Source: Escherichia phage anhysbys. Taken from it: DNA of 64,000 nucleotides. Of this stretch, positions 1 through 64,000 are shown piece by piece. Within the stretch, counting starts at the first letter, position 1; each line of letters opens with the position of its first letter. The position numbers were made by a program, and so were the translations under genes. The notes beneath the pieces were generated by a model, which made no database searches, had not been told where the DNA came from, and saw only the letters and a list, made by a program, of their open reading frames with translations. Where the stretch lies: the sequence record NC_052656.1; one strand, written 5' to 3'.

Positions 1-310
1 CACCTTTACGGAAGGGAATATAATGTCCCAATGTGAATGCCTTATTGTTCTTTAAACGTCCAGCTAAATTAAGATTAACAATAAGACTACGAAACACGTA
101 GTATTGATAAAGATTGTCAACAGTATATACAGAGTAGTATGCTCTAAGTGCATTATCTCTACTAAGATTACCAACATCCAAACTGCACCAGTTTAAATTA
201 CTTGGATCGTAGTTGTGATTATCAATCCATTCTTCTCTTTCCTCAAATTCTGCATTAACAGCAGACTGCCCTGCTGTAGATACAAAAAGAGAATTTGCAT
301 CAAAGAACAT
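1..310 (-). CDS. hypothetical protein, C-terminus beyond window edge
   Basis: ATG at 308-310 (minus) after GGGGGAG-like RBS; frame open to position 1 (MFFDANSLFVSTAGQ...). Confidence 0.5.
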   Translation of the reverse strand, partial: MFFDANSLFVSTAGQSAVNAEFEEREEWIDNHNYDPSNLNWCSLDVGNLSRDNALRAYYSVYTVDNLYQYYVFRSLIVNLNLAGRLKNNKAFTLGHYIPFRKG

Positions 311-325
311 ACTCACTCCCCCTTT

Positions 326-736
326 TTAGTTTACATCGTTTAGAGCATTACCAATCTTTAAGATAATAACATCATTAAGAGCTTCTTCTCCATTAAGACC
401 AGAGAAAGCAGGAGTAACGAAAGTTACCATATAATAATGGTCTTCTTGTAGGATTGCGATAACGCCGTCTAGTTTAACATCTCCTGTGAAACGAAAAACT
501 TTCAACTTTTGTTCTAAAGGAAGATCTCCTTCAACATTTAAAACCATATCTCCGACACCAAACTTTTCTGCCCCGATGTAGATGTAAGCTTGGTCCTCTT
601 TTTTATGATAATACAATGTTGCTTGTTTGTCTTGTAGTGTTGTGATACCAAACACATCTACATCAATAATATTTTTCAAAAATTCTCCTCCCAAATCCAA
701 TAATTGTCTACATAAGTGGGATGCCTTTTGTCCCAC
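326..736 (-). CDS. hypothetical protein
   Basis: ORF track 136 aa; start uncertain (ATG at 736 overlaps upstream gene by 61 nt; in-frame TTG near 683 follows GGAGGAG). Confidence 0.55.
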   Translation of the reverse strand: MGQKASHLCRQLLDLGGEFLKNIIDVDVFGITTLQDKQATLYYHKKEDQAYIYIGAEKFGVGDMVLNVEGDLPLEQKLKVFRFTGDVKLDGVIAILQEDHYYMVTFVTPAFSGLNGEEALNDVIILKIGNALNDVN

Positions 737-1044
737 TCTTTTCTAGCCCAAGCTACGGCTGCTACCAATACATCTCCATGACAAGGTTGAGGTGAGCAGA
801 AGCAAACTAAATCTTTCCCTTCTAACTCTAATAAATCTTCAAGAGTGATCTTACCACAACGAATTTGCTCCCACAACCACTCTTTATACCTTTGTATGGT
901 TGATCCTCGTGGTTCATCATCTTTTAACTTAAAAGGATTTGCAAACTTAGAGGCTTTTAGTCCCATATGTGGCATTGCTCTACCAATATAAACAGCACTC
1001 TCTGGGATTGTTTTGCCTAAATGGTAAAAGTTTAATACCTTCAT
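676..1044 (-). CDS. hypothetical protein with Cys/His motif (CFCSPQPCHGD)
   Basis: ORF track 122 aa; co-oriented tight packing. Confidence 0.55.
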   Translation of the reverse strand: MKVLNFYHLGKTIPESAVYIGRAMPHMGLKASKFANPFKLKDDEPRGSTIQRYKEWLWEQIRCGKITLEDLLELEGKDLVCFCSPQPCHGDVLVAAVAWARKEWDKRHPTYVDNYWIWEENF

Positions 1045-1045
1045 A

Positions 1046-1408
1046 TTAACCTAAACACATACGTGCGATCAGACCCTGGATAAGTTTATCTGCTTCTTCG
1101 CGATCATAGTCGGTATCTTCTATACCACCATCTTCGTCACGATAAACTTTACCTTCCAGGTACCCAGCATCGATCAAACCAATAATCAAATCGAACTGCC
1201 AGCAAGAGTTACCGAAAGGGCGTTTTCCACTGAAATTATCTTCTTCTTCCCAAAGCGTAGAGAGCAGTCGTCTGAAATATTCACGCACAGTAACAGTGCC
1301 AAGATCATCGTCTTCAAAAACAACATCTAAAGCATCTGGTTCAGCTTTCTCTACAACAGGCACATAACGTTGACCATTAATAACAACATCTACGATTGTT
1401 TCTCTCAT
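1046..1408 (-). CDS. hypothetical acidic protein
   Basis: ORF track 120 aa; 4-nt overlap with downstream gene. Confidence 0.55.
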   Translation of the reverse strand: MRETIVDVVINGQRYVPVVEKAEPDALDVVFEDDDLGTVTVREYFRRLLSTLWEEEDNFSGKRPFGNSCWQFDLIIGLIDAGYLEGKVYRDEDGGIEDTDYDREEADKLIQGLIARMCLG

Positions 1409-1767
1409 TTTTCCTCCTTTTTGTATTCAATGAACATATCTGCATAGTAAGCTTTACGTTCTTCAAATTTAGCAGGGTTTACCACAATGAACAAAACCTT
1501 TCTGTTGTCTTGTGGTTCTTTGACTGTAATATATAAATCTTTTGTGCAATAGAAACCTGTGGCTTTGTAAGCGTCACCCCAATTATCCACTCCACGATCT
1601 ATACGATCAAACTTGCAGTTATACTTTTTATCATCCACCTGGTAGACAGCTTCACCACCATACCAAGTGAAGAATTGGCTACCTTCCACCCCAATCTTGA
1701 AACCATCACGGGCGGCTGTAGCATTGGTGGCAATCATCAACATCAGGACACAAAGTAGCCTTTTCAT
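1405..1767 (-). CDS. putative secreted protein
   Basis: ORF track 120 aa; N-terminal signal-peptide-like MKRLLCVLMLMIATNATA. Confidence 0.6.
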   Translation of the reverse strand: MKRLLCVLMLMIATNATAARDGFKIGVEGSQFFTWYGGEAVYQVDDKKYNCKFDRIDRGVDNWGDAYKATGFYCTKDLYITVKEPQDNRKVLFIVVNPAKFEERKAYYADMFIEYKKEEK

Positions 1768-2073
1768 TTAGAATTCCTCTTCAGTCTTCTGTCGGTTTTT
1801 GAAGAATACTACGTCATACACCTCTCCGTAACCATCATTTACACAGAACATAATAAAACGATCATCTTCTGCTGTTGGTGCGCGATGTTCAAGTTCAAAA
1901 CTTTCAATAAAACCGCGTGAATTTACGTAGTAGATTTCATCCTCACCAGAGAACATCCAATCCCTGTCTATCAGATAGAAAGCTAAACTCACAGGCGACA
2001 ACTCATCCTTCACAGAATCATTGTACAGCATGTGGGCTGCAACTGCCAAACTTAAAGTCGTATTGTGCTGCAT
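1768..2073 (-). CDS. hypothetical protein (tandem paralog 1)
   Basis: ORF track 101 aa; shares LSLAV..H..Y...VKD...P and YELE(H/Y)RAP..EDD..IM(F/Y).VN.G.GE...VVF with next gene. Confidence 0.55.
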   Translation of the reverse strand: MQHNTTLSLAVAAHMLYNDSVKDELSPVSLAFYLIDRDWMFSGEDEIYYVNSRGFIESFELEHRAPTAEDDRFIMFCVNDGYGEVYDVVFFKNRQKTEEEF

Positions 2074-2384
2074 TACATCTCCTCGTCGGACTTCAAGGCT
2101 TTAGAGAATACTACATTAAACGTTTCACCGCAACCATTATTAACATAATACATGATGTGATTGTCATCTTCGTCTACAGGCGCACGATACTCCAGTTCAT
2201 AACTGTATAAATTAGAGTCACTTGTGCAACCCTGTGGATACCAAAAGTAAAGTTCACCACAAGATTCTACCCACTTAAGACCAGTTCTATCTTCAAACAC
2301 CAATGTAGAAGGATTTTCTGAATCTTTCACAGCTTCTTCATACTGTTGATGTACCATGACTGCTAATGATAATGTACTCATCAC
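2073..2384 (-). CDS. hypothetical protein (tandem paralog 2)
   Basis: ORF track 103 aa; paralog of 1768-2073. Confidence 0.55.
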   Translation of the reverse strand: MMSTLSLAVMVHQQYEEAVKDSENPSTLVFEDRTGLKWVESCGELYFWYPQGCTSDSNLYSYELEYRAPVDEDDNHIMYYVNNGCGETFNVVFSKALKSDEEM

Positions 2385-2584
2385 GCCTCCAAATAGTGTT
2401 TACAAATGACAAAACGCCATGTTTGTTTATAATAGTCTCTTTTTTCAAGAGCCTCTTTGTAAGAGGGTATACGTTGCGACAGAAGCATCCATTCACAATC
2501 TGCACCCATTCTTCCATAAAGCGCGTAACGGATGTTACTTTGTTTATCTCCCATAAATGCCTCCTTAATCTTGTTTACAAGCAT
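2381..2584 (-). CDS. hypothetical protein
   Basis: ORF track 67 aa; ATGA overlap with neighbour. Confidence 0.45.
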   Translation of the reverse strand: MLVNKIKEAFMGDKQSNIRYALYGRMGADCEWMLLSQRIPSYKEALEKRDYYKQTWRFVICKHYLEA

Positions 2585-2597
2585 ACCCTCTAATTAG

Positions 2598-2795
2598 TTA
2601 CACTTTTTCCCAAGTACCAAAAGCACAGGAAGGGTAGATTCCAACTTGAGGGTTTCCGTTATCATCTTTGAAAGTAAAACTGTTGTTGTCTTTATCAAGA
2701 ACTGTAGAATAAATCTTACCAACAGTAACGCAGTTGGAAGCTTGACCCAGTTCAGTGAGAGTAAGACATTTCATTTTCTGTTTCTTTGTAGCCAT
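2598..2795 (-). CDS. hypothetical protein
   Basis: ORF track 65 aa. Confidence 0.5.
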   Translation of the reverse strand: MATKKQKMKCLTLTELGQASNCVTVGKIYSTVLDKDNNSFTFKDDNGNPQVGIYPSCAFGTWEKV

Positions 2796-2877
2796 TTATA
2801 AAATCTCCTTAGTAAGTGAATCTTTATTCTACACAAAGAGCTTTGCACATGTCAAGTAACTCTTTGTCAGATTAGTC

Positions 2878-3147
2878 TTAATGATTAGTGATGTTGATGA
2901 CAATCTTAGTTTCAACCTTAGCCCAACAGTAATCTGCTTCATTAAAACGACTAGTCACAATGTATTCTCCTGCACGAGAACCTGTTAAGCACACTGCACC
3001 TGTATCTGTAGCTAAGTAGTAGTCCCGTTCTTGTTCACTTACTTCTGAATCGTAGTAGTAGAAAACAGACATAGGTTCAATTTCAGATAAACGGTATAAC
3101 TTTGGAACAGGGGATTTCTCGATAAACTCAACAGAAGTTTTACTCAT
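2878..3147 (-). CDS. hypothetical protein
   Basis: ORF track 89 aa. Confidence 0.5.
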   Translation of the reverse strand: MSKTSVEFIEKSPVPKLYRLSEIEPMSVFYYYDSEVSEQERDYYLATDTGAVCLTGSRAGEYIVTSRFNEADYCWAKVETKIVINITNH

Positions 3148-3380
3148 TTGTTTTCTCCTAGATCTAAACTAATTAAGAAGTCACGAAGGATGATCATTTG
3201 TTCTGTAGACAATGATAGTACACCTTCTCCATAAATATCACCAGACCATTCAGCAGTTAGATCTAGTGTACCAGTACCAGGAAACCAATCAACAGTGATC
3301 TGATTACCATTAGAGTCAGGTAATATTTCACTGACTAACATAACACACTCTCCTATTATTGTTCTTGATCTTACGATCAT
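3144..3380 (-). CDS. hypothetical protein
   Basis: ORF track 78 aa; preceded on minus strand by conserved 60-bp element. Confidence 0.5.
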   Translation of the reverse strand: MIVRSRTIIGECVMLVSEILPDSNGNQITVDWFPGTGTLDLTAEWSGDIYGEGVLSLSTEQMIILRDFLISLDLGENK

Positions 3381-3454
3381 CTACCGATAAGAACAAGTAC
3401 TTAAATCTCTGTTCTTCGAACATCTAACGATAGAGATTAATCTATTACATAATC

Positions 3455-3514
3455 TATACTCGCTATCGCTCGACCCTTCGGGGTTAGGGTAGCATATTTT
3501 TTGAAAAAAGTCAA
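3455..3514. repeat. conserved ~60-bp intergenic element, copy 1
   Basis: TACTCGCTATCGCTCG-(hairpin)-TTAGGGTAGCATATTTTTTGAAAAAAGTCAA. Confidence 0.55.
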
Positions 3515-3517
3515 CAC

Positions 3518-3835
3518 TTATTTTTTGGTAAGTAGATAAATCAATTGTTCACCTGCTTCTGGTGCATATAGTGCTTTAGTATCGAAGTCAAAGAAGTGAG
3601 TGACTCCTGTTACTTTGGATGCATGAATAGATAATCGTGCAAGCTTAAGCAGATTATCCATTTCCGCAATCTTTGCACGAAATACTGCACGTGTAGCGTC
3701 AAAAGCTGCATGTGGCATGTATTTACGATTTAGACTACTACGCTTAAATTTACGATAATCTGCAATGATCCTGTTACGTTCTTTGTTCAAATGTTTTACC
3801 AGTGCAGTATATACATGTGGTTCTTTGTTAGCCAT
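3518..3835 (-). CDS. hypothetical basic protein
   Basis: ORF track frame; start refined to MANKEPHVY (AAGAGGAG RBS), overlapping stop of upstream gene. Confidence 0.55.
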   Translation of the reverse strand: MANKEPHVYTALVKHLNKERNRIIADYRKFKRSSLNRKYMPHAAFDATRAVFRAKIAEMDNLLKLARLSIHASKVTGVTHFFDFDTKALYAPEAGEQLIYLLTKK

Positions 3836-4040
3836 TGTTAATCTCCTCTTCATATGTTGGTAGTGCATGGTATGCGATCACAGGTGCCAAGTCAAAATAA
3901 AAATGACCATTGATAACAGCTATCGTGCCATTGCGTGTTTTGTTAACTTCACAGAATCCCTTCTTGCCGTTTGCCATGATTACAAGCCACTCTCCGATAG
4001 GAACATCCTCGGTACCAGATACTTTAATCCATCCACTCAC
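3828..4040 (-). CDS. hypothetical protein
   Basis: ORF track 70 aa. Confidence 0.5.
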   Translation of the reverse strand: MSGWIKVSGTEDVPIGEWLVIMANGKKGFCEVNKTRNGTIAVINGHFYFDLAPVIAYHALPTYEEEINNG

Positions 4041-4297
4041 TTTACTTCCCCTTTGTAATCGGACACTATACCAGGTCTTACTTTTGCCTTAAGATGTTTC
4101 AACTCTGCCATAGGAGTTGCCACTTGTATAAGGTTAATAATTTCAACCTCGTAGATAGTATACTCATAACCCGCATACTTCCCGATGGAATGTAGGTATT
4201 TGATAGCATGTTCAGGCGAATCTGCTTCAACATACCCCAAATCTTTTGTAGTGCGGCCTTCACAGTCGCCTTCTGTAGTTACGTGATAAAGTGTCAT
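4037..4297 (-). CDS. hypothetical protein
   Basis: ORF track 86 aa. Confidence 0.5.
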   Translation of the reverse strand: MTLYHVTTEGDCEGRTTKDLGYVEADSPEHAIKYLHSIGKYAGYEYTIYEVEIINLIQVATPMAELKHLKAKVRPGIVSDYKGEVK

Positions 4298-4443
4298 AAA
4301 ACCTCCTCATAGTAAGGTAAAGCCTTGATCAGTTGTTCTGAAGTGCCATTTTGCACCCACGTAACACCCTTGTCAAGAGAAACATACCCTTTCTTATTGA
4401 TAAATTTACGGAGACAACCAGTGAACTTGTTTTTGTAGATCAT
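4294..4443 (-). CDS. small hypothetical protein (~49 aa)
   Basis: Own translation MIYKNKFTGCLRKFINKKGYVSLDKG...; fills gap between co-oriented genes with start/stop overlaps. Confidence 0.35.
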   Translation of the reverse strand: MIYKNKFTGCLRKFINKKGYVSLDKGVTWVQNGTSEQLIKALPYYEEVL

Positions 4444-4883
4444 TTCTTCTTTCCTTTCTTTAATTTGTTGTGACCTTTACCCTTATAAAGCTTGTGATTA
4501 CGAGTAGACGGGTTATTTTGGTTCTCCAGTCGGCTAACAGGTGTATTCCAAAGGTTTCCTGCTACAAAAGATGCTGCCACAAGTTCTTCCAGGTATACAA
4601 AATCCAAAGCAGGTATCTTTGTTTCCCTCATCTCGCGTTCTACATTAGACAACACGCCTTCTTCCTTACTGTCTTCTTTTTCAATTACAGACCAACCCTC
4701 TTCCTGCCAAGCTTCCCCTCTGAACCAAGTTTCCATGTTATAACCTTGTTCGTCGAGAATAACACCATCTCGCATCTCAAACCATTCACCACCACAAAAA
4801 TGGTGGTGCTCAACACGTCTACCTTCCTTCATTGCTTCTTTAGCTTCGGGCCAAGTCAGTTTGATGTTTTGGATGTTTTGCAT
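4440..4883 (-). CDS. hypothetical protein
   Basis: ORF track 147 aa; first gene of minus block at divergent region. Confidence 0.55.
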   Translation of the reverse strand: MQNIQNIKLTWPEAKEAMKEGRRVEHHHFCGGEWFEMRDGVILDEQGYNMETWFRGEAWQEEGWSVIEKEDSKEEGVLSNVEREMRETKIPALDFVYLEELVAASFVAGNLWNTPVSRLENQNNPSTRNHKLYKGKGHNKLKKGKKK

Positions 4884-4997
4884 TTGTTTTCTCCTTTTGT
4901 TTGGTAGGAGTTGATCTTAACAAGATTAAAAAGTATGTCAATACTTGATCTGAAATTATTTTCAGGTATCATGTATGAACATTAACAAGAGAGGTAG

Positions 4998-5291
4998 ATG
5001 ATGAACATTACTTTAGCAACTAAGAATATTTCTGAAACAATTAACGGTTTTGGTGTGATTGTAGCCTTGCACGGTAACAATGAGAAATGGTTGGCTTCTT
5101 TTGAAGAGGATCGTCAACACAACATTATTTTAGATGCCCCTATAAAAGTTATGCATATCGTTGGTGAAAGCAAAGTGCTCACTTCCTCCCGTTCAAAAGA
5201 ACAAATTACAAATGAATTAGTAAAACTGCTTGACAATGTTCTTAACATGTTTGATAATGCACCCATCGATACAAAACGTGTCTTAATGTGA
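4998..5291 (+). CDS. hypothetical protein
   Basis: ORF track 97 aa; GAGAGG RBS. Confidence 0.55.
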   Translation: MMNITLATKNISETINGFGVIVALHGNNEKWLASFEEDRQHNIILDAPIKVMHIVGESKVLTSSRSKEQITNELVKLLDNVLNMFDNAPIDTKRVLM

Positions 5292-5303
5292 GAGGAGAAC
5301 AAA

Positions 5304-5591
5304 ATGTACTATTCACAAGACGAAGTAGCAAACATTAAACTGGCAGTGGGCGATCTTATTGTGTCACCTAACTACTATTGGGATAACACAGATTTGGTTG
5401 AAGTAGTAACCTATGTTGGAGTTGAAGGTATTGTGCTCTACACATTAGGTGGAGGTGTTGTTGGGGAAATGGAACGTTATACGACAACGAAGAAACTGGT
5501 AAGCTCTTATCACATGTTTTTACACCAAGGTTCGGAAGAGTATACAGCTTTCTTGTTGAAATTAGATGCAGATCGGGAGAAGGCACGATGA
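5304..5591 (+). CDS. hypothetical protein
   Basis: ORF track 95 aa. Confidence 0.55.
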   Translation: MYYSQDEVANIKLAVGDLIVSPNYYWDNTDLVEVVTYVGVEGIVLYTLGGGVVGEMERYTTTKKLVSSYHMFLHQGSEEYTAFLLKLDADREKAR

Positions 5592-5944
5592 AAATTGTAC
5601 ACGATGAAATTCAAATAGAAGAAAGTGACCTGATGGATTTGGATGCAGCTTTGGGGAAGGTAATCTATGCAGGAATTAAAGCCTTCCGTGAGAAGGCAAA
5701 CAATAGCACGTTTGTCATGATCCCCACTAAACTGATGCGTGTTTTGTATCCAAATAGAAGTGCGCCGTATACAGATGAAGAAGAGGAGACAGGTAGAAGA
5801 GAGTGGTTAAATATTTTAGAAAAGATGGAGAATGCTTTTATTGATAGTGGTAATCCAGAAATCGTGTATGCTGAAGATCAAAGGAAGGCACGATTAGAAG
5901 GCCGTCTTTTATTCGCTAGTTATTTTGATAATCTTTGGAGCTAA
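5588..5944 (+). CDS. hypothetical protein
   Basis: ORF track 118 aa; ATGA overlap. Confidence 0.55.
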   Translation: MKIVHDEIQIEESDLMDLDAALGKVIYAGIKAFREKANNSTFVMIPTKLMRVLYPNRSAPYTDEEEETGRREWLNILEKMENAFIDSGNPEIVYAEDQRKARLEGRLLFASYFDNLWS

Positions 5945-5946
5945 AT

Positions 5947-6123
5947 ATGTCTGAATTCTTCACAATGGCTTTCTTAGGGATCTATTTGATTATTAGTGCT
6001 GTTGGCTTAATCATGTCTCTAATAGAGGAAATGGGAATTAAGTGGAATTGTGTATTCGGTATAGCTCTTATGCTCACTCCAGTTTGGATTTACATTTGCA
6101 AATCGGTTGAACTAATTGGTTAA
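5947..6123 (+). CDS. small hydrophobic (membrane) protein
   Basis: Track frame 5935-6123; start refined to MSEFFTMAFLGIYLIISAVG. Confidence 0.5.
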   Translation: MSEFFTMAFLGIYLIISAVGLIMSLIEEMGIKWNCVFGIALMLTPVWIYICKSVELIG

Positions 6124-6133
6124 TGGAGGTAAT

Positions 6134-6472
6134 ATGTTTAGTAAAGAAATGAGAGAGGTGATCGCTACTCTGGTAGTTGATCATGGTGTTGAAGTTGAGC
6201 GTCACGTTTGGAAAGATGAGCCTCCTTTCTTTGATTTGGCATCACGGGCTAAAAGTCACATGTATCTCCTTGAAGATGATAAGGATTTTATTCTGCGTAT
6301 GCGTTATGATCGAGAGTTTAGAATTCCTCTTGACACAGATCCTGATGATGTAGTATTGTGGTTGGCAGAGCATTTCGCATTTAACGCTCTACATGGAAGA
6401 AGTTTTGGTAATGAACGTTGGGATACCATTTGTCGTAAACATAATATTGAACCAGAATACGGGAGTATGTAA
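6134..6472 (+). CDS. hypothetical protein
   Basis: Track frame; start refined to MFSKEM after GGAGG RBS. Confidence 0.55.
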   Translation: MFSKEMREVIATLVVDHGVEVERHVWKDEPPFFDLASRAKSHMYLLEDDKDFILRMRYDREFRIPLDTDPDDVVLWLAEHFAFNALHGRSFGNERWDTICRKHNIEPEYGSM

Positions 6473-6723
6473 TGTTAAGCGTTAAGCCTAAGATGATCAG
6501 TGAAGACCAGAAAGATTTCATTTACAAGTGTGGACGAATCTGGAGAGAGTATACCAAGGGTAACGAGGTCGTGGTGGTTACTGAACACCAGATTGAAATC
6601 TCTGATCTTTTCGGTGATTATTTGCAAGTGATCAAATTAGGCATTGACAGAGGTTTGGTGCAGGTGTTAACATTATCCCAAGTTGAAGCAGAACACTTAG
6701 ACAAAATCATTGTCGAGTTCTAA
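6472..6723 (+). CDS. hypothetical protein
   Basis: ORF track 83 aa. Confidence 0.5.
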   Translation: MLSVKPKMISEDQKDFIYKCGRIWREYTKGNEVVVVTEHQIEISDLFGDYLQVIKLGIDRGLVQVLTLSQVEAEHLDKIIVEF

Positions 6724-6736
6724 GAGGAGAAAGAAT

Positions 6737-6901
6737 ATGATCTCTTTAGAATCAATAGCTTTTAAGAAAGGGTATACCGCAGGGTTCAAGTTTGGTATGT
6801 TTAATAAAGTAAATCCATATTGTCCAAAGACACACAAAAAGGAATTCGAAGAATGGGAAGATGGATTTTCTAAAGGCTATCAGGCAAAAGGTTGGTTGTA
6901 A
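6737..6901 (+). CDS. hypothetical protein
   Basis: Track frame; start refined to MISLESIAF after AAGAGGAG. Confidence 0.45.
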   Translation: MISLESIAFKKGYTAGFKFGMFNKVNPYCPKTHKKEFEEWEDGFSKGYQAKGWL

Positions 6902-6910
6902 GGAGAGAAT

Positions 6911-7075
6911 ATGATTTTAAACTTCATCATCAACTTGTGTTTGACATTGGGATTACTCTGTGCAATAGTATCCCCTCTGGTTGGTGAATATTGTTCTGAA
7001 CTGGCGATGTTTATAGTTCTTGGTGCGGCTATTGCTAATATGTTTGTCGCTGCGATTTGTATGTTGTGGGAATAG
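6911..7075 (+). CDS. small hydrophobic (membrane) protein (~54 aa)
   Basis: Own translation MILNFIINLCLTLGLLCAIVSPLVGEYCSELAMFIVLGAAIANMF...; AGGAGAG RBS. Confidence 0.4.
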   Translation: MILNFIINLCLTLGLLCAIVSPLVGEYCSELAMFIVLGAAIANMFVAAICMLWE

Positions 7076-7086
7076 GAGGGAAGTTT

Positions 7087-7443
7087 ATGAAAAAACTAAT
7101 CTTAGCCACATTGCTGGCTACCGTAAGCTTCACCACTTACGCTCAAAAATTTGTAGCAGTTAAAACGGATATTGGTAAAGATGTTGTGATCACAGGCAAC
7201 AAATTTTACTATACACCTGGAAATGGTGTTCTGGAAGAGTGCCAAGATGTTGAGGCATATACAGGAAAAGAAGATAACACGGAACGTCCTTTTTATTCGA
7301 TTATAGCTACTTGCAAAAATGAAATAGTAGCTATTAAACAATACAAAGATGCCCCTGGAGGAGAATACTTGTTAGTCAAGAATATTAAGAGTGAAAAAAC
7401 TGCAAAGTTTACAGTAATTATTTTAAAAGGAGAAACGTTCTAA
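7087..7443 (+). CDS. putative secreted protein
   Basis: Track frame; start refined to MKKLILATLLATVSFTTYAQ (signal peptide) after AGGAGGG. Confidence 0.6.
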   Translation: MKKLILATLLATVSFTTYAQKFVAVKTDIGKDVVITGNKFYYTPGNGVLEECQDVEAYTGKEDNTERPFYSIIATCKNEIVAIKQYKDAPGGEYLLVKNIKSEKTAKFTVIILKGETF

Positions 7444-8582
7444 TGAAATACACTATTTTTGGAGATGTAGCTGTTGTAAATAAGGAATATGGCGTTGAAG
7501 CTAATAAACTTCCTGCTGGAGTTTGGGTTGTCAACTGCGATCCGCACGGTAACTACTCTTTAGTGCGTGGCGAAAGTTTCTCTCTTCCGAACACTCTTTA
7601 TGGGGAAACTAAAGATCGCGCCGCACATGTTATTAAAACATTTGCTCGTCGTAGTAAAGAAGGTAAAAATACTGGGGTGTTACTGACAGGGACAAAGGGC
7701 AGTGGTAAGACGATGTTAGCTAAACTGATTAGCATGTCCCTAATGTCCACAGAAGGTTTAGGTATTCCAACCATTTTGGTGACACAGCCTTACACAGATG
7801 CTGGATTCTTAGAATTTATGAGTAAAATTACAGATCGTGCTGTTGTTTTATTTGACGAATTTGATAAAGTGTACGCTAAGAAAGAAGATCAGGAAGCACT
7901 GTTGACCTTGTTGGATGGAACAGGAAGTGGGAATAAACTTTACATCCTAACTAAAAATAGTGGTTATATCTCGGAATATTTTGTAAACCGTCCTAGTCGT
8001 ATCTATTATAGTTTCAATTACGATAAACTGTCTAGTGAAACTATGTTAGATTACTTGGATAAGAACTTGGTAAATAAAAAACACGTAGATAACTTCCAAC
8101 GTTTATGGGATGTTAGCACAGAGTTGTCTTTCGATGTTATTCAAGGTATTGTAGAAGAATTGAATTTCTATCCAAAAATGACTTTTAAAGAATGTCTTGA
8201 AATGATGGGTATTTCTTTAGGCAACGATGCTAAATGGAATGTGGCTTCTATCGTAGCTAATGGCAAAACCTTGAAGGTGAATTGGATCAATAACTGGCAC
8301 GACTTCACCCCTACTAAGTTTTTGTCGGGTGCTTGTTCCCTGAACATATATCTGCAAAGCTTGAAAGATGATGAAGTGGAAGCAATGGAAACCAACAGTT
8401 ATGTTATCCTGGATGAAGATGGTGATCCACATATTGATCTATGTGCAACTGCTGATGGTCTAACTTGTGATCTGATTGAAGGTGGTAAGATTCTGGTGAT
8501 GAGCACCACACCAGGAAACACTCTGCGAGTGGTACTGGAGCCTGTAACACAACGTTCCACCACACTGGGTAGCGTGTTCTAA
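7443..8582 (+). CDS. AAA+/P-loop ATPase
   Basis: Walker A GTKGSGKT, Walker B-like VVLFDEFDK; 379 aa. Confidence 0.7.
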   Translation: MKYTIFGDVAVVNKEYGVEANKLPAGVWVVNCDPHGNYSLVRGESFSLPNTLYGETKDRAAHVIKTFARRSKEGKNTGVLLTGTKGSGKTMLAKLISMSLMSTEGLGIPTILVTQPYTDAGFLEFMSKITDRAVVLFDEFDKVYAKKEDQEALLTLLDGTGSGNKLYILTKNSGYISEYFVNRPSRIYYSFNYDKLSSETMLDYLDKNLVNKKHVDNFQRLWDVSTELSFDVIQGIVEELNFYPKMTFKECLEMMGISLGNDAKWNVASIVANGKTLKVNWINNWHDFTPTKFLSGACSLNIYLQSLKDDEVEAMETNSYVILDEDGDPHIDLCATADGLTCDLIEGGKILVMSTTPGNTLRVVLEPVTQRSTTLGSVF

Positions 8583-8587
8583 TAAAG

Positions 8588-8612
8588 ATGCCCCACAAGG
8601 GGCATTTCTTAT
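8588..8612 (+). terminator. rho-independent terminator-like hairpin
   Basis: GATGCCCC-ACAA-GGGGCATT then TCTTAT, after ATPase gene. Confidence 0.5.
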
Positions 8613-8623
8613 AGGATGAAATC

Positions 8624-9832
8624 ATGAGTAAAGCTAAAAGTTGGGAAGAATATAAAGCAGAATGCGAGATCATAGCTCTCTCTAAAGGATATAAAATTTT
8701 AGGCCATAAAGAATGGAAAGGGTGTGAGACTAAACTCCTGATAGAATGTCCTGTGCACGGTGTATGGGATACTTGTAAAATAGCTAACTTTAAAAGTGGG
8801 AAGTCTTGCCCTTCTTGTGGTGAATTAACAAAAAGGGAGAAGAGAACGAAGAGCAGGGAGGACCAAGAGAAAGAGTGTGAAGAAGAAGCGTTAAAAAGAG
8901 GTTGGCGCTTCTTGGGTATCTACGGAGAATGGCTCAAAGCTAAAAAGACACGAGTAATCTTACGTTGTGACAGGGGTCACGAGTTTAACACATCTACCAT
9001 AGACAACTTTAAGAATAATAAACAAGGTTGTCCAGTTTGTCGTTTAGAGGATATAGGTAAACACCATAAGCTTTCAGACGATCAGCACATACAAGATTTC
9101 ATGCGTACGGGTGTGTTTCCCGAAGGCACTACCTTCACTAATACAGGGGAAAGAGCTGGGAGGAGCGAAATACTTTGGAGTGTATTTTGCCCTATCTGTG
9201 CTATAGATGAGTTTTCCAAAGCTGGGGTAGGAACGGGATATTTTATCGGTAGAGGTAGTTCATTAAAACAGGGTATGCGCCCTTGTCGTTGTTCTGCCAG
9301 TTACAAATATTCTGAAGAAGAGATGACATTTAGAGCAAAAAGTGACGTAGAACGTAGAGGGTACGTGTGGTTGGGGTGGATCGGGAAAGCTTCTATACTT
9401 GGGGATTTTGAATATGGTTGCAAGGATCATGGGAAACATGTGTGTAGTGCTAATAATTGGTTAAATAAGGGGTGTGGTTGCCCTGGTTGTGCAGGTATGA
9501 ATCAACAACAAGCCTACATTAATTATATTTACGATGAGCAAGATATTATCTGTGCACTGAAGTTTGGTATTGCTAATAATAGTGATCGCCGTATCAAAGA
9601 ACAAAATAGTCGTAATGTGTTTACTATGAAACAGAACCAAGTGTGGCACTTCCCTACTGTGAAGCAATGCAAAGATGCAGAGAAGCGTTGTAAACGTGTC
9701 CTTAACACGGAAGCGGTGAGCAAATATGCTATGCCAGATGGCTACACAGAAACAGTAGAGTTATCTTGCATGGCCTCAATACAAAACATTTATAAACTTT
9801 ATGGTGGAATATTACAGGAGGAAACATGTTAG
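8624..9832 (+). CDS. cysteine-rich zinc-ribbon repeat protein with C-terminal GIY-YIG-like segment
   Basis: Repeated C..HG...CP.CG / C.RGHEF...CPVCR modules; C-terminal YINYIYDEQD ... FGIANNSDRR resembles GIY / YIG+Arg motifs. Confidence 0.6.
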   Translation: MSKAKSWEEYKAECEIIALSKGYKILGHKEWKGCETKLLIECPVHGVWDTCKIANFKSGKSCPSCGELTKREKRTKSREDQEKECEEEALKRGWRFLGIYGEWLKAKKTRVILRCDRGHEFNTSTIDNFKNNKQGCPVCRLEDIGKHHKLSDDQHIQDFMRTGVFPEGTTFTNTGERAGRSEILWSVFCPICAIDEFSKAGVGTGYFIGRGSSLKQGMRPCRCSASYKYSEEEMTFRAKSDVERRGYVWLGWIGKASILGDFEYGCKDHGKHVCSANNWLNKGCGCPGCAGMNQQQAYINYIYDEQDIICALKFGIANNSDRRIKEQNSRNVFTMKQNQVWHFPTVKQCKDAEKRCKRVLNTEAVSKYAMPDGYTETVELSCMASIQNIYKLYGGILQEETC

Positions 9833-10191
9833 TTGACGTTCAAATTATGCGCAACGAAAGAATGGACTTCTTTGAAGCAGTAGAGAAACATCTGATTCGA
9901 TGGGACTATGAATTTGTTCCTGCTGGATGTGGACCAGTAGAGCATTTAGCGGAAGACGATGATGTATACATGATCATTCGTCAAGTGTACCAGACAGACC
10001 AGTGTGAAGAAACTCCTGAACTAATTTTGTTTGAGTGCAAAGATCTTGCAAAATATTTTGACTATGGCGGAAAAGAGGGTCATAATCTCTCCAGATACAA
10101 TAAACGTCTACTTATCTTAGACTACATGCGGAACAACAAACACAAACTCATCGACGCAGACGCAGTTTATGGCTACTGGTGGATGGATTAA
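9826..10191 (+). CDS. hypothetical protein
   Basis: ORF track 121 aa. Confidence 0.55.
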   Translation: MLVDVQIMRNERMDFFEAVEKHLIRWDYEFVPAGCGPVEHLAEDDDVYMIIRQVYQTDQCEETPELILFECKDLAKYFDYGGKEGHNLSRYNKRLLILDYMRNNKHKLIDADAVYGYWWMD

Positions 10192-10204
10192 CAAAGGAGA
10201 AACT

Positions 10205-10393
10205 ATGGCACGTTTAGCAGATAACCCTGTATTCTACCCCGTTCTTGATCTTTATGATGAATTGACATATGTTGTGGAGCGGTATAATTACAATGAAGAC
10301 CTCTTGGAGACAAACCTTAAAGTAGTTCTGATGAAAGCCTATCAGCAAGGGCAACGTGAAATTTTGGAGAGTATGAAAAATGCGAATAACTGA
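10205..10393 (+). CDS. hypothetical protein
   Basis: Track frame; start refined to MARLADNP after AAAGGAG. Confidence 0.5.
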   Translation: MARLADNPVFYPVLDLYDELTYVVERYNYNEDLLETNLKVVLMKAYQQGQREILESMKNANN

Positions 10394-10922
10394 TGAATAT
10401 GTATTCTTCTTTTCACATAAAGATGTGTTTAGTAATTGGTATATTGCACCCTTTACAGAAACCGAACCAGGTTACAATCAGACATTTAATTGTGTCGAAC
10501 AATACATGATGTGGCGTAAAGCTTTGCTTTTTAATGATCACAACACTGCACAGGCTATTCTGACTCATAGTTTGATACGGAAAGATGAGAAGATCCAAGC
10601 TTATTACAAACGTATGGGTAGGGCAGTGTCAGATTTTGATAACAACGTATGGGAAGAGAACCGTGAGCGTATTGTTATGCGAGGTTTATGCTTGAAATAT
10701 GTACAGAATCCAGATTTGTATGCAGACTTACACCTTTACCAATACAAAACGTTTGTTGAAGCAAGTCCTTACGATAAGGTTTACGGTATTGGAATGGGAA
10801 TGTATGAACCAGGGGTGCTAAATCCGGTCAACTGGAAAGGGCAAAATCTTTTAGGTAAATATCATAACAAACTGATCGAAATACTTTTCCCAGACAAAAT
10901 ACCGCAGAGACGATATTTGTGA
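10380..10922 (+). CDS. NADAR-domain (YbiA-like) protein
   Basis: FSN(W/F), CVEQYMMWRKA, MGR, Y(D/G)IGMG and LLGKYH.. blocks align with E. coli YbiA family from memory. Confidence 0.75.
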   Translation: MRITDEYVFFFSHKDVFSNWYIAPFTETEPGYNQTFNCVEQYMMWRKALLFNDHNTAQAILTHSLIRKDEKIQAYYKRMGRAVSDFDNNVWEENRERIVMRGLCLKYVQNPDLYADLHLYQYKTFVEASPYDKVYGIGMGMYEPGVLNPVNWKGQNLLGKYHNKLIEILFPDKIPQRRYL

Positions 10923-10976
10923 TATTTTAACTTTTTTCATTTTTAGAACAAAGGCGTCACTTTGTAGCACAGAAAT

Positions 10977-11012
10977 AAGGCTCCTACAGCACCGTAGAGA
11001 GCCTATTATTTT
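10977..11012 (+). terminator. rho-independent terminator
   Basis: AGGCTCCTAC...GTAGAGAGCCT stem then ATTATTTT, after NADAR gene. Confidence 0.55.
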
Positions 11013-11166
11013 GTCCTATACAAACCCTTGTCTTTTTCAGTTTGCATCACTAGGATTCGATCTGAGTGGGTTCCTGAAGGTCTGCCAATAAGATTAAAGG
11101 TTATCTCAAATTCCCATTACCTATTATCTCAAAAATCCCTCAAATTATTTAAACTTTTTAAGAATT

Positions 11167-11212
11167 TACAAAAGTGAAAGTTGAAAACCAAAATTTAAAG
11201 TTTAGGAAAATT
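11167..11212 (+). repeat. AT-rich ~45-bp direct repeat, copy 1
   Basis: TTACAAAAGTGAAAGTTGAAAACCAAAATTTAAAGTTTAGGAAAATT. Confidence 0.6.
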
Positions 11213-11303
11213 ATCTTAAAATGTTAGATACAAAACAAAACTCAAAAGTCAAGGAAAATTTTAAAAATTTTGCGCGCCCACAGTATTTAAAGTTTTTTTG
11301 CTT

Positions 11304-11350
11304 TTACAAAAATGAAAGTACAAAAGCAAAATTTAAAGTTTACAAAAATT
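11304..11350 (+). repeat. AT-rich ~45-bp direct repeat, copy 2
   Basis: TTACAAAAATGAAAGTACAAAAGCAAAATTTAAAGTTTACAAAAATT. Confidence 0.6.
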
Positions 11351-11389
11351 TATGCAGATGGGGATGAGAAGAGTTCTCATGTGGAAATG

Positions 11390-11470
11390 CAAATGATAAT
11401 GATTCGCATTTAGGTTTATAAATGAGAATGATTCTTATTTAATAAAGTAAATGATAATCATTCTCATTTA
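11390..11470 (+). promoter_or_regulatory. three tandem Fur-box-like 21-bp palindromic sites
   Basis: AAATGATAATGATTCGCATTT / AAATGAGAATGATTCTTATTT / AAATGATAATCATTCTCATTT, about 30 bp apart. Confidence 0.5.
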
Positions 11471-11727
11471 GAGAATGACGCGCAGGGGCGGTGTTTGTCT
11501 CGCGCTCCCGTGTCCCCTCGCCATGTAATAAGAATAACAGATCCAACCAGGAAAGCAAGCGATTATTTTATCTTTACATTTCTTTACGAATATATAGCGC
11601 CCAGCCTACCGGCGATCAACCTTCCAACCAGTGCCCCTGGTATGTTAGCCCCGCCTTTACGCCGTGGGGTGGCGCTTCCTCTTCTGTATGTAAAACAGTA
11701 TAAGCCCTATCCCTGGGCTTGTCAAGA

Positions 11728-11994
11728 TTATTTTTTGTTTTCTTGCCAGGTCAGGACACCTAGCCAAAAATGAATATCACCTTTTCCCCAATGTGGTATA
11801 TTGCTTTCTTTCCCACCTTCACGCGCCCAGGTAAAACCGCCCGTGTAACTTTGTAATTGATAACTATCCTCGACCTTATAATCTGATAGGTTGAGAACGG
11901 TTTCAACCTTTAAGCCCGTTGCGCTTGCTACCTGGTGTACCGTGCCGCCTTGCCAGCCCAATGAGTGCATAAGGTGTAATGTAGTAGTTGTCAT
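11728..11994 (-). CDS. hypothetical protein in GC-rich island (doubtful)
   Basis: ORF track 88 aa; atypical GC-rich composition; isolated on minus strand. Confidence 0.25.
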   Translation of the reverse strand: MTTTTLHLMHSLGWQGGTVHQVASATGLKVETVLNLSDYKVEDSYQLQSYTGGFTWAREGGKESNIPHWGKGDIHFWLGVLTWQENKK

Positions 11995-12104
11995 GGTATC
12001 GCCCTTTCTTTGTTGTGCGCCCTGGTTGGCGCGGTAGAAAGATGATAGCCTTTTCCTTTATATATAGCAAGCAAAAAGAAAATAAAAAAGATTGAAAAAG
12101 TGGT

Positions 12105-12132
12105 TGACGTTCCTCACCTGGTAGCGTAGTAT
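12105..12132 (+). promoter_or_regulatory. candidate promoter for first gene of plus array
   Basis: TTGACG-16-TAGTAT; ~130 nt leader to ATG 12268. Confidence 0.4.
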
Positions 12133-12267
12133 TCATCTTGTCGAGGGGGGCGCGGCACAACGACAATAAACAACAGGAGGGCGCAATGTAGGACGGGCAA
12201 AGGTGAGGATCTCCATAATCCACCGTCAACCAACAAAAAACATCATTCATCACCTGGAGTTAAAATC

Positions 12268-12465
12268 ATGGCAACATTGCACATAGTAGCGAAAGCAGGA
12301 CAAATCAGCGTCGTGGTAAACGGTTTTACTGAGTTCAGTCATCCCCAGGATGATCATGAAACGGTTTTATCTTTCATTGATTCCCTGTTAGAAATGGGAG
12401 TCATTACAGAAGACCAGCACGCTACAAAGTGCAAGCGCGTTAATCAAATTGCAGGGATAGAATAA
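12268..12465 (+). CDS. hypothetical protein
   Basis: ORF track 65 aa; GGAG RBS; first gene of plus array. Confidence 0.5.
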   Translation: MATLHIVAKAGQISVVVNGFTEFSHPQDDHETVLSFIDSLLEMGVITEDQHATKCKRVNQIAGIE

Positions 12466-12471
12466 AAAGTA

Positions 12472-12530
12472 TTGACAACAAACAACAACCTGATAAGATG
12501 TATCACATAGGGCGGGAAGTGGTTTCCCGC
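12472..12530 (+). promoter_or_regulatory. promoter + 5' stem-loop cassette (PeSL-like)
   Basis: TTGACA, -10 TAAGAT, then GCGGGAA-GTGGT-TTCCCGC hairpin before gene 12556. Confidence 0.6.
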
Positions 12531-12555
12531 TCGTAACAGAAGAGAGATTATCATC

Positions 12556-12828
12556 ATGGCATCATATAGCGCAACAATGATCGTAGCTGGCACAACTGGT
12601 AAACCTATGAGCGGTGGCGGATCTTTCGCTAATATCAACATTGACGGGCGTTTATCCCTGGACGCAGCGATCACCGTGGCGCGGGAAACATTTAAGAAAG
12701 AATGTAAATTCAATAAACAAGATTATCTCGGTTTCGCTATTGAAAAAACCGCGCGTTTTGTTGATTATAAAAGCCCAAAAATGGTTGATACTACACTAAA
12801 AGCGCAAGATGTAGCGTTTTTGCTTTAA
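12556..12828 (+). CDS. hypothetical protein
   Basis: ORF track 90 aa; preceded by promoter/stem-loop cassette. Confidence 0.6.
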   Translation: MASYSATMIVAGTTGKPMSGGGSFANINIDGRLSLDAAITVARETFKKECKFNKQDYLGFAIEKTARFVDYKSPKMVDTTLKAQDVAFLL

Positions 12829-12831
12829 GGC

Positions 12832-12886
12832 TTGACATTAACGAATAATTTGTTAATATGTTACATAAAGCGGGAATAGTTCCCGC
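12832..12886 (+). promoter_or_regulatory. promoter + 5' stem-loop cassette
   Basis: TTGACA, TTAATAT, GCGGGAA-TAG-TTCCCGC. Confidence 0.6.
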
Positions 12887-12904
12887 TATTTGTAAGGTGG
12901 TAGA

Positions 12905-13162
12905 ATGTTTTACATCAAATTAAAAGGTCACGTGATCGCGTTCAAAGATAACGCTTTTTACAGATTAGCAAAATATGCGTTAATACATCCCCACTATGTT
13001 TATATAAGGGGGCGTGATGAAATAAATATCTTTGATCAAACAACATGCGAGAACATCGAGATCCGCAAGGTTGGCGTACGTGATTATCGTACATCTTTCT
13101 ACCCTTGCAAGGATTCAGCAAGTCTTTTTAAAGTATGCCAATTGTTGAAAAAAGGTGGTTAA
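12905..13162 (+). CDS. hypothetical protein
   Basis: ORF track 85 aa; cassette upstream. Confidence 0.55.
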   Translation: MFYIKLKGHVIAFKDNAFYRLAKYALIHPHYVYIRGRDEINIFDQTTCENIEIRKVGVRDYRTSFYPCKDSASLFKVCQLLKKGG

Positions 13163-13721
13163 TATGGGCCGCGAATATGTGATCCAGTCTTGGGTAAAAC
13201 ATGAAGCAGATGATCCGCGCATCGTTCCCGATCATCTTATCGATGAATCCACGGGATATAGCGGTGAGCAAATAGGTAACAGATTAGCACGTAGTAACGG
13301 CAACGTAAAAGCGCGTTATGTGCGCCCTGGTTGGCTGGCAAATGGTAACGCTGATTTATCCAGTGCGGAAGATGCGAGCGACGGCGCGAAAGATAATCCT
13401 TTGTACAAAATTGATCCGGCTTTTCGTGTCCTGGATGAATACCCCAGCAAGATAGCGGCGCTTGATGAAGCTCTGGAAAGTAAGCGCATCACCTGGACCG
13501 CTTACAACATGGCAAAAAACGTACTTGATGGTAAATTGATTCAAGCCGAAAGAAAATTAGCCAAAATTGCAGCCATAGCCCAGGAGGAAGACGAGGAGAC
13601 AACGGAAGAGGAAGAGTACGAAGAGATCCCGCCGTTGTTGTGTGTTGATGCTTTTCCTGATTATCAGCCGACAGAGGAAGAAAAAAGGATCGCACTAGAA
13701 AACTTTGAAAATAGTCTTTGA
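13155..13721 (+). CDS. hypothetical protein with acidic C-terminus
   Basis: ORF track 188 aa. Confidence 0.6.
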   Translation: MVNMGREYVIQSWVKHEADDPRIVPDHLIDESTGYSGEQIGNRLARSNGNVKARYVRPGWLANGNADLSSAEDASDGAKDNPLYKIDPAFRVLDEYPSKIAALDEALESKRITWTAYNMAKNVLDGKLIQAERKLAKIAAIAQEEDEETTEEEEYEEIPPLLCVDAFPDYQPTEEEKRIALENFENSL

Positions 13722-13775
13722 CATATCGCCGCCACTGGCATAATATTTACCACGTAGGGCGGCAATGGTGCCGCT
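13718..13775 (+). promoter_or_regulatory. promoter + 5' stem-loop cassette
   Basis: TTGACA, CATAAT, GGCGGCA-ATGG-TGCCGC. Confidence 0.6.
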
Positions 13776-13783
13776 CATAGTGA

Positions 13784-13879
13784 AATTATGCAAGAGGTTT
13801 ACAATGATTAATAAAGAAAATAGCTTGACGGTTGGAACGATTAACGCTATCATTTTCGCCGTTCCATTTTGGGTTGTAG
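13784..13879 (+). CDS. tiny hydrophobic protein (~31 aa)
   Basis: Own translation MINKENSLTVGTINAIIFAVPFWVVVAAIIF; sits between two cassettes. Confidence 0.4.
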
Positions 13880-13887
13880 TAGCGGCT

Positions 13888-13949
13888 ATTATTTTCTAAA
13901 AAATATTCTTGACAACGTTTTTTAATCTGATAAGATGTATCACATAGGG
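13888..13949 (+). promoter_or_regulatory. promoter + 5' stem-loop cassette
   Basis: TTGACA, TAAGAT, GGCGGCGGAA-TAC-TTCCCCGCC. Confidence 0.6.
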
Positions 13950-13989
13950 CGGCGGAATACTTCCCCGCCAAAACAAAAAGGGTAACACA

Positions 13990-14352
13990 ATGAGCAAGCA
14001 AATTAATACTATCATGTTTAATCTGGTATCTTTCCGCGACGATATGAAAAATTTACCACGTGAAACGGTTGATATTCATGTTTCAGCTTATCGCGCCCTT
14101 ATTGACATGTTACCGCTAAAACGTGATCAATATGCCGCTAACACGATGCTTAATGCTATGCTTAAAAAGATGATTCAAACGGATCTCACCCTAGCGTATG
14201 AGTATCAAGGGCGCTTATATGCAACTTATAACAAGGCGGTACCTGGTCTGGGAAGTACCGAAGAGTTGCACGGCTTAAACCTGGATCAAAACACTTGGGA
14301 TAGTATGCGCCGCGTTATGGTATGGGCCGAAAGCGGTAAAATTTACGAATAA
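13990..14352 (+). CDS. hypothetical protein
   Basis: ORF track 120 aa; cassette upstream. Confidence 0.6.
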   Translation: MSKQINTIMFNLVSFRDDMKNLPRETVDIHVSAYRALIDMLPLKRDQYAANTMLNAMLKKMIQTDLTLAYEYQGRLYATYNKAVPGLGSTEELHGLNLDQNTWDSMRRVMVWAESGKIYE

Positions 14353-14358
14353 AAACGG

Positions 14359-14417
14359 TTGACACTGTTTAAACTTCTGGTATAGTTTACCACATAGGGC
14401 GGGAAGTGGTTTCCCGC
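14359..14417 (+). promoter_or_regulatory. promoter + 5' stem-loop cassette
   Basis: TTGACA, TATAGT, GCGGGAA-GTGGT-TTCCCGC. Confidence 0.6.
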
Positions 14418-14440
14418 CAACAATGAAAAAGGTTATCATC

Positions 14441-14806
14441 ATGGCTATTAATATTAATGTTTCCGCTTATGCTACCCTGGCTGCCACGGCTAAAATTGAA
14501 TTGTCCAGCATTGAGGCGGTGCACATTAGCGCCCGTCGCTGGTTTCAACAGTCTTACGGTAACACATATTTTTCTTTAATGGTTGACGTTGAGATCGGCG
14601 GTAAACTGATCGAGGTGGTTAACGTTCCGTTTCAATATGGCTATGGTGATCATTTTGATACCGTCGCCCTGGAAGAATTTAGCAAGGTTATTAATATGGA
14701 AGGTAAAGAGTTTTCACGCGGCGCGTATCTTTCCCGTTTTTGCCGTGACAATGGGATCACTGTATACAGTCATGCGAGCGATGTTAAACGTAAAAAAGAT
14801 TTATAA
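14441..14806 (+). CDS. hypothetical protein
   Basis: Track frame 14423-14806; start refined to MAININ (pattern ..ATCATCATGGC shared with other array genes). Confidence 0.6.
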   Translation: MAININVSAYATLAATAKIELSSIEAVHISARRWFQQSYGNTYFSLMVDVEIGGKLIEVVNVPFQYGYGDHFDTVALEEFSKVINMEGKEFSRGAYLSRFCRDNGITVYSHASDVKRKKDL

Positions 14807-14813
14807 AAAGCAT

Positions 14814-14872
14814 TGACAGCACGAATAAAAAGAGTAAACTGTATTACATAGAGAGCGGGAACACTTCCCGCC
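14814..14872 (+). promoter_or_regulatory. promoter + 5' stem-loop cassette
   Basis: TTGACA, TAAACT, GCGGGAA-CAC-TTCCCGC. Confidence 0.6.
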
Positions 14873-14895
14873 TCACTGAAAAAGAGAGAAAAATC

Positions 14896-15135
14896 ATGGC
14901 TAAATCTAAAATGTACAACGGTCACAAAAACAAAACTCATTGGAATGTAAACCTTTGGATTAATAACGATGAATCGTTATACCGGTTGGCCCAAGATTTT
15001 ATTAACGCTAATGCTAATCGTAATGATGCGGCGCGGGATATGATGCTTTTTCTGGAACAAACTGGACAAGATAAAACGCCAGACGGTTTCAAATATAGCA
15101 CTACTGCGATCCGTGCCGCGATGGTTGGAATGTAA
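14896..15135 (+). CDS. hypothetical protein
   Basis: ORF track 79 aa; cassette upstream. Confidence 0.6.
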   Translation: MAKSKMYNGHKNKTHWNVNLWINNDESLYRLAQDFINANANRNDAARDMMLFLEQTGQDKTPDGFKYSTTAIRAAMVGM

Positions 15136-15144
15136 TAAAAACAG

Positions 15145-15203
15145 TTGACAACGTTTAAAATTAGTGTAAGATGTATCACATAGGGCGGGAAGTGGTTTCC
15201 CGC
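15145..15203 (+). promoter_or_regulatory. promoter + 5' stem-loop cassette
   Basis: TTGACA, TAAGAT, GCGGGAA-GTGGT-TTCCCGC (same as 12472 copy). Confidence 0.6.
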
Positions 15204-15225
15204 CAAAACAGAGAGATTAAAGATT

Positions 15226-15453
15226 ATGGCTATCAATATTGTTCGCGTATCTGGCACCGTTGGCACTTCCCAGGTCATTGCCGTTGTAACAAACAAAAAG
15301 ATTAATGATGTATGTGAGATCTTGAATAAGTGGGCTGTTGCTAATTTTGGGGAATATGCAAGCGTTGAGTACATCGAATCCTACCAGGTGCCAACCATCA
15401 GCCTAACCGATCTCAACGTTGATCGCCTGTTATGCCTGGACGAATTAATCTGA
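15226..15453 (+). CDS. hypothetical protein
   Basis: ORF track 75 aa; cassette upstream. Confidence 0.6.
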   Translation: MAINIVRVSGTVGTSQVIAVVTNKKINDVCEILNKWAVANFGEYASVEYIESYQVPTISLTDLNVDRLLCLDELI

Positions 15454-15462
15454 AAAAGATTG

Positions 15463-15519
15463 TTGACACCGGAAAGAAAAAGAGTAAACTGTATTACGTA
15501 GGGCGGCAATGGTGCCGCT
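15463..15519 (+). promoter_or_regulatory. promoter + 5' stem-loop cassette
   Basis: TTGACA, TAAACT, GGCGGCA-ATGG-TGCCGC. Confidence 0.6.
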
Positions 15520-15543
15520 CACAACAGAAGAGAGATTATTACG

Positions 15544-15759
15544 ATGGCCAATATCCGCACACTGTTAAAAAATGCAAGTCAAGTTTTATTTTCAGATGAC
15601 GAGTATTTCAATAAAGACATTACAGGCGTAAAAAATCTTAAAGATGTAAAGGATGTGATAGGTATTCGCGGATCTTTACGTAAAGGTGACTACTACGGCA
15701 ATAAAGTACAATATAAATTAAATCAGTCTTATGATTTTACTTTGACAATTATTTCATAA
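15544..15759 (+). CDS. hypothetical protein
   Basis: ORF track 71 aa; cassette upstream. Confidence 0.55.
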   Translation: MANIRTLLKNASQVLFSDDEYFNKDITGVKNLKDVKDVIGIRGSLRKGDYYGNKVQYKLNQSYDFTLTIIS

Positions 15760-15764
15760 AACCG

Positions 15765-15827
15765 CTTGCAATCTTAATAAAATAAAGTAAACTGTATTAC
15801 ATCAAGGCGGCGGAATGGTCCACCGCC
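15765..15827 (+). promoter_or_regulatory. promoter + 5' stem-loop cassette
   Basis: CTTGCA, TAAACT, GGCGGCGGA-ATGG-TCCACCGCC. Confidence 0.55.
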
Positions 15828-15851
15828 TAACAAAGAGAAGAGGAAAACACC

Positions 15852-16019
15852 ATGATCACTTTCGCTACCCGTGAAGCCGCTCGCAACGTTGCCCGTAAAG
15901 TTAACGCCGCCAACCTGGGCGCTACGTTTAAAGCACCTGTAAAAGATGAATCAGGAAAATGGATCTTCCCTGGTCTGCGTCACGCTGATAAGCTAGGCAC
16001 TTTAAGCCTTAAAAAATAA
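15852..16019 (+). CDS. small hypothetical protein (~55 aa)
   Basis: Own translation MITFATREAARNVARKVNAANLG...; cassette upstream; shares 5' leader and first codons with 16094 gene. Confidence 0.45.
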   Translation: MITFATREAARNVARKVNAANLGATFKAPVKDESGKWIFPGLRHADKLGTLSLKK

Positions 16020-16022
16020 TCG

Positions 16023-16059
16023 TTGACTTTTCGTTATAGCGCCTTATAATGGGCGCTAT
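16023..16059 (+). promoter_or_regulatory. near-consensus sigma70 promoter with -10 inside a palindrome
   Basis: TTGACT-16-TATAAT; inverted repeat ATAGCGCC-TTATAATG-GGCGCTAT encloses -10. Confidence 0.6.
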
Positions 16060-16093
16060 AGAGAAGAGAAACCACTACTGACAAGGAAACACC

Positions 16094-16315
16094 ATGATCA
16101 CTTTCGCTATTGTCGCCGTTGTTGCTGGTCAAGTTTACGTAAACGATACATTCACCACAGAAGACAAGGCCGCAGGAGATATAACCGCCGTTTACAACGA
16201 GTGCAAGGCAGTAGAAAGGATGTTAGCGCCTTGTATGTTAATGAGTGAACGCCAGGACGGGATAACAGTGTTTACTAACATTGAGACAGGGTACCAAATG
16301 GTAGTAACAAAATAA
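16094..16315 (+). CDS. hypothetical protein
   Basis: ORF track 73 aa; TTGACT-16-TATAAT promoter upstream. Confidence 0.55.
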   Translation: MITFAIVAVVAGQVYVNDTFTTEDKAAGDITAVYNECKAVERMLAPCMLMSERQDGITVFTNIETGYQMVVTK

Positions 16316-16318
16316 AGC

Positions 16319-16375
16319 TTGACACGGATTTAATTTTCAGTAAACTGTTACACGTAGGGCGGGAATAGTTCCCGC
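16319..16375 (+). promoter_or_regulatory. promoter + 5' stem-loop cassette
   Basis: TTGACA, TAAACT, GCGGGAA-TAG-TTCCCGC. Confidence 0.6.
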
Positions 16376-16393
16376 TAAAAAGAGAGAAAAACC

Positions 16394-16747
16394 ATGAAAG
16401 CACAAAATGCAATTAAAGAGTACATCCTTGCCGCTATCGATTTTAATGATTACGGTATTACAACCGAAAAAGAGAAGATCGCGGAATTGATGCGCCGTTT
16501 TAATTCCGAGTACTGGTACCCTGATAACCAATCACGTTTTAATTATAGTATTGTTAAAGCACTTGCATCATGGTTACAAGGTTTGCCATCAGATATTAAT
16601 ATCGCTTTCGAATATTGGGAAATTGATCGCTTGTTAACATCCTGGGGATACATTAAAGAGAATAGCAGCGATGATAAAATCCAACGAGAAAGGGAAAATT
16701 ATTGGCTTTATATTGCAGGCGTGATCCTTGCTTGCTCTTATGAATGA
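16394..16747 (+). CDS. hypothetical protein
   Basis: ORF track 117 aa; cassette upstream. Confidence 0.6.
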   Translation: MKAQNAIKEYILAAIDFNDYGITTEKEKIAELMRRFNSEYWYPDNQSRFNYSIVKALASWLQGLPSDINIAFEYWEIDRLLTSWGYIKENSSDDKIQRERENYWLYIAGVILACSYE

Positions 16748-16753
16748 TAAACC

Positions 16754-16807
16754 TTGACAATTTTACAAAACAGTTTAAATTAATAATATAGCGGCAATGG
16801 TGCCGCT
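16754..16807 (+). promoter_or_regulatory. promoter + 5' stem-loop cassette
   Basis: TTGACA, TAATAA/AATATA, GCGGCA-ATGG-TGCCGC. Confidence 0.55.
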
Positions 16808-16826
16808 CATATAAAGAGGAAACAAA

Positions 16827-16973
16827 ATGAATACATCTAATCGCGCAGAAAAAATCCAATCTTCCAAGATCCGCAAGGCCTGGAACGAGGAAGTGATCCG
16901 CAAAGGCGACAAGCGCAATAAAACAAAGCGCGGGAAGAGTGACAAATATAATTGGATGGATTTAGAGGATTAA
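16827..16973 (+). CDS. small basic protein (~48 aa)
   Basis: Own translation MNTSNRAEKIQSSKIRKAWNEEVIRKGDKRNKTKRGK...; cassette upstream, terminator downstream. Confidence 0.45.
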   Translation: MNTSNRAEKIQSSKIRKAWNEEVIRKGDKRNKTKRGKSDKYNWMDLED

Positions 16974-16979
16974 CATAAC

Positions 16980-17007
16980 AAGGGCGCACCAAGCGCCCTT
17001 TCTTTTT
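16980..17007 (+). terminator. rho-independent terminator
   Basis: AAGGGCGC-ACCA-AGCGCCCTT + TCTTTTT. Confidence 0.7.
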
Positions 17008-17028
17008 ACATGTAGAGGATAAACAAAG

Positions 17029-17214
17029 ATGACTTTAAGCGAGCTTAAAACAGCCTACAACGCAACGTTAAAAATAGCCGTGCGTTACCGTGATGCGTAC
17101 GGTTTTATCGCGCAGGGCGTGATCCTGGGCTTTTCTGACGATGGTTTGATCTATGTTGATGCACATTATAACAAGGTAAAACCTGAAAACGTCATTAGCA
17201 TAAAATATCTTTAA
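17029..17214 (+). CDS. hypothetical protein
   Basis: ORF track 61 aa. Confidence 0.5.
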   Translation: MTLSELKTAYNATLKIAVRYRDAYGFIAQGVILGFSDDGLIYVDAHYNKVKPENVISIKYL

Positions 17215-17220
17215 AAGTGG

Positions 17221-17280
17221 TTGACACCATAACCGGACCTGTTAAACTGTATTACATCAGGCGGGGAATAGTTCCCCACC
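17221..17280 (+). promoter_or_regulatory. promoter + 5' stem-loop cassette
   Basis: TTGACA, TAAACT, GCGGGGAA-TAG-TTCCCCAC. Confidence 0.6.
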
Positions 17281-17299
17281 ATACAAAAAGGTAAATATT

Positions 17300-17506
17300 A
17301 TGATCACCGCAAAACAAGAGAAAATCATTATCGACGTTGCAGCCGTTGCCGCTATTGCTATTATTGGATCTTATTATGATACCCGTTTCCCGTCGGCTAT
17401 GCATGAGATCGCCGCCGTTGCATCAGTTGGCGTACTGTTTTACGTTGGTAAACGCTATTTATCACCAATGATTAACAAGCTGACACCGTGGAAAAATAAA
17501 GGTTGA
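17300..17506 (+). CDS. small membrane protein
   Basis: ORF track 68 aa; hydrophobic IIIDVAAVAAIAIIGSYY / AAVASVGVLFYVG. Confidence 0.55.
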   Translation: MITAKQEKIIIDVAAVAAIAIIGSYYDTRFPSAMHEIAAVASVGVLFYVGKRYLSPMINKLTPWKNKG

Positions 17507-17557
17507 TCCTGTTTTATATTGTGTTATAGTTATCGTGTAGGGCGGCAATGGTGCCGC
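17503..17557 (+). promoter_or_regulatory. promoter + 5' stem-loop cassette
   Basis: TTGATC, TATAGT, GGCGGCA-ATGG-TGCCGC. Confidence 0.55.
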
Positions 17558-17577
17558 GCCCCTTTGAGGATGCAATC

Positions 17578-17862
17578 ATGAGTAAAGCTAACACCGTGCT
17601 AATGTTTTCCCTGATTAATGATCCCGCTTACTTGTCCAACATGACGCAGGAGGGTAACACATTAACGGCAACATTCACCAATAAGCTTGACCGGGTGATC
17701 ATCATCTCACTGAAAACAGTTAGTAAAGGCTTTTACTCGTTAGCTTATCATTGGATCACCGATACCGATGAGACAAGCCAGGACTATAGCGCCCCTTTCC
17801 CTGAATCAATGGCACGGGAGATCATCGCCGCCGTTGTAAATGATGGTTTGTTTACTGCATAA
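17578..17862 (+). CDS. hypothetical protein
   Basis: Track frame; start refined to MSKANTVLMF downstream of cassette. Confidence 0.6.
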   Translation: MSKANTVLMFSLINDPAYLSNMTQEGNTLTATFTNKLDRVIIISLKTVSKGFYSLAYHWITDTDETSQDYSAPFPESMAREIIAAVVNDGLFTA

Positions 17863-17880
17863 AATAATTTAGAAAAAGGC

Positions 17881-17937
17881 TTGCAATCATTTTGAGATAG
17901 TGTATATTTAATTCATAGGGCGGCGGGAATAGTTCCC
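17881..17937 (+). promoter_or_regulatory. promoter + 5' stem-loop cassette
   Basis: TTGCAA, TATATT, GGGAA-TAG-TTCCC. Confidence 0.55.
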
Positions 17938-17960
17938 AAAGCAAACGAGAGGATTACACG

Positions 17961-18080
17961 ATGAGCAAGTACACAGTAGAATACACGGTAGAAAATCCGG
18001 CAGTATCCGAAGGTAAAAAGATGACATTTGCCATCAGTATAATCGCTTTCGTTGTCACTATCTTATCAATCATCTTATAA
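17961..18080 (+). CDS. tiny membrane protein (~39 aa)
   Basis: Own translation MSKYTVEYTVENPAVSEGKKMTFAISIIAFVVTILSIIL; cassette upstream. Confidence 0.4.
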   Translation: MSKYTVEYTVENPAVSEGKKMTFAISIIAFVVTILSIIL

Positions 18081-18090
18081 GGTGCACACC

Positions 18091-18252
18091 ATGAAAACAA
18101 CAGATATTATCAAAGAGATCGCCCATGCCGCTGGCGTTGAGATCGAGGAAGTGATCGCGCTCAATCTTACAGAAAACGATCTGCGCAACTATGAAGCGGA
18201 AAGCGTGAAAGCAAGCGGCGCGGTCCTGGTATATGATCCGGCTAACAAGTAA
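18091..18252 (+). CDS. hypothetical protein
   Basis: Track frame 18052-18252; start refined to MKTTDIIKE after AAGGTG. Confidence 0.5.
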   Translation: MKTTDIIKEIAHAAGVEIEEVIALNLTENDLRNYEAESVKASGAVLVYDPANK

Positions 18253-18261
18253 GGGGATAAC

Positions 18262-18372
18262 ATGAATCCGAAAGATATGCAAGCATGGAAAGGGTACGAC
18301 GATCTAAGCGCCTTGCGCAATAAGTCAAGCCGTAACCTTAGACGGTTGGAAGCAAAGAAAAAGAAAAAATAG
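18262..18372 (+). CDS. tiny basic protein (~36 aa)
   Basis: Own translation MNPKDMQAWKGYDDLSALRNKSSRNLRRLEAKKKKK; AAGGGGA RBS. Confidence 0.35.
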   Translation: MNPKDMQAWKGYDDLSALRNKSSRNLRRLEAKKKKK

Positions 18373-18373
18373 T

Positions 18374-18430
18374 TTGACAAGTCCGCCTAGTCTGATAATA
18401 TGTATCTTGTAGGGCGGCAATGGTGCCGCT
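18374..18430 (+). promoter_or_regulatory. promoter + 5' stem-loop cassette
   Basis: TTGACA, TAATAT, GGCGGCA-ATGG-TGCCGC. Confidence 0.6.
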
Positions 18431-18450
18431 CACAAGAAGAGAGAAAAATC

Positions 18451-18735
18451 ATGAAAATCACAAAAAGCCTAACTAATTATGCAGCACGTCGCGGATTATG
18501 TTTAACCGTTGAAAACTTAGGGAAAGAAGACTTTTTGTGTTTTTGGGAGCTTGAAAATGATTGCGAGTGGATGTTTTCTTATTCTATCTGCGAAGATCAA
18601 AACGGTTGTTTGTTAACCTGGCGCGGTAATATCTATTTACCGGAAGAAATTAAAGAAGAGTTACCAGGTACGATCATGACAGAGAGACAGCTTAAGGAAA
18701 TGATTAATTTTGTAGGGCAAAACATTAAAAAATAA
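18451..18735 (+). CDS. hypothetical protein
   Basis: Track frame; start refined to MKITKSL downstream of cassette. Confidence 0.6.
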   Translation: MKITKSLTNYAARRGLCLTVENLGKEDFLCFWELENDCEWMFSYSICEDQNGCLLTWRGNIYLPEEIKEELPGTIMTERQLKEMINFVGQNIKK

Positions 18736-18736
18736 T

Positions 18737-18797
18737 TTGACAGCACGCAAACAACGTAGTAAAGTTTACCACATAGGGCGGCGGAATGGTCCACCGC
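18737..18797 (+). promoter_or_regulatory. promoter + 5' stem-loop cassette
   Basis: TTGACA, TAAAGT, GGCGGCGGA-ATGG-TCCACCGC. Confidence 0.55.
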
Positions 18798-18820
18798 TCA
18801 CAACAGAAGAGAAACAAATC

Positions 18821-18991
18821 ATGATCCCGACTATGTTTTATGTATCGCGCAAAGGTCACAATATTTTTTGGTCTGAAGATTTAAATGAAGCTATGACGTT
18901 TGCCCGTGATCGTGTTGCTATCGGTGGCGTTAACATCACCGTAACCGATGAAAATGGCATTGAATACTATAACGGCGACGATGAAGAATAA
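18821..18991 (+). CDS. hypothetical protein
   Basis: Track frame; start refined to MIPTMFYVSRKG downstream of cassette. Confidence 0.5.
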   Translation: MIPTMFYVSRKGHNIFWSEDLNEAMTFARDRVAIGGVNITVTDENGIEYYNGDDEE

Positions 18992-19038
18992 TTAATGAGG
19001 CGGGGGAGTATTCCCCGCCGTCAATAAAGAGGTAAATC

Positions 19039-19308
19039 ATGAAAATATCATTGGACGTTGCAATCAAGGCCATCGAATCCGGTTACATCCTGGTAAAAGA
19101 TGATAAGGCTAAAATAGTGCATCATGTTAACAAGGAAACAGGCGAAAGCATGATCACATATAAAGCCGCCTACTTTCTCCAATCAGTAGCAGATCCGCGC
19201 GTACAACGCCAGGTTATGGCGGCTATTGCTAAAAAATTATGTGCTTTACAGGGTACAAGTTTTAACGAGATCGCCCCGTGTTTTGAGTGGTCAAGCTTGA
19301 AAAAATAA
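19039..19308 (+). CDS. hypothetical protein
   Basis: ORF track 89 aa; GC hairpin upstream. Confidence 0.55.
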   Translation: MKISLDVAIKAIESGYILVKDDKAKIVHHVNKETGESMITYKAAYFLQSVADPRVQRQVMAAIAKKLCALQGTSFNEIAPCFEWSSLKK

Positions 19309-19309
19309 T

Positions 19310-19370
19310 TTGACAACAATTATAAATCGGGTAGAATGTATTTCGTAGGGCGGGGCAATAAAGCAACGCC
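19310..19370 (+). promoter_or_regulatory. promoter + degenerate 5' stem-loop cassette
   Basis: TTGACA-16-TAGAAT; GGGCG...CGCCC weaker stem. Confidence 0.5.
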
Positions 19371-19389
19371 CATTAATGAGGGTAGAATC

Positions 19390-19494
19390 ATGTTAGAGAA
19401 AATTTTCACGGTTGTAATAGTGGGCCTGGCGTTATCGGTTGGAGTGGTTGCAACTATGGCTAACATGATCCTATCTTCCCACGGTATCGGTTAA
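19390..19494 (+). CDS. tiny membrane protein (~34 aa)
   Basis: Own translation MLEKIFTVVIVGLALSVGVVATMANMILSSHGIG; cassette upstream. Confidence 0.35.
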   Translation: MLEKIFTVVIVGLALSVGVVATMANMILSSHGIG

Positions 19495-19504
19495 GGTGAA
19501 ACAA

Positions 19505-19720
19505 ATGATCACGAACAAAACAGGCAAAACGGAATTTTTACGCGGCTTACAAGTTGGTAAGCCTGAGATCTGGCATTGCACGAAGTCCGCGCATAATGAA
19601 ATGAAAGATTTTACCGCTACTTTACAACGTGTTAAAATATCTATCACACAGAAAAAAGCCTTGTTAGTAGTAGAAAACGAGATCCCGCAAACTATTATTA
19701 TTGTCGAGCGTACAGCATGA
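19505..19720 (+). CDS. hypothetical protein
   Basis: Track frame 19496-19720 (GTG) ; ATG at 19505 preferred. Confidence 0.5.
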   Translation: MITNKTGKTEFLRGLQVGKPEIWHCTKSAHNEMKDFTATLQRVKISITQKKALLVVENEIPQTIIIVERTA

Positions 19721-20103
19721 AAACAGAAATCATTATTGAAATCATCAACGGCTATAAAGAAGCCTTTATTTTTGCTGAATCAGCAAGGGATCATGAAGGT
19801 AATTTTATTGATAACTTAGACGATTATGATTTTTCTCCTAGCGCGGATCAACGGATCGCACAGGATGTAACAGCCTTTATTAATGCTAATCTTGCCGCTA
19901 TCTCTGAGGCAATGAGCGACGGCGCAACAGCCAACCAGATCGGGAATGATTTACATTTTACCCGTAACGGTCACGGCGTAGGCTTTTGGGATCGCCCTGA
20001 AATATACACCACTAACACGGCGAACCGCCTAACCAATGCAGCTAAGTTTATGCCGAACGTGTCGGCTTACGTTGGTGAAGATAATTTTATTTATATTGAA
20101 TAA
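19717..20103 (+). CDS. hypothetical protein
   Basis: ORF track 128 aa; ATGA overlap. Confidence 0.6.
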   Translation: MKTEIIIEIINGYKEAFIFAESARDHEGNFIDNLDDYDFSPSADQRIAQDVTAFINANLAAISEAMSDGATANQIGNDLHFTRNGHGVGFWDRPEIYTTNTANRLTNAAKFMPNVSAYVGEDNFIYIE

Positions 20104-20109
20104 AAAGTA

Positions 20110-20166
20110 TTGACACAGATCGCCAGTGTGCTAATATTTACCACGTAGGGCGGCAATGGTGCCGCT
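20110..20166 (+). promoter_or_regulatory. promoter + 5' stem-loop cassette
   Basis: TTGACA-16-TAATAT, GGCGGCA-ATGG-TGCCGC. Confidence 0.6.
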
Positions 20167-20187
20167 CCCCGAAAAAGGTAAAACATT

Positions 20188-20379
20188 ATGAAAACTATCA
20201 GCTACCTGGAATCGAATAACATGTTTTTTGCGCCCGTTGATGAAATCATCGAAGCATTAAACAACGAGGAAGGGATCAATGGTTTATCTTATAGCCAGCT
20301 TTTAGGAATGGTTGCAGCAAATGAGGAGCTTGCTTACTATGTTGAAAATTTTGATGAAGCTGTAATCTTTACAAAATAA
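20188..20379 (+). CDS. hypothetical acidic protein
   Basis: ORF track 63 aa; cassette upstream. Confidence 0.55.
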   Translation: MKTISYLESNNMFFAPVDEIIEALNNEEGINGLSYSQLLGMVAANEELAYYVENFDEAVIFTK

Positions 20380-20382
20380 TCC

Positions 20383-20439
20383 TTGATCTAATCTCTCAGA
20401 TAACTTATATTTAATGCGTAGGGCGGCAATGGTGCCGCC
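20383..20439 (+). promoter_or_regulatory. promoter + 5' stem-loop cassette
   Basis: TTGATC, TATATT, GGCGGCA-ATGG-TGCCGCC. Confidence 0.55.
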
Positions 20440-20457
20440 GATAATGAGGAAAACAAA

Positions 20458-20757
20458 ATGGAAACTATCGCTATTGTTACCGTAGAAAAACTGGTTGTTG
20501 GTGATGTATTCGCGTTAATGGTGCCTAACAGCAGCAAGCTGGGCGCTTATGAAGTAATGGATCATAAAAATGAATCATTTGGCGACGGTTGCACAATGGC
20601 GGTAAAATCTTTAAAGGATGGAATCATCCGCCAGGCTAACTGGCACAAAGGGAATCAAGTCGGTTTAATATCAGCTAATTTCTTGCCAGAAGAGCAAACA
20701 TTAGATCAACTATCAGGCGGTAAGACGTTAGCCGAACTACTGGAAACAGCGATCTAA
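20458..20757 (+). CDS. hypothetical protein
   Basis: ORF track 99 aa; cassette upstream. Confidence 0.6.
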   Translation: METIAIVTVEKLVVGDVFALMVPNSSKLGAYEVMDHKNESFGDGCTMAVKSLKDGIIRQANWHKGNQVGLISANFLPEEQTLDQLSGGKTLAELLETAI

Positions 20758-20810
20758 TCGACAAGGGGCGGCAACGCCCCCATTAAACGCAATAGGAAGA
20801 GGATAGACAC

Positions 20811-21095
20811 ATGAAAAAGATGATCGCAGTAGTTGCCCTGGTTGTTGGTATTAACGCGCCTGTAATGGCGAAAGAGTTGCCAGAATCCATCACGTTAACC
20901 GATATTAACGCAGTGAATCGGATCGGTGTTAATTATCGCCTATGCCTTGCCGCTAAAACTTTCCAGGACGGCACAACAGAGTACTACGGATTCGAGGGTA
21001 TCCGCTGCGGTGAGCTTTCACGCGACCTTAAGGAAGATCCAGACCTTGAGGCCATACCGATGACCGTAAACGGTAAAGCCCACGTAAACCGCTAA
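20811..21095 (+). CDS. putative secreted protein
   Basis: ORF track 94 aa; signal-peptide-like MKKMIAVVALVVGINAPVMA. Confidence 0.6.
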   Translation: MKKMIAVVALVVGINAPVMAKELPESITLTDINAVNRIGVNYRLCLAAKTFQDGTTEYYGFEGIRCGELSRDLKEDPDLEAIPMTVNGKAHVNR

Positions 21096-21097
21096 CC

Positions 21098-21232
21098 ATG
21101 AGAAAGGTAATCATCACAATGGGGATCGTAGTAGCAACGCTGGCGCTTATCCCTTTCATGGTTGAATATGTGCTGATTAATGTTGTCCTGGTAGTCAGTG
21201 ACCTATTGGAAACGGTTGGCACCTGGTTTTAA
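21098..21232 (+). CDS. tiny membrane protein (~44 aa)
   Basis: Own translation MRKVIITMGIVVATLALIPFMVEYVLINVVLVVSDLLETVGTWF. Confidence 0.4.
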   Translation: MRKVIITMGIVVATLALIPFMVEYVLINVVLVVSDLLETVGTWF

Positions 21233-21405
21233 GATAATAAATAGGGCTTGCAATAGTCCTATTTTTTGTTATACTTATTGAACGGGCGGCACCTGGGAGC
21301 AGGGGAAGATAATCACCGGAAGACCCCGCTATATATTGATAACTAACGCCTATCAAACAACAAAACATCAAAGGAACAAACTATCAAATCTTTACAATTC
21401 TACCT

Positions 21406-21467
21406 ATTGACACCGGATCACGCTTACATTATTATTTATCACGTAGGGCGAGCAATACAGCAAGCCC
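21406..21467 (+). promoter_or_regulatory. promoter + degenerate 5' stem-loop cassette
   Basis: TTGACA, ATTATT, GGGCGAGCAA...GCAAGCCC imperfect stem. Confidence 0.45.
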
Positions 21468-21484
21468 ACAAAGAGGAAAAGAAG

Positions 21485-21853
21485 ATGAGCAAATCAGCAA
21501 TTAAAGCAGTTGAAAAAGCGCAAGAAGTGATCGCAACGTCTACCACTGGCGCAAAGGTTAATCTGATCGGTTATCTGACAGATGAAACTATCCGTAAAAA
21601 TTGGCGTAATGCTGATTTACTGGCTTGCTTATTGATTAATAGTGTCGCTAATGCTTTCCAGTGTGAAACAGCCGAGAGCCTGGAGGAAAACTTGTTTGAT
21701 AATATGGATCAAGCCATTGAAACCTATATACAATCAAACCTGGATAGCTGGAACAGTAAAACATGGCCAGACAGTTTACGCGATACAACTGATCAACTGA
21801 TCCGCCTTGCCGTGATGGTTGAACGCGATAACGTTTACAACAGCACAAAGTAA
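21485..21853 (+). CDS. hypothetical protein
   Basis: Track frame; start refined to MSKSAIKAVEKAQ after AAGAGGAAAAG; terminator downstream. Confidence 0.6.
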   Translation: MSKSAIKAVEKAQEVIATSTTGAKVNLIGYLTDETIRKNWRNADLLACLLINSVANAFQCETAESLEENLFDNMDQAIETYIQSNLDSWNSKTWPDSLRDTTDQLIRLAVMVERDNVYNSTK

Positions 21854-21861
21854 GATTATAC

Positions 21862-21890
21862 AAGGGGCGCACCAAGCGCCCTTTCTTTTT
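21862..21890 (+). terminator. rho-independent terminator (same sequence as 16980 copy)
   Basis: AAGGGGCGC-ACCA-AGCGCCCTT + TCTTTTT at end of plus array. Confidence 0.7.
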
Positions 21891-22097
21891 GCCCGAACAA
21901 TGTTGATAGCTTTCGCCTATGAAAAACCGACACAGAACAAAATTGAATAAATCGCGGTATCGAGCTAATCAACCATTAAACGAATAACCATACCTCCCAG
22001 GGTAACAGGCTGTTAGAGAGCCATTTATAGCGGTTAAAATCGATCAACAACCAACAACAAACCATCAAAAACACCCTTTTACCTCCTTTCTAGTGCA

Positions 22098-22539
22098 ATG
22101 ATAACCATTATCATCTACCCATGATTATCTATGCAATATAAGCGCATAATTATAATGTTGATAATAGTTCGCAACAACTAACCAACAAACAACATAAAAC
22201 AAGAAGCAAACTAATCATAATCAAAGGAATAATAGCAAGATGATTGATAACGACAAACAATCAAACCATGATGAATACTAAGCAAGATAACGATAACACG
22301 ACAAAACAACCAACTAACGAACAATAACAAACGAAACCATTAAAATAATAACTATTGCCATAATAGTGACTGAATGAAATCATTACAAAACGAATCATTC
22401 CCAGGATCATCATTAGCACGCTATGCCGGACACATAGCGAGCTAATAATAAGCCAACTACACCCCAACAATCATAACCATCGGTGATGGTTATTTCTTGT
22501 TACTGCGTAGCTTGCAATAATTGCAAGCGTAATTACGCT
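22098..22539. repeat. cluster of perfect palindromes in ORF-free region
   Basis: ATGATAACCATTATCAT (22098), ATAACCATCGGTGATGGTTAT (22474), GCTTGCAATAATTGCAAGC (22510), AGCGTAATTACGCT (22526). Confidence 0.5.
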
Positions 22540-22732
22540 TACACTTATTGCGCTGGCTTATTATTAGCATTATATGTAATTACCAAGATCATAACATTAA
22601 CGCAATAACAATAATCATTGTAATGGTTACAATATGAAATCATTGGCAAGATGAATAATTGCACGTAGCAACATGAGCGAATAGCGACAGGTTGCATAGT
22701 GTGCACATAATAGAATAAAAGTCAATAATTTT

Positions 22733-22855
22733 GGGGGCGAAATGTTACCGCCACAGGCGGGAATGTTGAGCACTAAGAAAAGAGATAAACCTTAATCATG
22801 GGGGCGTAAATATCCGCAGGATTGCCAACGGCGATCCGGTAGGATGTTGAGCATC
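22733..22855 (+). repeat. two tandem related units beginning TGGGGGCG and ending GATGTTGAGCA
   Basis: Unit 1 ~22733-22775, unit 2 ~22799-22855; internal GC stems. Confidence 0.4.
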
Positions 22856-22923
22856 TTCTCTTAAACGTAAATAAAATCAGAAAATTCTTGATTTATTTTA
22901 GTTTTTATGTTAATAAACGTTTA

Positions 22924-22950
22924 AATAATAATCATTCTCATATGAATAAT
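22924..22950 (+). promoter_or_regulatory. Fur-box-like site
   Basis: AATAATAATCATTCTCATATGAATAAT. Confidence 0.4.
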
Positions 22951-23101
22951 AGTCTGCTTGTCATGAGCGGGATTAGTTGACATTGTTCCGTCATATGATG
23001 AGGTTGCCAACCTATTGATAAATAAGTGTTTGTGTGATTTATAATCAAGTGGCCCACCTTGTCGCTATGTTGGCATGAGCCTTGCATAAGTCATTGAATA
23101 C

Positions 23102-23130
23102 GAATGATAATTATTCTCATTCGCATGATA
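23102..23130 (+). promoter_or_regulatory. Fur-box-like site
   Basis: GAATGATAATTATTCTCATTCGCATGATA. Confidence 0.4.
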
Positions 23131-23462
23131 TTTGGGAATTGTCGCTGCGTGGACCTGACGGCCCGAAAATTCGCGTTAAGCACTTCTTACGTATGCGCCA
23201 TGATTTTTGCCATATGATATTGATTCTATTAGATATTCTTGCCATGATTGCCATGAAACAGGGTGTCCCGAAATAATCTCTCCCCGTAGATATTTTGGGT
23301 TACTTTTTATACAAGAGTGGGGTGTCAAAAATAATCGATATATATGGGATAATTGATAGGAATCCCCTATGGTAATTCGATTGTAATTGCCGAAGATTGA
23401 TCGTATGATGTTGGTGATTGATGATTGCCATGAAAGATGGCTAACGATGAGAGGAGATTGTC

Positions 23463-23807
23463 ATGCAAGAGAGTAAAAATGTTCCGTTAAGTAGTTTACG
23501 TCTAATGAAGTTTTACAAAGCTTGGCTTGCTGGTGAGGTAGAAGGTCACACAACGAGTGGTTTGTGCATATGTTTGATTAAGTATGTGGAGGGAACATAT
23601 CCTGATGAACTGTTACCTCGTCTACAACAAGAGATGAAATCCCAGTTTATTGGTGCAGGACTAGATTACAATTTTCCGTTTAATGAAGGTGGTTATGAGG
23701 AATACACCTTCGAACATAAAAAACATATTTGCCATAAAAACAAACATCGTATACAATGGGTGTTAGATAGAATTCAGGATTATGAAGGAGAGAAAAATGA
23801 CAAATAA
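23463..23807 (+). CDS. FY-WL/GLC/WVKDR family protein, paralog 1
   Basis: ORF track 114 aa; family motifs FYKAWL, SGLCICL, QFIGAGLDYNFPFN, RIQWVLDRI. Confidence 0.65.
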   Translation: MQESKNVPLSSLRLMKFYKAWLAGEVEGHTTSGLCICLIKYVEGTYPDELLPRLQQEMKSQFIGAGLDYNFPFNEGGYEEYTFEHKKHICHKNKHRIQWVLDRIQDYEGEKNDK

Positions 23808-24165
23808 TATTCCGTTGAGCAGTGCAGCATTGCTTCGCTTCTACAAAGCATGGATTGCCAACTATCCTGCAATGAATCGCACAACGAGTGGCTTATGTGG
23901 TTGTCTGGTAGATTATGTAGATGATTTTGTTGGTGAGACAACTAGAGAAGAAGATAGAAGATGGCGGGATAGTTTGTTAGACCGTTTGAAATATGAAATG
24001 AGGAAACAATTTACATGTGCAGGGCTGGACTACAATCTTCCGTTCAATGCAGATTGCATGGATTACCTTTCAGAGTGTATAAACTTGGCGTGTCATACCA
24101 ACACGTTACGTCTTCAATGGGTGAAAGATCGCATTGAAGATGCAAATAATGCTTGCATTGAATAA
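23797..24165 (+). CDS. FY-WL/GLC/WVKDR family protein, paralog 2
   Basis: Track frame; start refined to MTNNIPLSS; FYKAWI, SGLCGCL, LDYNLPFN, RLQWVKDRI. Confidence 0.65.
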   Translation: MTNNIPLSSAALLRFYKAWIANYPAMNRTTSGLCGCLVDYVDDFVGETTREEDRRWRDSLLDRLKYEMRKQFTCAGLDYNLPFNADCMDYLSECINLACHTNTLRLQWVKDRIEDANNACIE

Positions 24166-24223
24166 AAATGTCTGTATAGTGGTTTGCATACCGCGCATAA
24201 CAAATAGCCAATGAGGAGATGAA

Positions 24224-24445
24224 ATGAAGAATTTGAAAACTGTCACAATGTTCTTGACTGATCCTACACGTGTGCAAGCACTGGCTAAAGCCAGCCGTGT
24301 AGCTGTAGAATTCCAAAACTTTAAGCCGTCCGTTGTGACAGGCAGTGAAACGTGTGTTATCGATTTCATTAACGAATACTTCCGAGGGAATCCGGTTAGT
24401 CGTTACTTCATTAAAAACTTGAAGGATGTGGAGCAGGTACAATGA
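24224..24445 (+). CDS. hypothetical protein
   Basis: ORF track 73 aa. Confidence 0.5.
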   Translation: MKNLKTVTMFLTDPTRVQALAKASRVAVEFQNFKPSVVTGSETCVIDFINEYFRGNPVSRYFIKNLKDVEQVQ

Positions 24446-24681
24446 TCCTTCCAGTAGATAATGAGATAGCTATGAATGTTCTGGATACAGAATACTTCTA
24501 CAATCACTACTCTGAGACAGAGTGGATGAACACGCAAACTCTAAAAGAGAAGACGCAAGCTTTGATTAAGTGTGATCGCTACTTGCAACGTGCCGAGGAA
24601 GATAATATAACATTAGCATCTCGCGCACGACGCGTTTCCATTTTCAATAAAATGTTAGCATTATGGGGAGGTAGAAAATGA
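24442..24681 (+). CDS. hypothetical protein
   Basis: ORF track 79 aa. Confidence 0.5.
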   Translation: MILPVDNEIAMNVLDTEYFYNHYSETEWMNTQTLKEKTQALIKCDRYLQRAEEDNITLASRARRVSIFNKMLALWGGRK

Positions 24682-25139
24682 GACAATTCACTATACTGGC
24701 AGCTTATGTGCAATGTGTTCACGATTATGTTAGTGCTCATACAGGTGTGCTGGAAGTTACCAGTAAAATTGAAGGTAATATGGGTACTGTCTGTGTGCAA
24801 CATACTTTATCCAATGTGCCGTTTAAAGTGTTCACTGTTGTAGCTGCCGATTACAATCGCGTAGATGTGCGTTTCTTGGATCGTAATTTTCGTAACGCAC
24901 TAGATAATATCGAAGATTATCTTCCCGTGAAACCTTTGTCATTTCCACCGAGTCGTGCAAATAATGTAGTGACAAATCTTAATGAAAGAAATGTGGCTAT
25001 GCACAAAAAAGTCCGTCAATTGAAAATGCTGATGGAAATGCAAGAAGAGATTGAAAAAGAACTAAAAGAAGATTTTGGTATGCTTCCAAAAGACGCTTTG
25101 AAATGGTATGATGAACTAGGAGGAGAAAGCTATGAATAA
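24678..25139 (+). CDS. hypothetical protein
   Basis: ORF track 153 aa. Confidence 0.55.
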   Translation: MRQFTILAAYVQCVHDYVSAHTGVLEVTSKIEGNMGTVCVQHTLSNVPFKVFTVVAADYNRVDVRFLDRNFRNALDNIEDYLPVKPLSFPPSRANNVVTNLNERNVAMHKKVRQLKMLMEMQEEIEKELKEDFGMLPKDALKWYDELGGESYE

Positions 25140-25326
25140 AGGAACTACTGTATATTTAGTGACTAAGAATACCCCAGGTTGGAGCCAATGCAGCACTGTT
25201 CCTTACAAGATCTGTGCAACATTAGAACTAGCACAACGTGCAGAAGCAGAAGTTGATGCTATGCGATACAGCTACGGTGAAATCATTCCTTTTACTCTTG
25301 AACAAGAAGGAGCACATCATGTTTAA
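25132..25326 (+). CDS. hypothetical protein
   Basis: ORF track 64 aa. Confidence 0.5.
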   Translation: MNKGTTVYLVTKNTPGWSQCSTVPYKICATLELAQRAEAEVDAMRYSYGEIIPFTLEQEGAHHV

Positions 25327-25774
25327 AGTAGGGTTTACTTATAAATTCAAAAGTGTTGTTGACCAAGGAGCTATGGCAACACAGGACAAAGCAAATATTG
25401 CTGTTTGCCAAGCAATTGGAAACGAAGTTTTCAAAGTTATGAATACAGATGATAAGTATGGTCATGTTCTTGAGTTTTATATCAATGGTACCCTCTATAC
25501 AGCAGGTGTTACCCCAGGGTTTAATTCGTATACTTATTTGATTGATAACGAAGAATTTAAATATTTTGAAGAAGTAAAGGAGGAAACAATGGGTAAAGCA
25601 GAACCACAATGGCATGTTGTGATCGTAGGATCAGAGTGTGTAGATGTTTGTTCTAGTTTTGAAAAAGCTTCTGAAGTCGCTACAAAAGCTAAGAAGGATT
25701 ATCCGTCGAAGACGGTTGAGATTTACGCTCGTGTTGCAGTAGCAAACGCCACAATCACTATTGATAAGGAGTAA
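25319..25774 (+). CDS. hypothetical protein (MFK-family tandem paralog 1)
   Basis: Track frame; start refined to MFKVGFTYKFKS; C-terminal region similar to next gene. Confidence 0.55.
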   Translation: MFKVGFTYKFKSVVDQGAMATQDKANIAVCQAIGNEVFKVMNTDDKYGHVLEFYINGTLYTAGVTPGFNSYTYLIDNEEFKYFEEVKEETMGKAEPQWHVVIVGSECVDVCSSFEKASEVATKAKKDYPSKTVEIYARVAVANATITIDKE

Positions 25775-25779
25775 AGCCA

Positions 25780-26235
25780 ATGTTCAAAGAAGGTCATGTC
25801 TACCGTTTCCAGGATGAAGATTATATGCGATTATATTCTACCTTTGATAACAGTATGGCTGCTATCATTGGAGAGAATTTTTTCGAGGTGTTGAGCACTG
25901 ATGCAAATGGTAATATCTTGTCAATTGTTGTGATAGGGAGAGACGGTATTATCACTGCTAGTGATGGGGATCGTTACATAATCAATTCTGCTCATATAGA
26001 TTATTTTGTTGACGGTGGTATTCGTGGTAGTCGTGGAAAACCCCAAGAAGAACCTGTTGATACAACAAAAGAAGAGTGGTATGTTGTAATGACTGATGAC
26101 ACCTGTATTTCTGGATTTGAAAGTTATGAAGAAGCTTTGAAAGAAGCAGCAGAGCATAAAATGGCTAATCCTACAGAAGAGGTTGAAGTTTATAAACGTT
26201 TGGTTGTTGCTACCATCGGCGTATCTTTTGTTTAA
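25780..26235 (+). CDS. hypothetical protein (MFK-family tandem paralog 2)
   Basis: ORF track 151 aa; MFKEGHVYRFQD; C-terminal ..W(H/Y)VV..(S/D)...(F/S)..(A/E)...A....(D/N)P...VE(I/V)Y.R. Confidence 0.55.
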   Translation: MFKEGHVYRFQDEDYMRLYSTFDNSMAAIIGENFFEVLSTDANGNILSIVVIGRDGIITASDGDRYIINSAHIDYFVDGGIRGSRGKPQEEPVDTTKEEWYVVMTDDTCISGFESYEEALKEAAEHKMANPTEEVEVYKRLVVATIGVSFV

Positions 26236-26247
26236 AAGGGGAATGTT

Positions 26248-26685
26248 ATGTTTAAAGTTAATGCTGTTTACTGTTTCAAAAGTAAAGCTGCCTGTGAAGC
26301 TTTCTCTATGATCTCTGATGAAAATTTCAAAATGGCAGCTTTGATTGAAGGGTCTTGTTTCCGCGTCGAAGATGTTAGTGAATCAGGTTCTGTTTGCTCA
26401 TTGACTTTATTGGACAGCGGGGATATTATTGAAGCTGGACAGTATCCGTTCAGAAGTTGGGAGATATTGTTAGCTCGCGGAGAGCGTAACTTTTTTATGT
26501 GCGTGTCTGCGGGGGAAGTTGTGAAAGAAACTAAGGATGTTTCTGTTTACAATTCTGAATTTATAAGTTATAGTGAGTATCAACATCTGGAAGGCATTGT
26601 TGGTCACTTGTTATCTCTGATTGACATTGAATGTGACTTGCCTGAATCATTGAAAGAAGAGTTGAAAGCATTAGATCTGCTGTAA
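26248..26685 (+). CDS. hypothetical protein (MFK-family tandem paralog 3)
   Basis: ORF track 145 aa; MFKVNAVYCFKS. Confidence 0.55.
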   Translation: MFKVNAVYCFKSKAACEAFSMISDENFKMAALIEGSCFRVEDVSESGSVCSLTLLDSGDIIEAGQYPFRSWEILLARGERNFFMCVSAGEVVKETKDVSVYNSEFISYSEYQHLEGIVGHLLSLIDIECDLPESLKEELKALDLL

Positions 26686-26712
26686 TGTTTGACACAACGA
26701 AAGGAGAATAAG

Positions 26713-27012
26713 ATGAATCTGACTGAACAGTTACGCCGTATTGCAAAAGAAGCTTCCTTCAACTTCCCTGTTGAAGAAGTGATCGAGACATGTTTTGCTG
26801 AAGCACGAGCGGGAAACTCTTCAAGAAATTTCACACCATCTGATTTTGGTTTGGATAATTCTCCTACTCATCCAGGGGAAATCTACAATCAGGTGAAGTG
26901 GATGGATGAAGCAGTAGCAATTCTTCGTGAGCGTGGGCTTATTGTTTATAAAGAAATGGATCTGAACGGGGCATACGAGTGGATCACTATTGATTGGTCC
27001 GAGGTGAAATGA
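26713..27012 (+). CDS. hypothetical protein
   Basis: Track frame; start refined to MNLTEQLRR after AAAGGAG. Confidence 0.55.
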   Translation: MNLTEQLRRIAKEASFNFPVEEVIETCFAEARAGNSSRNFTPSDFGLDNSPTHPGEIYNQVKWMDEAVAILRERGLIVYKEMDLNGAYEWITIDWSEVK

Positions 27013-27245
27013 TGAAAGGTAACAAGATGAAAGTTAATCAAGTGCCGAGCGCATACACTTTGTGGCTTGCGCGAGCGTTACACCAGACGATCAAAAACCC
27101 TAAGAAGCCAATGAAGAGCGGGAAGAAGTTTATGTCTAAGGGCAAAACAACCTTTGGCTTCACTCGTATGTCTGTTAAGATGAAAAGACTGGGGTACAAG
27201 CCAAACTACGCTCGTTACCCTTCTGAATACAACTGGTTTGACTAA
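27009..27245 (+). CDS. hypothetical basic protein
   Basis: Track frame; Lys/Arg-rich. Confidence 0.5.
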   Translation: MMKGNKMKVNQVPSAYTLWLARALHQTIKNPKKPMKSGKKFMSKGKTTFGFTRMSVKMKRLGYKPNYARYPSEYNWFD

Positions 27246-27257
27246 AAGGAGAAAGCA

Positions 27258-27731
27258 ATGGCAGGTTTGAAACTGGAGATGTTGACAAAGCAAGAATTTG
27301 TTCCCGAACACGGTGAAACTTACATTGCTTTCTTGATTAGTGATTTTTATGGGGATTTAGAGTATGTTGAACTGGAATGTGAGTTTCACTACCAAATGAT
27401 TGACGCAGAAACTGGTCATTGTCTGGGTACGTCTGCGGTGTATAATGGTGATAATGGCATTCCTTTTCATACCCCAATGAGGTACGAAGCGAAAAACCGA
27501 TTCAAACTTCTCACAGAAGAAGAAAAAGAGACATATAAATATCACGAAGAGGAGGATCAACGCTTCTGGTGGGAGAAAACTTGGTTCCTGTCTGATCGCC
27601 GTAATCTTCAGATTCACCCAGAAGAACTGGATGAAATGTCTATTGGCATTATGAAGAAGAAAGACTTCATGTTCCAGGTGAGAGAAGCTAATAAGCTCCG
27701 TATTGCAATTAAAGAGGAGAACAAAACATGA
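27258..27731 (+). CDS. hypothetical protein
   Basis: ORF track 157 aa; AAGGAG RBS. Confidence 0.55.
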   Translation: MAGLKLEMLTKQEFVPEHGETYIAFLISDFYGDLEYVELECEFHYQMIDAETGHCLGTSAVYNGDNGIPFHTPMRYEAKNRFKLLTEEEKETYKYHEEEDQRFWWEKTWFLSDRRNLQIHPEELDEMSIGIMKKKDFMFQVREANKLRIAIKEENKT

Positions 27732-28012
27732 AAACATCTATTCGCGTAAAACATGATCCAAACAGCAGTTACCCATACGCGGATGTTGAACGTCATGAAG
27801 GAGACTATTACACCATAAAACGTAAAGTCCCAACTGATACAGGGTTTAACTTTGATGTTATTGCGCTGGATGATCAAGGTGTTGATAATCTGGTGAACGC
27901 ATTACTCGCATTGAAGGAAGTACGACATGAAAATCAGACTAAAGGTAAAGTGGCTTTCGATTCTTGTGATCGTTTAGCCGAAGAGATTGCCGAATGGCGT
28001 GACACTAACTAA
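27728..28012 (+). CDS. hypothetical protein
   Basis: ORF track 94 aa. Confidence 0.55.
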   Translation: MKTSIRVKHDPNSSYPYADVERHEGDYYTIKRKVPTDTGFNFDVIALDDQGVDNLVNALLALKEVRHENQTKGKVAFDSCDRLAEEIAEWRDTN

Positions 28013-28027
28013 AACAGGAGAAAGATT

Positions 28028-28204
28028 ATGGCTACTTTTCAACAACTGAAAGATGTTTCACGTTTAGTAAGAAAAATCCGAGAAGCAGACGCTGCTGTGC
28101 GGAATGCACTAACGCCAGCAGAGCGTGAAGATCTTGAAGAGGAGGTGAAAACAGCCGAGAATGCTTTTGCTGTGTATCTTGCAACACTGCATACAGGAGG
28201 TTAA
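28028..28204 (+). CDS. small hypothetical protein (~58 aa)
   Basis: Own translation MATFQQLKDVSRLVRKIREADAAVRNALTPAERED...; AGGAGAAAG RBS; fills gap. Confidence 0.4.
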   Translation: MATFQQLKDVSRLVRKIREADAAVRNALTPAEREDLEEEVKTAENAFAVYLATLHTGG

Positions 28205-28519
28205 ATGTCAGAGGAACTTAAAGAATTTTATCAGGCATATCATAACTGGCTATTAGCTGGTGCTCCAGATAATAATCCTTTCTGGCATGATAAAGGATTA
28301 TGTAGTTGTCTCTACCTTTGGACTGGTGGTTACGATGATCTAAATTATGAAATGCAAATGCAATTTCGAGAAGCAGGGTTGTCTGAAGAATACCCGTTTG
28401 ATGACGGAGACTGGTTTAAATATGATTTTGCACAAAGAAACGGGCTATTGCATTTGAATGCTGCCCGTATAAAATGGGTAAAAGATCATGCTACACAGGA
28501 GGATGTGCAATGCCAATAG
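28205..28519 (+). CDS. FY-WL/GLC/WVKDR family protein, paralog 3
   Basis: ORF track 104 aa; FYQAYHNWLLAGAP, KGLCSCL, RIKWVKDH. Confidence 0.65.
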   Translation: MSEELKEFYQAYHNWLLAGAPDNNPFWHDKGLCSCLYLWTGGYDDLNYEMQMQFREAGLSEEYPFDDGDWFKYDFAQRNGLLHLNAARIKWVKDHATQEDVQCQ

Positions 28520-28710
28520 TGTTTAGTTTCTTGGTAATTGTTATGGTTGTTCTTTTCGCAGCATGGCTTTGGGATTTTGACCCAGGAGCAGCGCAGCAAA
28601 GAGCTACAGACTGGAAAGAACAATGTATTGTGCTCAAACATGAACGAAATGCGGAGAAATTTCTTGACCTGGAGTGTGATCGCCTTGTAAGATACAAGCA
28701 AGATAAATAA
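28510..28710 (+). CDS. small membrane protein
   Basis: Track frame; start refined to MPIVFSFLVIVMVVLFAAWLW. Confidence 0.45.
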   Translation: MPIVFSFLVIVMVVLFAAWLWDFDPGAAQQRATDWKEQCIVLKHERNAEKFLDLECDRLVRYKQDK

Positions 28711-28724
28711 CTTTGAGGTGCAAA

Positions 28725-28913
28725 ATGGTAATTGAGATTAAACTTGAATATGCTGGCGCTGTTGCTCTGATCGCACAAATGCTTGGAGCAAAGATTGAAG
28801 AAGTGTATATCAATGCCTGGAGCGTAGAGATTGATGTTCCTATGGACAACATTGCTAATCGCTTGCTGGTGGCAGAGTGTGAACGCACCAACATAATCTA
28901 CAAAGGAGCATAA
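28725..28913 (+). CDS. hypothetical protein
   Basis: Track frame; start refined to MVIEIKLEY. Confidence 0.45.
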   Translation: MVIEIKLEYAGAVALIAQMLGAKIEEVYINAWSVEIDVPMDNIANRLLVAECERTNIIYKGA

Positions 28914-28914
28914 T

Positions 28915-29136
28915 ATGAAAATTAGAGTTTGTGATGTATTGGGTTATGTTGGTTTTGAGAATGTTCAGATTCCTTTTGTTGTTGAAGCACATCTTGTTAG
29001 CGATGACATGACAACATTCTTTGTTACGATAGAAGAAATGTCCAAAGTTGAGGGATGGGAGTGGTTTGAAGAAGATGTTTGGGAAGGTTGTGATTACGTA
29101 TTTTTCTCTGATGAAGTGAATGTTCTTTCGGAGTAG
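28915..29136 (+). CDS. hypothetical acidic protein
   Basis: ORF track 73 aa. Confidence 0.5.
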   Translation: MKIRVCDVLGYVGFENVQIPFVVEAHLVSDDMTTFFVTIEEMSKVEGWEWFEEDVWEGCDYVFFSDEVNVLSE

Positions 29137-29138
29137 GT

Positions 29139-29345
29139 ATGTCTTGTTTTACAAAAGCAGTATCCATATGTAAGAAACAGTATGAAAGTGACTACGGAAT
29201 ATTTAATATTCCAGTGGATCATACGGAGTATTGTTCATGTGGTGGCAGAATGAAGAAAACAGTGATTTATGCGGATAATGGAGATGAACTTGTTCCGGTT
29301 ATGGTTTGCAAAGCTTGTCATTCTGTTAAAACATTAAAAGCGTAA
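29139..29345 (+). CDS. small zinc-ribbon protein
   Basis: ORF track 68 aa; C..C ... CSCGG ... CKAC. Confidence 0.5.
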   Translation: MSCFTKAVSICKKQYESDYGIFNIPVDHTEYCSCGGRMKKTVIYADNGDELVPVMVCKACHSVKTLKA

Positions 29346-29440
29346 GGAGTCGGGACACCCGACGATTGGAGCTAAAAATTTTGCGTACAACCCTTTCCGC
29401 CCAACAGGGGCGCGTCGGGTAAATAAAGAGGAGAGTTTAT

Positions 29441-29839
29441 ATGAAAAAGATCATCGTAGGTTTATTGTTACTCATTGCGTCACTTGGAACAGCAAATGCG
29501 TCTCAAGTTTATGAGTGTGTGTCAGATGTGGTTGTTAAAAATCTGAAAGGTGAAGTGATTTCTGGTCCTAAGAAAATGGCTTCTGTTGTCATTAATAAAG
29601 ATAACTCCTTTATCCTTAAAAATTCAGGTGGTGCTTTGATGAGTGGCATTCTGCAATACACAGGAGAAAAAAGTAAAGATGGTAGTGCTATGTACGGTTC
29701 GCAACAGTTTATTGGCACTACTGAAGTTGTGATGATGCGCACAGAGTATCGAGACACTTTAGCTTGGTTTGCATTTCTAAAAAATGATAAAACAATAACG
29801 AATGTTCTTACTCTAGAAGCTGATTGTACGCAACGATAA
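29441..29839 (+). CDS. putative secreted protein
   Basis: ORF track 132 aa; signal peptide MKKIIVGLLLLIASLGTANA; AGGAGAG RBS. Confidence 0.6.
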   Translation: MKKIIVGLLLLIASLGTANASQVYECVSDVVVKNLKGEVISGPKKMASVVINKDNSFILKNSGGALMSGILQYTGEKSKDGSAMYGSQQFIGTTEVVMMRTEYRDTLAWFAFLKNDKTITNVLTLEADCTQR

Positions 29840-29849
29840 GGGGGTATTT

Positions 29850-30296
29850 ATGACTAAAGTGCGACATTATGCTGTAAACTGCAATGATGTTTGGCGTTTG
29901 TGTCCTGATGATCCGACAGAAGGCACATTTGTAAAATATGAGGATTATAAAGAGTTATCGGATGCTGTGATCGCATTGTTAACTGATATCCGTTCACGTT
30001 ATCCAGGACAAGATTTCACTTGCCCTCACATCAAACTTCTTGCTTGTCTGGTAGAAGATGAGAAAGAAGTGGAAGATGGCTTCAAGCGTGTAGAGTATCA
30101 AGGTGAAACTTTAGATGTTCCTGAATTTGTTAATTATATTGCAACAGACTCGGATGGTGATCGTTATGGTTACAGCCATAAGCCAGAGATTCCTGATTGG
30201 ATTCCCGCTTGGCGTATTTCCGTTAGTACCGGAGACTATATCTTCCTTGGCGTAGGTAGTAGTAAGGATTGGCGTTTCTCTTTGACAGAGGTTTAA
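29850..30296 (+). CDS. hypothetical protein
   Basis: ORF track 148 aa. Confidence 0.55.
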   Translation: MTKVRHYAVNCNDVWRLCPDDPTEGTFVKYEDYKELSDAVIALLTDIRSRYPGQDFTCPHIKLLACLVEDEKEVEDGFKRVEYQGETLDVPEFVNYIATDSDGDRYGYSHKPEIPDWIPAWRISVSTGDYIFLGVGSSKDWRFSLTEV

Positions 30297-30300
30297 TAAT

Positions 30301-30564
30301 ATGAAAGAGACATTGCCAGCAGCATACCGTTTGAATGATGAGCGTATTTGGGAGTGGACCGACGTTTCTTGTTTTTACCCTGAGATAGTTCAATATTGGC
30401 GAGCGAAAGGGTGTGTTGTAGTTATCAACCCTTGTGGACCAGTAGATGAAGATTGCTTGTATCTCGATGGAAAGTGGCACAGTTATTGTCGCTGGCCTTT
30501 TGAGTGGATGTGTAAAGAAGATCTCCCAGAGGGTTGGGAGTATCCAAAAGCAAATAGGAGATAA
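30301..30564 (+). CDS. hypothetical protein
   Basis: ORF track 87 aa. Confidence 0.5.
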   Translation: MKETLPAAYRLNDERIWEWTDVSCFYPEIVQYWRAKGCVVVINPCGPVDEDCLYLDGKWHSYCRWPFEWMCKEDLPEGWEYPKANRR

Positions 30565-30565
30565 T

Positions 30566-30928
30566 ATGTCTAAAGATTTTGTTGAAGTATTTGTCAAAGA
30601 TGAAGAAACTGGTTTAGGCACGGGTTTCATTTGTGAAGAAACTTTTAAGCGTGAACAAGAAAAAGCCATTCTTATGCACCGCTATGATCATGCATTAGAA
30701 CAATGGAAAAATGCAGAACAAAAATGCAAAAACCTTTACGCAGAAAATAGAAAACTACAAGATCAAATGGAGTTGTTAGCTATCAGTTTACGATCTCTCA
30801 TTTTGGCTGTAGAAGATGGTTTTAAAAATCCAGATGGTTTTCCTGTGAGCGATATTGAACATGATTTGTATCTTGCTCGTGGTGCTTACTTTTATGTTAA
30901 ACAGAAGCCTGTAGAAGGAGAGAAATGA
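30566..30928 (+). CDS. hypothetical protein
   Basis: Track frame 30446-30928; start refined to MSKDFVEVF after AGGAGA. Confidence 0.55.
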   Translation: MSKDFVEVFVKDEETGLGTGFICEETFKREQEKAILMHRYDHALEQWKNAEQKCKNLYAENRKLQDQMELLAISLRSLILAVEDGFKNPDGFPVSDIEHDLYLARGAYFYVKQKPVEGEK

Positions 30929-31125
30929 TGGAAGAAAAACTGGAACGTATTATCGAGTTAGCCATGTCTATTGGCTACGACGATTGTTTTCTCCAAACTA
31001 TTGGAGAAACACAGAACGATTACGACTCTTGGGTGAAAGAGTTGGAAGAACTCAAAACTTCCTTGATTGCTGACTTTGCTTACGCAGAGAATAAAGCAGA
31101 TCGTTACAACTATCTGTGTCGATAA
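30925..31125 (+). CDS. hypothetical protein
   Basis: ORF track 66 aa. Confidence 0.5.
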   Translation: MMEEKLERIIELAMSIGYDDCFLQTIGETQNDYDSWVKELEELKTSLIADFAYAENKADRYNYLCR

Positions 31126-31187
31126 GCCTTGACATTTATTTTATGTATGGTATACATACATTATCAACGTGAGAAAGGTGGTGTAAT

Positions 31188-31460
31188 ATGAATAAAGATC
31201 GGTTTCTTTCTTTAGTCGCGGAAGCGCCTTTTGATGTTCTTGGGGTGAGATTATGGAAAGACAGAAACTATGGGTTAGATGTTCAAACATATTCTCTTTG
31301 GTTGGTTGGGGAGCACAGCTTAGATGAAAGCTTGTGCATGGGTAGGGATTCTCGTTCCCTTTGTTTAAAGTTTAGAAGCTTAGAACGCGCAAACAAAGAG
31401 CAAGAAAAACTAACGAGGTGGCTAAATGAAAACAAGCGCAGGGTTGATGGAGTTTTATAA
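31188..31460 (+). CDS. hypothetical protein
   Basis: ORF track 90 aa; TTGACA promoter-like upstream. Confidence 0.5.
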   Translation: MNKDRFLSLVAEAPFDVLGVRLWKDRNYGLDVQTYSLWLVGEHSLDESLCMGRDSRSLCLKFRSLERANKEQEKLTRWLNENKRRVDGVL

Positions 31461-31752
31461 AATTTATCTAGCATGGATTGATGTTGGTGCTCCTGATGGT
31501 AAACCTTTTCGGCGAGATTGCGGTTTGTGTGCCAACTTGTTCGATTATGTGCACGCAGATGGCTACAATCTCCTTATAACAACCTTGTCAGACGAAATGC
31601 ACTCACAGTTCTACTACAAAGGGTTGAGTCAACAACTCCCTTTCAATGAGAACTACGATGCATATGTCTTAGAATCAGATGCAGAGGTATGTCACCTGAA
31701 CGTGGACAGGATTAATTGGGTAAGAGATCGTATTGCAGAGGAGGATGAATAA
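31426..31752 (+). CDS. FY-WL/GLC/WVKDR family protein, paralog 4
   Basis: ORF track 108 aa; FYKIYLAWIDVGAPDGKPF, CGLCANL, RINWVRDRI. Confidence 0.65.
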   Translation: MKTSAGLMEFYKIYLAWIDVGAPDGKPFRRDCGLCANLFDYVHADGYNLLITTLSDEMHSQFYYKGLSQQLPFNENYDAYVLESDAEVCHLNVDRINWVRDRIAEEDE

Positions 31753-31979
31753 TGTCGGATTATAACTGGTATGAACTTGAGGCTGTTTGTCAGTTTTATG
31801 ACTCAATAGTTCTGCGTGATCCAATCTGTCAAGAATTGAGTCGCCGTGCAAGTGCATTGGCAATCAATGTTAAAGTGCACGATTGGAACGCAGATCTGGA
31901 AAAAGAATTGGAATTCCTTTTGGAAACAACCTGTGTCTTCCATAAAGTGTTCCCTGAATGGTTTGAGATGGAGGAATAA
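31752..31979 (+). CDS. hypothetical protein
   Basis: ORF track 75 aa. Confidence 0.5.
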   Translation: MSDYNWYELEAVCQFYDSIVLRDPICQELSRRASALAINVKVHDWNADLEKELEFLLETTCVFHKVFPEWFEMEE

Positions 31980-31981
31980 GC

Positions 31982-32194
31982 ATGTGGATTGTCCGTCTTA
32001 AGTATGATGGCAAGTTTCCGTGGGAGAAAGATGTTTGTGCCTGTGATTCAGCAGCACATGCCAAAGCAGCGGGTCAGGCAGTAGTTGACATGTATAACAA
32101 CACCCCCTTTGATCCAGAAATGGCAGGTGTTACAATGAGCATGTTCACTTACTATTCTTTTGAGGTTTACTATCACGAAGGAGAGTGGAAATGA
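31982..32194 (+). CDS. hypothetical protein
   Basis: ORF track 70 aa. Confidence 0.5.
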   Translation: MWIVRLKYDGKFPWEKDVCACDSAAHAKAAGQAVVDMYNNTPFDPEMAGVTMSMFTYYSFEVYYHEGEWK

Positions 32195-32511
32195 GCGAAG
32201 AGCTATTAACATTTTACCGCACGTATTTGGCATGGTTGGAAGCTGGTGCTCCTGAAGGTGAACCGTTCACCCGTTGCACAGGTTTGTGCACGAACCTCTA
32301 TGATTTTTACGACATAGGAGAAAGCGAACGATACGAACCTGTACTGGATGAAATGCATGAGCAGTTCTACCTCAAAGGTTTGGTTATGGTGTTGCCTTTC
32401 AACAGTAATTTTGGAAAGTACACCTTAGAAGCGGAAAAAGGCCGTTGTCATTTGAATGTGGATCGTGTGAACTGGGTAAAAGAACGTGTAGCAGAAGAAA
32501 TAATTGGTTGA
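32191..32511 (+). CDS. FY-WL/GLC/WVKDR family protein, paralog 5
   Basis: Track frame; FYRTYLAWLEAGAPEGEPF, TGLCTNL, RVNWVKERV; closest to paralog 4. Confidence 0.65.
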   Translation: MSEELLTFYRTYLAWLEAGAPEGEPFTRCTGLCTNLYDFYDIGESERYEPVLDEMHEQFYLKGLVMVLPFNSNFGKYTLEAEKGRCHLNVDRVNWVKERVAEEIIG

Positions 32512-32565
32512 CAGAAGGATCTGTCTTTGTCATAATCGTCTCATCGAAACAGAGAGGAGAAAATC

Positions 32566-32979
32566 ATGAAAAAGTTTATTTGCACCCGTTCCACTAACAG
32601 TGATATCCTTGTAGGTAAAGTTATCAAAGGAGAACTCTTCCATGCAAACGGTAAGAAATATATTCTGCTGAAAGATTCTTTCAACGGGGAATATCCGCGC
32701 TGCACTTTCTTCAATTACAATACTCCATTTGCTTTAGAAGGAGATGCTTGGGACTGGGCTGAACTTCATCCTTGTTGTGAGGAAGAAGAATCTATGTTCT
32801 TAGGTTTAAACGTTTACCGTGTAGATTACACCATGTGCGGAGCGGAATATTCTGTTCGCGTAGAAGCCGAATCCAAACTACAAGCACCTTTCAAGGCGGG
32901 ATTGACTTTGGGTCATTGTTTGGCAAACATTGAAGATGTTGTGATCCAAAGAGTTGTTTTAGAGAAAGAGGCTATTTGA
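32566..32979 (+). CDS. hypothetical protein
   Basis: ORF track 137 aa; GAGAGGAG RBS. Confidence 0.55.
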   Translation: MKKFICTRSTNSDILVGKVIKGELFHANGKKYILLKDSFNGEYPRCTFFNYNTPFALEGDAWDWAELHPCCEEEESMFLGLNVYRVDYTMCGAEYSVRVEAESKLQAPFKAGLTLGHCLANIEDVVIQRVVLEKEAI

Positions 32980-33031
32980 CAGAAGACGGTACAATATTTA
33001 AAATATAAAGATTAACCACAAAGGAGAGAAT

Positions 33032-33331
33032 ATGCAAGTTGAAGACCTGATCCACATTCTGAATAAAGCTAAAGAGAAGGGTGCTATCAAAGACTGGAAA
33101 CGTGAAACAAGTGAAGATTTATCTCATTGTTGCCGAGAATTTTACATCGAAGGTATTGCTGACGATCATTATACTATTGAATGGTATATCAACTTAATGA
33201 CTCTTAAGCACGGTTCATTTGAGGTTTGGTTTGATGATATTGATGTAAATGGTTTCCATCCTGGCTATAAAATCGCTATGCAGTTATCTTATCGTAGAGA
33301 AGTTGTAGCACATTTGGGTTTACATAACTAA
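33032..33331 (+). CDS. hypothetical protein
   Basis: ORF track 99 aa. Confidence 0.55.
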   Translation: MQVEDLIHILNKAKEKGAIKDWKRETSEDLSHCCREFYIEGIADDHYTIEWYINLMTLKHGSFEVWFDDIDVNGFHPGYKIAMQLSYRREVVAHLGLHN

Positions 33332-33341
33332 GGAGAAAAGA

Positions 33342-33665
33342 ATGCAAGCAGTTGTTAACGAAGCTATTATGAACTTATCCTTCTTGTTAGCTGGTTTAGG
33401 AGGTGTTCTCATAGGTTTGGCTCTTATCTGGTGTATTCGTCGATTAATCGGGTACCGACAAAAAGGTGTTTCATGTTTTGTATCTTACAATTTTACAACT
33501 GCTTACAGCAATGAGGTTGGATCTGGCAATGCTCAAGCATTTTTACCAACATATCCTCCTACGGTGGAAGATATTCGAAACTTGGAAGTAGAACTTATGG
33601 GACTAGGTGATAACTATACATCTCTAGTTATTCAAAATATTTTTCGACTAAAACAGGGGGCGTGA
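33342..33665 (+). CDS. membrane protein
   Basis: ORF track 107 aa; hydrophobic LSFLLAGLGGVLIGLALIWCI. Confidence 0.5.
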   Translation: MQAVVNEAIMNLSFLLAGLGGVLIGLALIWCIRRLIGYRQKGVSCFVSYNFTTAYSNEVGSGNAQAFLPTYPPTVEDIRNLEVELMGLGDNYTSLVIQNIFRLKQGA

Positions 33666-33878
33666 ATGAAGGTATATTACCCTCATCCGTTTGATCCTAA
33701 AAACAAAGCCGTAATTCTTCGTCAGTGGCAACGGGTTTGTCGTACTAAATGTCCAATCAATAGCCCACACAATGTAGACAAGGACTATCTTGGGACATTT
33801 GTTGAATACACTTACATAGACAAAAACAAGCGTAAACAACATGTCGAGGAATACTGCTTAAGAGTAGAATGGCTGTAA
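33666..33878 (+). CDS. hypothetical protein
   Basis: ORF track 70 aa. Confidence 0.5.
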   Translation: MKVYYPHPFDPKNKAVILRQWQRVCRTKCPINSPHNVDKDYLGTFVEYTYIDKNKRKQHVEEYCLRVEWL

Positions 33879-33948
33879 ATAATAAATACCTTGACAAGTG
33901 TTTATTCATTTTGTAAAGTGAGAATACAGCAATGGTTTAGGAGTGGTT

Positions 33949-34620
33949 ATGAAAAAGTTTGTTGTTTACAGTCGTCTTTCTAAACAGAAAAAAGGCGAGG
34001 CACAATATGGTATGGAGAGCCAAGAGAACGATATCCGTTACTTCTTAGACTCTGTGCCTGATGCGGAAGTTATTGGTCAATTTTCTGAATACTATTCGGG
34101 TAAGGGCGATTGGAAGCAACGTAAGGAACTGGTTAAAGCGGTTGAAATGTGTAAAGCTACCGGAGCAACTTTATTGGTAGCTAAAGTTGACCGCTTGGGT
34201 CGTAACAACGCCTCCGTAGCAACTCTTCTAGAAATGATTGATGTTAAGATAGCCATTATGCCAGATGCAGATAAAATGGTTATACAGCTTCTGTCTGTTC
34301 TGGCTGAACAAGAGGTTAGAGGTATTGCTGATCGTATTAAAAAGGGTCTTGCTGTAGCAAAAAGCAAAGGTGTTTTATTAGGCAGTGCTAATCCTAAAAC
34401 TGCCGCTGCACGTAGAAAAGGAAAAATGGAATACAACTCTGTTAAAGCAGACGCTTTTGCAGAGACATTTCGTGAACGTTTGGAGATCCTGAGAGATTTA
34501 AATACACCTTACAAAACTATTGCTGAAAAATTCAATAGTAAGAAAATAGCAACAGCACGTGGTGGTAAATGGGATGCTAAGACTGTTTCTCGTTTGTGTG
34601 CCAGACTGAACATTAAATAG
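33949..34620 (+). CDS. serine recombinase (resolvase/invertase family)
   Basis: N-terminal VYSRLS (catalytic Ser context), LLVAKVDRLGRN, E.R.I..RIKKGL..AK; C-terminal ARGGKWDAKTVSRL; own TTGACA promoter upstream. Confidence 0.7.
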   Translation: MKKFVVYSRLSKQKKGEAQYGMESQENDIRYFLDSVPDAEVIGQFSEYYSGKGDWKQRKELVKAVEMCKATGATLLVAKVDRLGRNNASVATLLEMIDVKIAIMPDADKMVIQLLSVLAEQEVRGIADRIKKGLAVAKSKGVLLGSANPKTAAARRKGKMEYNSVKADAFAETFRERLEILRDLNTPYKTIAEKFNSKKIATARGGKWDAKTVSRLCARLNIK

Positions 34621-34628
34621 GAGAGGAT

Positions 34629-35051
34629 ATGAAACAAGAAAATGAATCTGTAGATCACTTAATCATGCTGTCAGCCCTTTTTGCAGGATGGGACGTATTT
34701 TTTGAAAATTTGTTCAATTCTGCTACAGATGGTTCCGATTTTATGCGCCAATTTAAACGACGAACTGTTGAGGACTATACCTTCTATTCAGGTCTGATTG
34801 AAAAAGGTTACGAAGATACAAATACAACACTCACCATTAAAGTTTTAGATGTGATGTTTAGTGTTATAGATGCTATCGACGAAAGTCTTCCGATCCTAGA
34901 CAATTGTAATACGAAAGCCTATGTTTACAAAATAGCTCGTGCTTATGTGTCTGCAAACAGTTGTCTTCTTTCCACCCAGATTGCCGTGAACAATCTTGCC
35001 AACTTGTTTGATGAAGGAGAAACTTTTTATGACAATCGATTTGAAGTGTAA
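34629..35051 (+). CDS. hypothetical protein
   Basis: ORF track 140 aa. Confidence 0.55.
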   Translation: MKQENESVDHLIMLSALFAGWDVFFENLFNSATDGSDFMRQFKRRTVEDYTFYSGLIEKGYEDTNTTLTIKVLDVMFSVIDAIDESLPILDNCNTKAYVYKIARAYVSANSCLLSTQIAVNNLANLFDEGETFYDNRFEV

Positions 35052-35394
35052 GAGGATTCTTTTAGATTTCTATAATAATTGGTTAGAACACCTCCGTCTC
35101 TTTCCAAGAGAAAGTGGTTACGCTGATGTTGGCTTATGCCGAGGTCTGCGTATGTATATAAGCGATGAATTTCGGGCAGAGCATTCTTTAGCATATTCTG
35201 TTTATGGTATGCAATTAGCCAGTTTTGAAAACGCTGGCTTAGATACAACTTTCCCATTTAACACAGCAAAATCTTTTGAGCAAGAGTGTAAGGAAAAACG
35301 TTGTATGTTTAATGAAAAACGTGTACAGTGGGTTAAGGATCGAGTTAAACAACTGGAACAAGAGTTGGATTTCTTTTATGACGAGGCAGAATAA
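35029..35394 (+). CDS. FY-WL/GLC/WVKDR family protein, paralog 6
   Basis: Track frame; LLDFYNNWL, VGLCRGL, FENAGLDTTFPFN, RVQWVKDRV. Confidence 0.6.
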   Translation: MTIDLKCKRILLDFYNNWLEHLRLFPRESGYADVGLCRGLRMYISDEFRAEHSLAYSVYGMQLASFENAGLDTTFPFNTAKSFEQECKEKRCMFNEKRVQWVKDRVKQLEQELDFFYDEAE

Positions 35395-35666
35395 TGGATA
35401 GACAAACCTTAAAAACAATGGCAGATGCTACTAATTCTCCGTACTTTGAAAAAGTAAGTAAATTGGTAGCTCAAGCCGCAGAGGAAGGATATTATAACAT
35501 AAACATCCACAACCCAAGTCTTATACTAGAAATGCCAAGTGATAAAAAGATACAAGAGAGTATCTGTGAAGGTATTGTTAGTTACTGGCGCGAGCGTGGG
35601 TGTGGTGCAAACATGGCTTTAGACAGTGCAAACATTGTAAGATATATAAATATTTCTTGGGGGTGA
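35394..35666 (+). CDS. hypothetical protein
   Basis: ORF track 90 aa. Confidence 0.5.
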   Translation: MDRQTLKTMADATNSPYFEKVSKLVAQAAEEGYYNINIHNPSLILEMPSDKKIQESICEGIVSYWRERGCGANMALDSANIVRYINISWG

Positions 35667-35670
35667 TTTT

Positions 35671-36282
35671 ATGATTCAATGCACTCATATCCAAATTACT
35701 TGGAGAGATGAACTTTACCATTTGGGACAATTTACTGTAGGGGAAACATACCCTATCATTAAACATAATCCTAACATCGCAAACTTTGACAGGATGGTTC
35801 TTGTTGAGGACGATCTAGGTCAAACTTATTCTTTAGATCTAAAATATCCGTTTTCTTACGGCTACGATTGGATCGTTACTTTTGAAGACGCGGAGGAAAA
35901 TAAAACAATGAACGAAAAAAATTCTTGGTATTATCGTTGCGAACTGCCGCCAGTAGGTGAAAAGGTTATCTTTGTTCCCGATTTGGAAAGATATTCTTGG
36001 GATAGTTCTTATTCTGTTCCTAAAGAAGGCACCGAAGTTGAAGTTATTGCACATCGCACAACTTCGCATGGTAACGACGTAGCAGTTGTTTTCTGGGATG
36101 ATGAAGGTGCTGCTTGTGCAGGTGGCTTTGTTGCAGGTAATTTTGAACCCCTGCCAGATCCTCTGAAGGAGGCAATTTTAGGCGTAGCTTCTTTTGGACT
36201 CTCTTACACGTCTGCACAAGAGATTGTAGAAGGTATTTTAAACGGTACCGTTCCAAACGAAATTTTCAAACAGATTAAATAA
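35671..36282 (+). CDS. hypothetical protein
   Basis: ORF track 203 aa; hairpin/terminator downstream. Confidence 0.6.
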   Translation: MIQCTHIQITWRDELYHLGQFTVGETYPIIKHNPNIANFDRMVLVEDDLGQTYSLDLKYPFSYGYDWIVTFEDAEENKTMNEKNSWYYRCELPPVGEKVIFVPDLERYSWDSSYSVPKEGTEVEVIAHRTTSHGNDVAVVFWDDEGAACAGGFVAGNFEPLPDPLKEAILGVASFGLSYTSAQEIVEGILNGTVPNEIFKQIK

Positions 36283-36287
36283 CAGTT

Positions 36288-36312
36288 GCACCCCGTTCTT
36301 CGGGGTGTTATT
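36288..36312 (+). terminator. terminator-like hairpin
   Basis: CACCCCG-TTCTT-CGGGGTG + TTATTGTAT. Confidence 0.45.
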
Positions 36313-36333
36313 GTATACGTAAAGGAGGAGATA

Positions 36334-36672
36334 ATGTATTACACTGAAGACTACATACTGTATAACTTTTTTAAAGGCTGGTTGGAATGGGCGGAAAAAG
36401 CTCCTGTTGGAGATTGTGTTTTTCCTTGGGACTCTCGTCAAGGTTTGTGTCGTTGTTTGGAAGACTGGCTTATAACCACAAGCTACAACTCAGAAACTAA
36501 GAAATCTACATCACAAAGGTTAAAAATTTTATTTGAAGAAGATGGTTTAGATCCAATTTATCCTTTCGGTGAGGAAAGTTTCCACAATGGTCTTTTCCTT
36601 GGCACTCAACATTATGATAAAGATCGTGTAGATTGGGTAAAAGAAAAGGTAGCACAGTATGAATGGGGTTAA
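36334..36672 (+). CDS. FY-WL/GLC/WVKDR family protein, paralog 7
   Basis: Track frame; start refined after AAAGGAGGAG; FFKGWLEWAEKAP, QGLCRCL, RVDWVKEKV. Confidence 0.6.
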   Translation: MYYTEDYILYNFFKGWLEWAEKAPVGDCVFPWDSRQGLCRCLEDWLITTSYNSETKKSTSQRLKILFEEDGLDPIYPFGEESFHNGLFLGTQHYDKDRVDWVKEKVAQYEWG

Positions 36673-36862
36673 GAATTATCACCGCTGGTTACAAAGCTAT
36701 CTTAAGAAATGTGAACTTGGTGTTCCAGGTTATACTTACGACACAGACGAGATCCTTGATGAAATGGAAGTTTGGTTTAAAGAACCTCGTGAGCTATTGG
36801 CAAATATTCTAATGGCTTGGGATGGTACGGCACAAAGCATCGAAGGGGGTAGAAATGAGTAA
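36659..36862 (+). CDS. hypothetical protein
   Basis: ORF track 67 aa. Confidence 0.45.
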   Translation: MNGVKNYHRWLQSYLKKCELGVPGYTYDTDEILDEMEVWFKEPRELLANILMAWDGTAQSIEGGRNE

Positions 36863-36989
36863 GAAATTGTTTAATATTCGTGAGAATCGTGATGGATCGT
36901 TCTCTGTAGTCAATGAATTTAACGTTTCGGTTGGGACTTTTATTACTAAACGTCAAGCAGAACAAGTAAGAGATACTTTAAACAAGTAA
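36855..36989 (+). CDS. small hypothetical protein (~44 aa)
   Basis: Own translation MSKKLFNIRENRDGSFSVVNEFNVSVGTFITKRQAEQVRDTLNK. Confidence 0.35.
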   Translation: MSKKLFNIRENRDGSFSVVNEFNVSVGTFITKRQAEQVRDTLNK

Positions 36990-37006
36990 ATTTTTAAGGG
37001 GGACTT

Positions 37007-37426
37007 ATGTTAGGTAAGATCAAAGCTTTTTTCAAACGTATTGTTGAAGGAAGTCCAACAGAAGGTGCATTAGGAAGATCTCTAACAGGAGAACCACTTG
37101 CCATAATTTCTATCAGTCGGCATGGCGGATATTCCATTCGACAAACACCTTTAGGTATAAAAGGTAGTATGCTTTCTTGGACAATATCTCAAGTTGGTGA
37201 TAACAGACTTGCAGCTATAGCATTGCTTCGTGGGGAGTATGACTATTGTTTATCAGCATCTTGTAAAAAGCACCTCATAGAGCACATTAGAGACAGAGTA
37301 GAAAGAGAAGGCGGATACTTCTTCGAAACTAAGAGAAACGAACAAGGAACTCTTGACTTCACTAAGGTTTACTGGGACAATCATACTCGTCAAACTGTTG
37401 AACAACTTCTGGAGGAAAGATGTTAA
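37007..37426 (+). CDS. hypothetical protein
   Basis: ORF track 139 aa; AAGGGGGA RBS. Confidence 0.55.
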   Translation: MLGKIKAFFKRIVEGSPTEGALGRSLTGEPLAIISISRHGGYSIRQTPLGIKGSMLSWTISQVGDNRLAAIALLRGEYDYCLSASCKKHLIEHIRDRVEREGGYFFETKRNEQGTLDFTKVYWDNHTRQTVEQLLEERC

Positions 37427-37629
37427 AAGCTTTTGCTGTATACTCTACTGTAGGATTCTTTTATTGGATTATAGTTATTGTCGGATGTTGGTTAGGTTCT
37501 TGTGTTGTGATGGGAGAATGGTTAACATACAACGTATTTGAATGGGATGTAGTTTGTAGATCATTACTTGTTATATGGACTGCTATTGTTTGTTGGACAA
37601 CTGTTAGTCTAACATTGGATCTATACTGA
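37420..37629 (+). CDS. small membrane protein
   Basis: ORF track 69 aa; hydrophobic, Trp/Cys-rich. Confidence 0.5.
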   Translation: MLKAFAVYSTVGFFYWIIVIVGCWLGSCVVMGEWLTYNVFEWDVVCRSLLVIWTAIVCWTTVSLTLDLY

Positions 37630-37730
37630 TTAATAGATGGTAGATAGATGATCATAGTTTATCTACCTTCACTTACGTTTCATACCTCACTATCGTGAGT
37701 AACATGAAACATTATTATATAGAAATCTAC

Positions 37731-37788
37731 TACTCGCTATCGCTCGTAAACATATGTTTAGGGTACCATATTTTTTTGAAAAAGTCAA
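37731..37788. repeat. conserved ~60-bp intergenic element, copy 2
   Basis: TACTCGCTATCGCTCG-(AAACATATGTTT palindrome)-TTAGGGTACCATATTTTTTTGAAAAAGTCAA. Confidence 0.55.
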
Positions 37789-37797
37789 TGCTGATTC

Positions 37798-37889
37798 ACC
37801 TATCAATTATCTGTTTAAGATAAGTCTTACCTATCAATCTAACTCTTAACTAGTATTGCACCTATAGTAAGATTATTCCTATGGTTATT
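37798..37889 (+). repeat. iteron-like ACCTAT(C/A) repeats (4 copies)
   Basis: CACCTATCAATTA, TACCTATCAATCTA, CACCTATAGTAAG, TCCTATGGTTATT. Confidence 0.45.
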
Positions 37890-37989
37890 AACCCTCTTCT
37901 TCTATAGAATGTAATTAGATCCTTGACAAACTCACAAAACTTGTGTTACATTGTGTCTCACAGGTGAATAATACCGAACAGGAGGAAGA

Positions 37990-38205
37990 ATGAGTTCCAA
38001 TTTTCTATACAAAGCAAAAGATTCACGAGATGGAGAGAAACATTGGTGGTTGATCACAGGAGATGGTGTTATCATCCTACCGTGGGACGGAGAGACAAAA
38101 GTTCAAATACTGGAGAAAGTAAAAGGTGTTAGTTTTAATGTTAGTCATGACATAACAACTTTCAAAGCTTTTGCAATGAATCCCAGTCTTGTTGCTGAAT
38201 GGTAA
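37990..38205 (+). CDS. hypothetical protein
   Basis: ORF track 71 aa; TTGACA promoter and AGGAGGAAG RBS upstream. Confidence 0.5.
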   Translation: MSSNFLYKAKDSRDGEKHWWLITGDGVIILPWDGETKVQILEKVKGVSFNVSHDITTFKAFAMNPSLVAEW

Positions 38206-38218
38206 TCCAGGAGAAAAT

Positions 38219-38437
38219 ATGACTAAAATGTATGCAGCCGTTGATAAGCTGGATGGGTCTGATTCTGTTTTTATTTTGAATAAAATGGGTGTCTTAGTTT
38301 ATGCCCGAACTTCTCAAAACATAGAGCACCAAGTGGAAGCAGCACAAATTTTAGAGCAAATAACCCCTCCATACCTATACTCAAATGTTGAGCGTTTTAA
38401 CGATGCACTTGGTTTGACGTTAATAGCGGAATGGTAA
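38219..38437 (+). CDS. hypothetical protein
   Basis: Track frame 38189-38437; start refined to MTKMYAAV after CAGGAGAAAA. Confidence 0.5.
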   Translation: MTKMYAAVDKLDGSDSVFILNKMGVLVYARTSQNIEHQVEAAQILEQITPPYLYSNVERFNDALGLTLIAEW

Positions 38438-38439
38438 TA

Positions 38440-38637
38440 ATGGCGAAAATGTTGAAAATTGATAATGTCGTAACAATCACTACGTCTATACCTTGTCCTC
38501 CTATGCCTTGCCCCTATTGTGGTGGTGCAGGATATGTTATGGCGGATGTAGGTCAAATTTACGAGTGTAACCCGTGCAAAACCACAGGTTATATCCAAAT
38601 AGAATCAGAGGAGAAACACTATGAGCCAAAACGCTAA
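38440..38637 (+). CDS. small zinc-ribbon protein
   Basis: Track frame; CPPMPCPYCGG ... CNPCKTTG. Confidence 0.45.
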   Translation: MAKMLKIDNVVTITTSIPCPPMPCPYCGGAGYVMADVGQIYECNPCKTTGYIQIESEEKHYEPKR

Positions 38638-39070
38638 AGAAAAAGAAGTAATCACGGTAATCCGTCAGATGGAAGGTGCCGAAAACAATGCTTTTGTTAC
38701 TAAGATTCTTCTTAATATCTTTGAAGATGTTATTTTAAACAACCCTGGTCATAAAGATTATCAGTATGATGTTATGATGGGTGCTTTACTTGAGATTAAC
38801 AAAAACACTTTTGCTGAATATGAGCAACACATGCTTTTACCAGAGGAAGATCAGGATTATTTGTTATCTGGTGCTTTAAGTGCACAAGAAAATTTCTACC
38901 ACGTTCTTAATATGGCTTATGCAGATGAACTTGCTGTTTCCCTTGAAGAGCGGATTCAAATGGTTCGTGACGTAATGAATGAACAAATCCAAGAAGTTGA
39001 AGACTTGGTAGCAGAACCTTTAGCAGAAATTCGTGCAGCTATTGAAAAACAAAAAGGAACTCAATCATGA
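38621..39070 (+). CDS. hypothetical protein
   Basis: ORF track 149 aa. Confidence 0.55.
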   Translation: MSQNAKEKEVITVIRQMEGAENNAFVTKILLNIFEDVILNNPGHKDYQYDVMMGALLEINKNTFAEYEQHMLLPEEDQDYLLSGALSAQENFYHVLNMAYADELAVSLEERIQMVRDVMNEQIQEVEDLVAEPLAEIRAAIEKQKGTQS

Positions 39071-39234
39071 TGCAAGTAGGTGATGTGGTTTGTCTTAAAG
39101 GTGCAAACAAACAAATGACAGTAATAGAAAGTTATGGTGAATCTTGTAAAGTAACTTGGTTCGATGAAAACGGGGAATTGCAACACGCCATATTCGATCA
39201 AAAAGCTTTGAGGAAGGTTGAAGAAAAAGAATGA
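39067..39234 (+). CDS. small hypothetical protein (~55 aa)
   Basis: Own translation MMQVGDVVCLKGANKQMTVIESYGESCKVTWFDENGELQHAIF... Confidence 0.4.
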   Translation: MMQVGDVVCLKGANKQMTVIESYGESCKVTWFDENGELQHAIFDQKALRKVEEKE

Positions 39235-39494
39235 GCCATCCGTCAATATTTTTCTGTTTTGTAGATCTTGAAAACGAGTCTTTAATCGTTGATAGTGAGG
39301 GTTACTTCACTTATTGGGAATCCGAGCACGAAACTATAAGTGTAGTGAAAGAAATTATGCAAACCAATCCAAGCCTACCAGCGCATAAGTACGGTATTGC
39401 AAAAGTGTTTGTTACTAAAACAGAGTACACAAAAGAGCGAAGCACTTTGTACCATAATATTGAAGTGATTCACTATTTCAAAGATGTTATTTAG
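39231..39494 (+). CDS. hypothetical protein
   Basis: ORF track 87 aa. Confidence 0.5.
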   Translation: MSHPSIFFCFVDLENESLIVDSEGYFTYWESEHETISVVKEIMQTNPSLPAHKYGIAKVFVTKTEYTKERSTLYHNIEVIHYFKDVI

Positions 39495-39502
39495 GAGGTT
39501 AT

Positions 39503-40111
39503 ATGGAAGAGAAGATTTGGGATGGTAAAGATCCTTTAGAAGTTGGACACGTAGCGCGTGTCAAAAAATCTACTACAGGTCCTGGTTTTTCTGGTTTGTA
39601 TCATATACCAGAAGAAGGTCAGCACGTTACAATTTTGGCTCGTGACAAACAAAACGGAGCAACGCCTGTGTGGATTGTTCGTTGGTATGACAAAGATCTT
39701 AACATTTGCTTGTCACCTATTATGGCTCATTTGCTGGAAGCCCCTTGCTCTGAAGAAGCTCTAATTTTTGTTTCGGCTTTTCAGAAAGCCACAGGTTTAA
39801 CATTAGATGCAAAAGATGTGCAAAAAGCATTTGACATTATTCAGGAAGACAACGATACTACATCTAACGACGAACTGGTTGAAGTTACAATCTTATCTTC
39901 AGCAGATATCCGAGAGATTGATAATTGTGATTTTCCAATCACATTTAAAATGTCGCAGAAAGACATGCAGTCATCTGGAAGTTGTTTTGGTATACCTCGT
40001 TGGTTTTTTGATTCTATCAAAAATTCTACTACAGAGGGATCAGACTATGATCAAGATGACGTGCTTTGGTTCTTAAAAAACCGAGAGATTGTTCTCTCAC
40101 CACTTAAATAA
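39503..40111 (+). CDS. hypothetical protein
   Basis: ORF track 202 aa; AGGAGG RBS. Confidence 0.6.
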   Translation: MEEKIWDGKDPLEVGHVARVKKSTTGPGFSGLYHIPEEGQHVTILARDKQNGATPVWIVRWYDKDLNICLSPIMAHLLEAPCSEEALIFVSAFQKATGLTLDAKDVQKAFDIIQEDNDTTSNDELVEVTILSSADIREIDNCDFPITFKMSQKDMQSSGSCFGIPRWFFDSIKNSTTEGSDYDQDDVLWFLKNREIVLSPLK

Positions 40112-40121
40112 GGAGAAATAA

Positions 40122-40223
40122 TGGTTTCATTTATCGTAGGTGTAGTTGTAGGCTATCTTATTAACAAATATCAAGACGTTATCACGGCAAAAGTAAAAGA
40201 CATTTTAGACTCATCTAAATAAT
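40122..40223 (+). CDS. tiny membrane protein (~33 aa)
   Basis: Own translation MVSFIVGVVVGYLINKYQDVITAKVKDILDSSK; AAGGAGA RBS. Confidence 0.3.
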
Positions 40224-40274
40224 CTATCAAAGCTGCATCTTCAATAGGTGCAGCCTTTTAAAAGGAGATATGGC

Positions 40275-40448
40275 ATGACTAAACGCACTGATTTTAAATG
40301 TATGCATTGTGGGAAATCTTTTGGGGATCATCAAGCTCGCACATTCAACTGTCCACGTAAAGGTCGCGGAAATTTTAAAGGTTTTAATCCCGCACATGTT
40401 TATTCTCCAGATTACGATAAGCCAGAAGAAGAAAAATTTGTTATTTAA
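40275..40448 (+). CDS. small zinc-ribbon protein
   Basis: Track frame 40248-40448; start refined to MTKRTDFKCMHCGKSFGDHQARTFNCPRKG. Confidence 0.5.
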   Translation: MTKRTDFKCMHCGKSFGDHQARTFNCPRKGRGNFKGFNPAHVYSPDYDKPEEEKFVI

Positions 40449-40460
40449 TAAGGAGGTCAT

Positions 40461-40742
40461 ATGGAACTCGTTCAAGAATTGTATAATGCTTTAGGAGCAA
40501 AAGGAAAAGATTGGCCCGAACATGCGCTTATTGCTATAAGAGACTCCGATGGTGAGATTAAGTTTTCAAGCGTAAGTAAAGAGCACATCGTAGAAACAAA
40601 ACTGGGTATTTACATGCGTGGAACTTATTGCTTATTCAACACCAGAATGGTAGAAGCCCCTGTTATCGAGGATGGAACAAAAGATTGCCCCACAATCGTA
40701 ACAAAATCTGAATATGAGAAGTTTTTCTACGCTAAGGCTTGA
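40461..40742 (+). CDS. hypothetical protein
   Basis: ORF track 93 aa; AAGGAGG RBS. Confidence 0.55.
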   Translation: MELVQELYNALGAKGKDWPEHALIAIRDSDGEIKFSSVSKEHIVETKLGIYMRGTYCLFNTRMVEAPVIEDGTKDCPTIVTKSEYEKFFYAKA

Positions 40743-40782
40743 CACAGAAACAATACTATAGGATAGTGATCCTATCGTAGCA

Positions 40783-40806
40783 ATAGAACCCGCTTCGGCG
40801 GGTTTT
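40783..40806 (+). terminator. rho-independent terminator
   Basis: AACCCGC-TTCG-GCGGGTT + TTTTCAT. Confidence 0.65.
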
Positions 40807-40833
40807 TTCATATCTGTAGCAATAGGAGGTCGT

Positions 40834-41064
40834 GTGTTAAATAAAATCGAAGAAGGTTGTATGGCATTTTTGGTAGATAACCCGTTTCCCTTTATGGTTA
40901 AGGTCCATGTAGGAGAGTATTTAGGTTATGACGAATGGGATTGTAGTATCAATAGTGAAATGCACCACTACCAACCAACAATACTTAAGACGGATCAAAT
41001 GGCGCGTATTACAGTAGAGGATGAATTGATCATTGAGTTATACGAGAGAGCACTACACAAGTAA
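40834..41064 (+). CDS. hypothetical protein
   Basis: ORF track 76 aa (GTG start after AGGAGG; alternative ATG ~40861). Confidence 0.45.
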   Translation: MLNKIEEGCMAFLVDNPFPFMVKVHVGEYLGYDEWDCSINSEMHHYQPTILKTDQMARITVEDELIIELYERALHK

Positions 41065-41107
41065 GCTAGAACCCACCTAAATCGAACAGAGACGCTCTAA
41101 AATAGAA

Positions 41108-41139
41108 AAGGCACCCACTTGGGTGCCTTTGTTTTATTC
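41108..41139. terminator. bidirectional terminator between convergent blocks
   Basis: AAAGGCACCCA-CTT-GGGTGCCTTT flanked by T-runs on both strands. Confidence 0.65.
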
Positions 41140-41406
41140 TTCGTTAGATTGCGTCTCAGACGCGTTAAATTCGGTTTCAGTACAACTTGCTAAGTAACTT
41201 ATATTTTGCATCACTACAACTACAGGTGTTTGAAGTTTATCTTCTAGCCCCGCAGCCACTTGAGCCAAGGCATTATCAATATTTGATTTCCTAACGCCTG
41301 TTCCATGTCCTGTTGCCAAGTAAAGATTACCTTCCCCTTTTTGTGTAGCATTGGCAAAGTAGTAAACGTAATGTGCAAGGTAGTAATCACGGATTTCTTC
41401 AGTCAT
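41134..41406 (-). CDS. hypothetical protein
   Basis: ORF track 90 aa; AGGAGAA RBS; last gene before bidirectional terminator. Confidence 0.55.
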   Translation of the reverse strand: MTEEIRDYYLAHYVYYFANATQKGEGNLYLATGHGTGVRKSNIDNALAQVAAGLEDKLQTPVVVVMQNISYLASCTETEFNASETQSNEE

Positions 41407-41424
41407 TTTATTCTCCTAATAAGA

Positions 41425-41442
41425 AAGGGGCCGAAGCCCCTT
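41425..41442 (-). other. intercistronic CUUCGG-type hairpin
   Basis: Minus-strand AAGGGGC-UUCG-GCCCCUU between Sir2 gene and 41134 gene. Confidence 0.55.
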
Positions 41443-41449
41443 GAGTGGT

Positions 41450-42265
41450 TTATTTGTTTAAGTGGTCTTCGACCATTTTAATGAAACCTTCATTGCTGAA
41501 GGCTGTTGCAGCTTTTTCTCGGTAAACAAAAACTCCACGATCTTCATAGAGAAGTGTTTCTTCGTAATTAACTCCAGGGTTAACTACAACCATTTTTGTA
41601 CCCATACTAAGTGCAGGAAATAATTCCCAATTAAAATTGATAATTTGGTTTGAACATCCTACTACTACAACCAAATCTTGCATGGTCAAAGTATCGAACA
41701 AGTGAGCCATATCTGCATACAAAGGTGCAGCCTCACCAAAAAATACAACATTAGGCTTCACCCAGTTATAATCATCTATGTTTATACTATTGTAACCAAT
41801 ATCTACCAGTGTTTTGTAATCTCCAGGATGCATACGGTAAACTACTTCAGGAAGATAGCCGTGTACGTGAATAACAGAATCTCTGTCTACACCTGCTCGC
41901 TCTAGTAGATCATCAACGTTTGTTGTCAAGTTTACTATTTGGTTAGGATATTCCTTAAACCACTTTGCTATTTGAATATGTGCAGCATTAGGTTGTACAT
42001 CTTTAAGCTCAACACGTCTTTTGTTATAAAATTCGTGTGTTTTGGCATACAAATCCATACCGTTCTCGTCTACACCACCGACCACTGGAAGATCTGGAGA
42101 TGTTCTAACACGATAACCTGCTTGGAAAGCTCCAATATCGCAGACCTCTTCTAAATCATATTCTTCCCATAAAGCACGACCACTATCTGTGTCTGTTCTA
42201 AATGTTCGAATCCCACTGTCTGCACTTAAACCTGCACCGCTTACAAAAATCACTCGTCTTGGCAT
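41450..42265 (-). CDS. SIR2-family NAD-dependent protein
   Basis: N-terminal VIFVSGAGLSADSGIRTFR resembles sirtuin GAG(I/L)S..GIP.FR NAD-binding motif; 271 aa. Confidence 0.7.
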   Translation of the reverse strand: MPRRVIFVSGAGLSADSGIRTFRTDTDSGRALWEEYDLEEVCDIGAFQAGYRVRTSPDLPVVGGVDENGMDLYAKTHEFYNKRRVELKDVQPNAAHIQIAKWFKEYPNQIVNLTTNVDDLLERAGVDRDSVIHVHGYLPEVVYRMHPGDYKTLVDIGYNSINIDDYNWVKPNVVFFGEAAPLYADMAHLFDTLTMQDLVVVVGCSNQIINFNWELFPALSMGTKMVVVNPGVNYEETLLYEDRGVFVYREKAATAFSNEGFIKMVEDHLNK

Positions 42266-42735
42266 TCTTCCTCCTCAAATGGATCATAAGAATTGTACTC
42301 GTAAGTATCATCTTCTGAAAATTCTACTTCGAAATAAATATCAAACTCTGCAAACAGACGTAGGATGTTAGACATGCTGTAATAATTATCGTAGGCAGAT
42401 TCAGCTTCATAGTAAACATAAAGCAAATGGTTAGCCTTATCATCTTCCAAATATTTCCCGTCTGCATACGCATAGTCTGCATATGCTTTACCTGCATCTT
42501 CCACAAGAGAACGATCAAGCAGAGTAGGAAATGGTTTCTCTTTTTCTTTTAGTTTGCTCACTAACCAATGTGCAATATCATTCCATTCTGCATCCATACC
42601 ACTAAAGCAACTTGCTTCTTCTCCAAAAGAAGCTTCTCCTAAATCGCCACTAATACGAATAACATTAGATGAATTATAGCCACACGTTTCACAATCAGAG
42701 TAACTATTATGCACATTGACATTTACTTGAAACAT
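42250..42735 (-). CDS. hypothetical acidic protein
   Basis: ORF track 161 aa; overlaps Sir2 start by 16 nt. Confidence 0.55.
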   Translation of the reverse strand: MFQVNVNVHNSYSDCETCGYNSSNVIRISGDLGEASFGEEASCFSGMDAEWNDIAHWLVSKLKEKEKPFPTLLDRSLVEDAGKAYADYAYADGKYLEDDKANHLLYVYYEAESAYDNYYSMSNILRLFAEFDIYFEVEFSEDDTYEYNSYDPFEEEECQDE

Positions 42736-42793
42736 ATTCCCTCCTATAAAAGAAAAGCCCCCTGAAACAGGAGGCTTTGTTCAGATGCTGGCA

Positions 42794-43447
42794 CTATACC
42801 AGACTTTGTAGGTATTTGTCAAGGGCTTCTTGATCGCCTTGACAAACATAGCAACGGAAGTCTTGAGCCGAAGGTTGTTTATTTTCATCCCAGTCCCAAT
42901 AAACATTACCCTTATAACGTGAACCAGGAAACTCAAAAGAGGCTGTATGTGTAATGTATCCTGGGCCACCAGTGAAATCACAGAATGAGAATTGGGGGTA
43001 TGCCGCCTTTACTGCCTCAATAAACCAAGCTTTACGATCTAAAGCTTCATTGATGCTATACGCATGTCTCTCCATTTCTTCCCACGTTTTCCAGACACTT
43101 CTCTCATCAGGAGAAAAGACAAGCCATTCTGGAAGGTATAGAGTGTCATAGTAATCATCATATTCGATCTCGGAGGCGCACGAAGCTGACTCCTCCAGTT
43201 TTGAGTAATCAAAAGCAGAATATACCCACCAACCATCTTCCAGTAACGCTTTGATAGGGACGAAGCCTTTATCAGCATATTGATCGAATTGTTTGACACG
43301 GTGGCTTGTGCAGTCTTCAAACTCACATTCTAAACGATATGCACCTTTTCGACGAGCCTCAAGACCGTGTGTACTGAAAATAACAACACTTCCTTCACCA
43401 TCATTACGATCTACTTGATAAGCAACCACTGGTTTTGAATTTGACAT
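42794..43447 (-). CDS. hypothetical protein
   Basis: ORF track 217 aa. Confidence 0.6.
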   Translation of the reverse strand: MSNSKPVVAYQVDRNDGEGSVVIFSTHGLEARRKGAYRLECEFEDCTSHRVKQFDQYADKGFVPIKALLEDGWWVYSAFDYSKLEESASCASEIEYDDYYDTLYLPEWLVFSPDERSVWKTWEEMERHAYSINEALDRKAWFIEAVKAAYPQFSFCDFTGGPGYITHTASFEFPGSRYKGNVYWDWDENKQPSAQDFRCYVCQGDQEALDKYLQSLV

Positions 43448-44130
43448 TATTTCTCCTTATCTAGAAGATTGTTAGACAAAAACACTGCACGAGCAAAACC
43501 ACGTGCGGTTAGTGATCTAAGTTGTTTTGTTTTTGCACTAGCTCCACCTAAGCTTTTCCAACCCCAGAAGCAGCCTATATGATCTACTGGTTTCTTAACT
43601 GGTTGAACAAAACCATTGCCGTGCCAAATACAAGTTTTCTTTGTATACCCATCACGGGTAGGCATTTTAGGATGAAAGCTTCCTTCCTCTTCAAACAAAT
43701 ACCCACCATACTCATAAGGATCAAAGTAAAAATCGGGTTTACGCCATAAGGTTGAAAGTTTACCTACTGGGTTCTCAATCATCCAAGGAACATTATATTT
43801 GTTACCCAAAGCTTCCACTACACGAATATTAGCTAAAGCTTCATCCAATTCCTCTGTGCTGCGTTCGTGTTTGCTACCACTACCTGCTAACATAGTGCAA
43901 GGTGGAAATCCAAAAATAATATCGGGTTTAGGTATCCCATGATCTTCAGGGTTGAATGTAGAATCTATCCAGGCATTCACATAGGTTATGTTTGGGTGCT
44001 CCATCCTAACCTCGTATTTACCGTGATCCCCTTCATCAGCGTTTACACAAAAACACTTGTGACCTGCTTCGGCATAACGTAACACCATGATCCCAGATCC
44101 GTCAAACATAGACAAAACTGTTTTACTCAT
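43447..44130 (-). CDS. C5-cytosine methyltransferase-like protein
   Basis: Start refined to MSKTVLSMFDGSG (motif I-like F.G.G), FGFPPCT (PC motif IV-like), IENPVG (ENV motif VI-like); short for a complete MTase. Confidence 0.5.
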   Translation of the reverse strand: MSKTVLSMFDGSGIMVLRYAEAGHKCFCVNADEGDHGKYEVRMEHPNITYVNAWIDSTFNPEDHGIPKPDIIFGFPPCTMLAGSGSKHERSTEELDEALANIRVVEALGNKYNVPWMIENPVGKLSTLWRKPDFYFDPYEYGGYLFEEEGSFHPKMPTRDGYTKKTCIWHGNGFVQPVKKPVDHIGCFWGWKSLGGASAKTKQLRSLTARGFARAVFLSNNLLDKEK

Positions 44131-44536
44131 TACCCCTCCATTCAAGACAAGCCATAACTTTACGCCAATCACTTTCTGTAAGAAAAATCTCGTTTGCTTT
44201 CTTCCACAAATCTAAATCGTGAAGGGTTGGAATACGATATGTTAGTTCACAGAATCTATGCTCTTCTTCTGTAATATAACCAAAATGCAGAGCCACATCG
44301 TGAAACCAACACCAACCATGCATCTCTCGAACAACATGGTCATGTTGAGACATTATTTTATGCCGTAAACCTAACCAACAAGGAACAGATACTTTAGTAG
44401 TCTTTAATCTGTGATCAACAGTATTAGAGTATTCAATAATAGCTGTCAGTTTCAATCGTGCTTTTTCTAAATCCTCATGCGTCACTTTGAAATAACTTTC
44501 TGAAAGATATCCACACATATTAATAACCTCCTTCAA
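44123..44536 (-). CDS. hypothetical protein
   Basis: ORF track 137 aa. Confidence 0.55.
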   Translation of the reverse strand: MKEVINMCGYLSESYFKVTHEDLEKARLKLTAIIEYSNTVDHRLKTTKVSVPCWLGLRHKIMSQHDHVVREMHGWCWFHDVALHFGYITEEEHRFCELTYRIPTLHDLDLWKKANEIFLTESDWRKVMACLEWRGNE

Positions 44537-45461
44537 AAGGCTTTACTACATGTTGATTAGCTTTAAAACGTTCAACATAGTCGTTTTCGCCCATGTTTTC
44601 ATATAGCTTAATAACAACATAAAAGTTTTCCCAAGCATATTCCCTAAACCAACCACTAGTGATGGATGTGCAGACTTTAGATAAAGCCATTATAAAACTT
44701 TGCTTAGGGGTTGGACCTCCGATCTCTCCACCGAAAGGAATTTGTGAACGTTCCAAAGCCAAAACACACGCTTCTTCATAAACACCTAACAGGCGCACAT
44801 GTTTTGGTTGAGCAAAAAACTTTTCTTTGCTGGTCATAACTTCACTTCCATCTTTCATATAAGATTTATATGCTGGGGCATCCATTACCGCGATTGCTTC
44901 ATGGATAGAATCATGATCATAAACATACGGAACCTCATCACCTTTAAAAAAGTCTTTACTTTTTACGTTTAAGTTCGGATGAGAGTAAGTGTATGTTTCT
45001 TTCTCACGCAACTCATAAATACTCTTAAGATTTTCTGGGATCTTTGCGCCAAGTGACCGCATGAAATGAATATCTTTCATAGTTTTAAAGAAGTGAGGAC
45101 TATCCTTTTTAAAACGATGACTCATTTTAAGAAGGTAGAGCACATCTAAAGGAGCAACAACATGTCCAGCATAAGTTCGACGAACATCATCAGAATCTTC
45201 ACAATAACTAATCAAAGCTTCTGTGCTATCTCCTTGAGAAGCAATATCGTATTCCAAATGTGCACCAGCTATCATTTTGACATGGCCTTTGTTCCCTTTA
45301 CGTTCTACAAGTTCAACAAACTCATCTTGAGAGAACATTTTTGATAATTCTTCCCACTCTTGTTCTGTACACAGGTAATCTAAATCTACACAAGGGCGAT
45401 ACAAGTCTTTTCCCATGTCCATAGCATGAATTTGTAATGCACGGCTACCAATTAACACCAT
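44520..45461 (-). CDS. hypothetical protein (possible nucleotidyltransferase-like N-terminus)
   Basis: ORF track 313 aa; N-terminal LIGSRAL...DMGKD...DLDYL loosely resembles GS..D.D motif; TTGACA-17-TAAACT promoter upstream. Confidence 0.55.
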   Translation of the reverse strand: MVLIGSRALQIHAMDMGKDLYRPCVDLDYLCTEQEWEELSKMFSQDEFVELVERKGNKGHVKMIAGAHLEYDIASQGDSTEALISYCEDSDDVRRTYAGHVVAPLDVLYLLKMSHRFKKDSPHFFKTMKDIHFMRSLGAKIPENLKSIYELREKETYTYSHPNLNVKSKDFFKGDEVPYVYDHDSIHEAIAVMDAPAYKSYMKDGSEVMTSKEKFFAQPKHVRLLGVYEEACVLALERSQIPFGGEIGGPTPKQSFIMALSKVCTSITSGWFREYAWENFYVVIKLYENMGENDYVERFKANQHVVKPFEGGY

Positions 45462-45474
45462 AATATTTCTCCTC

Positions 45475-45520
45475 TATTGGTTGATAGGTTAAGTTTATCA
45501 AGCTTCCAGATTCCTGTCAA
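45475..45520 (-). promoter_or_regulatory. candidate promoter (minus strand)
   Basis: Reverse complement TTGACA-17-TAAACT upstream of gene 44520-45461. Confidence 0.45.
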
Positions 45521-45524
45521 TAAA

Positions 45525-45544
45525 AAACCCGCCGAAGCGGGTTA
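45525..45544 (-). terminator. rho-independent terminator (minus strand)
   Basis: Minus-strand AACCCGC-TTCG-GCGGGTT + TTTTTATT. Confidence 0.6.
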
Positions 45545-45551
45545 TTATTTA

Positions 45552-45824
45552 CTAACACATTGAGGAAGAAGAGATCCAAACACCTCTTGTGGTTAAACCA
45601 TTTTCATCCAACTCTACACCATAATCTTCACAAATGAAATCAATATAGTGATCTGCGGCTGGCGTTCCTGTAGGGTAATAAGTTTCTCCGTTACCGTAGT
45701 CACCTATCCAAGCTTGTTCCTGAAACTGTTCACAAAGTTCTTCAATTTCCTTACGAAACTTTCTTTGTGCTTGTTCCATCTCTTTAACTTTCTTTTTTAT
45801 CAGCAGTTCGCCTTCAGACTCCAC
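45552..45824 (-). CDS. small acidic protein with C-terminal GVWISSSSMC
   Basis: ORF track 90 aa; terminator hairpin downstream. Confidence 0.55.
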   Translation of the reverse strand: MESEGELLIKKKVKEMEQAQRKFRKEIEELCEQFQEQAWIGDYGNGETYYPTGTPAADHYIDFICEDYGVELDENGLTTRGVWISSSSMC

Positions 45825-45833
45825 AATCTCTCC

Positions 45834-46052
45834 TTAACAGCTACTACTGTGCCAAACGCCTTGAGAATTAACGACGAAACCATCATCACCTTCACCATAA
45901 CAAGAAGAGGATTGCCAATCTTCAAAACAGATTGCGTCATTTTCTAAACTAAGACCAAAACCAGCATCTTCAGCTTCTTTTGTAAGTTCGTCCACTAAAG
46001 CCATAATAGCTTGGGCTTTTTCAGTTAATTCTTCAACATTACGATCACTCAT
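45834..46052 (-). CDS. small acidic protein with C-terminal GVWHSSSC
   Basis: Track frame 45834-46094; start refined to MSDRNVEEL after AGAGGAGAAA. Confidence 0.5.
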   Translation of the reverse strand: MSDRNVEELTEKAQAIMALVDELTKEAEDAGFGLSLENDAICFEDWQSSSCYGEGDDGFVVNSQGVWHSSSC

Positions 46053-46360
46053 TAGTATTTCTCCTCTGGTTGGAAAACTGAACGACAGGCCCACATAGAA
46101 GCTTCTTTCAACTTAGTCTTTGCTATTGAAATTTGGTCAAGGCGGGTGGATATATTGGTAGACTCTTCCAAATCTTCACAATCATCCAGTTCAGCCCACA
46201 ATTCAGACATTAGAGCATCAAAGATTAATCCTAATCGAACTTCAGCATCTTTAATAGCATTCACTTTACCAATTTTGTCATCGGTATGCGGTTTATAACC
46301 TTTGATATCTTCGATTCCCACTTTACCTCCTATTAACAACTTAAAGAAGATGGATGCCAA
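46052..46360 (-). CDS. hypothetical protein
   Basis: ORF track 102 aa. Confidence 0.5.
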   Translation of the reverse strand: MASIFFKLLIGGKVGIEDIKGYKPHTDDKIGKVNAIKDAEVRLGLIFDALMSELWAELDDCEDLEESTNISTRLDQISIAKTKLKEASMWACRSVFQPEEKY

Positions 46361-46530
46361 TTTGTTCCAGTATTCTCATTTTCATCTTCTGGATCATAAT
46401 AACCTCCCATCCCATATTCAGGGGAGAAACTGAAACCTTCACCAGTCTCGTCTGCTAACTGTTCTGCTTCCGCTAAAGCCTCATAAGCTGCTTTTACGGC
46501 TTCTTCTACTGTTTTAAACTTGGTCGTCAT
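46333..46530 (-). CDS. small acidic protein with C-terminal NWHPSSLSC
   Basis: ORF track 65 aa. Confidence 0.5.
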   Translation of the reverse strand: MTTKFKTVEEAVKAAYEALAEAEQLADETGEGFSFSPEYGMGGYYDPEDENENTGTNWHPSSLSC

Positions 46531-46804
46531 AAAATTTCTCCTCTCCTAAAGACATGTTGACATGAAATGCACGATATGTAAATTCGTTGTCCGTTGTGTT
46601 TGAATAAAACTCAAATTGAACAACACCGTCTTGAGAAGACAGATACATGCCAATTTGAACTGTTCCTTCTGGTACCAGGTAAGCATACTCTGGACGTAGT
46701 GTTACATTGTAAAAATAAAGTTCCCCAACACCCATTTCATCCCAAGCTTCCCAAGCGGTAACGAAGTTACTTTCAAAACTTGTTACTGATCCGAACTCTG
46801 CCAT
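46514..46804 (-). CDS. hypothetical protein
   Basis: ORF track 96 aa. Confidence 0.55.
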   Translation of the reverse strand: MAEFGSVTSFESNFVTAWEAWDEMGVGELYFYNVTLRPEYAYLVPEGTVQIGMYLSSQDGVVQFEFYSNTTDNEFTYRAFHVNMSLGEEKFYDDQV

Positions 46805-47295
46805 AAAACCTCCTCAATCTTGTAGTTTGACTCCATCTCCAACACATTTCCACGAACGTCTCTCCGAAGAAAGGCATAAGCTTTATTAGGTATTGTAGAC
46901 TCATATTTAACCATATCTGGCACAGCAAAAGATACTACTACTCCTGCTGGGCTTCTGTCAAGAGCCTTATTAATATTTCTAAGGATATCGTTAGCCAAAA
47001 TTTCTGCCAATTCTCCAAGAACGGTTTCGGTTATATCTTTATATCCCATTAAGTATTTGTTGATATCTTTCATCTCTGTATTGTTCAGAGTATAATCCAA
47101 AGGATAGAAATTCAAAGCGGAGTCACTTTTATGTGTCCACATGAAATGCACCCGATCCGAGCAGAATCGTAACCCTCTTTGAAGAATATCTTCTACAACA
47201 GGCAGAATTTCTTTTGTCACATCATTAACCATGTTGTAATCTAAGATTTCTGCCAAGTTTGTTCTTTGTTCACCACGTTTACGTTTAGGAATCAC
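46783..47295 (-). CDS. hypothetical protein
   Basis: ORF track 170 aa. Confidence 0.55.
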   Translation of the reverse strand: MIPKRKRGEQRTNLAEILDYNMVNDVTKEILPVVEDILQRGLRFCSDRVHFMWTHKSDSALNFYPLDYTLNNTEMKDINKYLMGYKDITETVLGELAEILANDILRNINKALDRSPAGVVVSFAVPDMVKYESTIPNKAYAFLRRDVRGNVLEMESNYKIEEVLWQSSDQ

Positions 47296-47890
47296 TTGTT
47301 ATTGCCCTCATTACCAAAGGTCGTAGAAAATCGTAAATCTCTTGTTTTGTTTTCCCACGAATGTTTAAACAAGGAACATTATTGGCTTTAGCTATCTTCC
47401 AAGCCGTAGCTGTTCCACCTTTTGCATCTCCATGTTTATCAGTATTAGCACAAGCCAACAAGAAACATGATGGAGCAGGATTCTCCAAATCTCTACCTAA
47501 CACTTGATGCACATTACGTTGGTGCAATTTTCTAGCACCCTGCTTAAGCTTTTCATAGGCTGGGTGAACATCTTTGATCCATTGCACAGAGATAGCATAG
47601 TTCATTGTATCTGGTTTTGCAAGAACAATAACATCCCCTGGAATCTGATTACCTTTGAAATTTTCCCAAGGAACATAAATCTCCTTGTTAGTAGGATTTT
47701 CAGACTCTTGGACACCTGTTTCAAAAGCAGAATCACTACCCTCTGCCTTCCCAGACCTTAATTTAAACCCAAGGTTTGAAAGCCATTTCCCTATGCCTAC
47801 CATCAAAGCCCACTCTTCTTCGGATATGTCTCTACTTCCAACTCCCGTATAGAACAGTTCTGCCATAATCACCTCAACAAGTAATTTCAA
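47285..47890 (-). CDS. DprA/Smf-like Rossmann-fold protein
   Basis: TGVGSRDIS..., RSGKAEGSDSAFETG, GGTATAWKIAKANNVPCLNI resemble DprA/SLOG-type nucleotide-binding fold (by eye). Confidence 0.5.
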   Translation of the reverse strand: MKLLVEVIMAELFYTGVGSRDISEEEWALMVGIGKWLSNLGFKLRSGKAEGSDSAFETGVQESENPTNKEIYVPWENFKGNQIPGDVIVLAKPDTMNYAISVQWIKDVHPAYEKLKQGARKLHQRNVHQVLGRDLENPAPSCFLLACANTDKHGDAKGGTATAWKIAKANNVPCLNIRGKTKQEIYDFLRPLVMRAITSDS

Positions 47891-48182
47891 AAGGTGTATA
47901 GGGTTCCGTATTTCTCATGATCCAAGGACTGCTAGGATTGCTCGGATCATAAGGGCCAAAAGGTTTTATGGTAGGTTGTGTTTCTTTCTTCTGAATCTCT
48001 TCAAAAATACGACGAAGTTCAGAATATTCTTGATCCACCATAAGATTCGGTGCATCTGATTCTACAGCTTGCAGGTTATCTTCCTTAAGAACAATCTCAC
48101 GAACAAGATTAACATCTTCTGTTTCTAAGATAACTTCTTTACGGATATTACCTACACTTTGAATAATTGTAATCTTATACAT
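47874..48182 (-). CDS. hypothetical protein
   Basis: ORF track 102 aa. Confidence 0.5.
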   Translation of the reverse strand: MYKITIIQSVGNIRKEVILETEDVNLVREIVLKEDNLQAVESDAPNLMVDQEYSELRRIFEEIQKKETQPTIKPFGPYDPSNPSSPWIMRNTEPYTPFEITC

Positions 48183-48925
48183 TAATCCTCCTCAAGAGTT
48201 GAATAAAATTGAAGACCACCGTCCATATCGAAATAAGCAAATGTTAAGTTATTATTGAACACAGATCCAGTATCCATATAAACACGATTCGCATTGATAA
48301 TAGGTGTTTTTACATAAGAGTGTCCATGAAACACATAATCCACACCCATCACAACAGGAAGTTTCATTCCCTCTTTAGCACAATCCACCATATCTCTGTC
48401 CCACATAAGTGCTTCAGCAAAACGGTTTTCCTGTGTTTTTGTCATCTTCGAAGTGTATTCTGGAATATCTGTTACAGGGAGATATTCCAAAGAAGACGGA
48501 TACCCACCATGAATAAACGCAAGTTTCATGCCTCTGTAGTTAACAATGAGAACAACAGGTAAATCTTCTGTCATCATTGCTAAGGCTGTAGCTCCTTCTT
48601 CACCACATTCTTCAAAGACCGTATATCCTCCATTTTGATACCAACACTCGTAGTAGCTACGATCTCCTTCCAGCATACCTTTAATCATCATGTCTTCATG
48701 ATTGCCACGAATAGCGTAGCGATTGTGTTTACGAGTAAATTCTAAAACACAACGAAAATTTTGCTTTCCACGGTCAGTAAGATCTCCTAGAGATACAACC
48801 ACATCTGTATCTCGGATACCTAACTTTGCCTTTCCTTTTTCATACAAATTATAACAACCGTGTAGATCTCCAATTATAAAAAGATCTTGATCGCTTTTAA
48901 CAGTAATTTCTCTGTGTATGATCAC
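48182..48925 (-). CDS. Ser/Thr protein phosphatase (calcineurin-like metallophosphoesterase)
   Basis: GDLHGC, GDLTDRG, GNHE signature motifs in order. Confidence 0.8.
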   Translation of the reverse strand: MIIHREITVKSDQDLFIIGDLHGCYNLYEKGKAKLGIRDTDVVVSLGDLTDRGKQNFRCVLEFTRKHNRYAIRGNHEDMMIKGMLEGDRSYYECWYQNGGYTVFEECGEEGATALAMMTEDLPVVLIVNYRGMKLAFIHGGYPSSLEYLPVTDIPEYTSKMTKTQENRFAEALMWDRDMVDCAKEGMKLPVVMGVDYVFHGHSYVKTPIINANRVYMDTGSVFNNNLTFAYFDMDGGLQFYSTLEED

Positions 48926-49251
48926 TTATCCTCCTCAAAATCTAAGAAAATAAAAATATTCACCTTTCCTTCAATCTCTTGTTCTAAAACAAGATCGGCA
49001 AATTCTGCATAAGCTTTCTCTTCAACTTTTTCAATATGTTCTGCGGCATCTTTAAAAGGCGTATCCCCATCCACCTTTACTAATAAGAAAAGAGATCGCA
49101 TTTCGACGTTTTTACTGTTACGAGGAAGGAAATCTACAGCTTCAACAATTCTCCAACCCAAATAGCCAGGGGTTTTATGAATCTCCCCTAAATACTTTTC
49201 TAAGATTTTACGACCCTCGTCGATAAGGGCTTGTTCTGTAGTAATTTCCAT
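48922..49251 (-). CDS. hypothetical protein
   Basis: ORF track 109 aa. Confidence 0.55.
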   Translation of the reverse strand: MEITTEQALIDEGRKILEKYLGEIHKTPGYLGWRIVEAVDFLPRNSKNVEMRSLFLLVKVDGDTPFKDAAEHIEKVEEKAYAEFADLVLEQEIEGKVNIFIFLDFEEDK

Positions 49252-49261
49252 TCCTTCCTCC

Positions 49262-49852
49262 TCAAATTATTAACGAAACCGCATGACTAAATCTTGGTTC
49301 AGATATAACCTCTGCTACAGTCACATATGTATCGTGCAGCCAAAAAGATTCTACTCTACAAACACAAATACCGTTGATAATGAAATCTACACAGGCTTTA
49401 TTATTTTCGCACACTTGTTGACTATAAACAACCCCTAAAGAGTCATAAAGTGATCTCACTGTTGCTACCATTTCATCTGTTTCGTCTTCCTGTGAAACAA
49501 AGAAAACGAATACAGACAAGTTATTAGCGAAAGTATTGCTATTCTCTACTTCAACCGACTTACAAGGTAAAAAGGAGTAATATTTACCGTTAGGTATCAA
49601 TTTCGCCTCAACCTGGTTAAGTATGCTTTGAGATGGTTTTGTTACATAAAAAAGATTTTCTGTTGGGTTTTCAACATTGCTCCTTACTATGCAACGAGTG
49701 GGGTTCGAAGGATCAAAAACATGATCGAAATCGACACACACAGGTAAGTTAACAACTTTAAACTTTTTGCTAAGAATGCTTACTGCTGTAAAAATCAAAC
49801 CAGCATTTATTTTGCCAGTGAAAGTTGAACGCATAACTACTCCTCGGATCAT
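49262..49852 (-). CDS. hypothetical protein
   Basis: ORF track 196 aa. Confidence 0.55.
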   Translation of the reverse strand: MIRGVVMRSTFTGKINAGLIFTAVSILSKKFKVVNLPVCVDFDHVFDPSNPTRCIVRSNVENPTENLFYVTKPSQSILNQVEAKLIPNGKYYSFLPCKSVEVENSNTFANNLSVFVFFVSQEDETDEMVATVRSLYDSLGVVYSQQVCENNKACVDFIINGICVCRVESFWLHDTYVTVAEVISEPRFSHAVSLII

Positions 49853-50043
49853 TCTACCAAAGAGAATTCCGCCTCTTCTAGGTAGATTACAGACCTTGTT
49901 GCATGATATTTAACGCTCCAGAAATTACCTTCGCGCCGTAAAAGTATCTCATTCACATCAAGATTGCTTAGAAAAACCATATAACTTAAAGCTTGTTGAC
50001 GCGTTGAGAATTGTTTCTCTAAAAGTTCTTCTCCGCTCTGCAT
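49849..50043 (-). CDS. hypothetical protein
   Basis: ORF track 64 aa. Confidence 0.5.
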   Translation of the reverse strand: MQSGEELLEKQFSTRQQALSYMVFLSNLDVNEILLRREGNFWSVKYHATRSVIYLEEAEFSLVE

Positions 50044-50089
50044 AATCCCTCCTTAAAAATACTCCCTCCGAAAAGGGAGTATAAGTATA

Positions 50090-50293
50090 TCACGTAGTTG
50101 TTATGTTGTCTTCTTGGATACTAGAATCCACTTCTGCAAACATATCTTCTGCACTGTAATTATTTCCAGTCCAGCGTGATAAAAGGATAGCACCAATCTC
50201 TTTTGCATGAGATTCGGACTCCGCATAAACGTTAGTCCCAGTGTCACCTTTTTTCTTTTCATGTGCATAAATGCAGTAATAATTGTAAGCCAT
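50090..50293 (-). CDS. hypothetical protein
   Basis: ORF track 67 aa. Confidence 0.5.
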   Translation of the reverse strand: MAYNYYCIYAHEKKKGDTGTNVYAESESHAKEIGAILLSRWTGNNYSAEDMFAEVDSSIQEDNITTT

Positions 50294-50529
50294 TAATCTT
50301 CCCAGTCATTGCCCTCGGTAGAGTGAACTAAAGCTCGCACGATACCACCGTAATCTACTGCCTGATTTGCAGCATGTTCGGCATAAACTTCAATGGCTTT
50401 TTTGAAGAAAAGAGCAGTAGCTGCTTCAATATTATCCATTTCGCCATCTACGTCAGTAGAAAGTGAAAGGTTGAGGCTTTCATCTACTTCATCAAAATCA
50501 ATAGCCACTGTCATAATTAGTTTACCCAT
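50293..50529 (-). CDS. hypothetical acidic protein
   Basis: ORF track 78 aa. Confidence 0.5.
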   Translation of the reverse strand: MGKLIMTVAIDFDEVDESLNLSLSTDVDGEMDNIEAATALFFKKAIEVYAEHAANQAVDYGGIVRALVHSTEGNDWED

Positions 50530-50541
50530 AGTTCACACTCC

Positions 50542-51051
50542 TTAAACAAAATAAAATGGTTGAGAGAGGCCCAAACGATTCTTTGGGTCGTATACATACC
50601 AAGCGTATGCTGTTTTATCTGTTCCACCTGCAACAAACGAAGGCCGTTCTGAAAGGACTATAAGGTTTGTTGGTGGATTCTTTTGATGGAACTCTCGTCG
50701 TTTCTTTGACTCCAAGAAGCCCAACCGAAGAAGATAAATACAAACATCCGCCTCTTTTAAGCTCTTTTCCAAGAACTCCATTGCTAACTTAAATGGAGGA
50801 TTTGTGATTATAATGTCGGGACGATTTTCCCATTCATGACTAAAATAATCTTTACCTTCTTCAAGTTCGCAATATTCTGAACCTTCAGGAAAATGGCGAT
50901 AAATCGCTTCAGCTTCACCTCTGCAAGGTTCTGCAAAAACCCAACCTTCTTCCTTTAGATTTTTGAAATCTATAACACTAAACAAACTATTGATTGCTTT
51001 TTGCGGTGTCGGATAATAATCGCTCGTTGGGCGATCATAATCTAATGCCAT
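50542..51051 (-). CDS. putative DNA N6-adenine/N4-cytosine methyltransferase (small, NPPF motif)
   Basis: IIITNPPF catalytic tetrapeptide; YYPTP near N-terminus; 169 aa. Confidence 0.55.
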   Translation of the reverse strand: MALDYDRPTSDYYPTPQKAINSLFSVIDFKNLKEEGWVFAEPCRGEAEAIYRHFPEGSEYCELEEGKDYFSHEWENRPDIIITNPPFKLAMEFLEKSLKEADVCIYLLRLGFLESKKRREFHQKNPPTNLIVLSERPSFVAGGTDKTAYAWYVYDPKNRLGLSQPFYFV

Positions 51052-51469
51052 CTAAAATCTCCTCTTTTGTAATATTATCCAACTCTTTAAAGGATGAAAT
51101 CTCGTTTAATAATCCTATTTGATCAGCTTCTAGAGGATAAGTGTTTTTATCTGTTTTTCTAGACAGAATATCTTCAACAAACTTATCAATAGCCAAAGAA
51201 GAATCATAAAATTTTAAAAGTTGGTAATCCATAGGAGATATTTTGTCATCTCTTAGAAATATTTCTAACATGTTTTCAGGAGTATCATGGTTTAGTTTAT
51301 GTTCACCAAAAATATTAACTTCGTAAACATCTTTGCCAAACCAACGTTTCTTCTTTTCAACAGTATAGGTTTTTTCCACCAGACCATCTAAACAGTTTCT
51401 TGCCCTCTTACATGTTTGACGGTAAGAGTGGATAGCGCCTTCAACAAACTTAGCAGGAACTTGTAACAT
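51035..51469 (-). CDS. hypothetical protein
   Basis: ORF track 144 aa. Confidence 0.55.
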   Translation of the reverse strand: MLQVPAKFVEGAIHSYRQTCKRARNCLDGLVEKTYTVEKKKRWFGKDVYEVNIFGEHKLNHDTPENMLEIFLRDDKISPMDYQLLKFYDSSLAIDKFVEDILSRKTDKNTYPLEADQIGLLNEISSFKELDNITKEEILDGIRL

Positions 51470-51493
51470 TATTAATCTCCTATGTTTAAGAAA

Positions 51494-51509
51494 TGCCCCC
51501 GAAGGGGCA
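51494..51509 (-). other. intercistronic CUUCGG-type hairpin
   Basis: Minus-strand UGCCCC-UUCG-GGGGCA after HslV-like gene. Confidence 0.5.
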
Positions 51510-51514
51510 GTTTG

Positions 51515-52207
51515 TTAAATAGCGGTTCCTTCGAAATCCGCCACATTTACGAGATTAATATTTTCAGATTTAGAAGTCAAGTTGTTTTCTGCAACAGATT
51601 TTTCTTCAGTATCCGCCTCGTTACCTGCCACGTTACGAGGTTCTTCTTCACCGTAGGGATTACCGAATTTCAAAAGATTGATCAATTCTTCTTTGGAGAA
51701 GTTTTCTAAATCATCATCTGTTAATTCAATAATCTCGTCTTGTTCTTCAATAAATGTTTCACCACCAGAAAAAGCATCTCGCTTTTTAGCTACTTCCATA
51801 GCCTGTTCTGGTGTTGCTCCTGCATCAAGAGCAGCTAAAGCAAAGTCTGACCCGCTTCCTACCGCATAATATTCTTCATCAATCGGATATGCACGTGTTG
51901 GGTTGTTACCTTCGTGCAGGAAAATACGTCCGTCTGGATGAACAACAAGTGCAATAAACTCTTCATCTTCTTTATCTGGATCAGAGTGAATCATCAAACC
52001 AGGGACAGCATCACGTGCTGCTTCGCACTGTAGATTTTGTTCAAACCATTGAAAGAAAGAAAGCACGGAGGTCAGACGACCAGCACCACCTACAAGGTAA
52101 TCTCCAATTTTTCGGACCTTTTTGAAATTAATAGAATCTACACGTCCACCAAAAGTTACCTTACCGTCACTCAAAATCTTATTTTTGGTCGCAATAATTG
52201 TCGTCAC
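51515..52207 (-). CDS. HslV-like N-terminal-threonine peptidase with acidic C-terminal extension
   Basis: MTTIIATKNK (Thr after Met), KKVRKIGDYLVGGAG, YAVGSGSDFALAALDAG match HslV/ClpQ blocks from memory. Confidence 0.65.
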   Translation of the reverse strand: MTTIIATKNKILSDGKVTFGGRVDSINFKKVRKIGDYLVGGAGRLTSVLSFFQWFEQNLQCEAARDAVPGLMIHSDPDKEDEEFIALVVHPDGRIFLHEGNNPTRAYPIDEEYYAVGSGSDFALAALDAGATPEQAMEVAKKRDAFSGGETFIEEQDEIIELTDDDLENFSKEELINLLKFGNPYGEEEPRNVAGNEADTEEKSVAENNLTSKSENINLVNVADFEGTAI

Positions 52208-52710
52208 TATTCTTCCTCCTCTGTTAATGTTTTAAGAACCGCTTTCCCGCCATTCACATATTTGCAGATGTATTCTATCGCACGTAGTGTCTCTTTGTCA
52301 ACAAAAATTTGATCAGACGTTGCGAGCGGGTTATTAAGAAGATCACTGCAATCACGAACAAGCAGTGCTTTCTTATTAAACAAATTACTTAAGAACAGTA
52401 ACTTCGCCTCTTCTTCTGTTATGTGCAGAAGGCTAGGATCGGAGCCAGCTATTCCTATTATACAATCAAACAAGCTTTCTTTACTATCAGAAAGTTCTTG
52501 AAAATGGTTTAAAAGCCAATCTTCTCCTAGACACCAACATTTAAACATTTCCAGTTTATCTCGGAGGGTCATATTCTCTAAAGTAAGAGCAATCTCTTTT
52601 TCAATATGGTTTACACAAATTTGACGAAATTCGTTAGGTTTTACGAGTCCCGTTTGATAGCACTCATCTATACCGCTTCTTCCGATAGCTATTGTTGCTA
52701 CACCCATCAA
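52207..52710 (-). CDS. hypothetical protein
   Basis: ORF track 167 aa; ATGA-coupled upstream of HslV-like gene. Confidence 0.55.
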   Translation of the reverse strand: MMGVATIAIGRSGIDECYQTGLVKPNEFRQICVNHIEKEIALTLENMTLRDKLEMFKCWCLGEDWLLNHFQELSDSKESLFDCIIGIAGSDPSLLHITEEEAKLLFLSNLFNKKALLVRDCSDLLNNPLATSDQIFVDKETLRAIEYICKYVNGGKAVLKTLTEEEE

Positions 52711-52742
52711 TCCTCCTTATAAATGGCTTCCCTGCCACATTA

Positions 52743-53501
52743 TTAAATAAACACTTCAGTAATCAGTTTAGACAAACGTCCACGTTTATTATCGTCCGTT
52801 GTCAGTTCAACATATCCAATAAAATCTACAATTGGCTCACGAACACCTTCTTCATTCTCTGGATATAAAAGTTCCAAAATTTGATGCAGACCATTGCTAC
52901 GTTTTTTAATTGCATATGTCTGGCGAACATCGCCTAATACAATAACATGCGTATTAATACCTGCACGTTCAATAAGAAGTTTAAGTGTTTCTGTTGACAT
53001 AAGTTGTGCTTCGTCAATAATGACGATTGTATTATCCAGGGTAGCCCCCAACAAATAGTTAGGAATATTCAATTCGATCTTACCTGATCCAATATCGTTT
53101 TCCAATTTGTTGGCTGTCATGAATTGCTGGAAAATACGTTTTGTAGATTCATAGTGTGCTGCTAGTTTATCTGTTTTATCCCCAGACAAGAAACCAATCT
53201 GGTCATCTCCGACTTCAGTAGGGTTCTTGATAAAAAGTAGTTTACGGAAGTCTCCTGAACGAAGCATCTGCAAAGCTTTCCATAAAGCAACAGAGGTTTT
53301 ACCAGTCCCTGCCGGAGCATTTACAACAGTCAGATCATTCCAAATCATGCTTTGAACAATCTTATTTTGGTCCCCTTCAGGCATAAATTCATCTAAACGG
53401 TAATCGTCATTACCTACCGCTTTTGCTGCATAACGGCTTTCAATCTTTGCTGAATTAGCCAGTTTCTGCCGTTGTGTTTTAGCTGCGGTTTTATTTCCCA
53501 T
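52743..53501 (-). CDS. phoH: PhoH-like ATPase
   Basis: Walker A NAPAGTGKTS; Walker B VIIDEAQ; start refined to MGNKTAAKT (AAAGGAG RBS) to clear hairpin and lysozyme. Confidence 0.8.
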   Translation of the reverse strand: MGNKTAAKTQRQKLANSAKIESRYAAKAVGNDDYRLDEFMPEGDQNKIVQSMIWNDLTVVNAPAGTGKTSVALWKALQMLRSGDFRKLLFIKNPTEVGDDQIGFLSGDKTDKLAAHYESTKRIFQQFMTANKLENDIGSGKIELNIPNYLLGATLDNTIVIIDEAQLMSTETLKLLIERAGINTHVIVLGDVRQTYAIKKRSNGLHQILELLYPENEEGVREPIVDFIGYVELTTDDNKRGRLSKLITEVFI

Positions 53502-53518
53502 AGTAGCACTCCTTTTAG

Positions 53519-53536
53519 AAGGGGCCGAAGCCCCTT
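53519..53536 (-). other. intercistronic CUUCGG-type hairpin
   Basis: Minus-strand AAGGGGC-UUCG-GCCCCUU between lysozyme and phoH. Confidence 0.55.
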
Positions 53537-53538
53537 TA

Positions 53539-54039
53539 TTAGTTGTAAGCATCTAAAGTTCCAGAAGTCAGAACTTTAATTACTCGTTCAGCACGGTTTG
53601 GCGTCTGGCTATACCATCGGCTTTTACGCATGTTTTTACCTGCTTGAGTATAATATGCATTGCTGATTAAAGTCAAGCTATTTTGAAACCCTTCAGCACC
53701 TTTTAACCCCAACTGGAAAACCATGTTGATTATTCCCAATTTACGAGTATCACTAACCTTATCATAGATTGGTGATAAGATAGTACTGTTTTTTATGTCT
53801 CTCTTCACTTTTGCAACATCGTCAGCAAAGATTTGACGGGCTTCTTTTTCTGTGATAACTCCATTAGTCTTACGACCAAGAAGATTATCTAAGATTTGAA
53901 TAGCCTTTGCTTTATCTTTTATTTTAGTCAGAAGGTGTCCTATGCCGACTGTCCAATAACCAAGATGGTCTTGATAAACAGTAAGCTTCAGTCCTTCATC
54001 GACTCGTAGCATATCAAACTCATCTACTACTTTAGCCAT
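53539..54039 (-). CDS. T4-type lysozyme (endolysin)
   Basis: MLRVDEGLKLTVYQDHLGYWTVGIGHLLTK ... INMVFQLG ... KSRWYSQTPNRAERVI closely parallels T4 gene e. Confidence 0.9.
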   Translation of the reverse strand: MAKVVDEFDMLRVDEGLKLTVYQDHLGYWTVGIGHLLTKIKDKAKAIQILDNLLGRKTNGVITEKEARQIFADDVAKVKRDIKNSTILSPIYDKVSDTRKLGIINMVFQLGLKGAEGFQNSLTLISNAYYTQAGKNMRKSRWYSQTPNRAERVIKVLTSGTLDAYN

Positions 54040-54046
54040 TTACTTC

Positions 54047-54196
54047 CTACTCGTCGTCTCCTACTCCGTGATCCAACTCGTTAAACAACAGATGTTCTGG
54101 AGAAGTTTCACGTTTTGGTTTCGTTTTCTTTATGTTGGACTTCAGCTCATTTGCCAAAGCACGAGAAAAGATCTTACGTTTCTGTTTACTTTTCAT
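54047..54196 (-). CDS. small basic protein (~49 aa)
   Basis: Own translation MKSKQKRKIFSRALANELKSNIKKTKPKRETSPEHLLFNELDH... Confidence 0.35.
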   Translation of the reverse strand: MKSKQKRKIFSRALANELKSNIKKTKPKRETSPEHLLFNELDHGVGDDE

Positions 54197-54201
54197 AATT
54201 G

Positions 54202-54462
54202 TTACTCCGCAATTTGAGCCATGAGATCACGCAGTTCGGTAAAACCGCCTACGTATGTTACCTCCCCGTTCACTTCAGACAGAATTTGTGGAAATGTGCG
54301 TGGAGGAACTCCGGTAAGATCAACAACTGTTTTAGTCATTGATTCTAAATCATAGTCTTGATCAAGACTTAAATATTCAAACTGTTTATTGCGCATGGTT
54401 AATAGTTGTTTTGACATTTCGCAAAATTGACAGTTAGGTTTACCAAAAATTACAAATTCCAT
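54202..54462 (-). CDS. glutaredoxin/NrdH-like redoxin
   Basis: CQFC active site near N-terminus (FGKPNCQFCEMSK); 86 aa; adjacent to nrdAB. Confidence 0.75.
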   Translation of the reverse strand: MEFVIFGKPNCQFCEMSKQLLTMRNKQFEYLSLDQDYDLESMTKTVVDLTGVPPRTFPQILSEVNGEVTYVGGFTELRDLMAQIAE

Positions 54463-55304
54463 TACCTCTCCTTATTAAGTAATACTGCTAAAGACTGTTC
54501 AATACCTTTATTTAAATCTGATTTTGTAAGATAGTGACTGGTTACTAATTGTGACTTCACCGGACGTGCTGCTGGAGCATTATAGGTTGAAGCTGATACC
54601 GCCGATATCTTAACAGGTTCTGGCATCTGTGTCAAGATCTTTTCCGCAAACTCCGCCCAAGAAATAAAATGGCTTCCTGCAAAATGGTAAGTCTTAACAG
54701 ACCTTGACCAACCTGTTTTTAATACTTCAAAAATAGCTTCTGCTAAATCTGGAGCATATGTTGGACAAGAGAACTGATCAGCAACAACAATAAAATCACG
54801 TTGTCCATCATTATAGCGAGACAACATGGTTTTTAGAAAGTTATTTCCAAATTCGCTATATACCGAGGCTGTTCGAATAATATATGCATTTGGGTTAACT
54901 CCTCGCACCATTTTTTCACCGAGTTCTTTCGTATACCCATAATTGTTTATTGGGTTAGGTGTAGTATCTTCAAAAATAGGATGAGAATAATTAAAAATAT
55001 AATCTGTAGAAATATGCACAAAATCAATTTTAAGTTTGCTGCACACTGCCGCAATATTTGCAGGTCCATACGCATTAACAGCCAAAGCAGTAGCAAAATC
55101 ATGTTCTGCTTTATCTACAGCCGTATAAGCAGCGCAGTTAATAACACCGTCTACATAATCTTCAACAATAGCGTTTCGCACAGCTTCAAAATTTGTAATA
55201 TCTACACGTTCTTTAGGATAAATTAAAGATACATTCGAAGGAACCACTTTACGTAAAGCTTGTCCCAGTTGTCCATTACCACCTAATACCAGATATGTTA
55301 GCAT
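54462..55304 (-). CDS. rmlD: dTDP-4-dehydrorhamnose reductase-like (RmlD family)
   Basis: N-terminal Rossmann LVLGGNGQLGQAL; 280 aa; overlaps rmlC by 7 nt. Confidence 0.75.
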   Translation of the reverse strand: MLTYLVLGGNGQLGQALRKVVPSNVSLIYPKERVDITNFEAVRNAIVEDYVDGVINCAAYTAVDKAEHDFATALAVNAYGPANIAAVCSKLKIDFVHISTDYIFNYSHPIFEDTTPNPINNYGYTKELGEKMVRGVNPNAYIIRTASVYSEFGNNFLKTMLSRYNDGQRDFIVVADQFSCPTYAPDLAEAIFEVLKTGWSRSVKTYHFAGSHFISWAEFAEKILTQMPEPVKISAVSASTYNAPAARPVKSQLVTSHYLTKSDLNKGIEQSLAVLLNKER

Positions 55305-55864
55305 ACACCCTCACTACGTAGCTGTTGAAAAGATTTAGCCATTGCATCTTTTGTTGATAAAATAGGTTTAAAATCTTCATCAAAAATCATATCAAAGCCC
55401 CAATCGATCCCTATATCAGGATCATCCCAACGTAAACTTTGTTCACTAGAAGGGTCGTATGGAGTTGTGCATTTGTATTCAAAGATAGCATCCATACTCA
55501 AAACTATAAAACCGTGTGCCAAACCAGGTGGAAGCCAAAACTGCGTATGGTGTCGTGCACGAAGAACAACACCGTCCCAAGCACCGTAAGTTGGACTATC
55601 TTTACGTAAATCTACAGCGAAATCCAATACTTCTCCACTTACACAACGAACAAGCTTACCTTGCGGGTTGTTTGTTTGGAAGTGCATTCCTCGCAAAACA
55701 CCGAAGTTTGATTTAGACATGTTATCTTGAACGAAAGTTTGTCTACCAATAATATCTTCGTATTTTTGTTCATTGTATGTTTCTAAAAAGAAACCACGAT
55801 CATCTTTATAAACGTCTGGTTTGATAATTACCGCACCTTCAATTTTTGTTTTTTCTACTTTCAT
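55298..55864 (-). CDS. rmlC: dTDP-4-dehydrorhamnose 3,5-epimerase (RmlC cupin)
   Basis: DDRGFFLETY, LRGMHFQ, KLVRCVSGEVLDFAVDLRKDSPTYG, PPGLAHGF match RmlC. Confidence 0.85.
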   Translation of the reverse strand: MKVEKTKIEGAVIIKPDVYKDDRGFFLETYNEQKYEDIIGRQTFVQDNMSKSNFGVLRGMHFQTNNPQGKLVRCVSGEVLDFAVDLRKDSPTYGAWDGVVLRARHHTQFWLPPGLAHGFIVLSMDAIFEYKCTTPYDPSSEQSLRWDDPDIGIDWGFDMIFDEDFKPILSTKDAMAKSFQQLRSEGVC

Positions 55865-55873
55865 TTTCTCTCC

Positions 55874-56200
55874 TTACCAGACATGTTGAGAAATAATAGT
55901 TTCCGTTTTAATGTTATATTTTTCAAGTAGCTCTGCATAGGCTTCTTTTGCATTCTCATTTAATTGCTCAAGATCTACAGCTACGCTTCCTTCTCCGCCT
56001 TCTAAATAAATACCATATATGCAATAAGACTCATCAGCATCGTAGAAAGGAGAGATGCGACTTAAGTCCAGACCTTCTTGTAAGAACCAGTTAAAATCTC
56101 CGTCAAATTCTTCTTCAATTCTAGGATCTTCTCCTACAGCCTCTTCCCACTTATTAAAAGGTGCACCCTGTAACATACGCCATTCGATATCAATACCCAT
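55874..56200 (-). CDS. hypothetical acidic protein
   Basis: ORF track 108 aa. Confidence 0.55.
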   Translation of the reverse strand: MGIDIEWRMLQGAPFNKWEEAVGEDPRIEEEFDGDFNWFLQEGLDLSRISPFYDADESYCIYGIYLEGGEGSVAVDLEQLNENAKEAYAELLEKYNIKTETIISQHVW

Positions 56201-56354
56201 TTTTCATCTCCTCCTCTTCTTGAGCAGCTTTAATAATTGCTTCATAAATATCGTAAGCAATGCCTCCACAACATCTAGCTTCGAAAGCTATTGCTTCTGC
56301 AATGTGGTCTGTTAATTCTCGTGGAATTCGGACATACTCTTTTTCACTCTCCAT
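56190..56354 (-). CDS. small hypothetical protein (~54 aa)
   Basis: Own translation MESEKEYVRIPRELTDHIAEAIAFEARCCGG...; GGAGG RBS. Confidence 0.35.
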   Translation of the reverse strand: MESEKEYVRIPRELTDHIAEAIAFEARCCGGIAYDIYEAIIKAAQEEEEMKNGY

Positions 56355-56496
56355 CTTCTACCTCCGACCCTGCTTTTTCAAATACTACTACTCGTCCTTC
56401 ACCATGACAATTCAGGCAAGGAAATGTTACCATAATTTCCACTTCCATCTGTCCAGTCCCACCACACACAGGACAAAAAATAAGTTTTTCAGCCAT
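56344..56496 (-). CDS. small zinc-ribbon protein (~50 aa)
   Basis: Own translation MAEKLIFCPVCGGTGQMEVEIMVTFPCLNCHGEGRVVVFEKAG...; AGGAGGAA RBS. Confidence 0.4.
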   Translation of the reverse strand: MAEKLIFCPVCGGTGQMEVEIMVTFPCLNCHGEGRVVVFEKAGSEVEDGE

Positions 56497-56705
56497 TATT
56501 CCTCCTTAATTATTTCAAACTTGGCAACACCATTTACAATAATATGACCACAAGACATAACTCCTAGCCAAGGATCGCCGTTTTTCTTCAGGCGTTTACC
56601 GAATACATCACAAAAACCATTCTTCATTTCGGAGGCTTCATAAGAAGCCCCTTTGTCAAAAACGTCTTTGAATGTGTCGATTATACCAACACATCTCAAA
56701 ATCAT
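56496..56705 (-). CDS. hypothetical protein
   Basis: ORF track 69 aa; immediately downstream of nrdB. Confidence 0.5.
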   Translation of the reverse strand: MILRCVGIIDTFKDVFDKGASYEASEMKNGFCDVFGKRLKKNGDPWLGVMSCGHIIVNGVAKFEIIKEE

Positions 56706-57790
56706 TAGAAGTCAAGCTCCTCATCATCAGAGAGATCTTTGTTAGCTGAATTCAATTTGTAATTAGTTAACTGAATCTCTTGGGCTGCTGACTGAATCAA
56801 ATCAGGATTCAACCATTTTTCCATCCAAGCTAAAGGACTATGTTTAGGTGCTTTAAACTTGGCTTTCATTTTCAATCGACGATAAATAGGAGCAGCATTG
56901 AAATAAACCCACTGTTTAGACAATTCGGCGTTAAGACCTACAATAAAACGACCTTCACTAAACAGGTAGTCACACCACTGTTCCTCTTGTTCAACAACAG
57001 TGTCGAGGATCAAAGTCAACTCTTCAATATTGTCTTCGTAAATTTTACGCCAAATTGGGTCATGCATCAATGCATCAATTACAGCATAATCCATCTTAAC
57101 ATGCAAGATTTCATCTAGCATAATTTTCTGGATCAGCTTACAAGCCCCAACAAACAATTGTTGTTCTGCCATAGCAAAAGTAGCAGAGAAGGAAGATATA
57201 AACTGAATACCTTCTAATCCAATCAGGGCTACCATCCCTTTAAGAATCAGCAATCGAAGTTCATCGTTAGCTTCAATCAATCCTAGAGCATACTTATGAC
57301 CAGCTTCTTCCAACTGACCCATGATATCAGCAATGATACCCATACGATTGAAAATTTTATCATTAATCATAATCTGATTGATGACTTCAATTGGATCTGG
57401 AGTACATTGACGGATTATTTCAGAATACGTTAACGCATGGAGAACTTCCATTTCACTCTGCTTCATCATCATAGCACAGGCTTCATTGTTACTCAAGAAT
57501 GGAGAGAACAAAGTGATGATTGATTTTGCAAGAGAATCATTTTCCCATTGGAACGATAAGTTTTTAATCATAACATCATAGTTGTTTTTAGAACAAGCTA
57601 CGAAATCTTTACGTGTCTGATCCAAGTTAACTTCGTTTTCATCCCAATCTTGTGCTTTTTGAAGTTTGTAGAGTTTGTGCATTTCTGGATAAGTTACGTT
57701 AACAGAATCAAAGATCCCTAATTGCTCCCCCAAAAATACTGGATATTTTCCTGTTTTGTAAACTTCGTTGTGTAAATTAATTGCTGCCAT
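56705..57790 (-). CDS. nrdB: ribonucleotide reductase class Ia beta subunit
   Basis: Di-iron/tyrosyl radical blocks EMEVLHALTYSE and DEILHVKMDY; 361 aa. Confidence 0.9.
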   Translation of the reverse strand: MAAINLHNEVYKTGKYPVFLGEQLGIFDSVNVTYPEMHKLYKLQKAQDWDENEVNLDQTRKDFVACSKNNYDVMIKNLSFQWENDSLAKSIITLFSPFLSNNEACAMMMKQSEMEVLHALTYSEIIRQCTPDPIEVINQIMINDKIFNRMGIIADIMGQLEEAGHKYALGLIEANDELRLLILKGMVALIGLEGIQFISSFSATFAMAEQQLFVGACKLIQKIMLDEILHVKMDYAVIDALMHDPIWRKIYEDNIEELTLILDTVVEQEEQWCDYLFSEGRFIVGLNAELSKQWVYFNAAPIYRRLKMKAKFKAPKHSPLAWMEKWLNPDLIQSAAQEIQLTNYKLNSANKDLSDDEELDF

Positions 57791-57810
57791 TTAAAATTCT
57801 CCTCAATAAA

Positions 57811-57827
57811 AAGGGGCCGAAGCCCCT
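57811..57827 (-). other. intercistronic CUUCGG-type hairpin
   Basis: Minus-strand AGGGGC-UUCG-GCCCCU + UUUUUAUU between nrdA and nrdB. Confidence 0.6.
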
Positions 57828-57834
57828 AGTTTCA

Positions 57835-60075
57835 TCACATCTTGCAAGCTTCACAACCACCATCAGAATCTTCTTGTGCTAAAGAGTCTGCTGATTTTGT
57901 TCTACTATTAAGGTAATACAACGACTTACCACCCAGTCTAGCAAAATTCAGAATAAACTGCATCTCAGCTTTCACTGATAAACGTCCACCTACCAATTTA
58001 GAATAATCTAGCCAAGAATCACAAGAAATTCCTTGGTCCGTAAACTTGGTAAAGATACCATACATTTCTGCAAGGTCTTTAGCAGGAGTGTCCCAGGCGG
58101 ACTGGTAGAACATTTTCAGTTTTTCGTAGTCTGGAACAATAAATAATACACTACCTTTCTGACTTTGTTTATACATAATAGTATCACGAACAGGATACAG
58201 AGAGTTAGTAGTATTGCTTACCAAACTGCTGGACTCATTAGGTGCGATAGCAGCCAAGACACTGTTACGGATACCACCTTGTTCAATGATTTCAGCACGT
58301 AAGCCTTCCCAATCCATTTTAAGATCAAAATTACCGATACTATCTACTGTTTTAGCATAAGTGTCAATTGGTAGCCAACCTTGAGGCCATTTGGTCTTAT
58401 CGATCCATTCCGCATTACCTTTTTCCTTAGCCAGACGCAGAGAGGCTTTTGCCAACCAAAAGTAATGACGTTCTGCAAGTTCATGCATTAATTTTTTAGC
58501 ATAAGCATCTGAATAATTTACAAAATTACTTGCCAAGTAATGTGCTAAGTTTGTAATACCTACACCAATAGATCTACGTGCTTTAGCAGTTATTTCGTTA
58601 TGTTTAAATGGATAATCCATTGTTTCAATAACGTTGTCAATTGTCAATACAGTGTAGTATGCAACATCCTCATATTCTTCAGGTAAGACACGACCAGCAA
58701 CAATAGAAGATAAGAAGCATAAAGCCAATTCTTGATCTTCTGTATTCTCACCAGTAAAGAGATCCGGCATACTGTGGAAAGCTTTAGTTGGTAAGAAGAT
58801 CTCTTGACACAGGTTTGATTGATACACCGTATCCAGGAAAGGTGTATGGTTGTTAACGTTGTCCGCAAAGAACATGTAAATACGTCCTGTTTCTGCACGT
58901 TGAACAATAATCTCTGTCAGAAGATCACGAGCCTTAACAAATTTTTTCTTAATGCGACGACGGCTTACTTTGTCATAAACTGCATCAAACTCTTCTTCAC
59001 TTTTATACAAAGCTTCATAAAGTTCAGGAGCATCATCACAACTAACTAACATCCAATCTTCGTTTTTTGCTGCTCGACGCAAGAACGAACGGTTAACAAC
59101 AATAGAATAATCCAGTTTGTCTACTCGTTTATCTATAGGTGTTGTTGGATTCTTCAGTCGAATCAGATCGTCGAAGTCTGGTTCAAGTATGGTAAAGGTA
59201 ACTGTAGCACTACCTCCACGGCTTGCTTGCTTCGAAGCTCCAACACTATCTTCCATCCATTTCAGATACGGAAGAAGACCACCATGAATAATACGATTAT
59301 TCTTAACACCTTGACCTGTGGCACGAGTTTGAAGATTAACACCAATACCTGCGTTATTCAACGTATACTCATGAGCTAAGTAATTAGCAATGGCTAAAGA
59401 CTCTGCTGTGTCATCTGCACGGAATAAACAACAAGACGCACTTCCTTTGATTGGAGTTCGTAGAGTTGTCAGATATGGTGATGGCAGATTAATCTTAAGA
59501 TCGCTAACATAAGTATACAGTTTTTTAATATCTTCTATACGGCGTTCTTTTGGTTGGATCTCCATAACCTTCATTGCGATACCAATGAAAAGAAACTGTG
59601 GAGACTCATGCACCACATCGTTTACTGCATCTCGGATAAGATATTTATCCACCATCTGACGTAAAACAGAATAGCCATAAGTTAGATTTTTATTATGCTT
59701 TACAATCTTACCAATTTCTTTGATCTCTTCATCAGTATAATCCATTTTAGCCCAATGTCCACGTTCTACCATATCATGATAAAAGGTATTCAGTGAAGGG
59801 ATACTGTGGTATCCCCCATGAGCCTGTTTGTAAATCATACCCAGAAGAAGTCTTCCTGCCATATCACTGTAAGCTTGTGTTTTCTTGTCAATACACGCTG
59901 CAATCATTGCTTTATGCAGATCACGTGTAGACACACCGTCATAACACCGCTTCACAGCTTCTAATTCAATTTCAGACCAGTTTAGTTTACCTGCTGCAAA
60001 TTCAGACCACTTGCGAAGTTTTTCTGGATTAAACTCCTCTATCTTACCGTTAGATTTAGTTACAAAACGAATCAA
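57835..60075 (-). CDS. nrdA: ribonucleotide reductase class Ia alpha subunit
   Basis: 746 aa; N-terminal ATP-cone-like region, C-terminal Cys pair; paired with nrdB. Confidence 0.9.
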   Translation of the reverse strand: MIRFVTKSNGKIEEFNPEKLRKWSEFAAGKLNWSEIELEAVKRCYDGVSTRDLHKAMIAACIDKKTQAYSDMAGRLLLGMIYKQAHGGYHSIPSLNTFYHDMVERGHWAKMDYTDEEIKEIGKIVKHNKNLTYGYSVLRQMVDKYLIRDAVNDVVHESPQFLFIGIAMKVMEIQPKERRIEDIKKLYTYVSDLKINLPSPYLTTLRTPIKGSASCCLFRADDTAESLAIANYLAHEYTLNNAGIGVNLQTRATGQGVKNNRIIHGGLLPYLKWMEDSVGASKQASRGGSATVTFTILEPDFDDLIRLKNPTTPIDKRVDKLDYSIVVNRSFLRRAAKNEDWMLVSCDDAPELYEALYKSEEEFDAVYDKVSRRRIKKKFVKARDLLTEIIVQRAETGRIYMFFADNVNNHTPFLDTVYQSNLCQEIFLPTKAFHSMPDLFTGENTEDQELALCFLSSIVAGRVLPEEYEDVAYYTVLTIDNVIETMDYPFKHNEITAKARRSIGVGITNLAHYLASNFVNYSDAYAKKLMHELAERHYFWLAKASLRLAKEKGNAEWIDKTKWPQGWLPIDTYAKTVDSIGNFDLKMDWEGLRAEIIEQGGIRNSVLAAIAPNESSSLVSNTTNSLYPVRDTIMYKQSQKGSVLFIVPDYEKLKMFYQSAWDTPAKDLAEMYGIFTKFTDQGISCDSWLDYSKLVGGRLSVKAEMQFILNFARLGGKSLYYLNSRTKSADSLAQEDSDGGCEACKM

Positions 60076-60091
60076 CTTCTCCTCCCTATTA

Positions 60092-60346
60092 TTAATGCAT
60101 ATTCAAAACATCTACATCATAACCGAACTTCATTTCATTAAAAAGTCCATTAGCATATAGAAAACCTTCAAAATGAGTTATGTCATCAAACCCTTTTGCT
60201 TTTGCTCGACGGTCTGCTTCTTGTCTTTTAGGAGATAAACGTTTTGAAGTGTCTAGAATTACAGTTACATTACAACCAACAGTTTCATCAAAATAGACTT
60301 CGATTTCACAGCCTTCATATTTATTATCAGTCATTGTCCCTCTCAT
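60092..60346 (-). CDS. hypothetical protein
   Basis: ORF track 84 aa. Confidence 0.55.
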   Translation of the reverse strand: MRGTMTDNKYEGCEIEVYFDETVGCNVTVILDTSKRLSPKRQEADRRAKAKGFDDITHFEGFLYANGLFNEMKFGYDVDVLNMH

Positions 60347-60753
60347 TGATTAGTATCATCTGCTTTCGCAGGATCATAAGAGTTACCGAAATCATCCATC
60401 TTAATATGTGACGCACCCCAACCTGTAAATTCTTCATCACCAAAATGAAAAATATCGTTTTCTTGATAGATTCGTTTAAAACCACAATTAGGTGAAACAG
60501 GGAAAGTGAAAAGCGTTGTATTTGCAAACACTACTCGCTTATCGTTATTGCTTCGGATATTCACATTACGCTCAACAGAATAGTGTGAATCTTCAGCCAT
60601 ACCCAGCATTACAAGCGACGCTCTAATAACAGCATTTTGTTTCTCGTGTGGGATATTGCCATTGTGTTTATTTGATTCTAGTTTCCAGATAGGGGTAGAC
60701 ATTACAGTAGACATGCTTACGGTAGCCCAAGTTGTAGTATTTACTAATGACAT
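60343..60753 (-). CDS. hypothetical protein
   Basis: Track frame 60343-60786; start refined to MSLVNTTTWA after GAAGGAGAAAA. Confidence 0.55.
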   Translation of the reverse strand: MSLVNTTTWATVSMSTVMSTPIWKLESNKHNGNIPHEKQNAVIRASLVMLGMAEDSHYSVERNVNIRSNNDKRVVFANTTLFTFPVSPNCGFKRIYQENDIFHFGDEEFTGWGASHIKMDDFGNSYDPAKADDTNQ

Positions 60754-60851
60754 ATTTTCTCCTTCATTTTGAATGGGAGGACTCACCTCCTCCCAGTATT
60801 GTGCTATATTATACTAAAACTAATACTAAAGTCAATAATTATTTAAACAGA

Positions 60852-61850
60852 TCACCATTTAGTATGATTTGTTAAAAGTTGACGATGTTGAATCCAGCCT
60901 TTGAAATTGCCAGACCAAAACTTACCATTACGATCTACATGGGTAATACCTGGTTCCCAAGAGTTAAAATCCCAAGGAGCATTGATAAACAAATCTTCAA
61001 AACAGTTCTCCCCATATTGTTCGCATGTTTCTTGCATTGGGGTGGCTTGATGTTCAAACGGAGAAGCATGAACCTTGCGCCCAGTCAGCAAACGACCATA
61101 GATATCTAAAGCTTTATCTTTAGTTGCATTCAAACGACGATAGCTAACCTGTGCACAACACGAAGCTGAAATAGCTTTGGCTTCTTCCAAAGTAAGCACA
61201 ACAACTTCTCCAGATTCATCTTGAACATAGTATCCACCAAAAACAAAATGATCGTCACCTTCTGTGCCAATATTATCATAGAAATGGTCTACATAAGGTG
61301 TGTGCCATTGCCCTGGTTTCAGCACTTCTGGTGTAGATTCTTCATACTCTTTGTGCATCTCTTTAGCCAAAGCTTCGATAGTAGGATCGGCTTCTTTGTC
61401 ATCACGTAGCCACCAGAAATTTTCATATTCTGTTGCTGTCAGAACTGTTTTAATTCGTTGGAAAGGTTCCAGAAGACGGTTTGCAACTTGTTTGTGGTAC
61501 CCTGCCAAAGAGAATTCTTCTGCAAAACGTGCTGCACTAAGCGCGGCAAGATCCCACCACTCTTGAGCAGTATAACCTGCATCAATAAGAGCATCATGGT
61601 CAACACCTTTGTCCTGCATACCAGGTTGGTTAGCCCCAAAACGATAAGGACGAGCAGGCTGATTTCGAACCATTTCGATCAGTGTTTTAACAGGTATAGC
61701 ACGGCTAGAAGCAGCATTACGACTGAACAGGCGGTGAGTCATCAGTTCTGAATGAATAATACGTGGATATTCAAGTTCGAAAGTTACAATCTCTTTTCCG
61801 TCTTCAGTGATGGAATGCGCAATAATACTAGCCGAAATCTGTTTTGTCAT
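60852..61850 (-). CDS. thyX: flavin-dependent thymidylate synthase-like (ThyX family)
   Basis: HRLFSRNAASSRA fits ThyX HR.FS....S.R signature; 332 aa, longer than typical. Confidence 0.7.
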   Translation of the reverse strand: MTKQISASIIAHSITEDGKEIVTFELEYPRIIHSELMTHRLFSRNAASSRAIPVKTLIEMVRNQPARPYRFGANQPGMQDKGVDHDALIDAGYTAQEWWDLAALSAARFAEEFSLAGYHKQVANRLLEPFQRIKTVLTATEYENFWWLRDDKEADPTIEALAKEMHKEYEESTPEVLKPGQWHTPYVDHFYDNIGTEGDDHFVFGGYYVQDESGEVVVLTLEEAKAISASCCAQVSYRRLNATKDKALDIYGRLLTGRKVHASPFEHQATPMQETCEQYGENCFEDLFINAPWDFNSWEPGITHVDRNGKFWSGNFKGWIQHRQLLTNHTKW

Positions 61851-61859
61851 TTTTTCTCC

Positions 61860-62468
61860 TTAGTTTTTAAAATTGTTCAAAGTGTTAAAAACATCCAAAC
61901 ATGTTAGCCACTGATCTTCTAAACCTGTGATCACAACATTTGGTTTTTTCTTTAGTTCTTCTAGATGGTTATCTTTATAAGGCGTATTAAAATATATTTT
62001 AACCACTTCATCTGGAAAATATAGTAGGTTATCAGCCCTGTCATCTATTGCTATATCACAAGGCAATAAGTATTTTTCTTTCGTAGCAAAAAAGCCGTTG
62101 CCAGATCCTTTGCTAAAATCAATCGTATCTAATGTTCTTAAAACATGCTTATGTTTAGAACTTAAGTGACCACCTTTTGTCACACTTGCGATCAAAAGAT
62201 TGCTACCTTTCCTTGAAACATACTTTAAGAAATCTGGCATACCTGGAACAAAACCCATTGTATCATAGAGATGAGGATTATCCAGAAATCCGTAAGGATC
62301 TATATTGAACTCCTCCCTGAAACCAGGAAAGTAGTTGGTAAGATCATAGTCTGCATTTTTTGTGAATGTGTCTATCTTAACACCAAGTCCACTAATCTTA
62401 TTCAACCATTCTAACCAAGCAACATCTAATGGAGCCACAACTAAATCCCAATCACATACTATCTGCAT
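61860..62468 (-). CDS. HAD-superfamily hydrolase (possible 5'-nucleotidase)
   Basis: N-terminal DWDLV fits HAD motif I D.D.(T/V); later IASVTKGG and IAIDDRADN. Confidence 0.55.
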   Translation of the reverse strand: MQIVCDWDLVVAPLDVAWLEWLNKISGLGVKIDTFTKNADYDLTNYFPGFREEFNIDPYGFLDNPHLYDTMGFVPGMPDFLKYVSRKGSNLLIASVTKGGHLSSKHKHVLRTLDTIDFSKGSGNGFFATKEKYLLPCDIAIDDRADNLLYFPDEVVKIYFNTPYKDNHLEELKKKPNVVITGLEDQWLTCLDVFNTLNNFKN

Positions 62469-62504
62469 AAAACCTCCTCTCTCTTTTAGTATAGTTATCT
62501 TATA

Positions 62505-63080
62505 CTAACTTTCAATTTCCTGCAATAGGATTTTGACTATTTGTTTACGGCGTTTTGCTACTGTGCTTTCAGGTTCTATTTTACGCTTCTTCAGCCATGC
62601 TTTATCTTTCTTAGCTCTGCACAAAGCTATCGCTTCTTTTTCAGCTTTCGCTTCTTCAAAAGATATACCTTGTTTATCTGCATAAGCAAGAATAGAGTTG
62701 CACAATTTACAAACCATTCGCAAATCTTCTTCTTTCACATAGATTAAACGGAAAACAAAAAGAGGAATATCATCAAAACATTGAAGTTGTTTTGCTGCGT
62801 GAATATGATCCACTTGGAAGTCTTTCATTCCTCCTCTATGTCCACATATTTCGCACTCACAATTCCAAACTTGTTTTGGTTTTCCAGTTTTCTTGTCTAT
62901 CATCACATTGCCGTCTTTATCTACTCGATCAACTTTAAAACGCCTTGCATTGATAACCTTAATTTTATTAGGGTGTCTCATCCATGCTTTTCTAAAACAT
63001 CCCCTAAGATAAGTATAAAATTCAGCTTGTGTTTTCCAGGGTGTTCCTTCACCCCACATTATTTTTGGTTCACCTGCCAA
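62505..63080 (-). CDS. HNH endonuclease (likely free-standing homing endonuclease)
   Basis: CECEICGH ... QVDHIHA ... CKLCNSILA; flanked by terminator and own promoter region. Confidence 0.75.
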   Translation of the reverse strand: MAGEPKIMWGEGTPWKTQAEFYTYLRGCFRKAWMRHPNKIKVINARRFKVDRVDKDGNVMIDKKTGKPKQVWNCECEICGHRGGMKDFQVDHIHAAKQLQCFDDIPLFVFRLIYVKEEDLRMVCKLCNSILAYADKQGISFEEAKAEKEAIALCRAKKDKAWLKKRKIEPESTVAKRRKQIVKILLQEIES

Positions 63081-63138
63081 TATTGCTCACCTTTTTAGCT
63101 GTATATTCCCCTGGTGGGATATTGTGTTTAAAAAACAA

Positions 63139-63175
63139 AAGGCGGTCTAACCCCGCCTTGCACATTGTTTCTGGA
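63139..63175 (-). terminator. rho-independent terminator (minus strand)
   Basis: Minus-strand AAGGCGGGG-TTAGA-CCGCCTT + TTGTTTTTT between 63248 gene and HNH gene. Confidence 0.55.
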
Positions 63176-63247
63176 ATAGTCAAAGTTAGTAAAAGTTTAT
63201 CACCTTTTCGGTTGAATATTTTATAAACTTCTCCTGCTCCATATTGT

Positions 63248-63649
63248 TTAGTATTGCTCGCCACTAATACGTTCCTTAAGTTGTTTAATAGCTTCGATTG
63301 CATCTACATAAGAAGAGTTATACATGTGTTTCAGTGCTACTCGTACTAAAGGATCTTTTGTGAAGAAATCAATAAGAAGCATAGCTTGATCATGTTTAGC
63401 TGCATTTGTCATAGATGGATAATTTTCACGAACCATATACGTGTTATTTTGCATAAGGGTTCTTTCTAGTTCAATACAATGAATAGCTTTATCTAGGTTA
63501 ATCTGACGTTCACCTTTAATACGTGTTGCGTATTTTGCCAATTTGCAAAAACAAGGTGTGCCACCAACCAAATAAGCTAGTTCAATAGGTTGCATTGCCA
63601 TTTTTGTGTAGTGATCACCGTCAACCTGATTATCAAAAGCATTAGACAT
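63248..63649 (-). CDS. hypothetical protein
   Basis: ORF track 133 aa; terminator hairpin downstream. Confidence 0.55.
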   Translation of the reverse strand: MSNAFDNQVDGDHYTKMAMQPIELAYLVGGTPCFCKLAKYATRIKGERQINLDKAIHCIELERTLMQNNTYMVRENYPSMTNAAKHDQAMLLIDFFTKDPLVRVALKHMYNSSYVDAIEAIKQLKERISGEQY

Positions 63650-63869
63650 AATTTTCCTCCTGAATTCCTACTGCGCCTTCTTCTGGGTAATCTGTATAAT
63701 AAGCTACCCTACCTTGATAGATAACATCACCATCATCATTGTAGATTGCTGTATCTTCTTGAATTGTTATTTCAACGTCAAGTAAATCTGGGTCTTTCTC
63801 GATGGTATAGTTTAAACCTAACATTTCAAACAGTTCGAAAATTTCGTTACCTGTTAATGTAATGCTCAT
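63642..63869 (-). CDS. hypothetical protein
   Basis: Track frame 63642-63914; start refined to MSITLTGNEIF after AAAGGAGGAAA. Confidence 0.5.
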   Translation of the reverse strand: MSITLTGNEIFELFEMLGLNYTIEKDPDLLDVEITIQEDTAIYNDDGDVIYQGRVAYYTDYPEEGAVGIQEENYV

Positions 63870-63896
63870 ATTTCCTCCTTTTATTGTGGTTAGCAG

Positions 63897-63925
63897 AGTA
63901 TACACTAATATCAAATTTTTGTCAA
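63897..63925 (-). promoter_or_regulatory. near-consensus sigma70 promoter (minus strand)
   Basis: Reverse complement reads TTGACA-17-TATACT; drives gene starting ~63869. Confidence 0.6.
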
Positions 63926-63938
63926 TAAAAAAGGGAGC

Positions 63939-63957
63939 AATAAGCTCCCTGATTATT
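63939..63957 (-). terminator. rho-independent terminator (minus strand)
   Basis: Minus-strand GGGAGC-TTATT-GCTCCC + TTTTTTATT upstream of promoter 63897-63925. Confidence 0.55.
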
Positions 63958-64000
63958 AGATTCCAATAATAGTTGCTGCTCGTTTATCTTTGGATCTGGT

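Follow-up and report, generated by a model that had tools for sequence, protein, structure and literature searches.

Two neighbouring small genes of Escherichia phage anhysbys (NC_052656.1), designated g1 and g2, begin with the same leader bases and the same five codons and then encode different proteins. How did otherwise unrelated genes come to share a start? A sequence-only reading of the 64,000-nt stretch analysed here, referred to as the window, had proposed cassette recombination, in which a regulatory module and a gene start were copied onto a different open reading frame. The records closest to the window are those of Phapecoctavirus, subfamily Stephanstirmvirinae (nearest, vB_EcoM_DE16 with 98% identity; phAPEC8, about 95%), the window being that of a phAPEC8-like coliphage. 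In its early region, small ORFan genes follow one another in a row, and a promoter/stem-loop cassette stands ahead of every one of them.

A 23-nt direct repeat spans the start codons of two unrelated genes

The common leader and MITFA peptide of the two genes were confirmed, the shared sequence being slightly longer than had been noted. It is a perfect direct repeat of 23 nt (AAACACCATGATCACTTTCGCTA), with 242 nt from start to start, and consists of the 7-nt spacer between the Shine-Dalgarno (SD) sequence and the ATG, the ATG itself, and 13 coding bases completing MITFA and adding the first base of codon 6. The genes, the repeat copies, and the unit that they delimit are as follows.

Positions 15852 to 16019, plus strand: g1, encoding a 55-residue protein (MITFATREAARNVARK...) of phrog_13689, a family of unknown function.
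Positions 16094 to 16315, plus strand: g2, encoding a 73-residue protein (MITFAIVAVVAG...) of phrog_25390, a family of unknown function.
Positions 15845 to 15867, plus strand: repeat copy 1, comprising the spacer AAACACC, the ATG, and codons 2 to 5 of g1 plus 1 nt.
Positions 16087 to 16109, plus strand: repeat copy 2, comprising the spacer AAACACC, the ATG, and codons 2 to 5 of g2 plus 1 nt.
Positions 15868 to 16109, plus strand: a 242-bp unit containing the body of g1, the promoter and hairpin of g2, and one repeat copy; this unit is absent from phage iGC_PHA_EC001.

Chance and ribosome-binding-site context were ruled out as the source of the 23-nt identity by two controls. None of 100 shuffled sequences yielded two matches to the repeat. 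The 162 putative gene starts of the window were then compared pairwise, anchored on the start codon (approximately 13,000 pairs). The runner-up identical run was 15 nt and lay wholly upstream from the start; on the coding side, the identical run was 13 nt for g1 and g2 versus at most 9 nt for any other pair in the window. The shared stretch therefore far exceeds that of other start contexts, which was the check suggested by the sequence-only reading. The spacer AAACAYC followed by ATG was restricted, within the window, to the starts of g1 and g2, and the probability that all four codons are the same, given the same peptide and the codon usage of the window, is approximately 0.02. A third copy of the 23-mer, with up to 3 mismatches and on either strand, was not found in the 64-kb window, nor was an antisense copy as a regulator target. 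These comparisons indicate that the identity is homology at the nucleotide level rather than noise from ribosome-binding-site or start contexts.

The divergence of the proteins after MITFA was upheld. BLASTP gave no alignment of g1 with g2 at E≤100, blastn-short and tblastx detected no similarity outside the 23-nt block in any frame, and the proteins belong to separate PHROGs (13689 versus 25390). Partial gene duplication was rejected on the same grounds. Pfam gave no match. The AlphaFold2 (AF2) model of g2 had no significant match in the PDB, matching only uncharacterised viral proteins, and the structure model of g1 was of low confidence (pLDDT 65).

Each gene is preceded by its own promoter

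The elements upstream from the two starts were compared with each other and with those of relatives.

Positions 15766 to 15793, plus strand: g1 promoter identified by eye, with a -35 box TTGCAA (15766-15771), a 16-nt spacer, and a -10 box TAAACT (15788-15793).
Positions 15805 to 15828, plus strand: stem-loop in the g1 leader (AGGCGGCGG AATGGT CCACCGCCT), with an RNA folding energy of -15.8 kcal/mol (z = -2.5).
Positions 16023 to 16050, plus strand: g2 promoter, TTGACT-16-TATAAT, matching the consensus at 11 of 12 positions.
Positions 16027 to 16068, plus strand: palindrome/hairpin of g2, an inverted repeat that encloses the -10 hexamer in its loop, with a folding energy of -26.3 kcal/mol (z = -5.65).

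The g1 promoter was missing from the promoter scan because its score (8/12 versus the consensus) falls under the scan threshold. It is a member of a family of cassettes, repeated in the early region, in which a promoter is followed by a stem-loop. The scan did list sister cassettes (TTGACA-16-TAAACT) at 15463 and 16319, and in the region from 12.4 to 20.1 kb at least 12 promoters have a GGGCGG...CCGCC hairpin similar to that of g1 behind them. In contrast to these, the strong palindromic type of promoter found ahead of g2 occurs once in the window; its hairpin displayed compensatory double changes at 10 of 19 pairs across 10 lineages. The SD sequences are GAGG (15840-15843) for g1 and AAGG (16083-16086) for g2, located 7-8 nt ahead of the ATGs, and no RNA structure is predicted for either initiation region.

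The promoters of the two genes do differ, as had been stated (TTGCAA-16-TAAACT versus TTGACT-16-TATAAT within a palindrome), but the designation of the g1 promoter alone as being of the PeSL type does not hold. PeSLs (promoter-early stem-loops) are elements of RB49, phi1, and other T4-type phages (Arbiol 2010, PMC2839356; Comeau 2014, PMC4122927). Since their stem-loop commonly overlaps the -10 box in the original description (PMC2839356), the palindromic promoter of g2 is at least as PeSL-type as that of g1. As regards the terminator or attenuator role of PeSL stem-loops, no U-tract follows the hairpin in the present case, and it is absent from the list of the terminator scan.

Orthologues of the promoters and hairpins were found ahead of the same gene, g1 or g2, in FBKp34, Tr1, contigs from Logan and JGI, and CR9. 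For g1, the orthologous elements (TTGACAA...GTAAACTGT) precede the gene in FBKp34, Tr1, and contig L031. Conservation over this distance shows that each gene has retained its own ancestral promoter. Copying of a regulatory module onto another reading frame in the window is contradicted by this orthology in distant relatives and by the extent of the identity, which halts after 23 nt on both sides, leaving promoters, hairpins, and SD contexts that differ.

The pieces of the shared start are native to both gene families

In the g2 family, residues M1, T3, F4, A5, and I6 are invariant among 13 members down to 58% identity, and I2 is present in at least 90%, two members from Klebsiella phages beginning with MV. 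Residues 3 to 10 form the predicted first β-strand in the AF2 model (pLDDT 79.5). A survey of relatives for either gene arrangement alone, as had been recommended, did identify the g2 family without g1 (Cronobacter phage CR9 and Logan contigs), the start of g2 in these cases being ATGATCACTTTCGCAATT or ATGATTACTTTTGCAATT. Together, these alignments identify MITFAI as the N-terminus native to the g2 family, whether or not g1 is present in the neighbourhood.

The conserved core of the g1 family begins at T6-R7, and the five N-terminal residues are variable, with relatives starting with MITMN, MIAMT, MKFA, or MNTFK. The relatives of g1 natively hold, as separate pieces, gaaacatc followed by ATGATC, ATGATCACA, and TTCGCTACCCGT. 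The N-terminus of g1 is evolutionarily loose, similar versions of it being present in relatives. The proposal that a gene start was copied onto a foreign reading frame is not supported from either side, since g2 natively begins with MITFAI even where g1 is missing and the pieces of the g1 start are native to g1 relatives.

Nucleotide identity of the starts is inherited throughout the genus

The 23-nt repeat was present, with 0 to 4 mismatches, in all 19 of the Phapecoctavirus genomes and contigs examined that harbor both genes, and was perfect in 4 of these; ESCO13 and Ec-G1 are among the phages with a perfect repeat. This distribution indicates that the shared start of g1 and g2 is an inherited, genus-wide character. 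Outgroup g2 genes lacked the AAACAYC spacer (0/10), and their Ala5 codon was GCA or GCG in all 10. Every Phapecoctavirus g2 had the spacer AAACAYC and GCT, matching g1. In Klebsiella-phage relatives harboring both genes, the two starts were unlike at the nucleotide level. IMG/VR, searched by protein and by 16-mer, contained almost no relatives; among the 16-mer matches, L007 (the same contig as L004) and L009 had the g1-type start.

The character derived in the lineage is the nucleotide identity, i.e. the spacer and the synonymous codons, and we infer that it arose by short-tract exchange between starts that were already similar. The exchange would have been ectopic and would predate the split of Phapecoctavirus from Justusliebigvirus, having taken place in their shared ancestor, with a conversion tract of approximately 20-30 nt between neighbouring similar starts. 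It would have provided the g2 copy with a spacer of the g1 type or cassette type (AAACATC) and with the GCT codon; the ATC-ACT-TTC codons borne by the g1 copy, which are typical of g2, may stem from the same exchange. The date and the direction of this step are uncertain.

Polymorphism within the block was analysed for traces of continuing exchange. Five sites (-4, -2, -1, +6, and +12) vary between C and T in g1 and g2 alike, which points to exchange. In the window and in BI-EHEC, the -2 C variant occurs in both starts; in contig L051, it occurs in g2 but not in g1. The copies differed on average by 1.63 mismatches within genomes versus 1.87 between genomes (permutation p = 0.16), and significant ongoing concerted evolution in the genus was not detected. 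Every shared polymorphism is a C/T transition at a site under weak constraint, and parallel mutation could account for them.

A phage with the predicted deletion between the repeat copies

Phage iGC_PHA_EC001 (OR437326.1) has exactly the 242-bp deletion predicted for recombination between the two copies, with collinear flanks and one repeat copy left. The g1 promoter, the leader, and ATGATCACTTTCGCTA are joined in this phage to the body of g2 (TTGTCGCC...). A synthetic deletion junction (reading ...GGAAAACACCATGATCACTTTCGCTATTGTC...) matched positions 125301-125503 of OR437326.1 in one piece with 97.5% identity. In all other listed records containing both halves of the junction, these matched as two pieces approximately 445, 623, or 740 nt apart. 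The whole genome of iGC_PHA_EC001 contained no g1 and no palindromic promoter, and the 16-mer was present once. Among the annotations of the record are a 'recombination-associated exonuclease' and a putative DprA-like protein.

The junction query matched 88 phage records, and this recombinant was the only one among them; it is represented by an assembled record, for which an origin in assembly or laboratory passage is conceivable. None was found in IMG/VR and the JGI metagenomes, which is uninformative because only three true Phapecoctavirus g2 contigs are present there. The reciprocal duplication junction, with the g2 leader joined to the g1 body, was not found as a single piece among the matches listed (60 of 125).

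From these junctions, homologous recombination, single-strand annealing, or replication slippage appears to act on the repeat pair. A crossover between the copies would drop the 242-bp unit, i.e. the body of g1 and g2's own promoter, and leave one copy; g2 would then sit under the promoter and leader of g1, with its protein unchanged. Of the cassette recombination proposed for this locus, the recombinogenic character stands, since the locus is a hot spot and a module was moved in iGC_PHA_EC001; the copying of a module within the window does not.

The g1-g2 interval is a hot spot for single-gene cassettes

The slot between g1 and g2 is occupied in relatives by gene X, gene Y, and other cassettes. 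Outgroups display palindrome-gene-palindrome layouts in this slot, consistent with the recombination between PeSL copies by which single-gene cassettes are excised or inserted in T4-type phages (mini-circles). The gene X sequences of rV5-like and phAPEC8-like phages share approximately 90% identity, with borders located in initiation regions. In rV5 and ECO340P1, the homology at gene X extends from the ribosome-binding-site leader of X to ...AAAGAGGAAACATC followed by ATGA, and ends where the following gene starts, at its ATG; this following gene is not the same in the two phages. These borders show that sequences of initiation regions delimit the cassettes (X, Y, and others) entering or leaving the g1-g2 interval.

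Origin of the shared start

Since the promoters and the start pieces are native to each gene, the duplicate in the window is better read as an older similarity that was homogenised, and that is now a recombination substrate, than as a scar left when a start was copied once onto a foreign reading frame. We regard as reasonably probable the whole account, which combines native promoters, an ancestral short exchange, a repeat that is now recombinogenic, and initiation regions serving as borders.

Three other explanations were weighed. The first is the one originally proposed, namely that a single cassette event transferred the module and start of one gene (the leader and MITFA) to a foreign reading frame, the repeat being its scar. 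Identity at the nucleotide level, far beyond chance, is what this explanation calls for, and transfer of the kind does occur at the site, as in iGC_PHA_EC001. Moreover, none of the sampled g1 relatives outside Phapecoctavirus and Justusliebigvirus has the full ATC-ACT-TTC-GCT string, whereas g2 relatives have ATGATCACTTTCGC, so that g1 could have obtained its first codons from g2. We nonetheless consider a single copy event unlikely: the limits of the identity, the promoters with orthologues ahead of the corresponding gene in remote relatives, the MITFAI of g2 in phages without g1, and the three start pieces native to g1 relatives all stand against it.

The second explanation dispenses with exchange and attributes the identity to coincidence under common constraints, i.e. 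similar N-termini (M-I/V-T-F-A versus M-I-T/A-F/M-x) combined with an initiation variant common in the group. Because each piece of the block occurs natively among the relatives of g1 as well as among those of g2, both copies could have been assembled by parallel descent combined with chance. The motif AGGAAA(A)CATCATG also precedes other, unrelated genes in the phage group, including rV5 gp160 and gp162, and the spacer is therefore less special group-wide than it is in the window. The lack of significant concerted evolution within genomes (p = 0.16) points in the same direction. Against coincidence, the g1/g2 pair is an outlier among the start pairs of the window for both the total and the coding run, and the probability for the codons has to be multiplied by that of sharing a 7-nt spacer absent elsewhere in the window. 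In addition, both the spacer and GCT are missing from all 10 of the g2 genes in outgroups, and the Klebsiella-phage relatives with both genes show unlike starts. We consider this explanation rather improbable.

Preservation of the identity by functional constraint, through one post-transcriptional regulator (a repressor, an sRNA, or a nuclease) or an optimal initiation sequence, is very improbable: the block is conserved genus-wide in both genes, neither initiation region has a predicted structure, and the initiation motif recurs on other early genes of the group, but the window holds no complementary or third copy, synonymous and spacer polymorphism is tolerated in the block, as is an A5T change in the g1 copy, and the relatives of both genes work with quite different starts.

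Comparison with known systems

The proposed homogenisation of similar starts and the recombination at the repeat have parallels in several systems. As in the PeSL-bearing phages, the early region is hyperplastic and consists of small ORFans with a sigma70-like promoter, a stem-loop, and an SD sequence and start codon at the end; brief shared border sequences mediate the deletion, insertion, and replacement of single-gene cassettes, and the dispersed cassettes with GGGCGG hairpins of the window belong to this organization. The present phage differs in belonging to Stephanstirmvirinae rather than to the T4-type phages. The recombined block also differs, since it is the SD-ATG spacer with five codons rather than the promoter or stem-loop, and it reaches into two coding sequences, the flanking promoters belonging to two different cassette types.

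Lytic phages are known from classical T4 and T7 genetics to undergo deletion between short direct repeats. iGC_PHA_EC001 conforms to this pattern in keeping one copy and lacking exactly the interval between collinear flanks. It differs in that the event is in-frame and preserves function, so that no gene is disrupted by the junction and an intact one receives another promoter. Conserved sequences at gene boundaries are likewise known in lambdoid phages. Homeologous or relaxed recombination has been described as a source of mosaicism for lambda Red (Martinsohn 2008, PMC2327257) and Rad52-like recombinases (De Paepe 2014, PMC3945230). The likeness resides in short imperfect matches at gene borders that generate mosaic neighbourhoods; the cited studies, in contrast, concern temperate phages and defined recombinases. 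Finally, as in ectopic gene conversion, two tracts in one genome share derived states absent from outgroup orthologues and share polymorphisms, although the tract is only about 23 nt, the genes are non-homologous, and concerted evolution was undetected. The literature searched contained no description of the locus or of PeSL-like cassettes in phAPEC8-like or phi92-like phages; the rV5 genome paper lists sigma70-type promoters and nothing else.

Significance for the phage group

The g1-g2 locus is a modest variant of PeSL-type shuffling in an interval that is also a cassette hot spot. The window and iGC_PHA_EC001 form a natural before/after pair for a step of phage evolution that is usually only inferred, with 23 nt of homology lying across two start codons: recombination at the repeat deletes one ORFan and places the adjacent gene under a different promoter, its protein being unchanged. 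Promoter/stem-loop composite cassettes like the PeSLs of T4-type phages occur here too, and in the rV5/phi92/phAPEC8 group the borders of single-gene cassettes are translation-initiation regions, as illustrated by gene X, which is common to two subfamilies and whose homology stops at the ATG of the next gene.

A speculative extension, to which we assign a low probability, is that the surroundings of start codons (spacer and first codons) are selected in rV5/phi92/phAPEC8-like phages as portable 'in-frame joints'. If so, such joints would let promoters and ORFan bodies be swapped without harm to either protein, and shuffling of the PeSL type would no longer be confined to non-coding cassettes but would reach coding sequence. 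On this view, the g1/g2 repeat is kept as a toggle between two states, g1 together with g2 under its own promoter, or g2 alone under the g1 promoter. A less probable form of the idea makes the shared initiation region the target of one post-transcriptional regulator common to both genes.

Annotators and phage engineers should reckon with instability at such repeats. In comparisons of therapeutic Phapecoctavirus phages, whether g1, X, and Y are present should be read as a recombination-prone state and not as a lineage marker.

A direct repeat spans the start codons of g1 and g2

Positions 15400-16800 match phAPEC8-like coliphages (Phapecoctavirus, Stephanstirmvirinae); identity is 98% with vB_EcoM_DE16 and about 95% with phAPEC8, and every gene under the match is annotated as hypothetical. 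The adjoining genes g1 and g2 belong to a series of short ORFs on the plus strand, and a promoter-like cassette lies in front of each. The features of the locus are as follows.

15766-15793, + strand: g1 promoter, TTGCAA-16-TAAACT, read from the sequence and weaker than that of g2
15805-15828, + strand: hairpin 3' of the g1 promoter, from structure prediction
15845-15867, + strand: repeat AAACACCATGATCACTTTCGCTA, copy 1 (perfect direct repeat, 23 nt)
15852-16019, + strand: g1, 55 aa, MITFATREAARN...
16023-16050, + strand: g2 promoter, TTGACT-16-TATAAT, 11/12 consensus positions
16027-16068, + strand: palindrome with the g2 -10 hexamer in its loop (-26.3 kcal/mol, z = -5.65)
16087-16109, + strand: repeat, copy 2
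16094-16315, + strand: g2, 73 aa, MITFAIVAVVAG...

Several records name the 71-aa gene upstream from g1 (15544-15759; homologues include ukendt_65 and JR325_gp038) 'phosphoribosylpyrophosphate synthetase'. The label looks wrong: the gene has no Pfam match, and its PHROG is one of unknown function.

The sequence-only reading had reported a leader and five codons (MITFA) common to both genes. This was confirmed as a perfect 23-nt repeat comprising the 7-nt spacer following the Shine-Dalgarno (SD) sequence, the ATG, codons 2 to 5, and the first base of codon 6. The repeat is longer than expected for ribosome binding site and start contexts in this genome. No third copy with up to 3 mismatches was present in the window, and shuffled sequences gave none either. 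In comparisons of all pairs of the 162 putative genes called, aligned on their start codons, the runner-up was an identical run of 15 nt that lay wholly upstream, and identity on the coding side reached 13 nt for g1 and g2 versus at best 9 nt elsewhere. Within the window, AAACAYC immediately precedes the ATG of g1 and g2 only. Finally, the probability of four identical codons given the identical pentapeptide is about 0.02 under the codon usage of the window.

As previously proposed, the proteins diverge after MITFA. BLASTP detected no similarity past the pentapeptide, blastn-short and tblastx found the repeat and nothing further, and the genes belong to separate PHROGs of unknown function (13689 and 25390); neither matched Pfam. 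In the g2 family (13 members, identity down to 58%), M1, T3, F4, A5, and I6 are invariant and I2 is present in at least 90%. The AlphaFold model (pLDDT 79.5) accounts for this conservation, as residues 3-10 form the first β-strand of a small α/β fold in it. Members from genomes lacking g1 have near-identical start codons (ATGATCACTTTCGCAATT in CR9 and locus L032, ATGATTACTTTTGCAATT in L034). In the g1 family, the conserved core begins at T6-R7 and residues 1-5 vary (MITFA, MITFT, MITMN, MIAMT, MKFA, MKFT, MKLA, and MNTFK). The unannotated g1 homologue of BI-EHEC (L021, about 490-660) aligns frame-shifted with only 79% identity, in a locus 3 nt longer than those of its relatives, and may reflect a frameshift or a sequencing error.

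Each promoter is orthologous to that of its own gene in outgroups

The sequence-only reading opposed a PeSL (promoter-early stem-loop) promoter for g1 to a palindrome for g2. The promoters do differ (TTGCAA-16-TAAACT versus TTGACT-16-TATAAT), but the contrast in type was a mislabel: both elements are PeSL-like because the stem-loop of published PeSLs most often overlaps the -10 or sits between the two boxes, and the element terminates in an SD sequence and a start codon (PMC2839356). At least 12 near-identical cassettes, consisting of TTGACA-16-TAAnnT followed by a GGGCGG...CCGCC hairpin, are found before almost every small ORF in 12400-20200, and hairpin GGGCGGCAATGGTGCCGCTC is exactly repeated in those starting at 13718, 15463, 18374, and 20110. 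Cassettes of the g1 type number at least 12 from 12.4 to 20.1 kb, and the strong palindromic type occurs once in the window. No description of PeSL-like elements in phAPEC8- or phi92-like phages was found in the literature searched.

The hairpin at the g2 -10 was compared with orthologous sites in L014, L015, L031, L032, L034, L044, L045, L028, and L029. Its structure is kept as its sequence changes, with compensatory double changes in 10 of the 19 pairs (10 lineages). Both hexamers (-35 and -10) have been lost in phiWec188 (L028) and in L004, an IMG/VR contig, and the hairpin is retained there. Because the structure outlasts both the sequence and the hexamers, the hairpin seems to have an independent role, possibly in attenuation, in processing, or in stabilizing an RNA 3' end. 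In Citrobacter phage Tr1 (L016, 1408-1845), the CDS following g1 is annotated with a start inside the promoter palindrome (ATGGGCGCTATAG...), which looks wrong. In some genomes, a 52-aa cysteine-rich ORF (MKTCQCGKKS...) immediately 5' of g1 replaces the -35 part of the g1 promoter (PNJ1809-36, L003 872-1030; phiWec181, L030 243-401); g1 may therefore be co-transcribed with this ORF.

The g1 promoter and hairpin are orthologous to those of outgroup g1 genes, and the palindromic promoter and leader of g2 to those of outgroup g2 genes. No regulatory sequence was copied in the window. Neither start is simply foreign: every piece of the g1 start is native in some g1 relative (gagaaacatc followed by ATGATC in L045 and L046, ATGATCACA in FBKp34, TTCGCTACCCGTGAAGCCGCT in L044).

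The interval between g1 and g2 is a site of gene exchange

Across the 19 Phapecoctavirus genomes and contigs compared, all of which have g1 and g2, the two copies of the 23-nt block show 0-4 mismatches at each locus and are identical in four (window, ESCO13, BI-EHEC, and Ec-G1). The g1-palindrome-g2 arrangement is found in the window and about 60% of genomes. In approximately one third, a 72-aa gene, X, separates the palindromic promoter from g2, and in a few a different 53-aa gene, Y, occupies the same slot (g1-hairpin-Y-g2). DIJ07P1 may also have the latter arrangement, judging solely by the spacing of its two matches to the junction query described below. Each gene also occurs alone. The phi92-like phages (Justusliebigvirus) have g1, with start ATGATCACTTTCGCTACC as in the window, followed directly by a homologue of the window's next gene. 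Palindrome-g2 with no g1 nearby is found in Cronobacter phage CR9 (Certrevirus, Vequintavirinae) and two Logan contigs from other phages.

Across lineages, the slot contains at least four different small genes: X, Y (MTNKEKAII...), an 81-aa gene, and a 50-aa gene (insertions at L004 2326-2487, L053, L045 1734-1895, L015 1312-1557, and L031 1779-1931). In outgroups, the inserted genes bring their own copy of the palindromic promoter, and the resulting palindrome-gene-palindrome arrangements are as expected for PeSL-type exchange.

Gene X is an ORFan (phrog_27558; ECO340P1, L002 1199-1417) common to about a third of Phapecoctavirus genomes and to rV5-like Vequintavirus phages, with about 90% protein identity to gp161 of rV5 (L039 701-919), which belongs to a different subfamily. 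Homology between rV5 and ECO340P1 extends from the ribosome binding site leader of X through X and the downstream spacer to ...AAAGAGGAAACATC followed by ATGA, ending exactly at the start codon of whatever gene comes after X, gp160 in rV5 and g2 in ECO340P1. X resembles a mobile one-gene cassette whose borders fall within translation-initiation regions.

Origin of the shared start

In outgroups having both genes, the starts are unlike at the nucleotide level (in FBKp34, aaaatt followed by ATGATCACAATGAAT versus gataaa followed by ATGGTTACATTTGCA). The AAACAYC spacer is absent from the ten outgroup g2 genes, each of which encodes Ala5 by GCA or GCG, whereas all Phapecoctavirus g2 genes have the spacer and GCT, matching g1. 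Positions -4, -2, -1, +6, and +12 are polymorphic in both blocks with identical C/T alleles. On these grounds, we infer that two neighboring starts, already similar to each other, became homogenized through ectopic exchange of a short tract in the phage ancestral to the E. coli clade. Three observations weaken this proposal: ongoing concerted evolution was not significant (permutation test, p = 0.16), the common polymorphisms could be parallel transitions, and the initiation-region motif AGGAAA(A)CATCATG is also found 5' of other genes in this phage group. The metagenome contig L051 (OBRO01000001.1, 150,704 bp), a near-complete Phapecoctavirus genome, has the g2 leader variant of the window (ctactgacaaggaaacacc) and a different g1 start (MITFT, spacer ACATC). 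The -2 C variant can thus occur at g2 without its counterpart at g1.

A probable deletion between the repeats

A query joining the g1 promoter, leader, and shared block to the body of g2, as predicted for the recombination junction, was searched against the phage collection. Among the records listed, all those with both halves but one gave two separate matches, at a spacing of about 445, 623, or 740 nt. The exception was Escherichia phage iGC_PHA_EC001 (OR437326.1, 125301-125503), in which one uninterrupted match covered the full 203 nt. In this alignment, the g1 promoter, hairpin, SD sequence, g1-variant spacer AAAATATC, and ATGATCACTTTCGCTA are joined directly to g2 TTGTCGCCGTTG... The whole iGC_PHA_EC001 genome contains neither g1 (tblastn, no match below E = 1) nor the palindromic promoter, and exactly one occurrence of the repeat 16-mer. 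This organization has the signature of a direct-repeat deletion, which would have left the g2 protein intact and re-wired it to the g1 promoter. The reciprocal junction was not found as a single piece among the records listed, and IMG/VR and the JGI metagenomes, with just three relevant contigs between them, yielded no other recombinant.

The closest known system is the PeSL-mediated modular shuffling of T4-type phages (PMC2839356, PMC4122927). Two further close parallels are the classical deletion between direct repeats and homeologous recombination, a source of mosaicism in phages (PMC2327257, PMC3945230). The g1-g2 locus differs from all three: it lies in a phage of another group, its active homology reaches five codons into two unrelated coding sequences, and the recombination product keeps the protein intact. 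Of the proposal that cassette recombination had copied a regulatory module and gene start onto a different ORF, recombination-active homology in a cassette hot spot stands, and the copied module does not, the promoters being native. Together, these results confirm the shared stretch and partly support the interpretation first given to it: the locus holds a short homology, active in recombination, where two genes start within a cassette hot spot, and is not the scar of a copied regulatory module.

Follow-up and report, generated by a model that had tools for sequence, protein, structure and literature searches.

In phage T7, the early-region terminator TE closes the block of early genes that is transcribed by the host polymerase. 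T4-like phages carry PeSL cassettes, composites of a sigma-70 promoter and a stem-loop, and it has been proposed that the stem-loops attenuate early transcription where it piles up (Arbiol et al. 2010, PMC2839356; Comeau et al. 2014, PMC4122927). The window analysed here, a 64,000-nucleotide stretch of Escherichia phage anhysbys (NC_052656.1), belongs to Phapecoctavirus, the phAPEC8-like E. coli myoviruses with genomes of about 150 kb in the Stephanstirmvirinae. From about 12.4 to 21.9 kb, nearly every small open reading frame (ORF) has a strong sigma-70-type promoter of its own, and the two cleanest plus-strand terminator-like sites between 12 and 22 kb, T1 and T2, are nearly identical; the only other compact hairpin followed by a T run is the weaker Tm.

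16980–17007, plus strand: T1, terminator-like hairpin AAGGGCGC-ACCAA-GCGCCCTT, then TCTTTTT
21862–21890, plus strand: T2, hairpin AAGGGGCGC-ACCAA-GCGCCCTTT (one G more than T1), then CTTTTT
17008–21861, plus strand: T1–T2 interval, small early genes, mostly with their own promoter cassette
21239–21270, plus strand: Tm, weaker AT-rich terminator-like hairpin from terminator scans (compact hairpin and T run, 21239–21264)

Both sites resemble E. coli intrinsic terminators, with a GC-rich hairpin of 8–9 base pairs (six of them G–C) around a 5-nt loop, a U tract and a location just past a stop codon, and T2, like TE, is predicted to close a block of early genes read by the host polymerase. Unlike canonical intrinsic terminators and TE, the T1/T2 sequence recurs two to three times in each genome and is conserved throughout the phage subfamily, and T1 directly precedes a promoterless gene, so it would have to leak. 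As with PeSL cassettes, the repeated stem-loops are concentrated in the variable right-end region, their neighbours, apart from the T7 gene 1.1-like ORF before T1, fall in PHROGs of unknown function, and indel or replacement junctions between close relatives lie inside repeats of the T1/T2 family. Unlike PeSL cassettes, the repeat consists only of a hairpin and a T run, with a full U tract and no promoter. Terminators are also separate here from the promoter cassettes (TTGACA-N16/17-TAnnnT with a 5′ hairpin), which form a repeat family of their own, and the phage lineage is not T4-like. We consider it likely that the right-end early array is punctuated by rho-independent terminators of one small, conserved family, whose copies are kept alike by descent, selection and conversion and recur as indel junctions.

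The initial annotation had described one terminator sequence used twice on the plus strand, and its coordinates and sequence are correct. The 24-mer GCGCACCAAGCGCCCTTTCTTTTT occurs in exactly two plus-strand copies (16984–17007 and 21867–21890) and has no match in 100 dinucleotide-preserving shuffles with three mismatches allowed. The full units, AAGGGCGCACCAAGCGCCCTTTCTTTTT (16980–17007) and AAGGGGCGCACCAAGCGCCCTTTCTTTTT (21862–21890), are 28 and 29 bases long and differ by one extra G. Their similarity ends on the right with the T run and on the left within about 5 nt (ATAAC versus ATAC); the flanks beyond are unrelated. Each unit folds into a single hairpin, T1 at −14.7 kcal/mol (z −5.0) and T2 at −15.3 kcal/mol (z −3.1), with none of 200 shuffles as stable in either case. 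The stems are followed by UUUCUUUUU, and the U-rich tract TTTCTTTTT (8 of 9 T) lies immediately 3′ of both.

On the coding strand, T1 begins 6 nt after the ORF at 16827–16973 and T2 8 nt after the ORF at 21485–21853. A stable GC stem-loop, an adjoining U tract and a post-gene position, the sequence hallmarks of an intrinsic terminator, are thus present at both sites. Third-party predictions by ARNold or TransTermHP mark terminators with identical or almost identical sequence at orthologous positions in three GenBank records, phAPEC8 (JX561091), Schickermooser (NC_048196) and ASO2A (MZ726793): the T1 counterpart in phAPEC8 (record positions 1–17) and Schickermooser, and the T2 counterpart in phAPEC8 (5494–5512), Schickermooser and ASO2A. 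As far as sequence can show, T1 and T2 are ordinary predicted rho-independent terminators, sites that the records of related phages already mark as such, and the term terminator was well chosen. A search for a host origin found no match to T2 in 5,426 complete E. coli genomes, and our literature search found no transcriptome or transcript-mapping study of any Stephanstirmvirinae phage.

T1 and T2 belong to a GGGCGC-N5-GCGCCC family with two to three copies per genome across the Stephanstirmvirinae. Among the 19 genomes examined, the hairpin occupies the T2 position in all 19, including Justusliebigvirus and Klebsiella phages of the subfamily, and the T1 position in 17; ESCO5 has lost the T1 stretch, and the FBKp34 locus gave no T1-position hairpin. 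In 11 of the 19 there is a third copy upstream of T2. The ORF before T1 is orthologous in the two genera compared. The phAPEC8, Schickermooser and ASO2A records list their terminators one by one; the copy relationship among them, and the third copy, which has no U tract, are not noted in the records or literature that we found.

The stem is invariant across these genomes at up to three positions, with no compensatory change, and the loop varies (ACCAA, ATCAA, ACTAA, AATAA, ACAAA, AAATA, TTAAT and TTATT). Such a frozen stem with an A-rich pentaloop might mark a sequence-specific RNA site, bound by an antiterminator, a processing nuclease or an RNA-stabilising protein, and the position of T1 ahead of a gene without its own promoter would then make it a regulated switch. 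The ACAAA-loop variants resemble the P22 boxB hairpin, a likeness that is a lead and not a test. However, selection on stability alone is expected to freeze a 6-bp GC stem, the loops, usually the recognised part, differ freely among copies and are in some cases even inverted (TTATT, TTAAT), and no Rfam family reaches gathering score in any part of the window, so we regard such a site as very improbable.

Scarcely more probable is that T1 and T2 are unrelated terminators that reached the same efficient design by convergence, with neither copying nor exchange. Their unrelated flanks would fit this, as would the window's reuse of two other terminator hairpins, and a scan of IMG/VR found GGGCGC-AYYAA-GCGCCC in 95 stretches, as single matches in unrelated contigs, 43 of them with a T run after the hairpin and other flanks in the contig. 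That scan yielded no multi-copy Phapecoctavirus contig, and its matches show only that the hairpin design recurs elsewhere. Against convergence, the 24–29 nt in common extend to a loop of arbitrary sequence and to the interrupted tail TTTCTTTTT, with no occurrence expected by chance, and two genera have the identical stem at three positions.

The pattern of differences between lineages fits overwriting instead. T1 of the window is identical to T2 at 28–29 of 32 positions in its own genome and three other lineages, and at 26–29 of 32 across all T2s compared, whereas its counterparts at the same position in VEcB and phiWec181 match it at only 24–25 of 32. Sister lineages have another loop and tail in T1, whereas their T2 is stable. 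That T1 is closer to T2 than to the T1 of other lineages suggests gene conversion; although the comparison turns on about six to eight variable positions in a 32-nt element, T1 was probably overwritten by T2-type sequence in the core Phapecoctavirus lineage. The near identity of T1 and T2 would then reflect common descent within the family, purifying selection on the GC stem and, probably, this conversion.

The genes around T1 bear on what the terminator may do there.

16754–16781, plus strand: last sigma-70-like promoter cassette before T1, TTGACA-16-TAAATT (promoter scan; repeat families D1–D5)
16827–16973, plus strand: 48-aa ORF before T1, T7 gene 1.1 protein family
17029–17214, plus strand: 61-aa ORF after T1, homologue of phAPEC8_001 (PHROG 25271, E = 1e-39; phAPEC8 annotation)

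The 48-aa product, likewise of unknown function, matches Pfam PF08200 (E = 4.9e-13) and PHROG 2490 and is 60% identical in amino acids to VEcB gp122, which likewise lies upstream of a T1-type hairpin. The 61-aa ORF starts 21 nt past T1 and has a ribosome-binding site, and the promoter scan found no promoter-like site at 16790–17220, the next being at 17221. Because this ORF has a ribosome-binding site and lacks its own promoter, we infer that its expression relies on read-through of T1, which probably functions within the promoter-dense early array as a leaky terminator (attenuator) and would set the level of that gene.

At the other end of the interval, T2 lies close to the physical end of the genome.

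21407–21435, plus strand: promoter of the last gene before T2, TTGACA-17-TATTAT (11 of 12 matches)
21485–21853, plus strand: 122-aa ORF before T2, phAPEC8_0016 homologue (PHROG 15368)
21891–22849, no strand: ORF-poor spacer from T2 to the terminal-repeat equivalent, no ORF of at least 70 aa
22850–23178, no strand: equivalent of the 329-bp direct terminal repeat of Schickermooser (physical genome ends)

The PHROG 15368 match covers residues 27–148 of a longer, TTG-started ORF; in most relatives, gene 0017 sits between the 0016 homologue and T2. The spacer, conserved at about 70% identity into Justusliebigvirus, places T2 about 960 nt ahead of the terminal-repeat equivalent, and the promoter scan found no promoter-like site between T2 and about 23248. 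The Schickermooser record begins at window position 22850 and finishes at 23178, its first 329 nt being identical to its last 329 nt (the repeat was reported as 328 bp; PMC6563267). These positions are consistent with T2 as the terminator that closes the early array ahead of the terminal repeat. The phAPEC8 record starts inside T1, and we considered that start as a physical end; since the Schickermooser repeat maps to 22850–23178, it was the annotators' choice.

Taken together, the layout suggests a simple transcription scheme. The early array at the right genome end would be transcribed by host RNA polymerase and punctuated by T1 and T2. Because nearly every small ORF has its own strong promoter, transcripts from successive promoters would accumulate downstream; T1 would halt most of the transcription from the roughly 12 promoters upstream of it, and T2 would end the array and keep early transcription off the genome terminus. 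In concatemers, T2 may also shield the left-end genes from early transcription. As a by-product, indels that arise by homology or slippage could have their junctions in the 23–29 nt repeats, as could exchanges of whole cassettes.

Indels among relatives fit such a by-product. PHROG and Pfam searches place the genes of the T1–T2 interval only in families of unknown function, and synteny maps show that their content differs widely among relatives, with a T1–T2 spacing from 816 bp in SF1-1 to 6.9 kb in phiWec181. An exact 565-bp indel between two hairpin copies, T2a and T2, sets the window apart from most relatives: the window joins the left flank of T2a to the right flank of T2 and lacks gene 0017, which B15 and Mt1B1_P17, its closest relatives over this stretch (99% identity), both retain. 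In B15 the hairpins at T2a and T2 both have the identical ACCAA form. Other phages without 0017 have hybrid junctions, with loop ACTAA and tail TTTATTTTT in nepoznato and vB_Ec-G1 and with loop ACTAA and TTTCTTTTT in ASO2A. Three unrelated genes (0016, 0017 and a gp108-like gene) adjoin T2 in different phages with the same hairpin after each, the right flank of T2 being constant within each lineage, and a fourth unrelated gene, VEcB gp110, adjoins the middle hairpin copy. We also compared the genes that precede the hairpin copies of Justusliebigvirus with phAPEC8_0016 and 0017 as possible orthologues and found no similarity. In SF1-1, a 561-bp deletion has its left end in the 3′ arm of T1. Hairpin copies thus mark places where small genes have been lost or swapped, although the state without 0017 could be ancestral, with one insertion that later spread, instead of a recurrent deletion; in TH18, from another subfamily, gene 0016 is directly followed by the full terminator.

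Could the hairpins be mainly elements of recombination or mobility, serving cassette swap, loss or mini-circle excision, with termination secondary? The exact 565-bp indel with at least two junction types, the unrelated genes upstream of T2 and a gene-plus-terminator module in a Vequintavirinae phage would agree with this, as would the PeSL concept in T4-like phages (PMC2839356, PMC4122927) and further indels in the region that join promoter cassettes (nieznany 18429/20418 and ESCO5 15539/19300). Yet neither T1 nor T2 contains a promoter, both have the form of complete canonical terminators, and their positions are conserved across genera, as a function in transcription predicts. Moreover, because genes must stay intact, indel ends are expected to be intergenic, and some coincidence of breakpoints with terminators is to be expected even if the hairpins play no mechanistic part. 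We therefore think a primary role in mobility improbable, if less so than convergence. A bolder extension of the terminator-family reading, in which the hairpins are the Stephanstirmvirinae counterpart of PeSL cassettes, maintained by conversion and actively driving cassette turnover, including the gene-plus-terminator transfer to a Vequintavirinae phage, is possible, but we hold it only tentatively.

The initial annotation had further suggested that regulatory modules are copied as units and that the two copies could delete or invert the intervening 4.9 kb. Copying finds some support in the conserved family of two to three copies and in the homogenisation of T1 towards T2; however, only the terminator of about 30 nt is shared and T1 holds an old orthologous position in two genera, so that it did not arise by recent duplication of a larger module. 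Deletion is plausible, and the 565-bp indel is an event of the same kind on a smaller scale, but a chimeric junction query found no exact T1×T2 product in 69 related records; in the sole single-place match, SF1-1, the sites are still about 0.8 kb apart. Inversion is wrong, since T1 and T2 are direct repeats, between which recombination yields deletion or duplication. The WPEC1 record does show the T2 region on the strand opposite T1, but the breakpoint lies about 400 nt from T1 and the record is a patchwork in which 155-nt blocks from distant genome regions are duplicated, so we treat it as an assembly problem. Differing flanks and a lack of deletion variants, which the annotation had named as signs of independent origin, are literally what is observed, the search for deletions covering 69 records; independent origin is not thereby established.

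By itself, a twice-used terminator carries little weight and is ordinary biology resembling the PeSL cassettes. It does offer a testable transcription map for the phAPEC8-like early region, with many promoters, one internal attenuator and an end terminator before the terminal repeat. Repeated terminator hairpins, like promoter cassettes, mark the sites of loss or replacement of accessory early genes, which would extend the regulatory-cassette shuffling of T4-like phages to another phage group. As phAPEC8-like phages are used in therapy and biocontrol, this is relevant to predicting or engineering deletions there.

Two further terminator hairpins are also used repeatedly in the window. A repeat of sequence TAAATGATAATCATTCTCATTTA was considered as a Fur box and rejected, as only one site lies within three mismatches of the consensus and the same was seen in 7 of 100 shuffles. 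The weaker hairpin Tm overlaps promoter-like hexamers, with a TTGCAA −35-like hexamer inside its loop and TATACT downstream, and phAPEC8 (4308–4327) and Schickermooser have terminators annotated at the orthologous sites.

The 24-mer GCGCACCAAGCGCCCTTTCTTTTT occurs exactly twice in the window, both times on the + strand (16984-17007 and 21867-21890), and has no match in 100 dinucleotide-preserving shuffles with up to three mismatches allowed. The duplicate terminator sequence that the initial annotation had described is therefore real, exact and far beyond chance. We denote the full units T1 and T2:

16980-17007, + strand: T1, AAGGGCGCACCAAGCGCCCTTTCTTTTT
21862-21890, + strand: T2, AAGGGGCGCACCAAGCGCCCTTTCTTTTT

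Each unit forms a single hairpin of 8-9 bp with six G-C pairs and the loop ACCAA, with folding energies of -14.7 (T1) and -15.3 kcal/mol (T2) that none of 200 shuffles equals, and UUUCUUUUU lies directly 3′ of both hairpins. On the right the likeness extends as far as the final T, on the left it breaks off within about 5 nt, and beyond these limits the flanks are unrelated. A consensus scan and a census agree that T1 and T2 are the cleanest + strand terminator-like sites between 12 and 22 kb; a weaker, AT-rich hairpin at 21239-21264 is the sole further compact candidate in that range. By every sequence-level criterion they are predicted intrinsic terminators, of an ordinary kind that is already annotated in the records of relatives: the phAPEC8 record carries putative terminators at the orthologous sites (positions 1-17 and 5494-5512, ARNold), the Schickermooser record has two ARNold putative terminators at its orthologous sites, and the T2 site of ASO2A is annotated as a putative terminator (TransTermHP, WebGeSTer). 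A host origin was rejected, since a search of 5,426 E. coli genomes gave no match to the hairpin sequence, and T1/T2 matched no Rfam family.

The region is 95-97% identical to genomes of Phapecoctavirus, a genus of phAPEC8-like myoviruses that infect E. coli, have genomes of some 150 kb and belong to the subfamily Stephanstirmvirinae. Our comparison covered 19 genomes, namely the window, 10 Phapecoctavirus or Phapecoctavirus-like phages (two of these records carry no lineage), 6 Justusliebigvirus and 2 Klebsiella phages of the same subfamily; 4 further records were compared at the T2 junction only. The hairpin GGGCGC-N5-GCGCCC is present at the T2 position in 19/19 genomes and at the T1 position in 17/19, the copy of phi1_175008 being assigned to the T1 site only tentatively; ESCO5 has lost the T1 stretch, and no copy was found at the FBKp34 locus. 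Fold, position and conservation of T1 and T2 are direct observations. The T1 position is old, because the ORF preceding it is orthologous across both genera (60% amino-acid identity). A third copy lies upstream of T2 in 11 of the 19 genomes; that of Phapecoctavirus (T2a) sits between the genes numbered 0016 and 0017 in phAPEC8 and lacks a U tract, and that of Justusliebigvirus has one. The 6-bp stem is invariant across the family and the loop is variable:

Loops of the hairpin family by position and phage
T1, Phapecoctavirus: ACCAA or ATCAA
T1, phiWec181: AAATA
T1, Justusliebigvirus (6/6): AATAA
T2, most Phapecoctavirus: ACCAA
T2, most Justusliebigvirus and both Klebsiella phages: ACAAA
T2, PD114 (locus L104, 11237-11253): AATAA
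T2, alia (locus L111, 14138-14154): TTATT, the reverse complement of AATAA
T2, WPEC1 (locus L105, 1283-1299) and TH18 (locus L117, 726-742): TTAAT
Third copy, every genome having one: ACTAA, except B15 (ACCAA)

An invariant stem could mark a protein-recognition site, but we consider this most improbable, as the loop is free to vary, to the point of appearing in inverted form, and no candidate binding partner was identified. The reverse-complemented T2 loops of some relatives (TTATT versus AATAA), with the palindromic stem unchanged, suggest that the hairpin loop was inverted locally.

The pattern of identities bears on how two such similar units arose. T1 of the window matches its own T2 at 28/32 positions and the T2 of VEcB and PD114 at 29/32 (26-29/32 over all T2s compared), whereas its positional counterparts, the T1 copies of phiWec181 and VEcB, match it at only 25/32 and 24/32, respectively, and have differing loops and tails. 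The most economical interpretation is that a T2-type sequence overwrote T1 in the core Phapecoctavirus lineage, although the variable sites are few. Pure convergence, in which T1 and T2 are unrelated in origin, fits the unrelated flanks and the recurrence of the same hairpin in unrelated viral contigs (a T run follows in 43 of 95 IMG/VR matches); it leaves unexplained both the shared arbitrary loop with its interrupted tail and the identity pattern (28-29/32 versus 24-25/32), and appears very unlikely. The present identity of T1 and T2 would instead reflect descent within one family, together with selection on the stem and gene conversion from time to time.

The hairpins also coincide with rearrangement junctions. 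In phAPEC8, B15 and most relatives, the order is 0016, T2a (..gattatacAAGGGCGCAC[T/C]AAGCGCCCTTTaacg..), a promoter, 0017 and T2; in the window, the left flank of T2a and the right flank of T2 are fused through one hairpin, an exact difference of 565 bp. The extra 565 bp is present in all but a few of the 51 records spanning the junction, including B15 and Mt1B1_P17, whose identity to the window here is 99%. In B15, ACCAA is the loop of both hairpins, which agree over 23-24 nt without a break. Other junctions without 0017 have the loop ACTAA, with the tail TTTATTTTT in nepoznato and vB_Ec-G1 and TTTCTTTTT in ASO2A, and these differing hybrids suggest at least two events or crossover points; alternatively, the 0017-less genomes may go back to one old polymorphism that spread afterwards. 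The gene adjoining T2 is 0017, 0016 or gp108-like depending on the phage, these three being mutually unrelated, and gp110 of VEcB, the gene before the middle copy in Justusliebigvirus, is unrelated to all of them; the right flank of T2 is constant within each lineage. TH18, a phage with the label Vequintavirinae, has a 0016-like gene together with the hairpin and some 80 nt of the flank beyond it (87% identity). At T1, a 561-bp deletion in SF1-1 has its left end in the 3′ arm of the hairpin and removes the U tract; the junction with the hairpin of a promoter cassette at 17553 runs through the microhomology GCGCCC(C)TTT. Cassette-to-cassette indels in nieznany (18429/20418) and ESCO5 (15539/19300) have both ends inside promoter cassettes.

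The proposal of the initial annotation that recombination between copies could delete or invert the 4.9 kb between T1 and T2 is sound in kind, with the 565-bp difference as an example, but has no instance over the full distance: a chimeric query of T1 left flank and T2 right flank matched 69 related records, and the T1-T2 junction was present in none of them. Both halves of the query fall in one place only in SF1-1, about 0.8 kb apart. Inversion is not an expected product, because T1 and T2 are direct repeats. The interval itself is very plastic across relatives, with T1-T2 spacings of 816 bp (SF1-1), 1.24 kb (DIJ07P1), 2.35 kb (nieznany), 4.88 kb (window), 5.49 kb (phAPEC8), 6.66 kb (Schickermooser) and 6.88 kb (phiWec181). 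ESCO5 lacks window positions 15539-19300, T1 included, and SF1-1 lacks 16998-17559 and 17968-21865. Since each part of the interval is thus absent from one or other of these loci, a T1-T2 deletion would probably be viable. All genes within the interval belong to PHROG or Pfam families of unknown function.

These features recall the PeSLs, promoter-early stem-loop cassettes of T4-like phages (PMC2839356, PMC4122927): in each case regulatory stem-loops recur among small unknown genes in a variable region, and indels and gene replacements have their junctions at them. A PeSL is nevertheless defined by a promoter within the repeated unit, which T1 and T2 do not have, so they fall outside that class; the promoters of this phage make up repeat families distinct from those of its terminators. 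By analogy, T1 and T2 can be taken to work like the stem-loop part of the composite PeSL. A mainly recombinational, PeSL-like role for the hairpins would agree with what is seen at the junctions. Against it stand the missing promoter and the conserved positions of T1 and T2, which have the appearance of complete terminators, and we regard such a role as unlikely. The presence at indel junctions would rather be a by-product of direct repeats of 23-29 nt. A PeSL-like, terminator-based shuffling system in Stephanstirmvirinae is conceivable, if somewhat doubtful. The weak AT-rich terminator-like hairpin at 21239-21275 (AAATAGGGCTTGCAATAGTCCTATTT, then TTTGTTATACT) has a -35-like TTGCAA within its loop and a -10-like TATACT downstream, a composite layout resembling that of PeSLs. 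Two further terminator hairpin families, with a cUUCGg tetraloop, are reused in the window, so terminator reuse is habitual in this genome:

40787-40804 (+) and 45526-45543 (-): AACCCGCTTCGGCGGGTT, two exact copies on opposite strands
41425-41442, 53519-53536 and 57811-57828 (all -): AAGGGGCTTCGGCCCCTT, three copies

Between about 12.4 and 21.4 kb, near-consensus sigma-70 promoters (TTGACA, 16-17 nt, TAnnnT) precede almost every small ORF, and these early-array promoters come with a conserved 5′ hairpin (repeat families D1-D5). About 20 repeated cassettes lie in 12460-21440 (for example 12461-12533, 14348-14420, 15134-15206, 18389-18447 and 20125-20183), each running from the promoter through the 5′ hairpin (GGGCGGCAATGGTGCCGC or GGGCGGGAAGTGGTTTCCCGCC) to a purine-rich RBS. 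The ORFs next to T1 and T2 are:

16827-16973, + strand: 48-aa ORF, stop codon 6 nt before T1
17029-17214, + strand: conserved 61-aa ORF (PHROG 25271), starting 21 nt after T1, GAGGA RBS
21485-21853, + strand: 122-aa ORF, own promoter at 21407, stop codon 8 nt before T2

The 48-aa ORF encodes a protein of the T7 gene 1.1 family (PF08200 in Pfam, E 4.9e-13), small, basic proteins common to this phage and an unrelated phage group. A promoter scan found no promoter-like site between T1 and the 61-aa ORF, the next being at 17221; expression of this ORF would therefore need read-through of T1, which would make T1 an attenuator, not a full stop.

Termination at T1 and T2, and its efficiency, are predicted from sequence; a literature search found no published transcript mapping for Stephanstirmvirinae. 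We propose that host RNA polymerase would start at the many early promoters, with transcription building up downstream; T1 would halt most of it, a fraction passing to the promoterless gene at 17029; and a second promoter set would drive genes as far as the weak terminator at 21239 and T2. T2 would then insulate the genome terminus and, in concatemers, also the left-end genes starting at 23463.

The first base of the phAPEC8 record falls within T1; we rejected this start as a physical genome end, the start point being the annotators' choice. The two ends of the Schickermooser record correspond to window 22850 (start) and 23178 (end), its first 329 nt being identical to its last 329 nt, in agreement with the 328-bp terminal repeat reported by its authors (PMC6563267). 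If the ends are as in Schickermooser, the + strand array at 12.4-21.9 kb would be the right-end early region, with 960 nt of ORF-poor DNA alone between T2 and the terminal-repeat equivalent. The whole ORF-poor stretch (21891-23460, 1.6 kb) holds that equivalent (22850-23178), and its T2-adjoining part retains about 70% identity into Justusliebigvirus, reaching further than the neighbouring genes.

In the WPEC1 record (PV659873.1), duplicated 155-nt blocks matching distant genome parts (4861-5636 and 16747-16907) and an inverted right-end segment look like an assembly artefact rather than biology. A further repeat family, TAAATGATAATCATTCTCATTTA, occurs at 11390-11476 (three tandem 29-nt units), 22922-22950 and 23101-23129, the last two copies lying within the terminal-repeat equivalent. 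Its slight likeness to a Fur box lacks significance (a single site with 3 mismatches, equalled in 7 of 100 shuffles); the repeat may be linked to replication or packaging.
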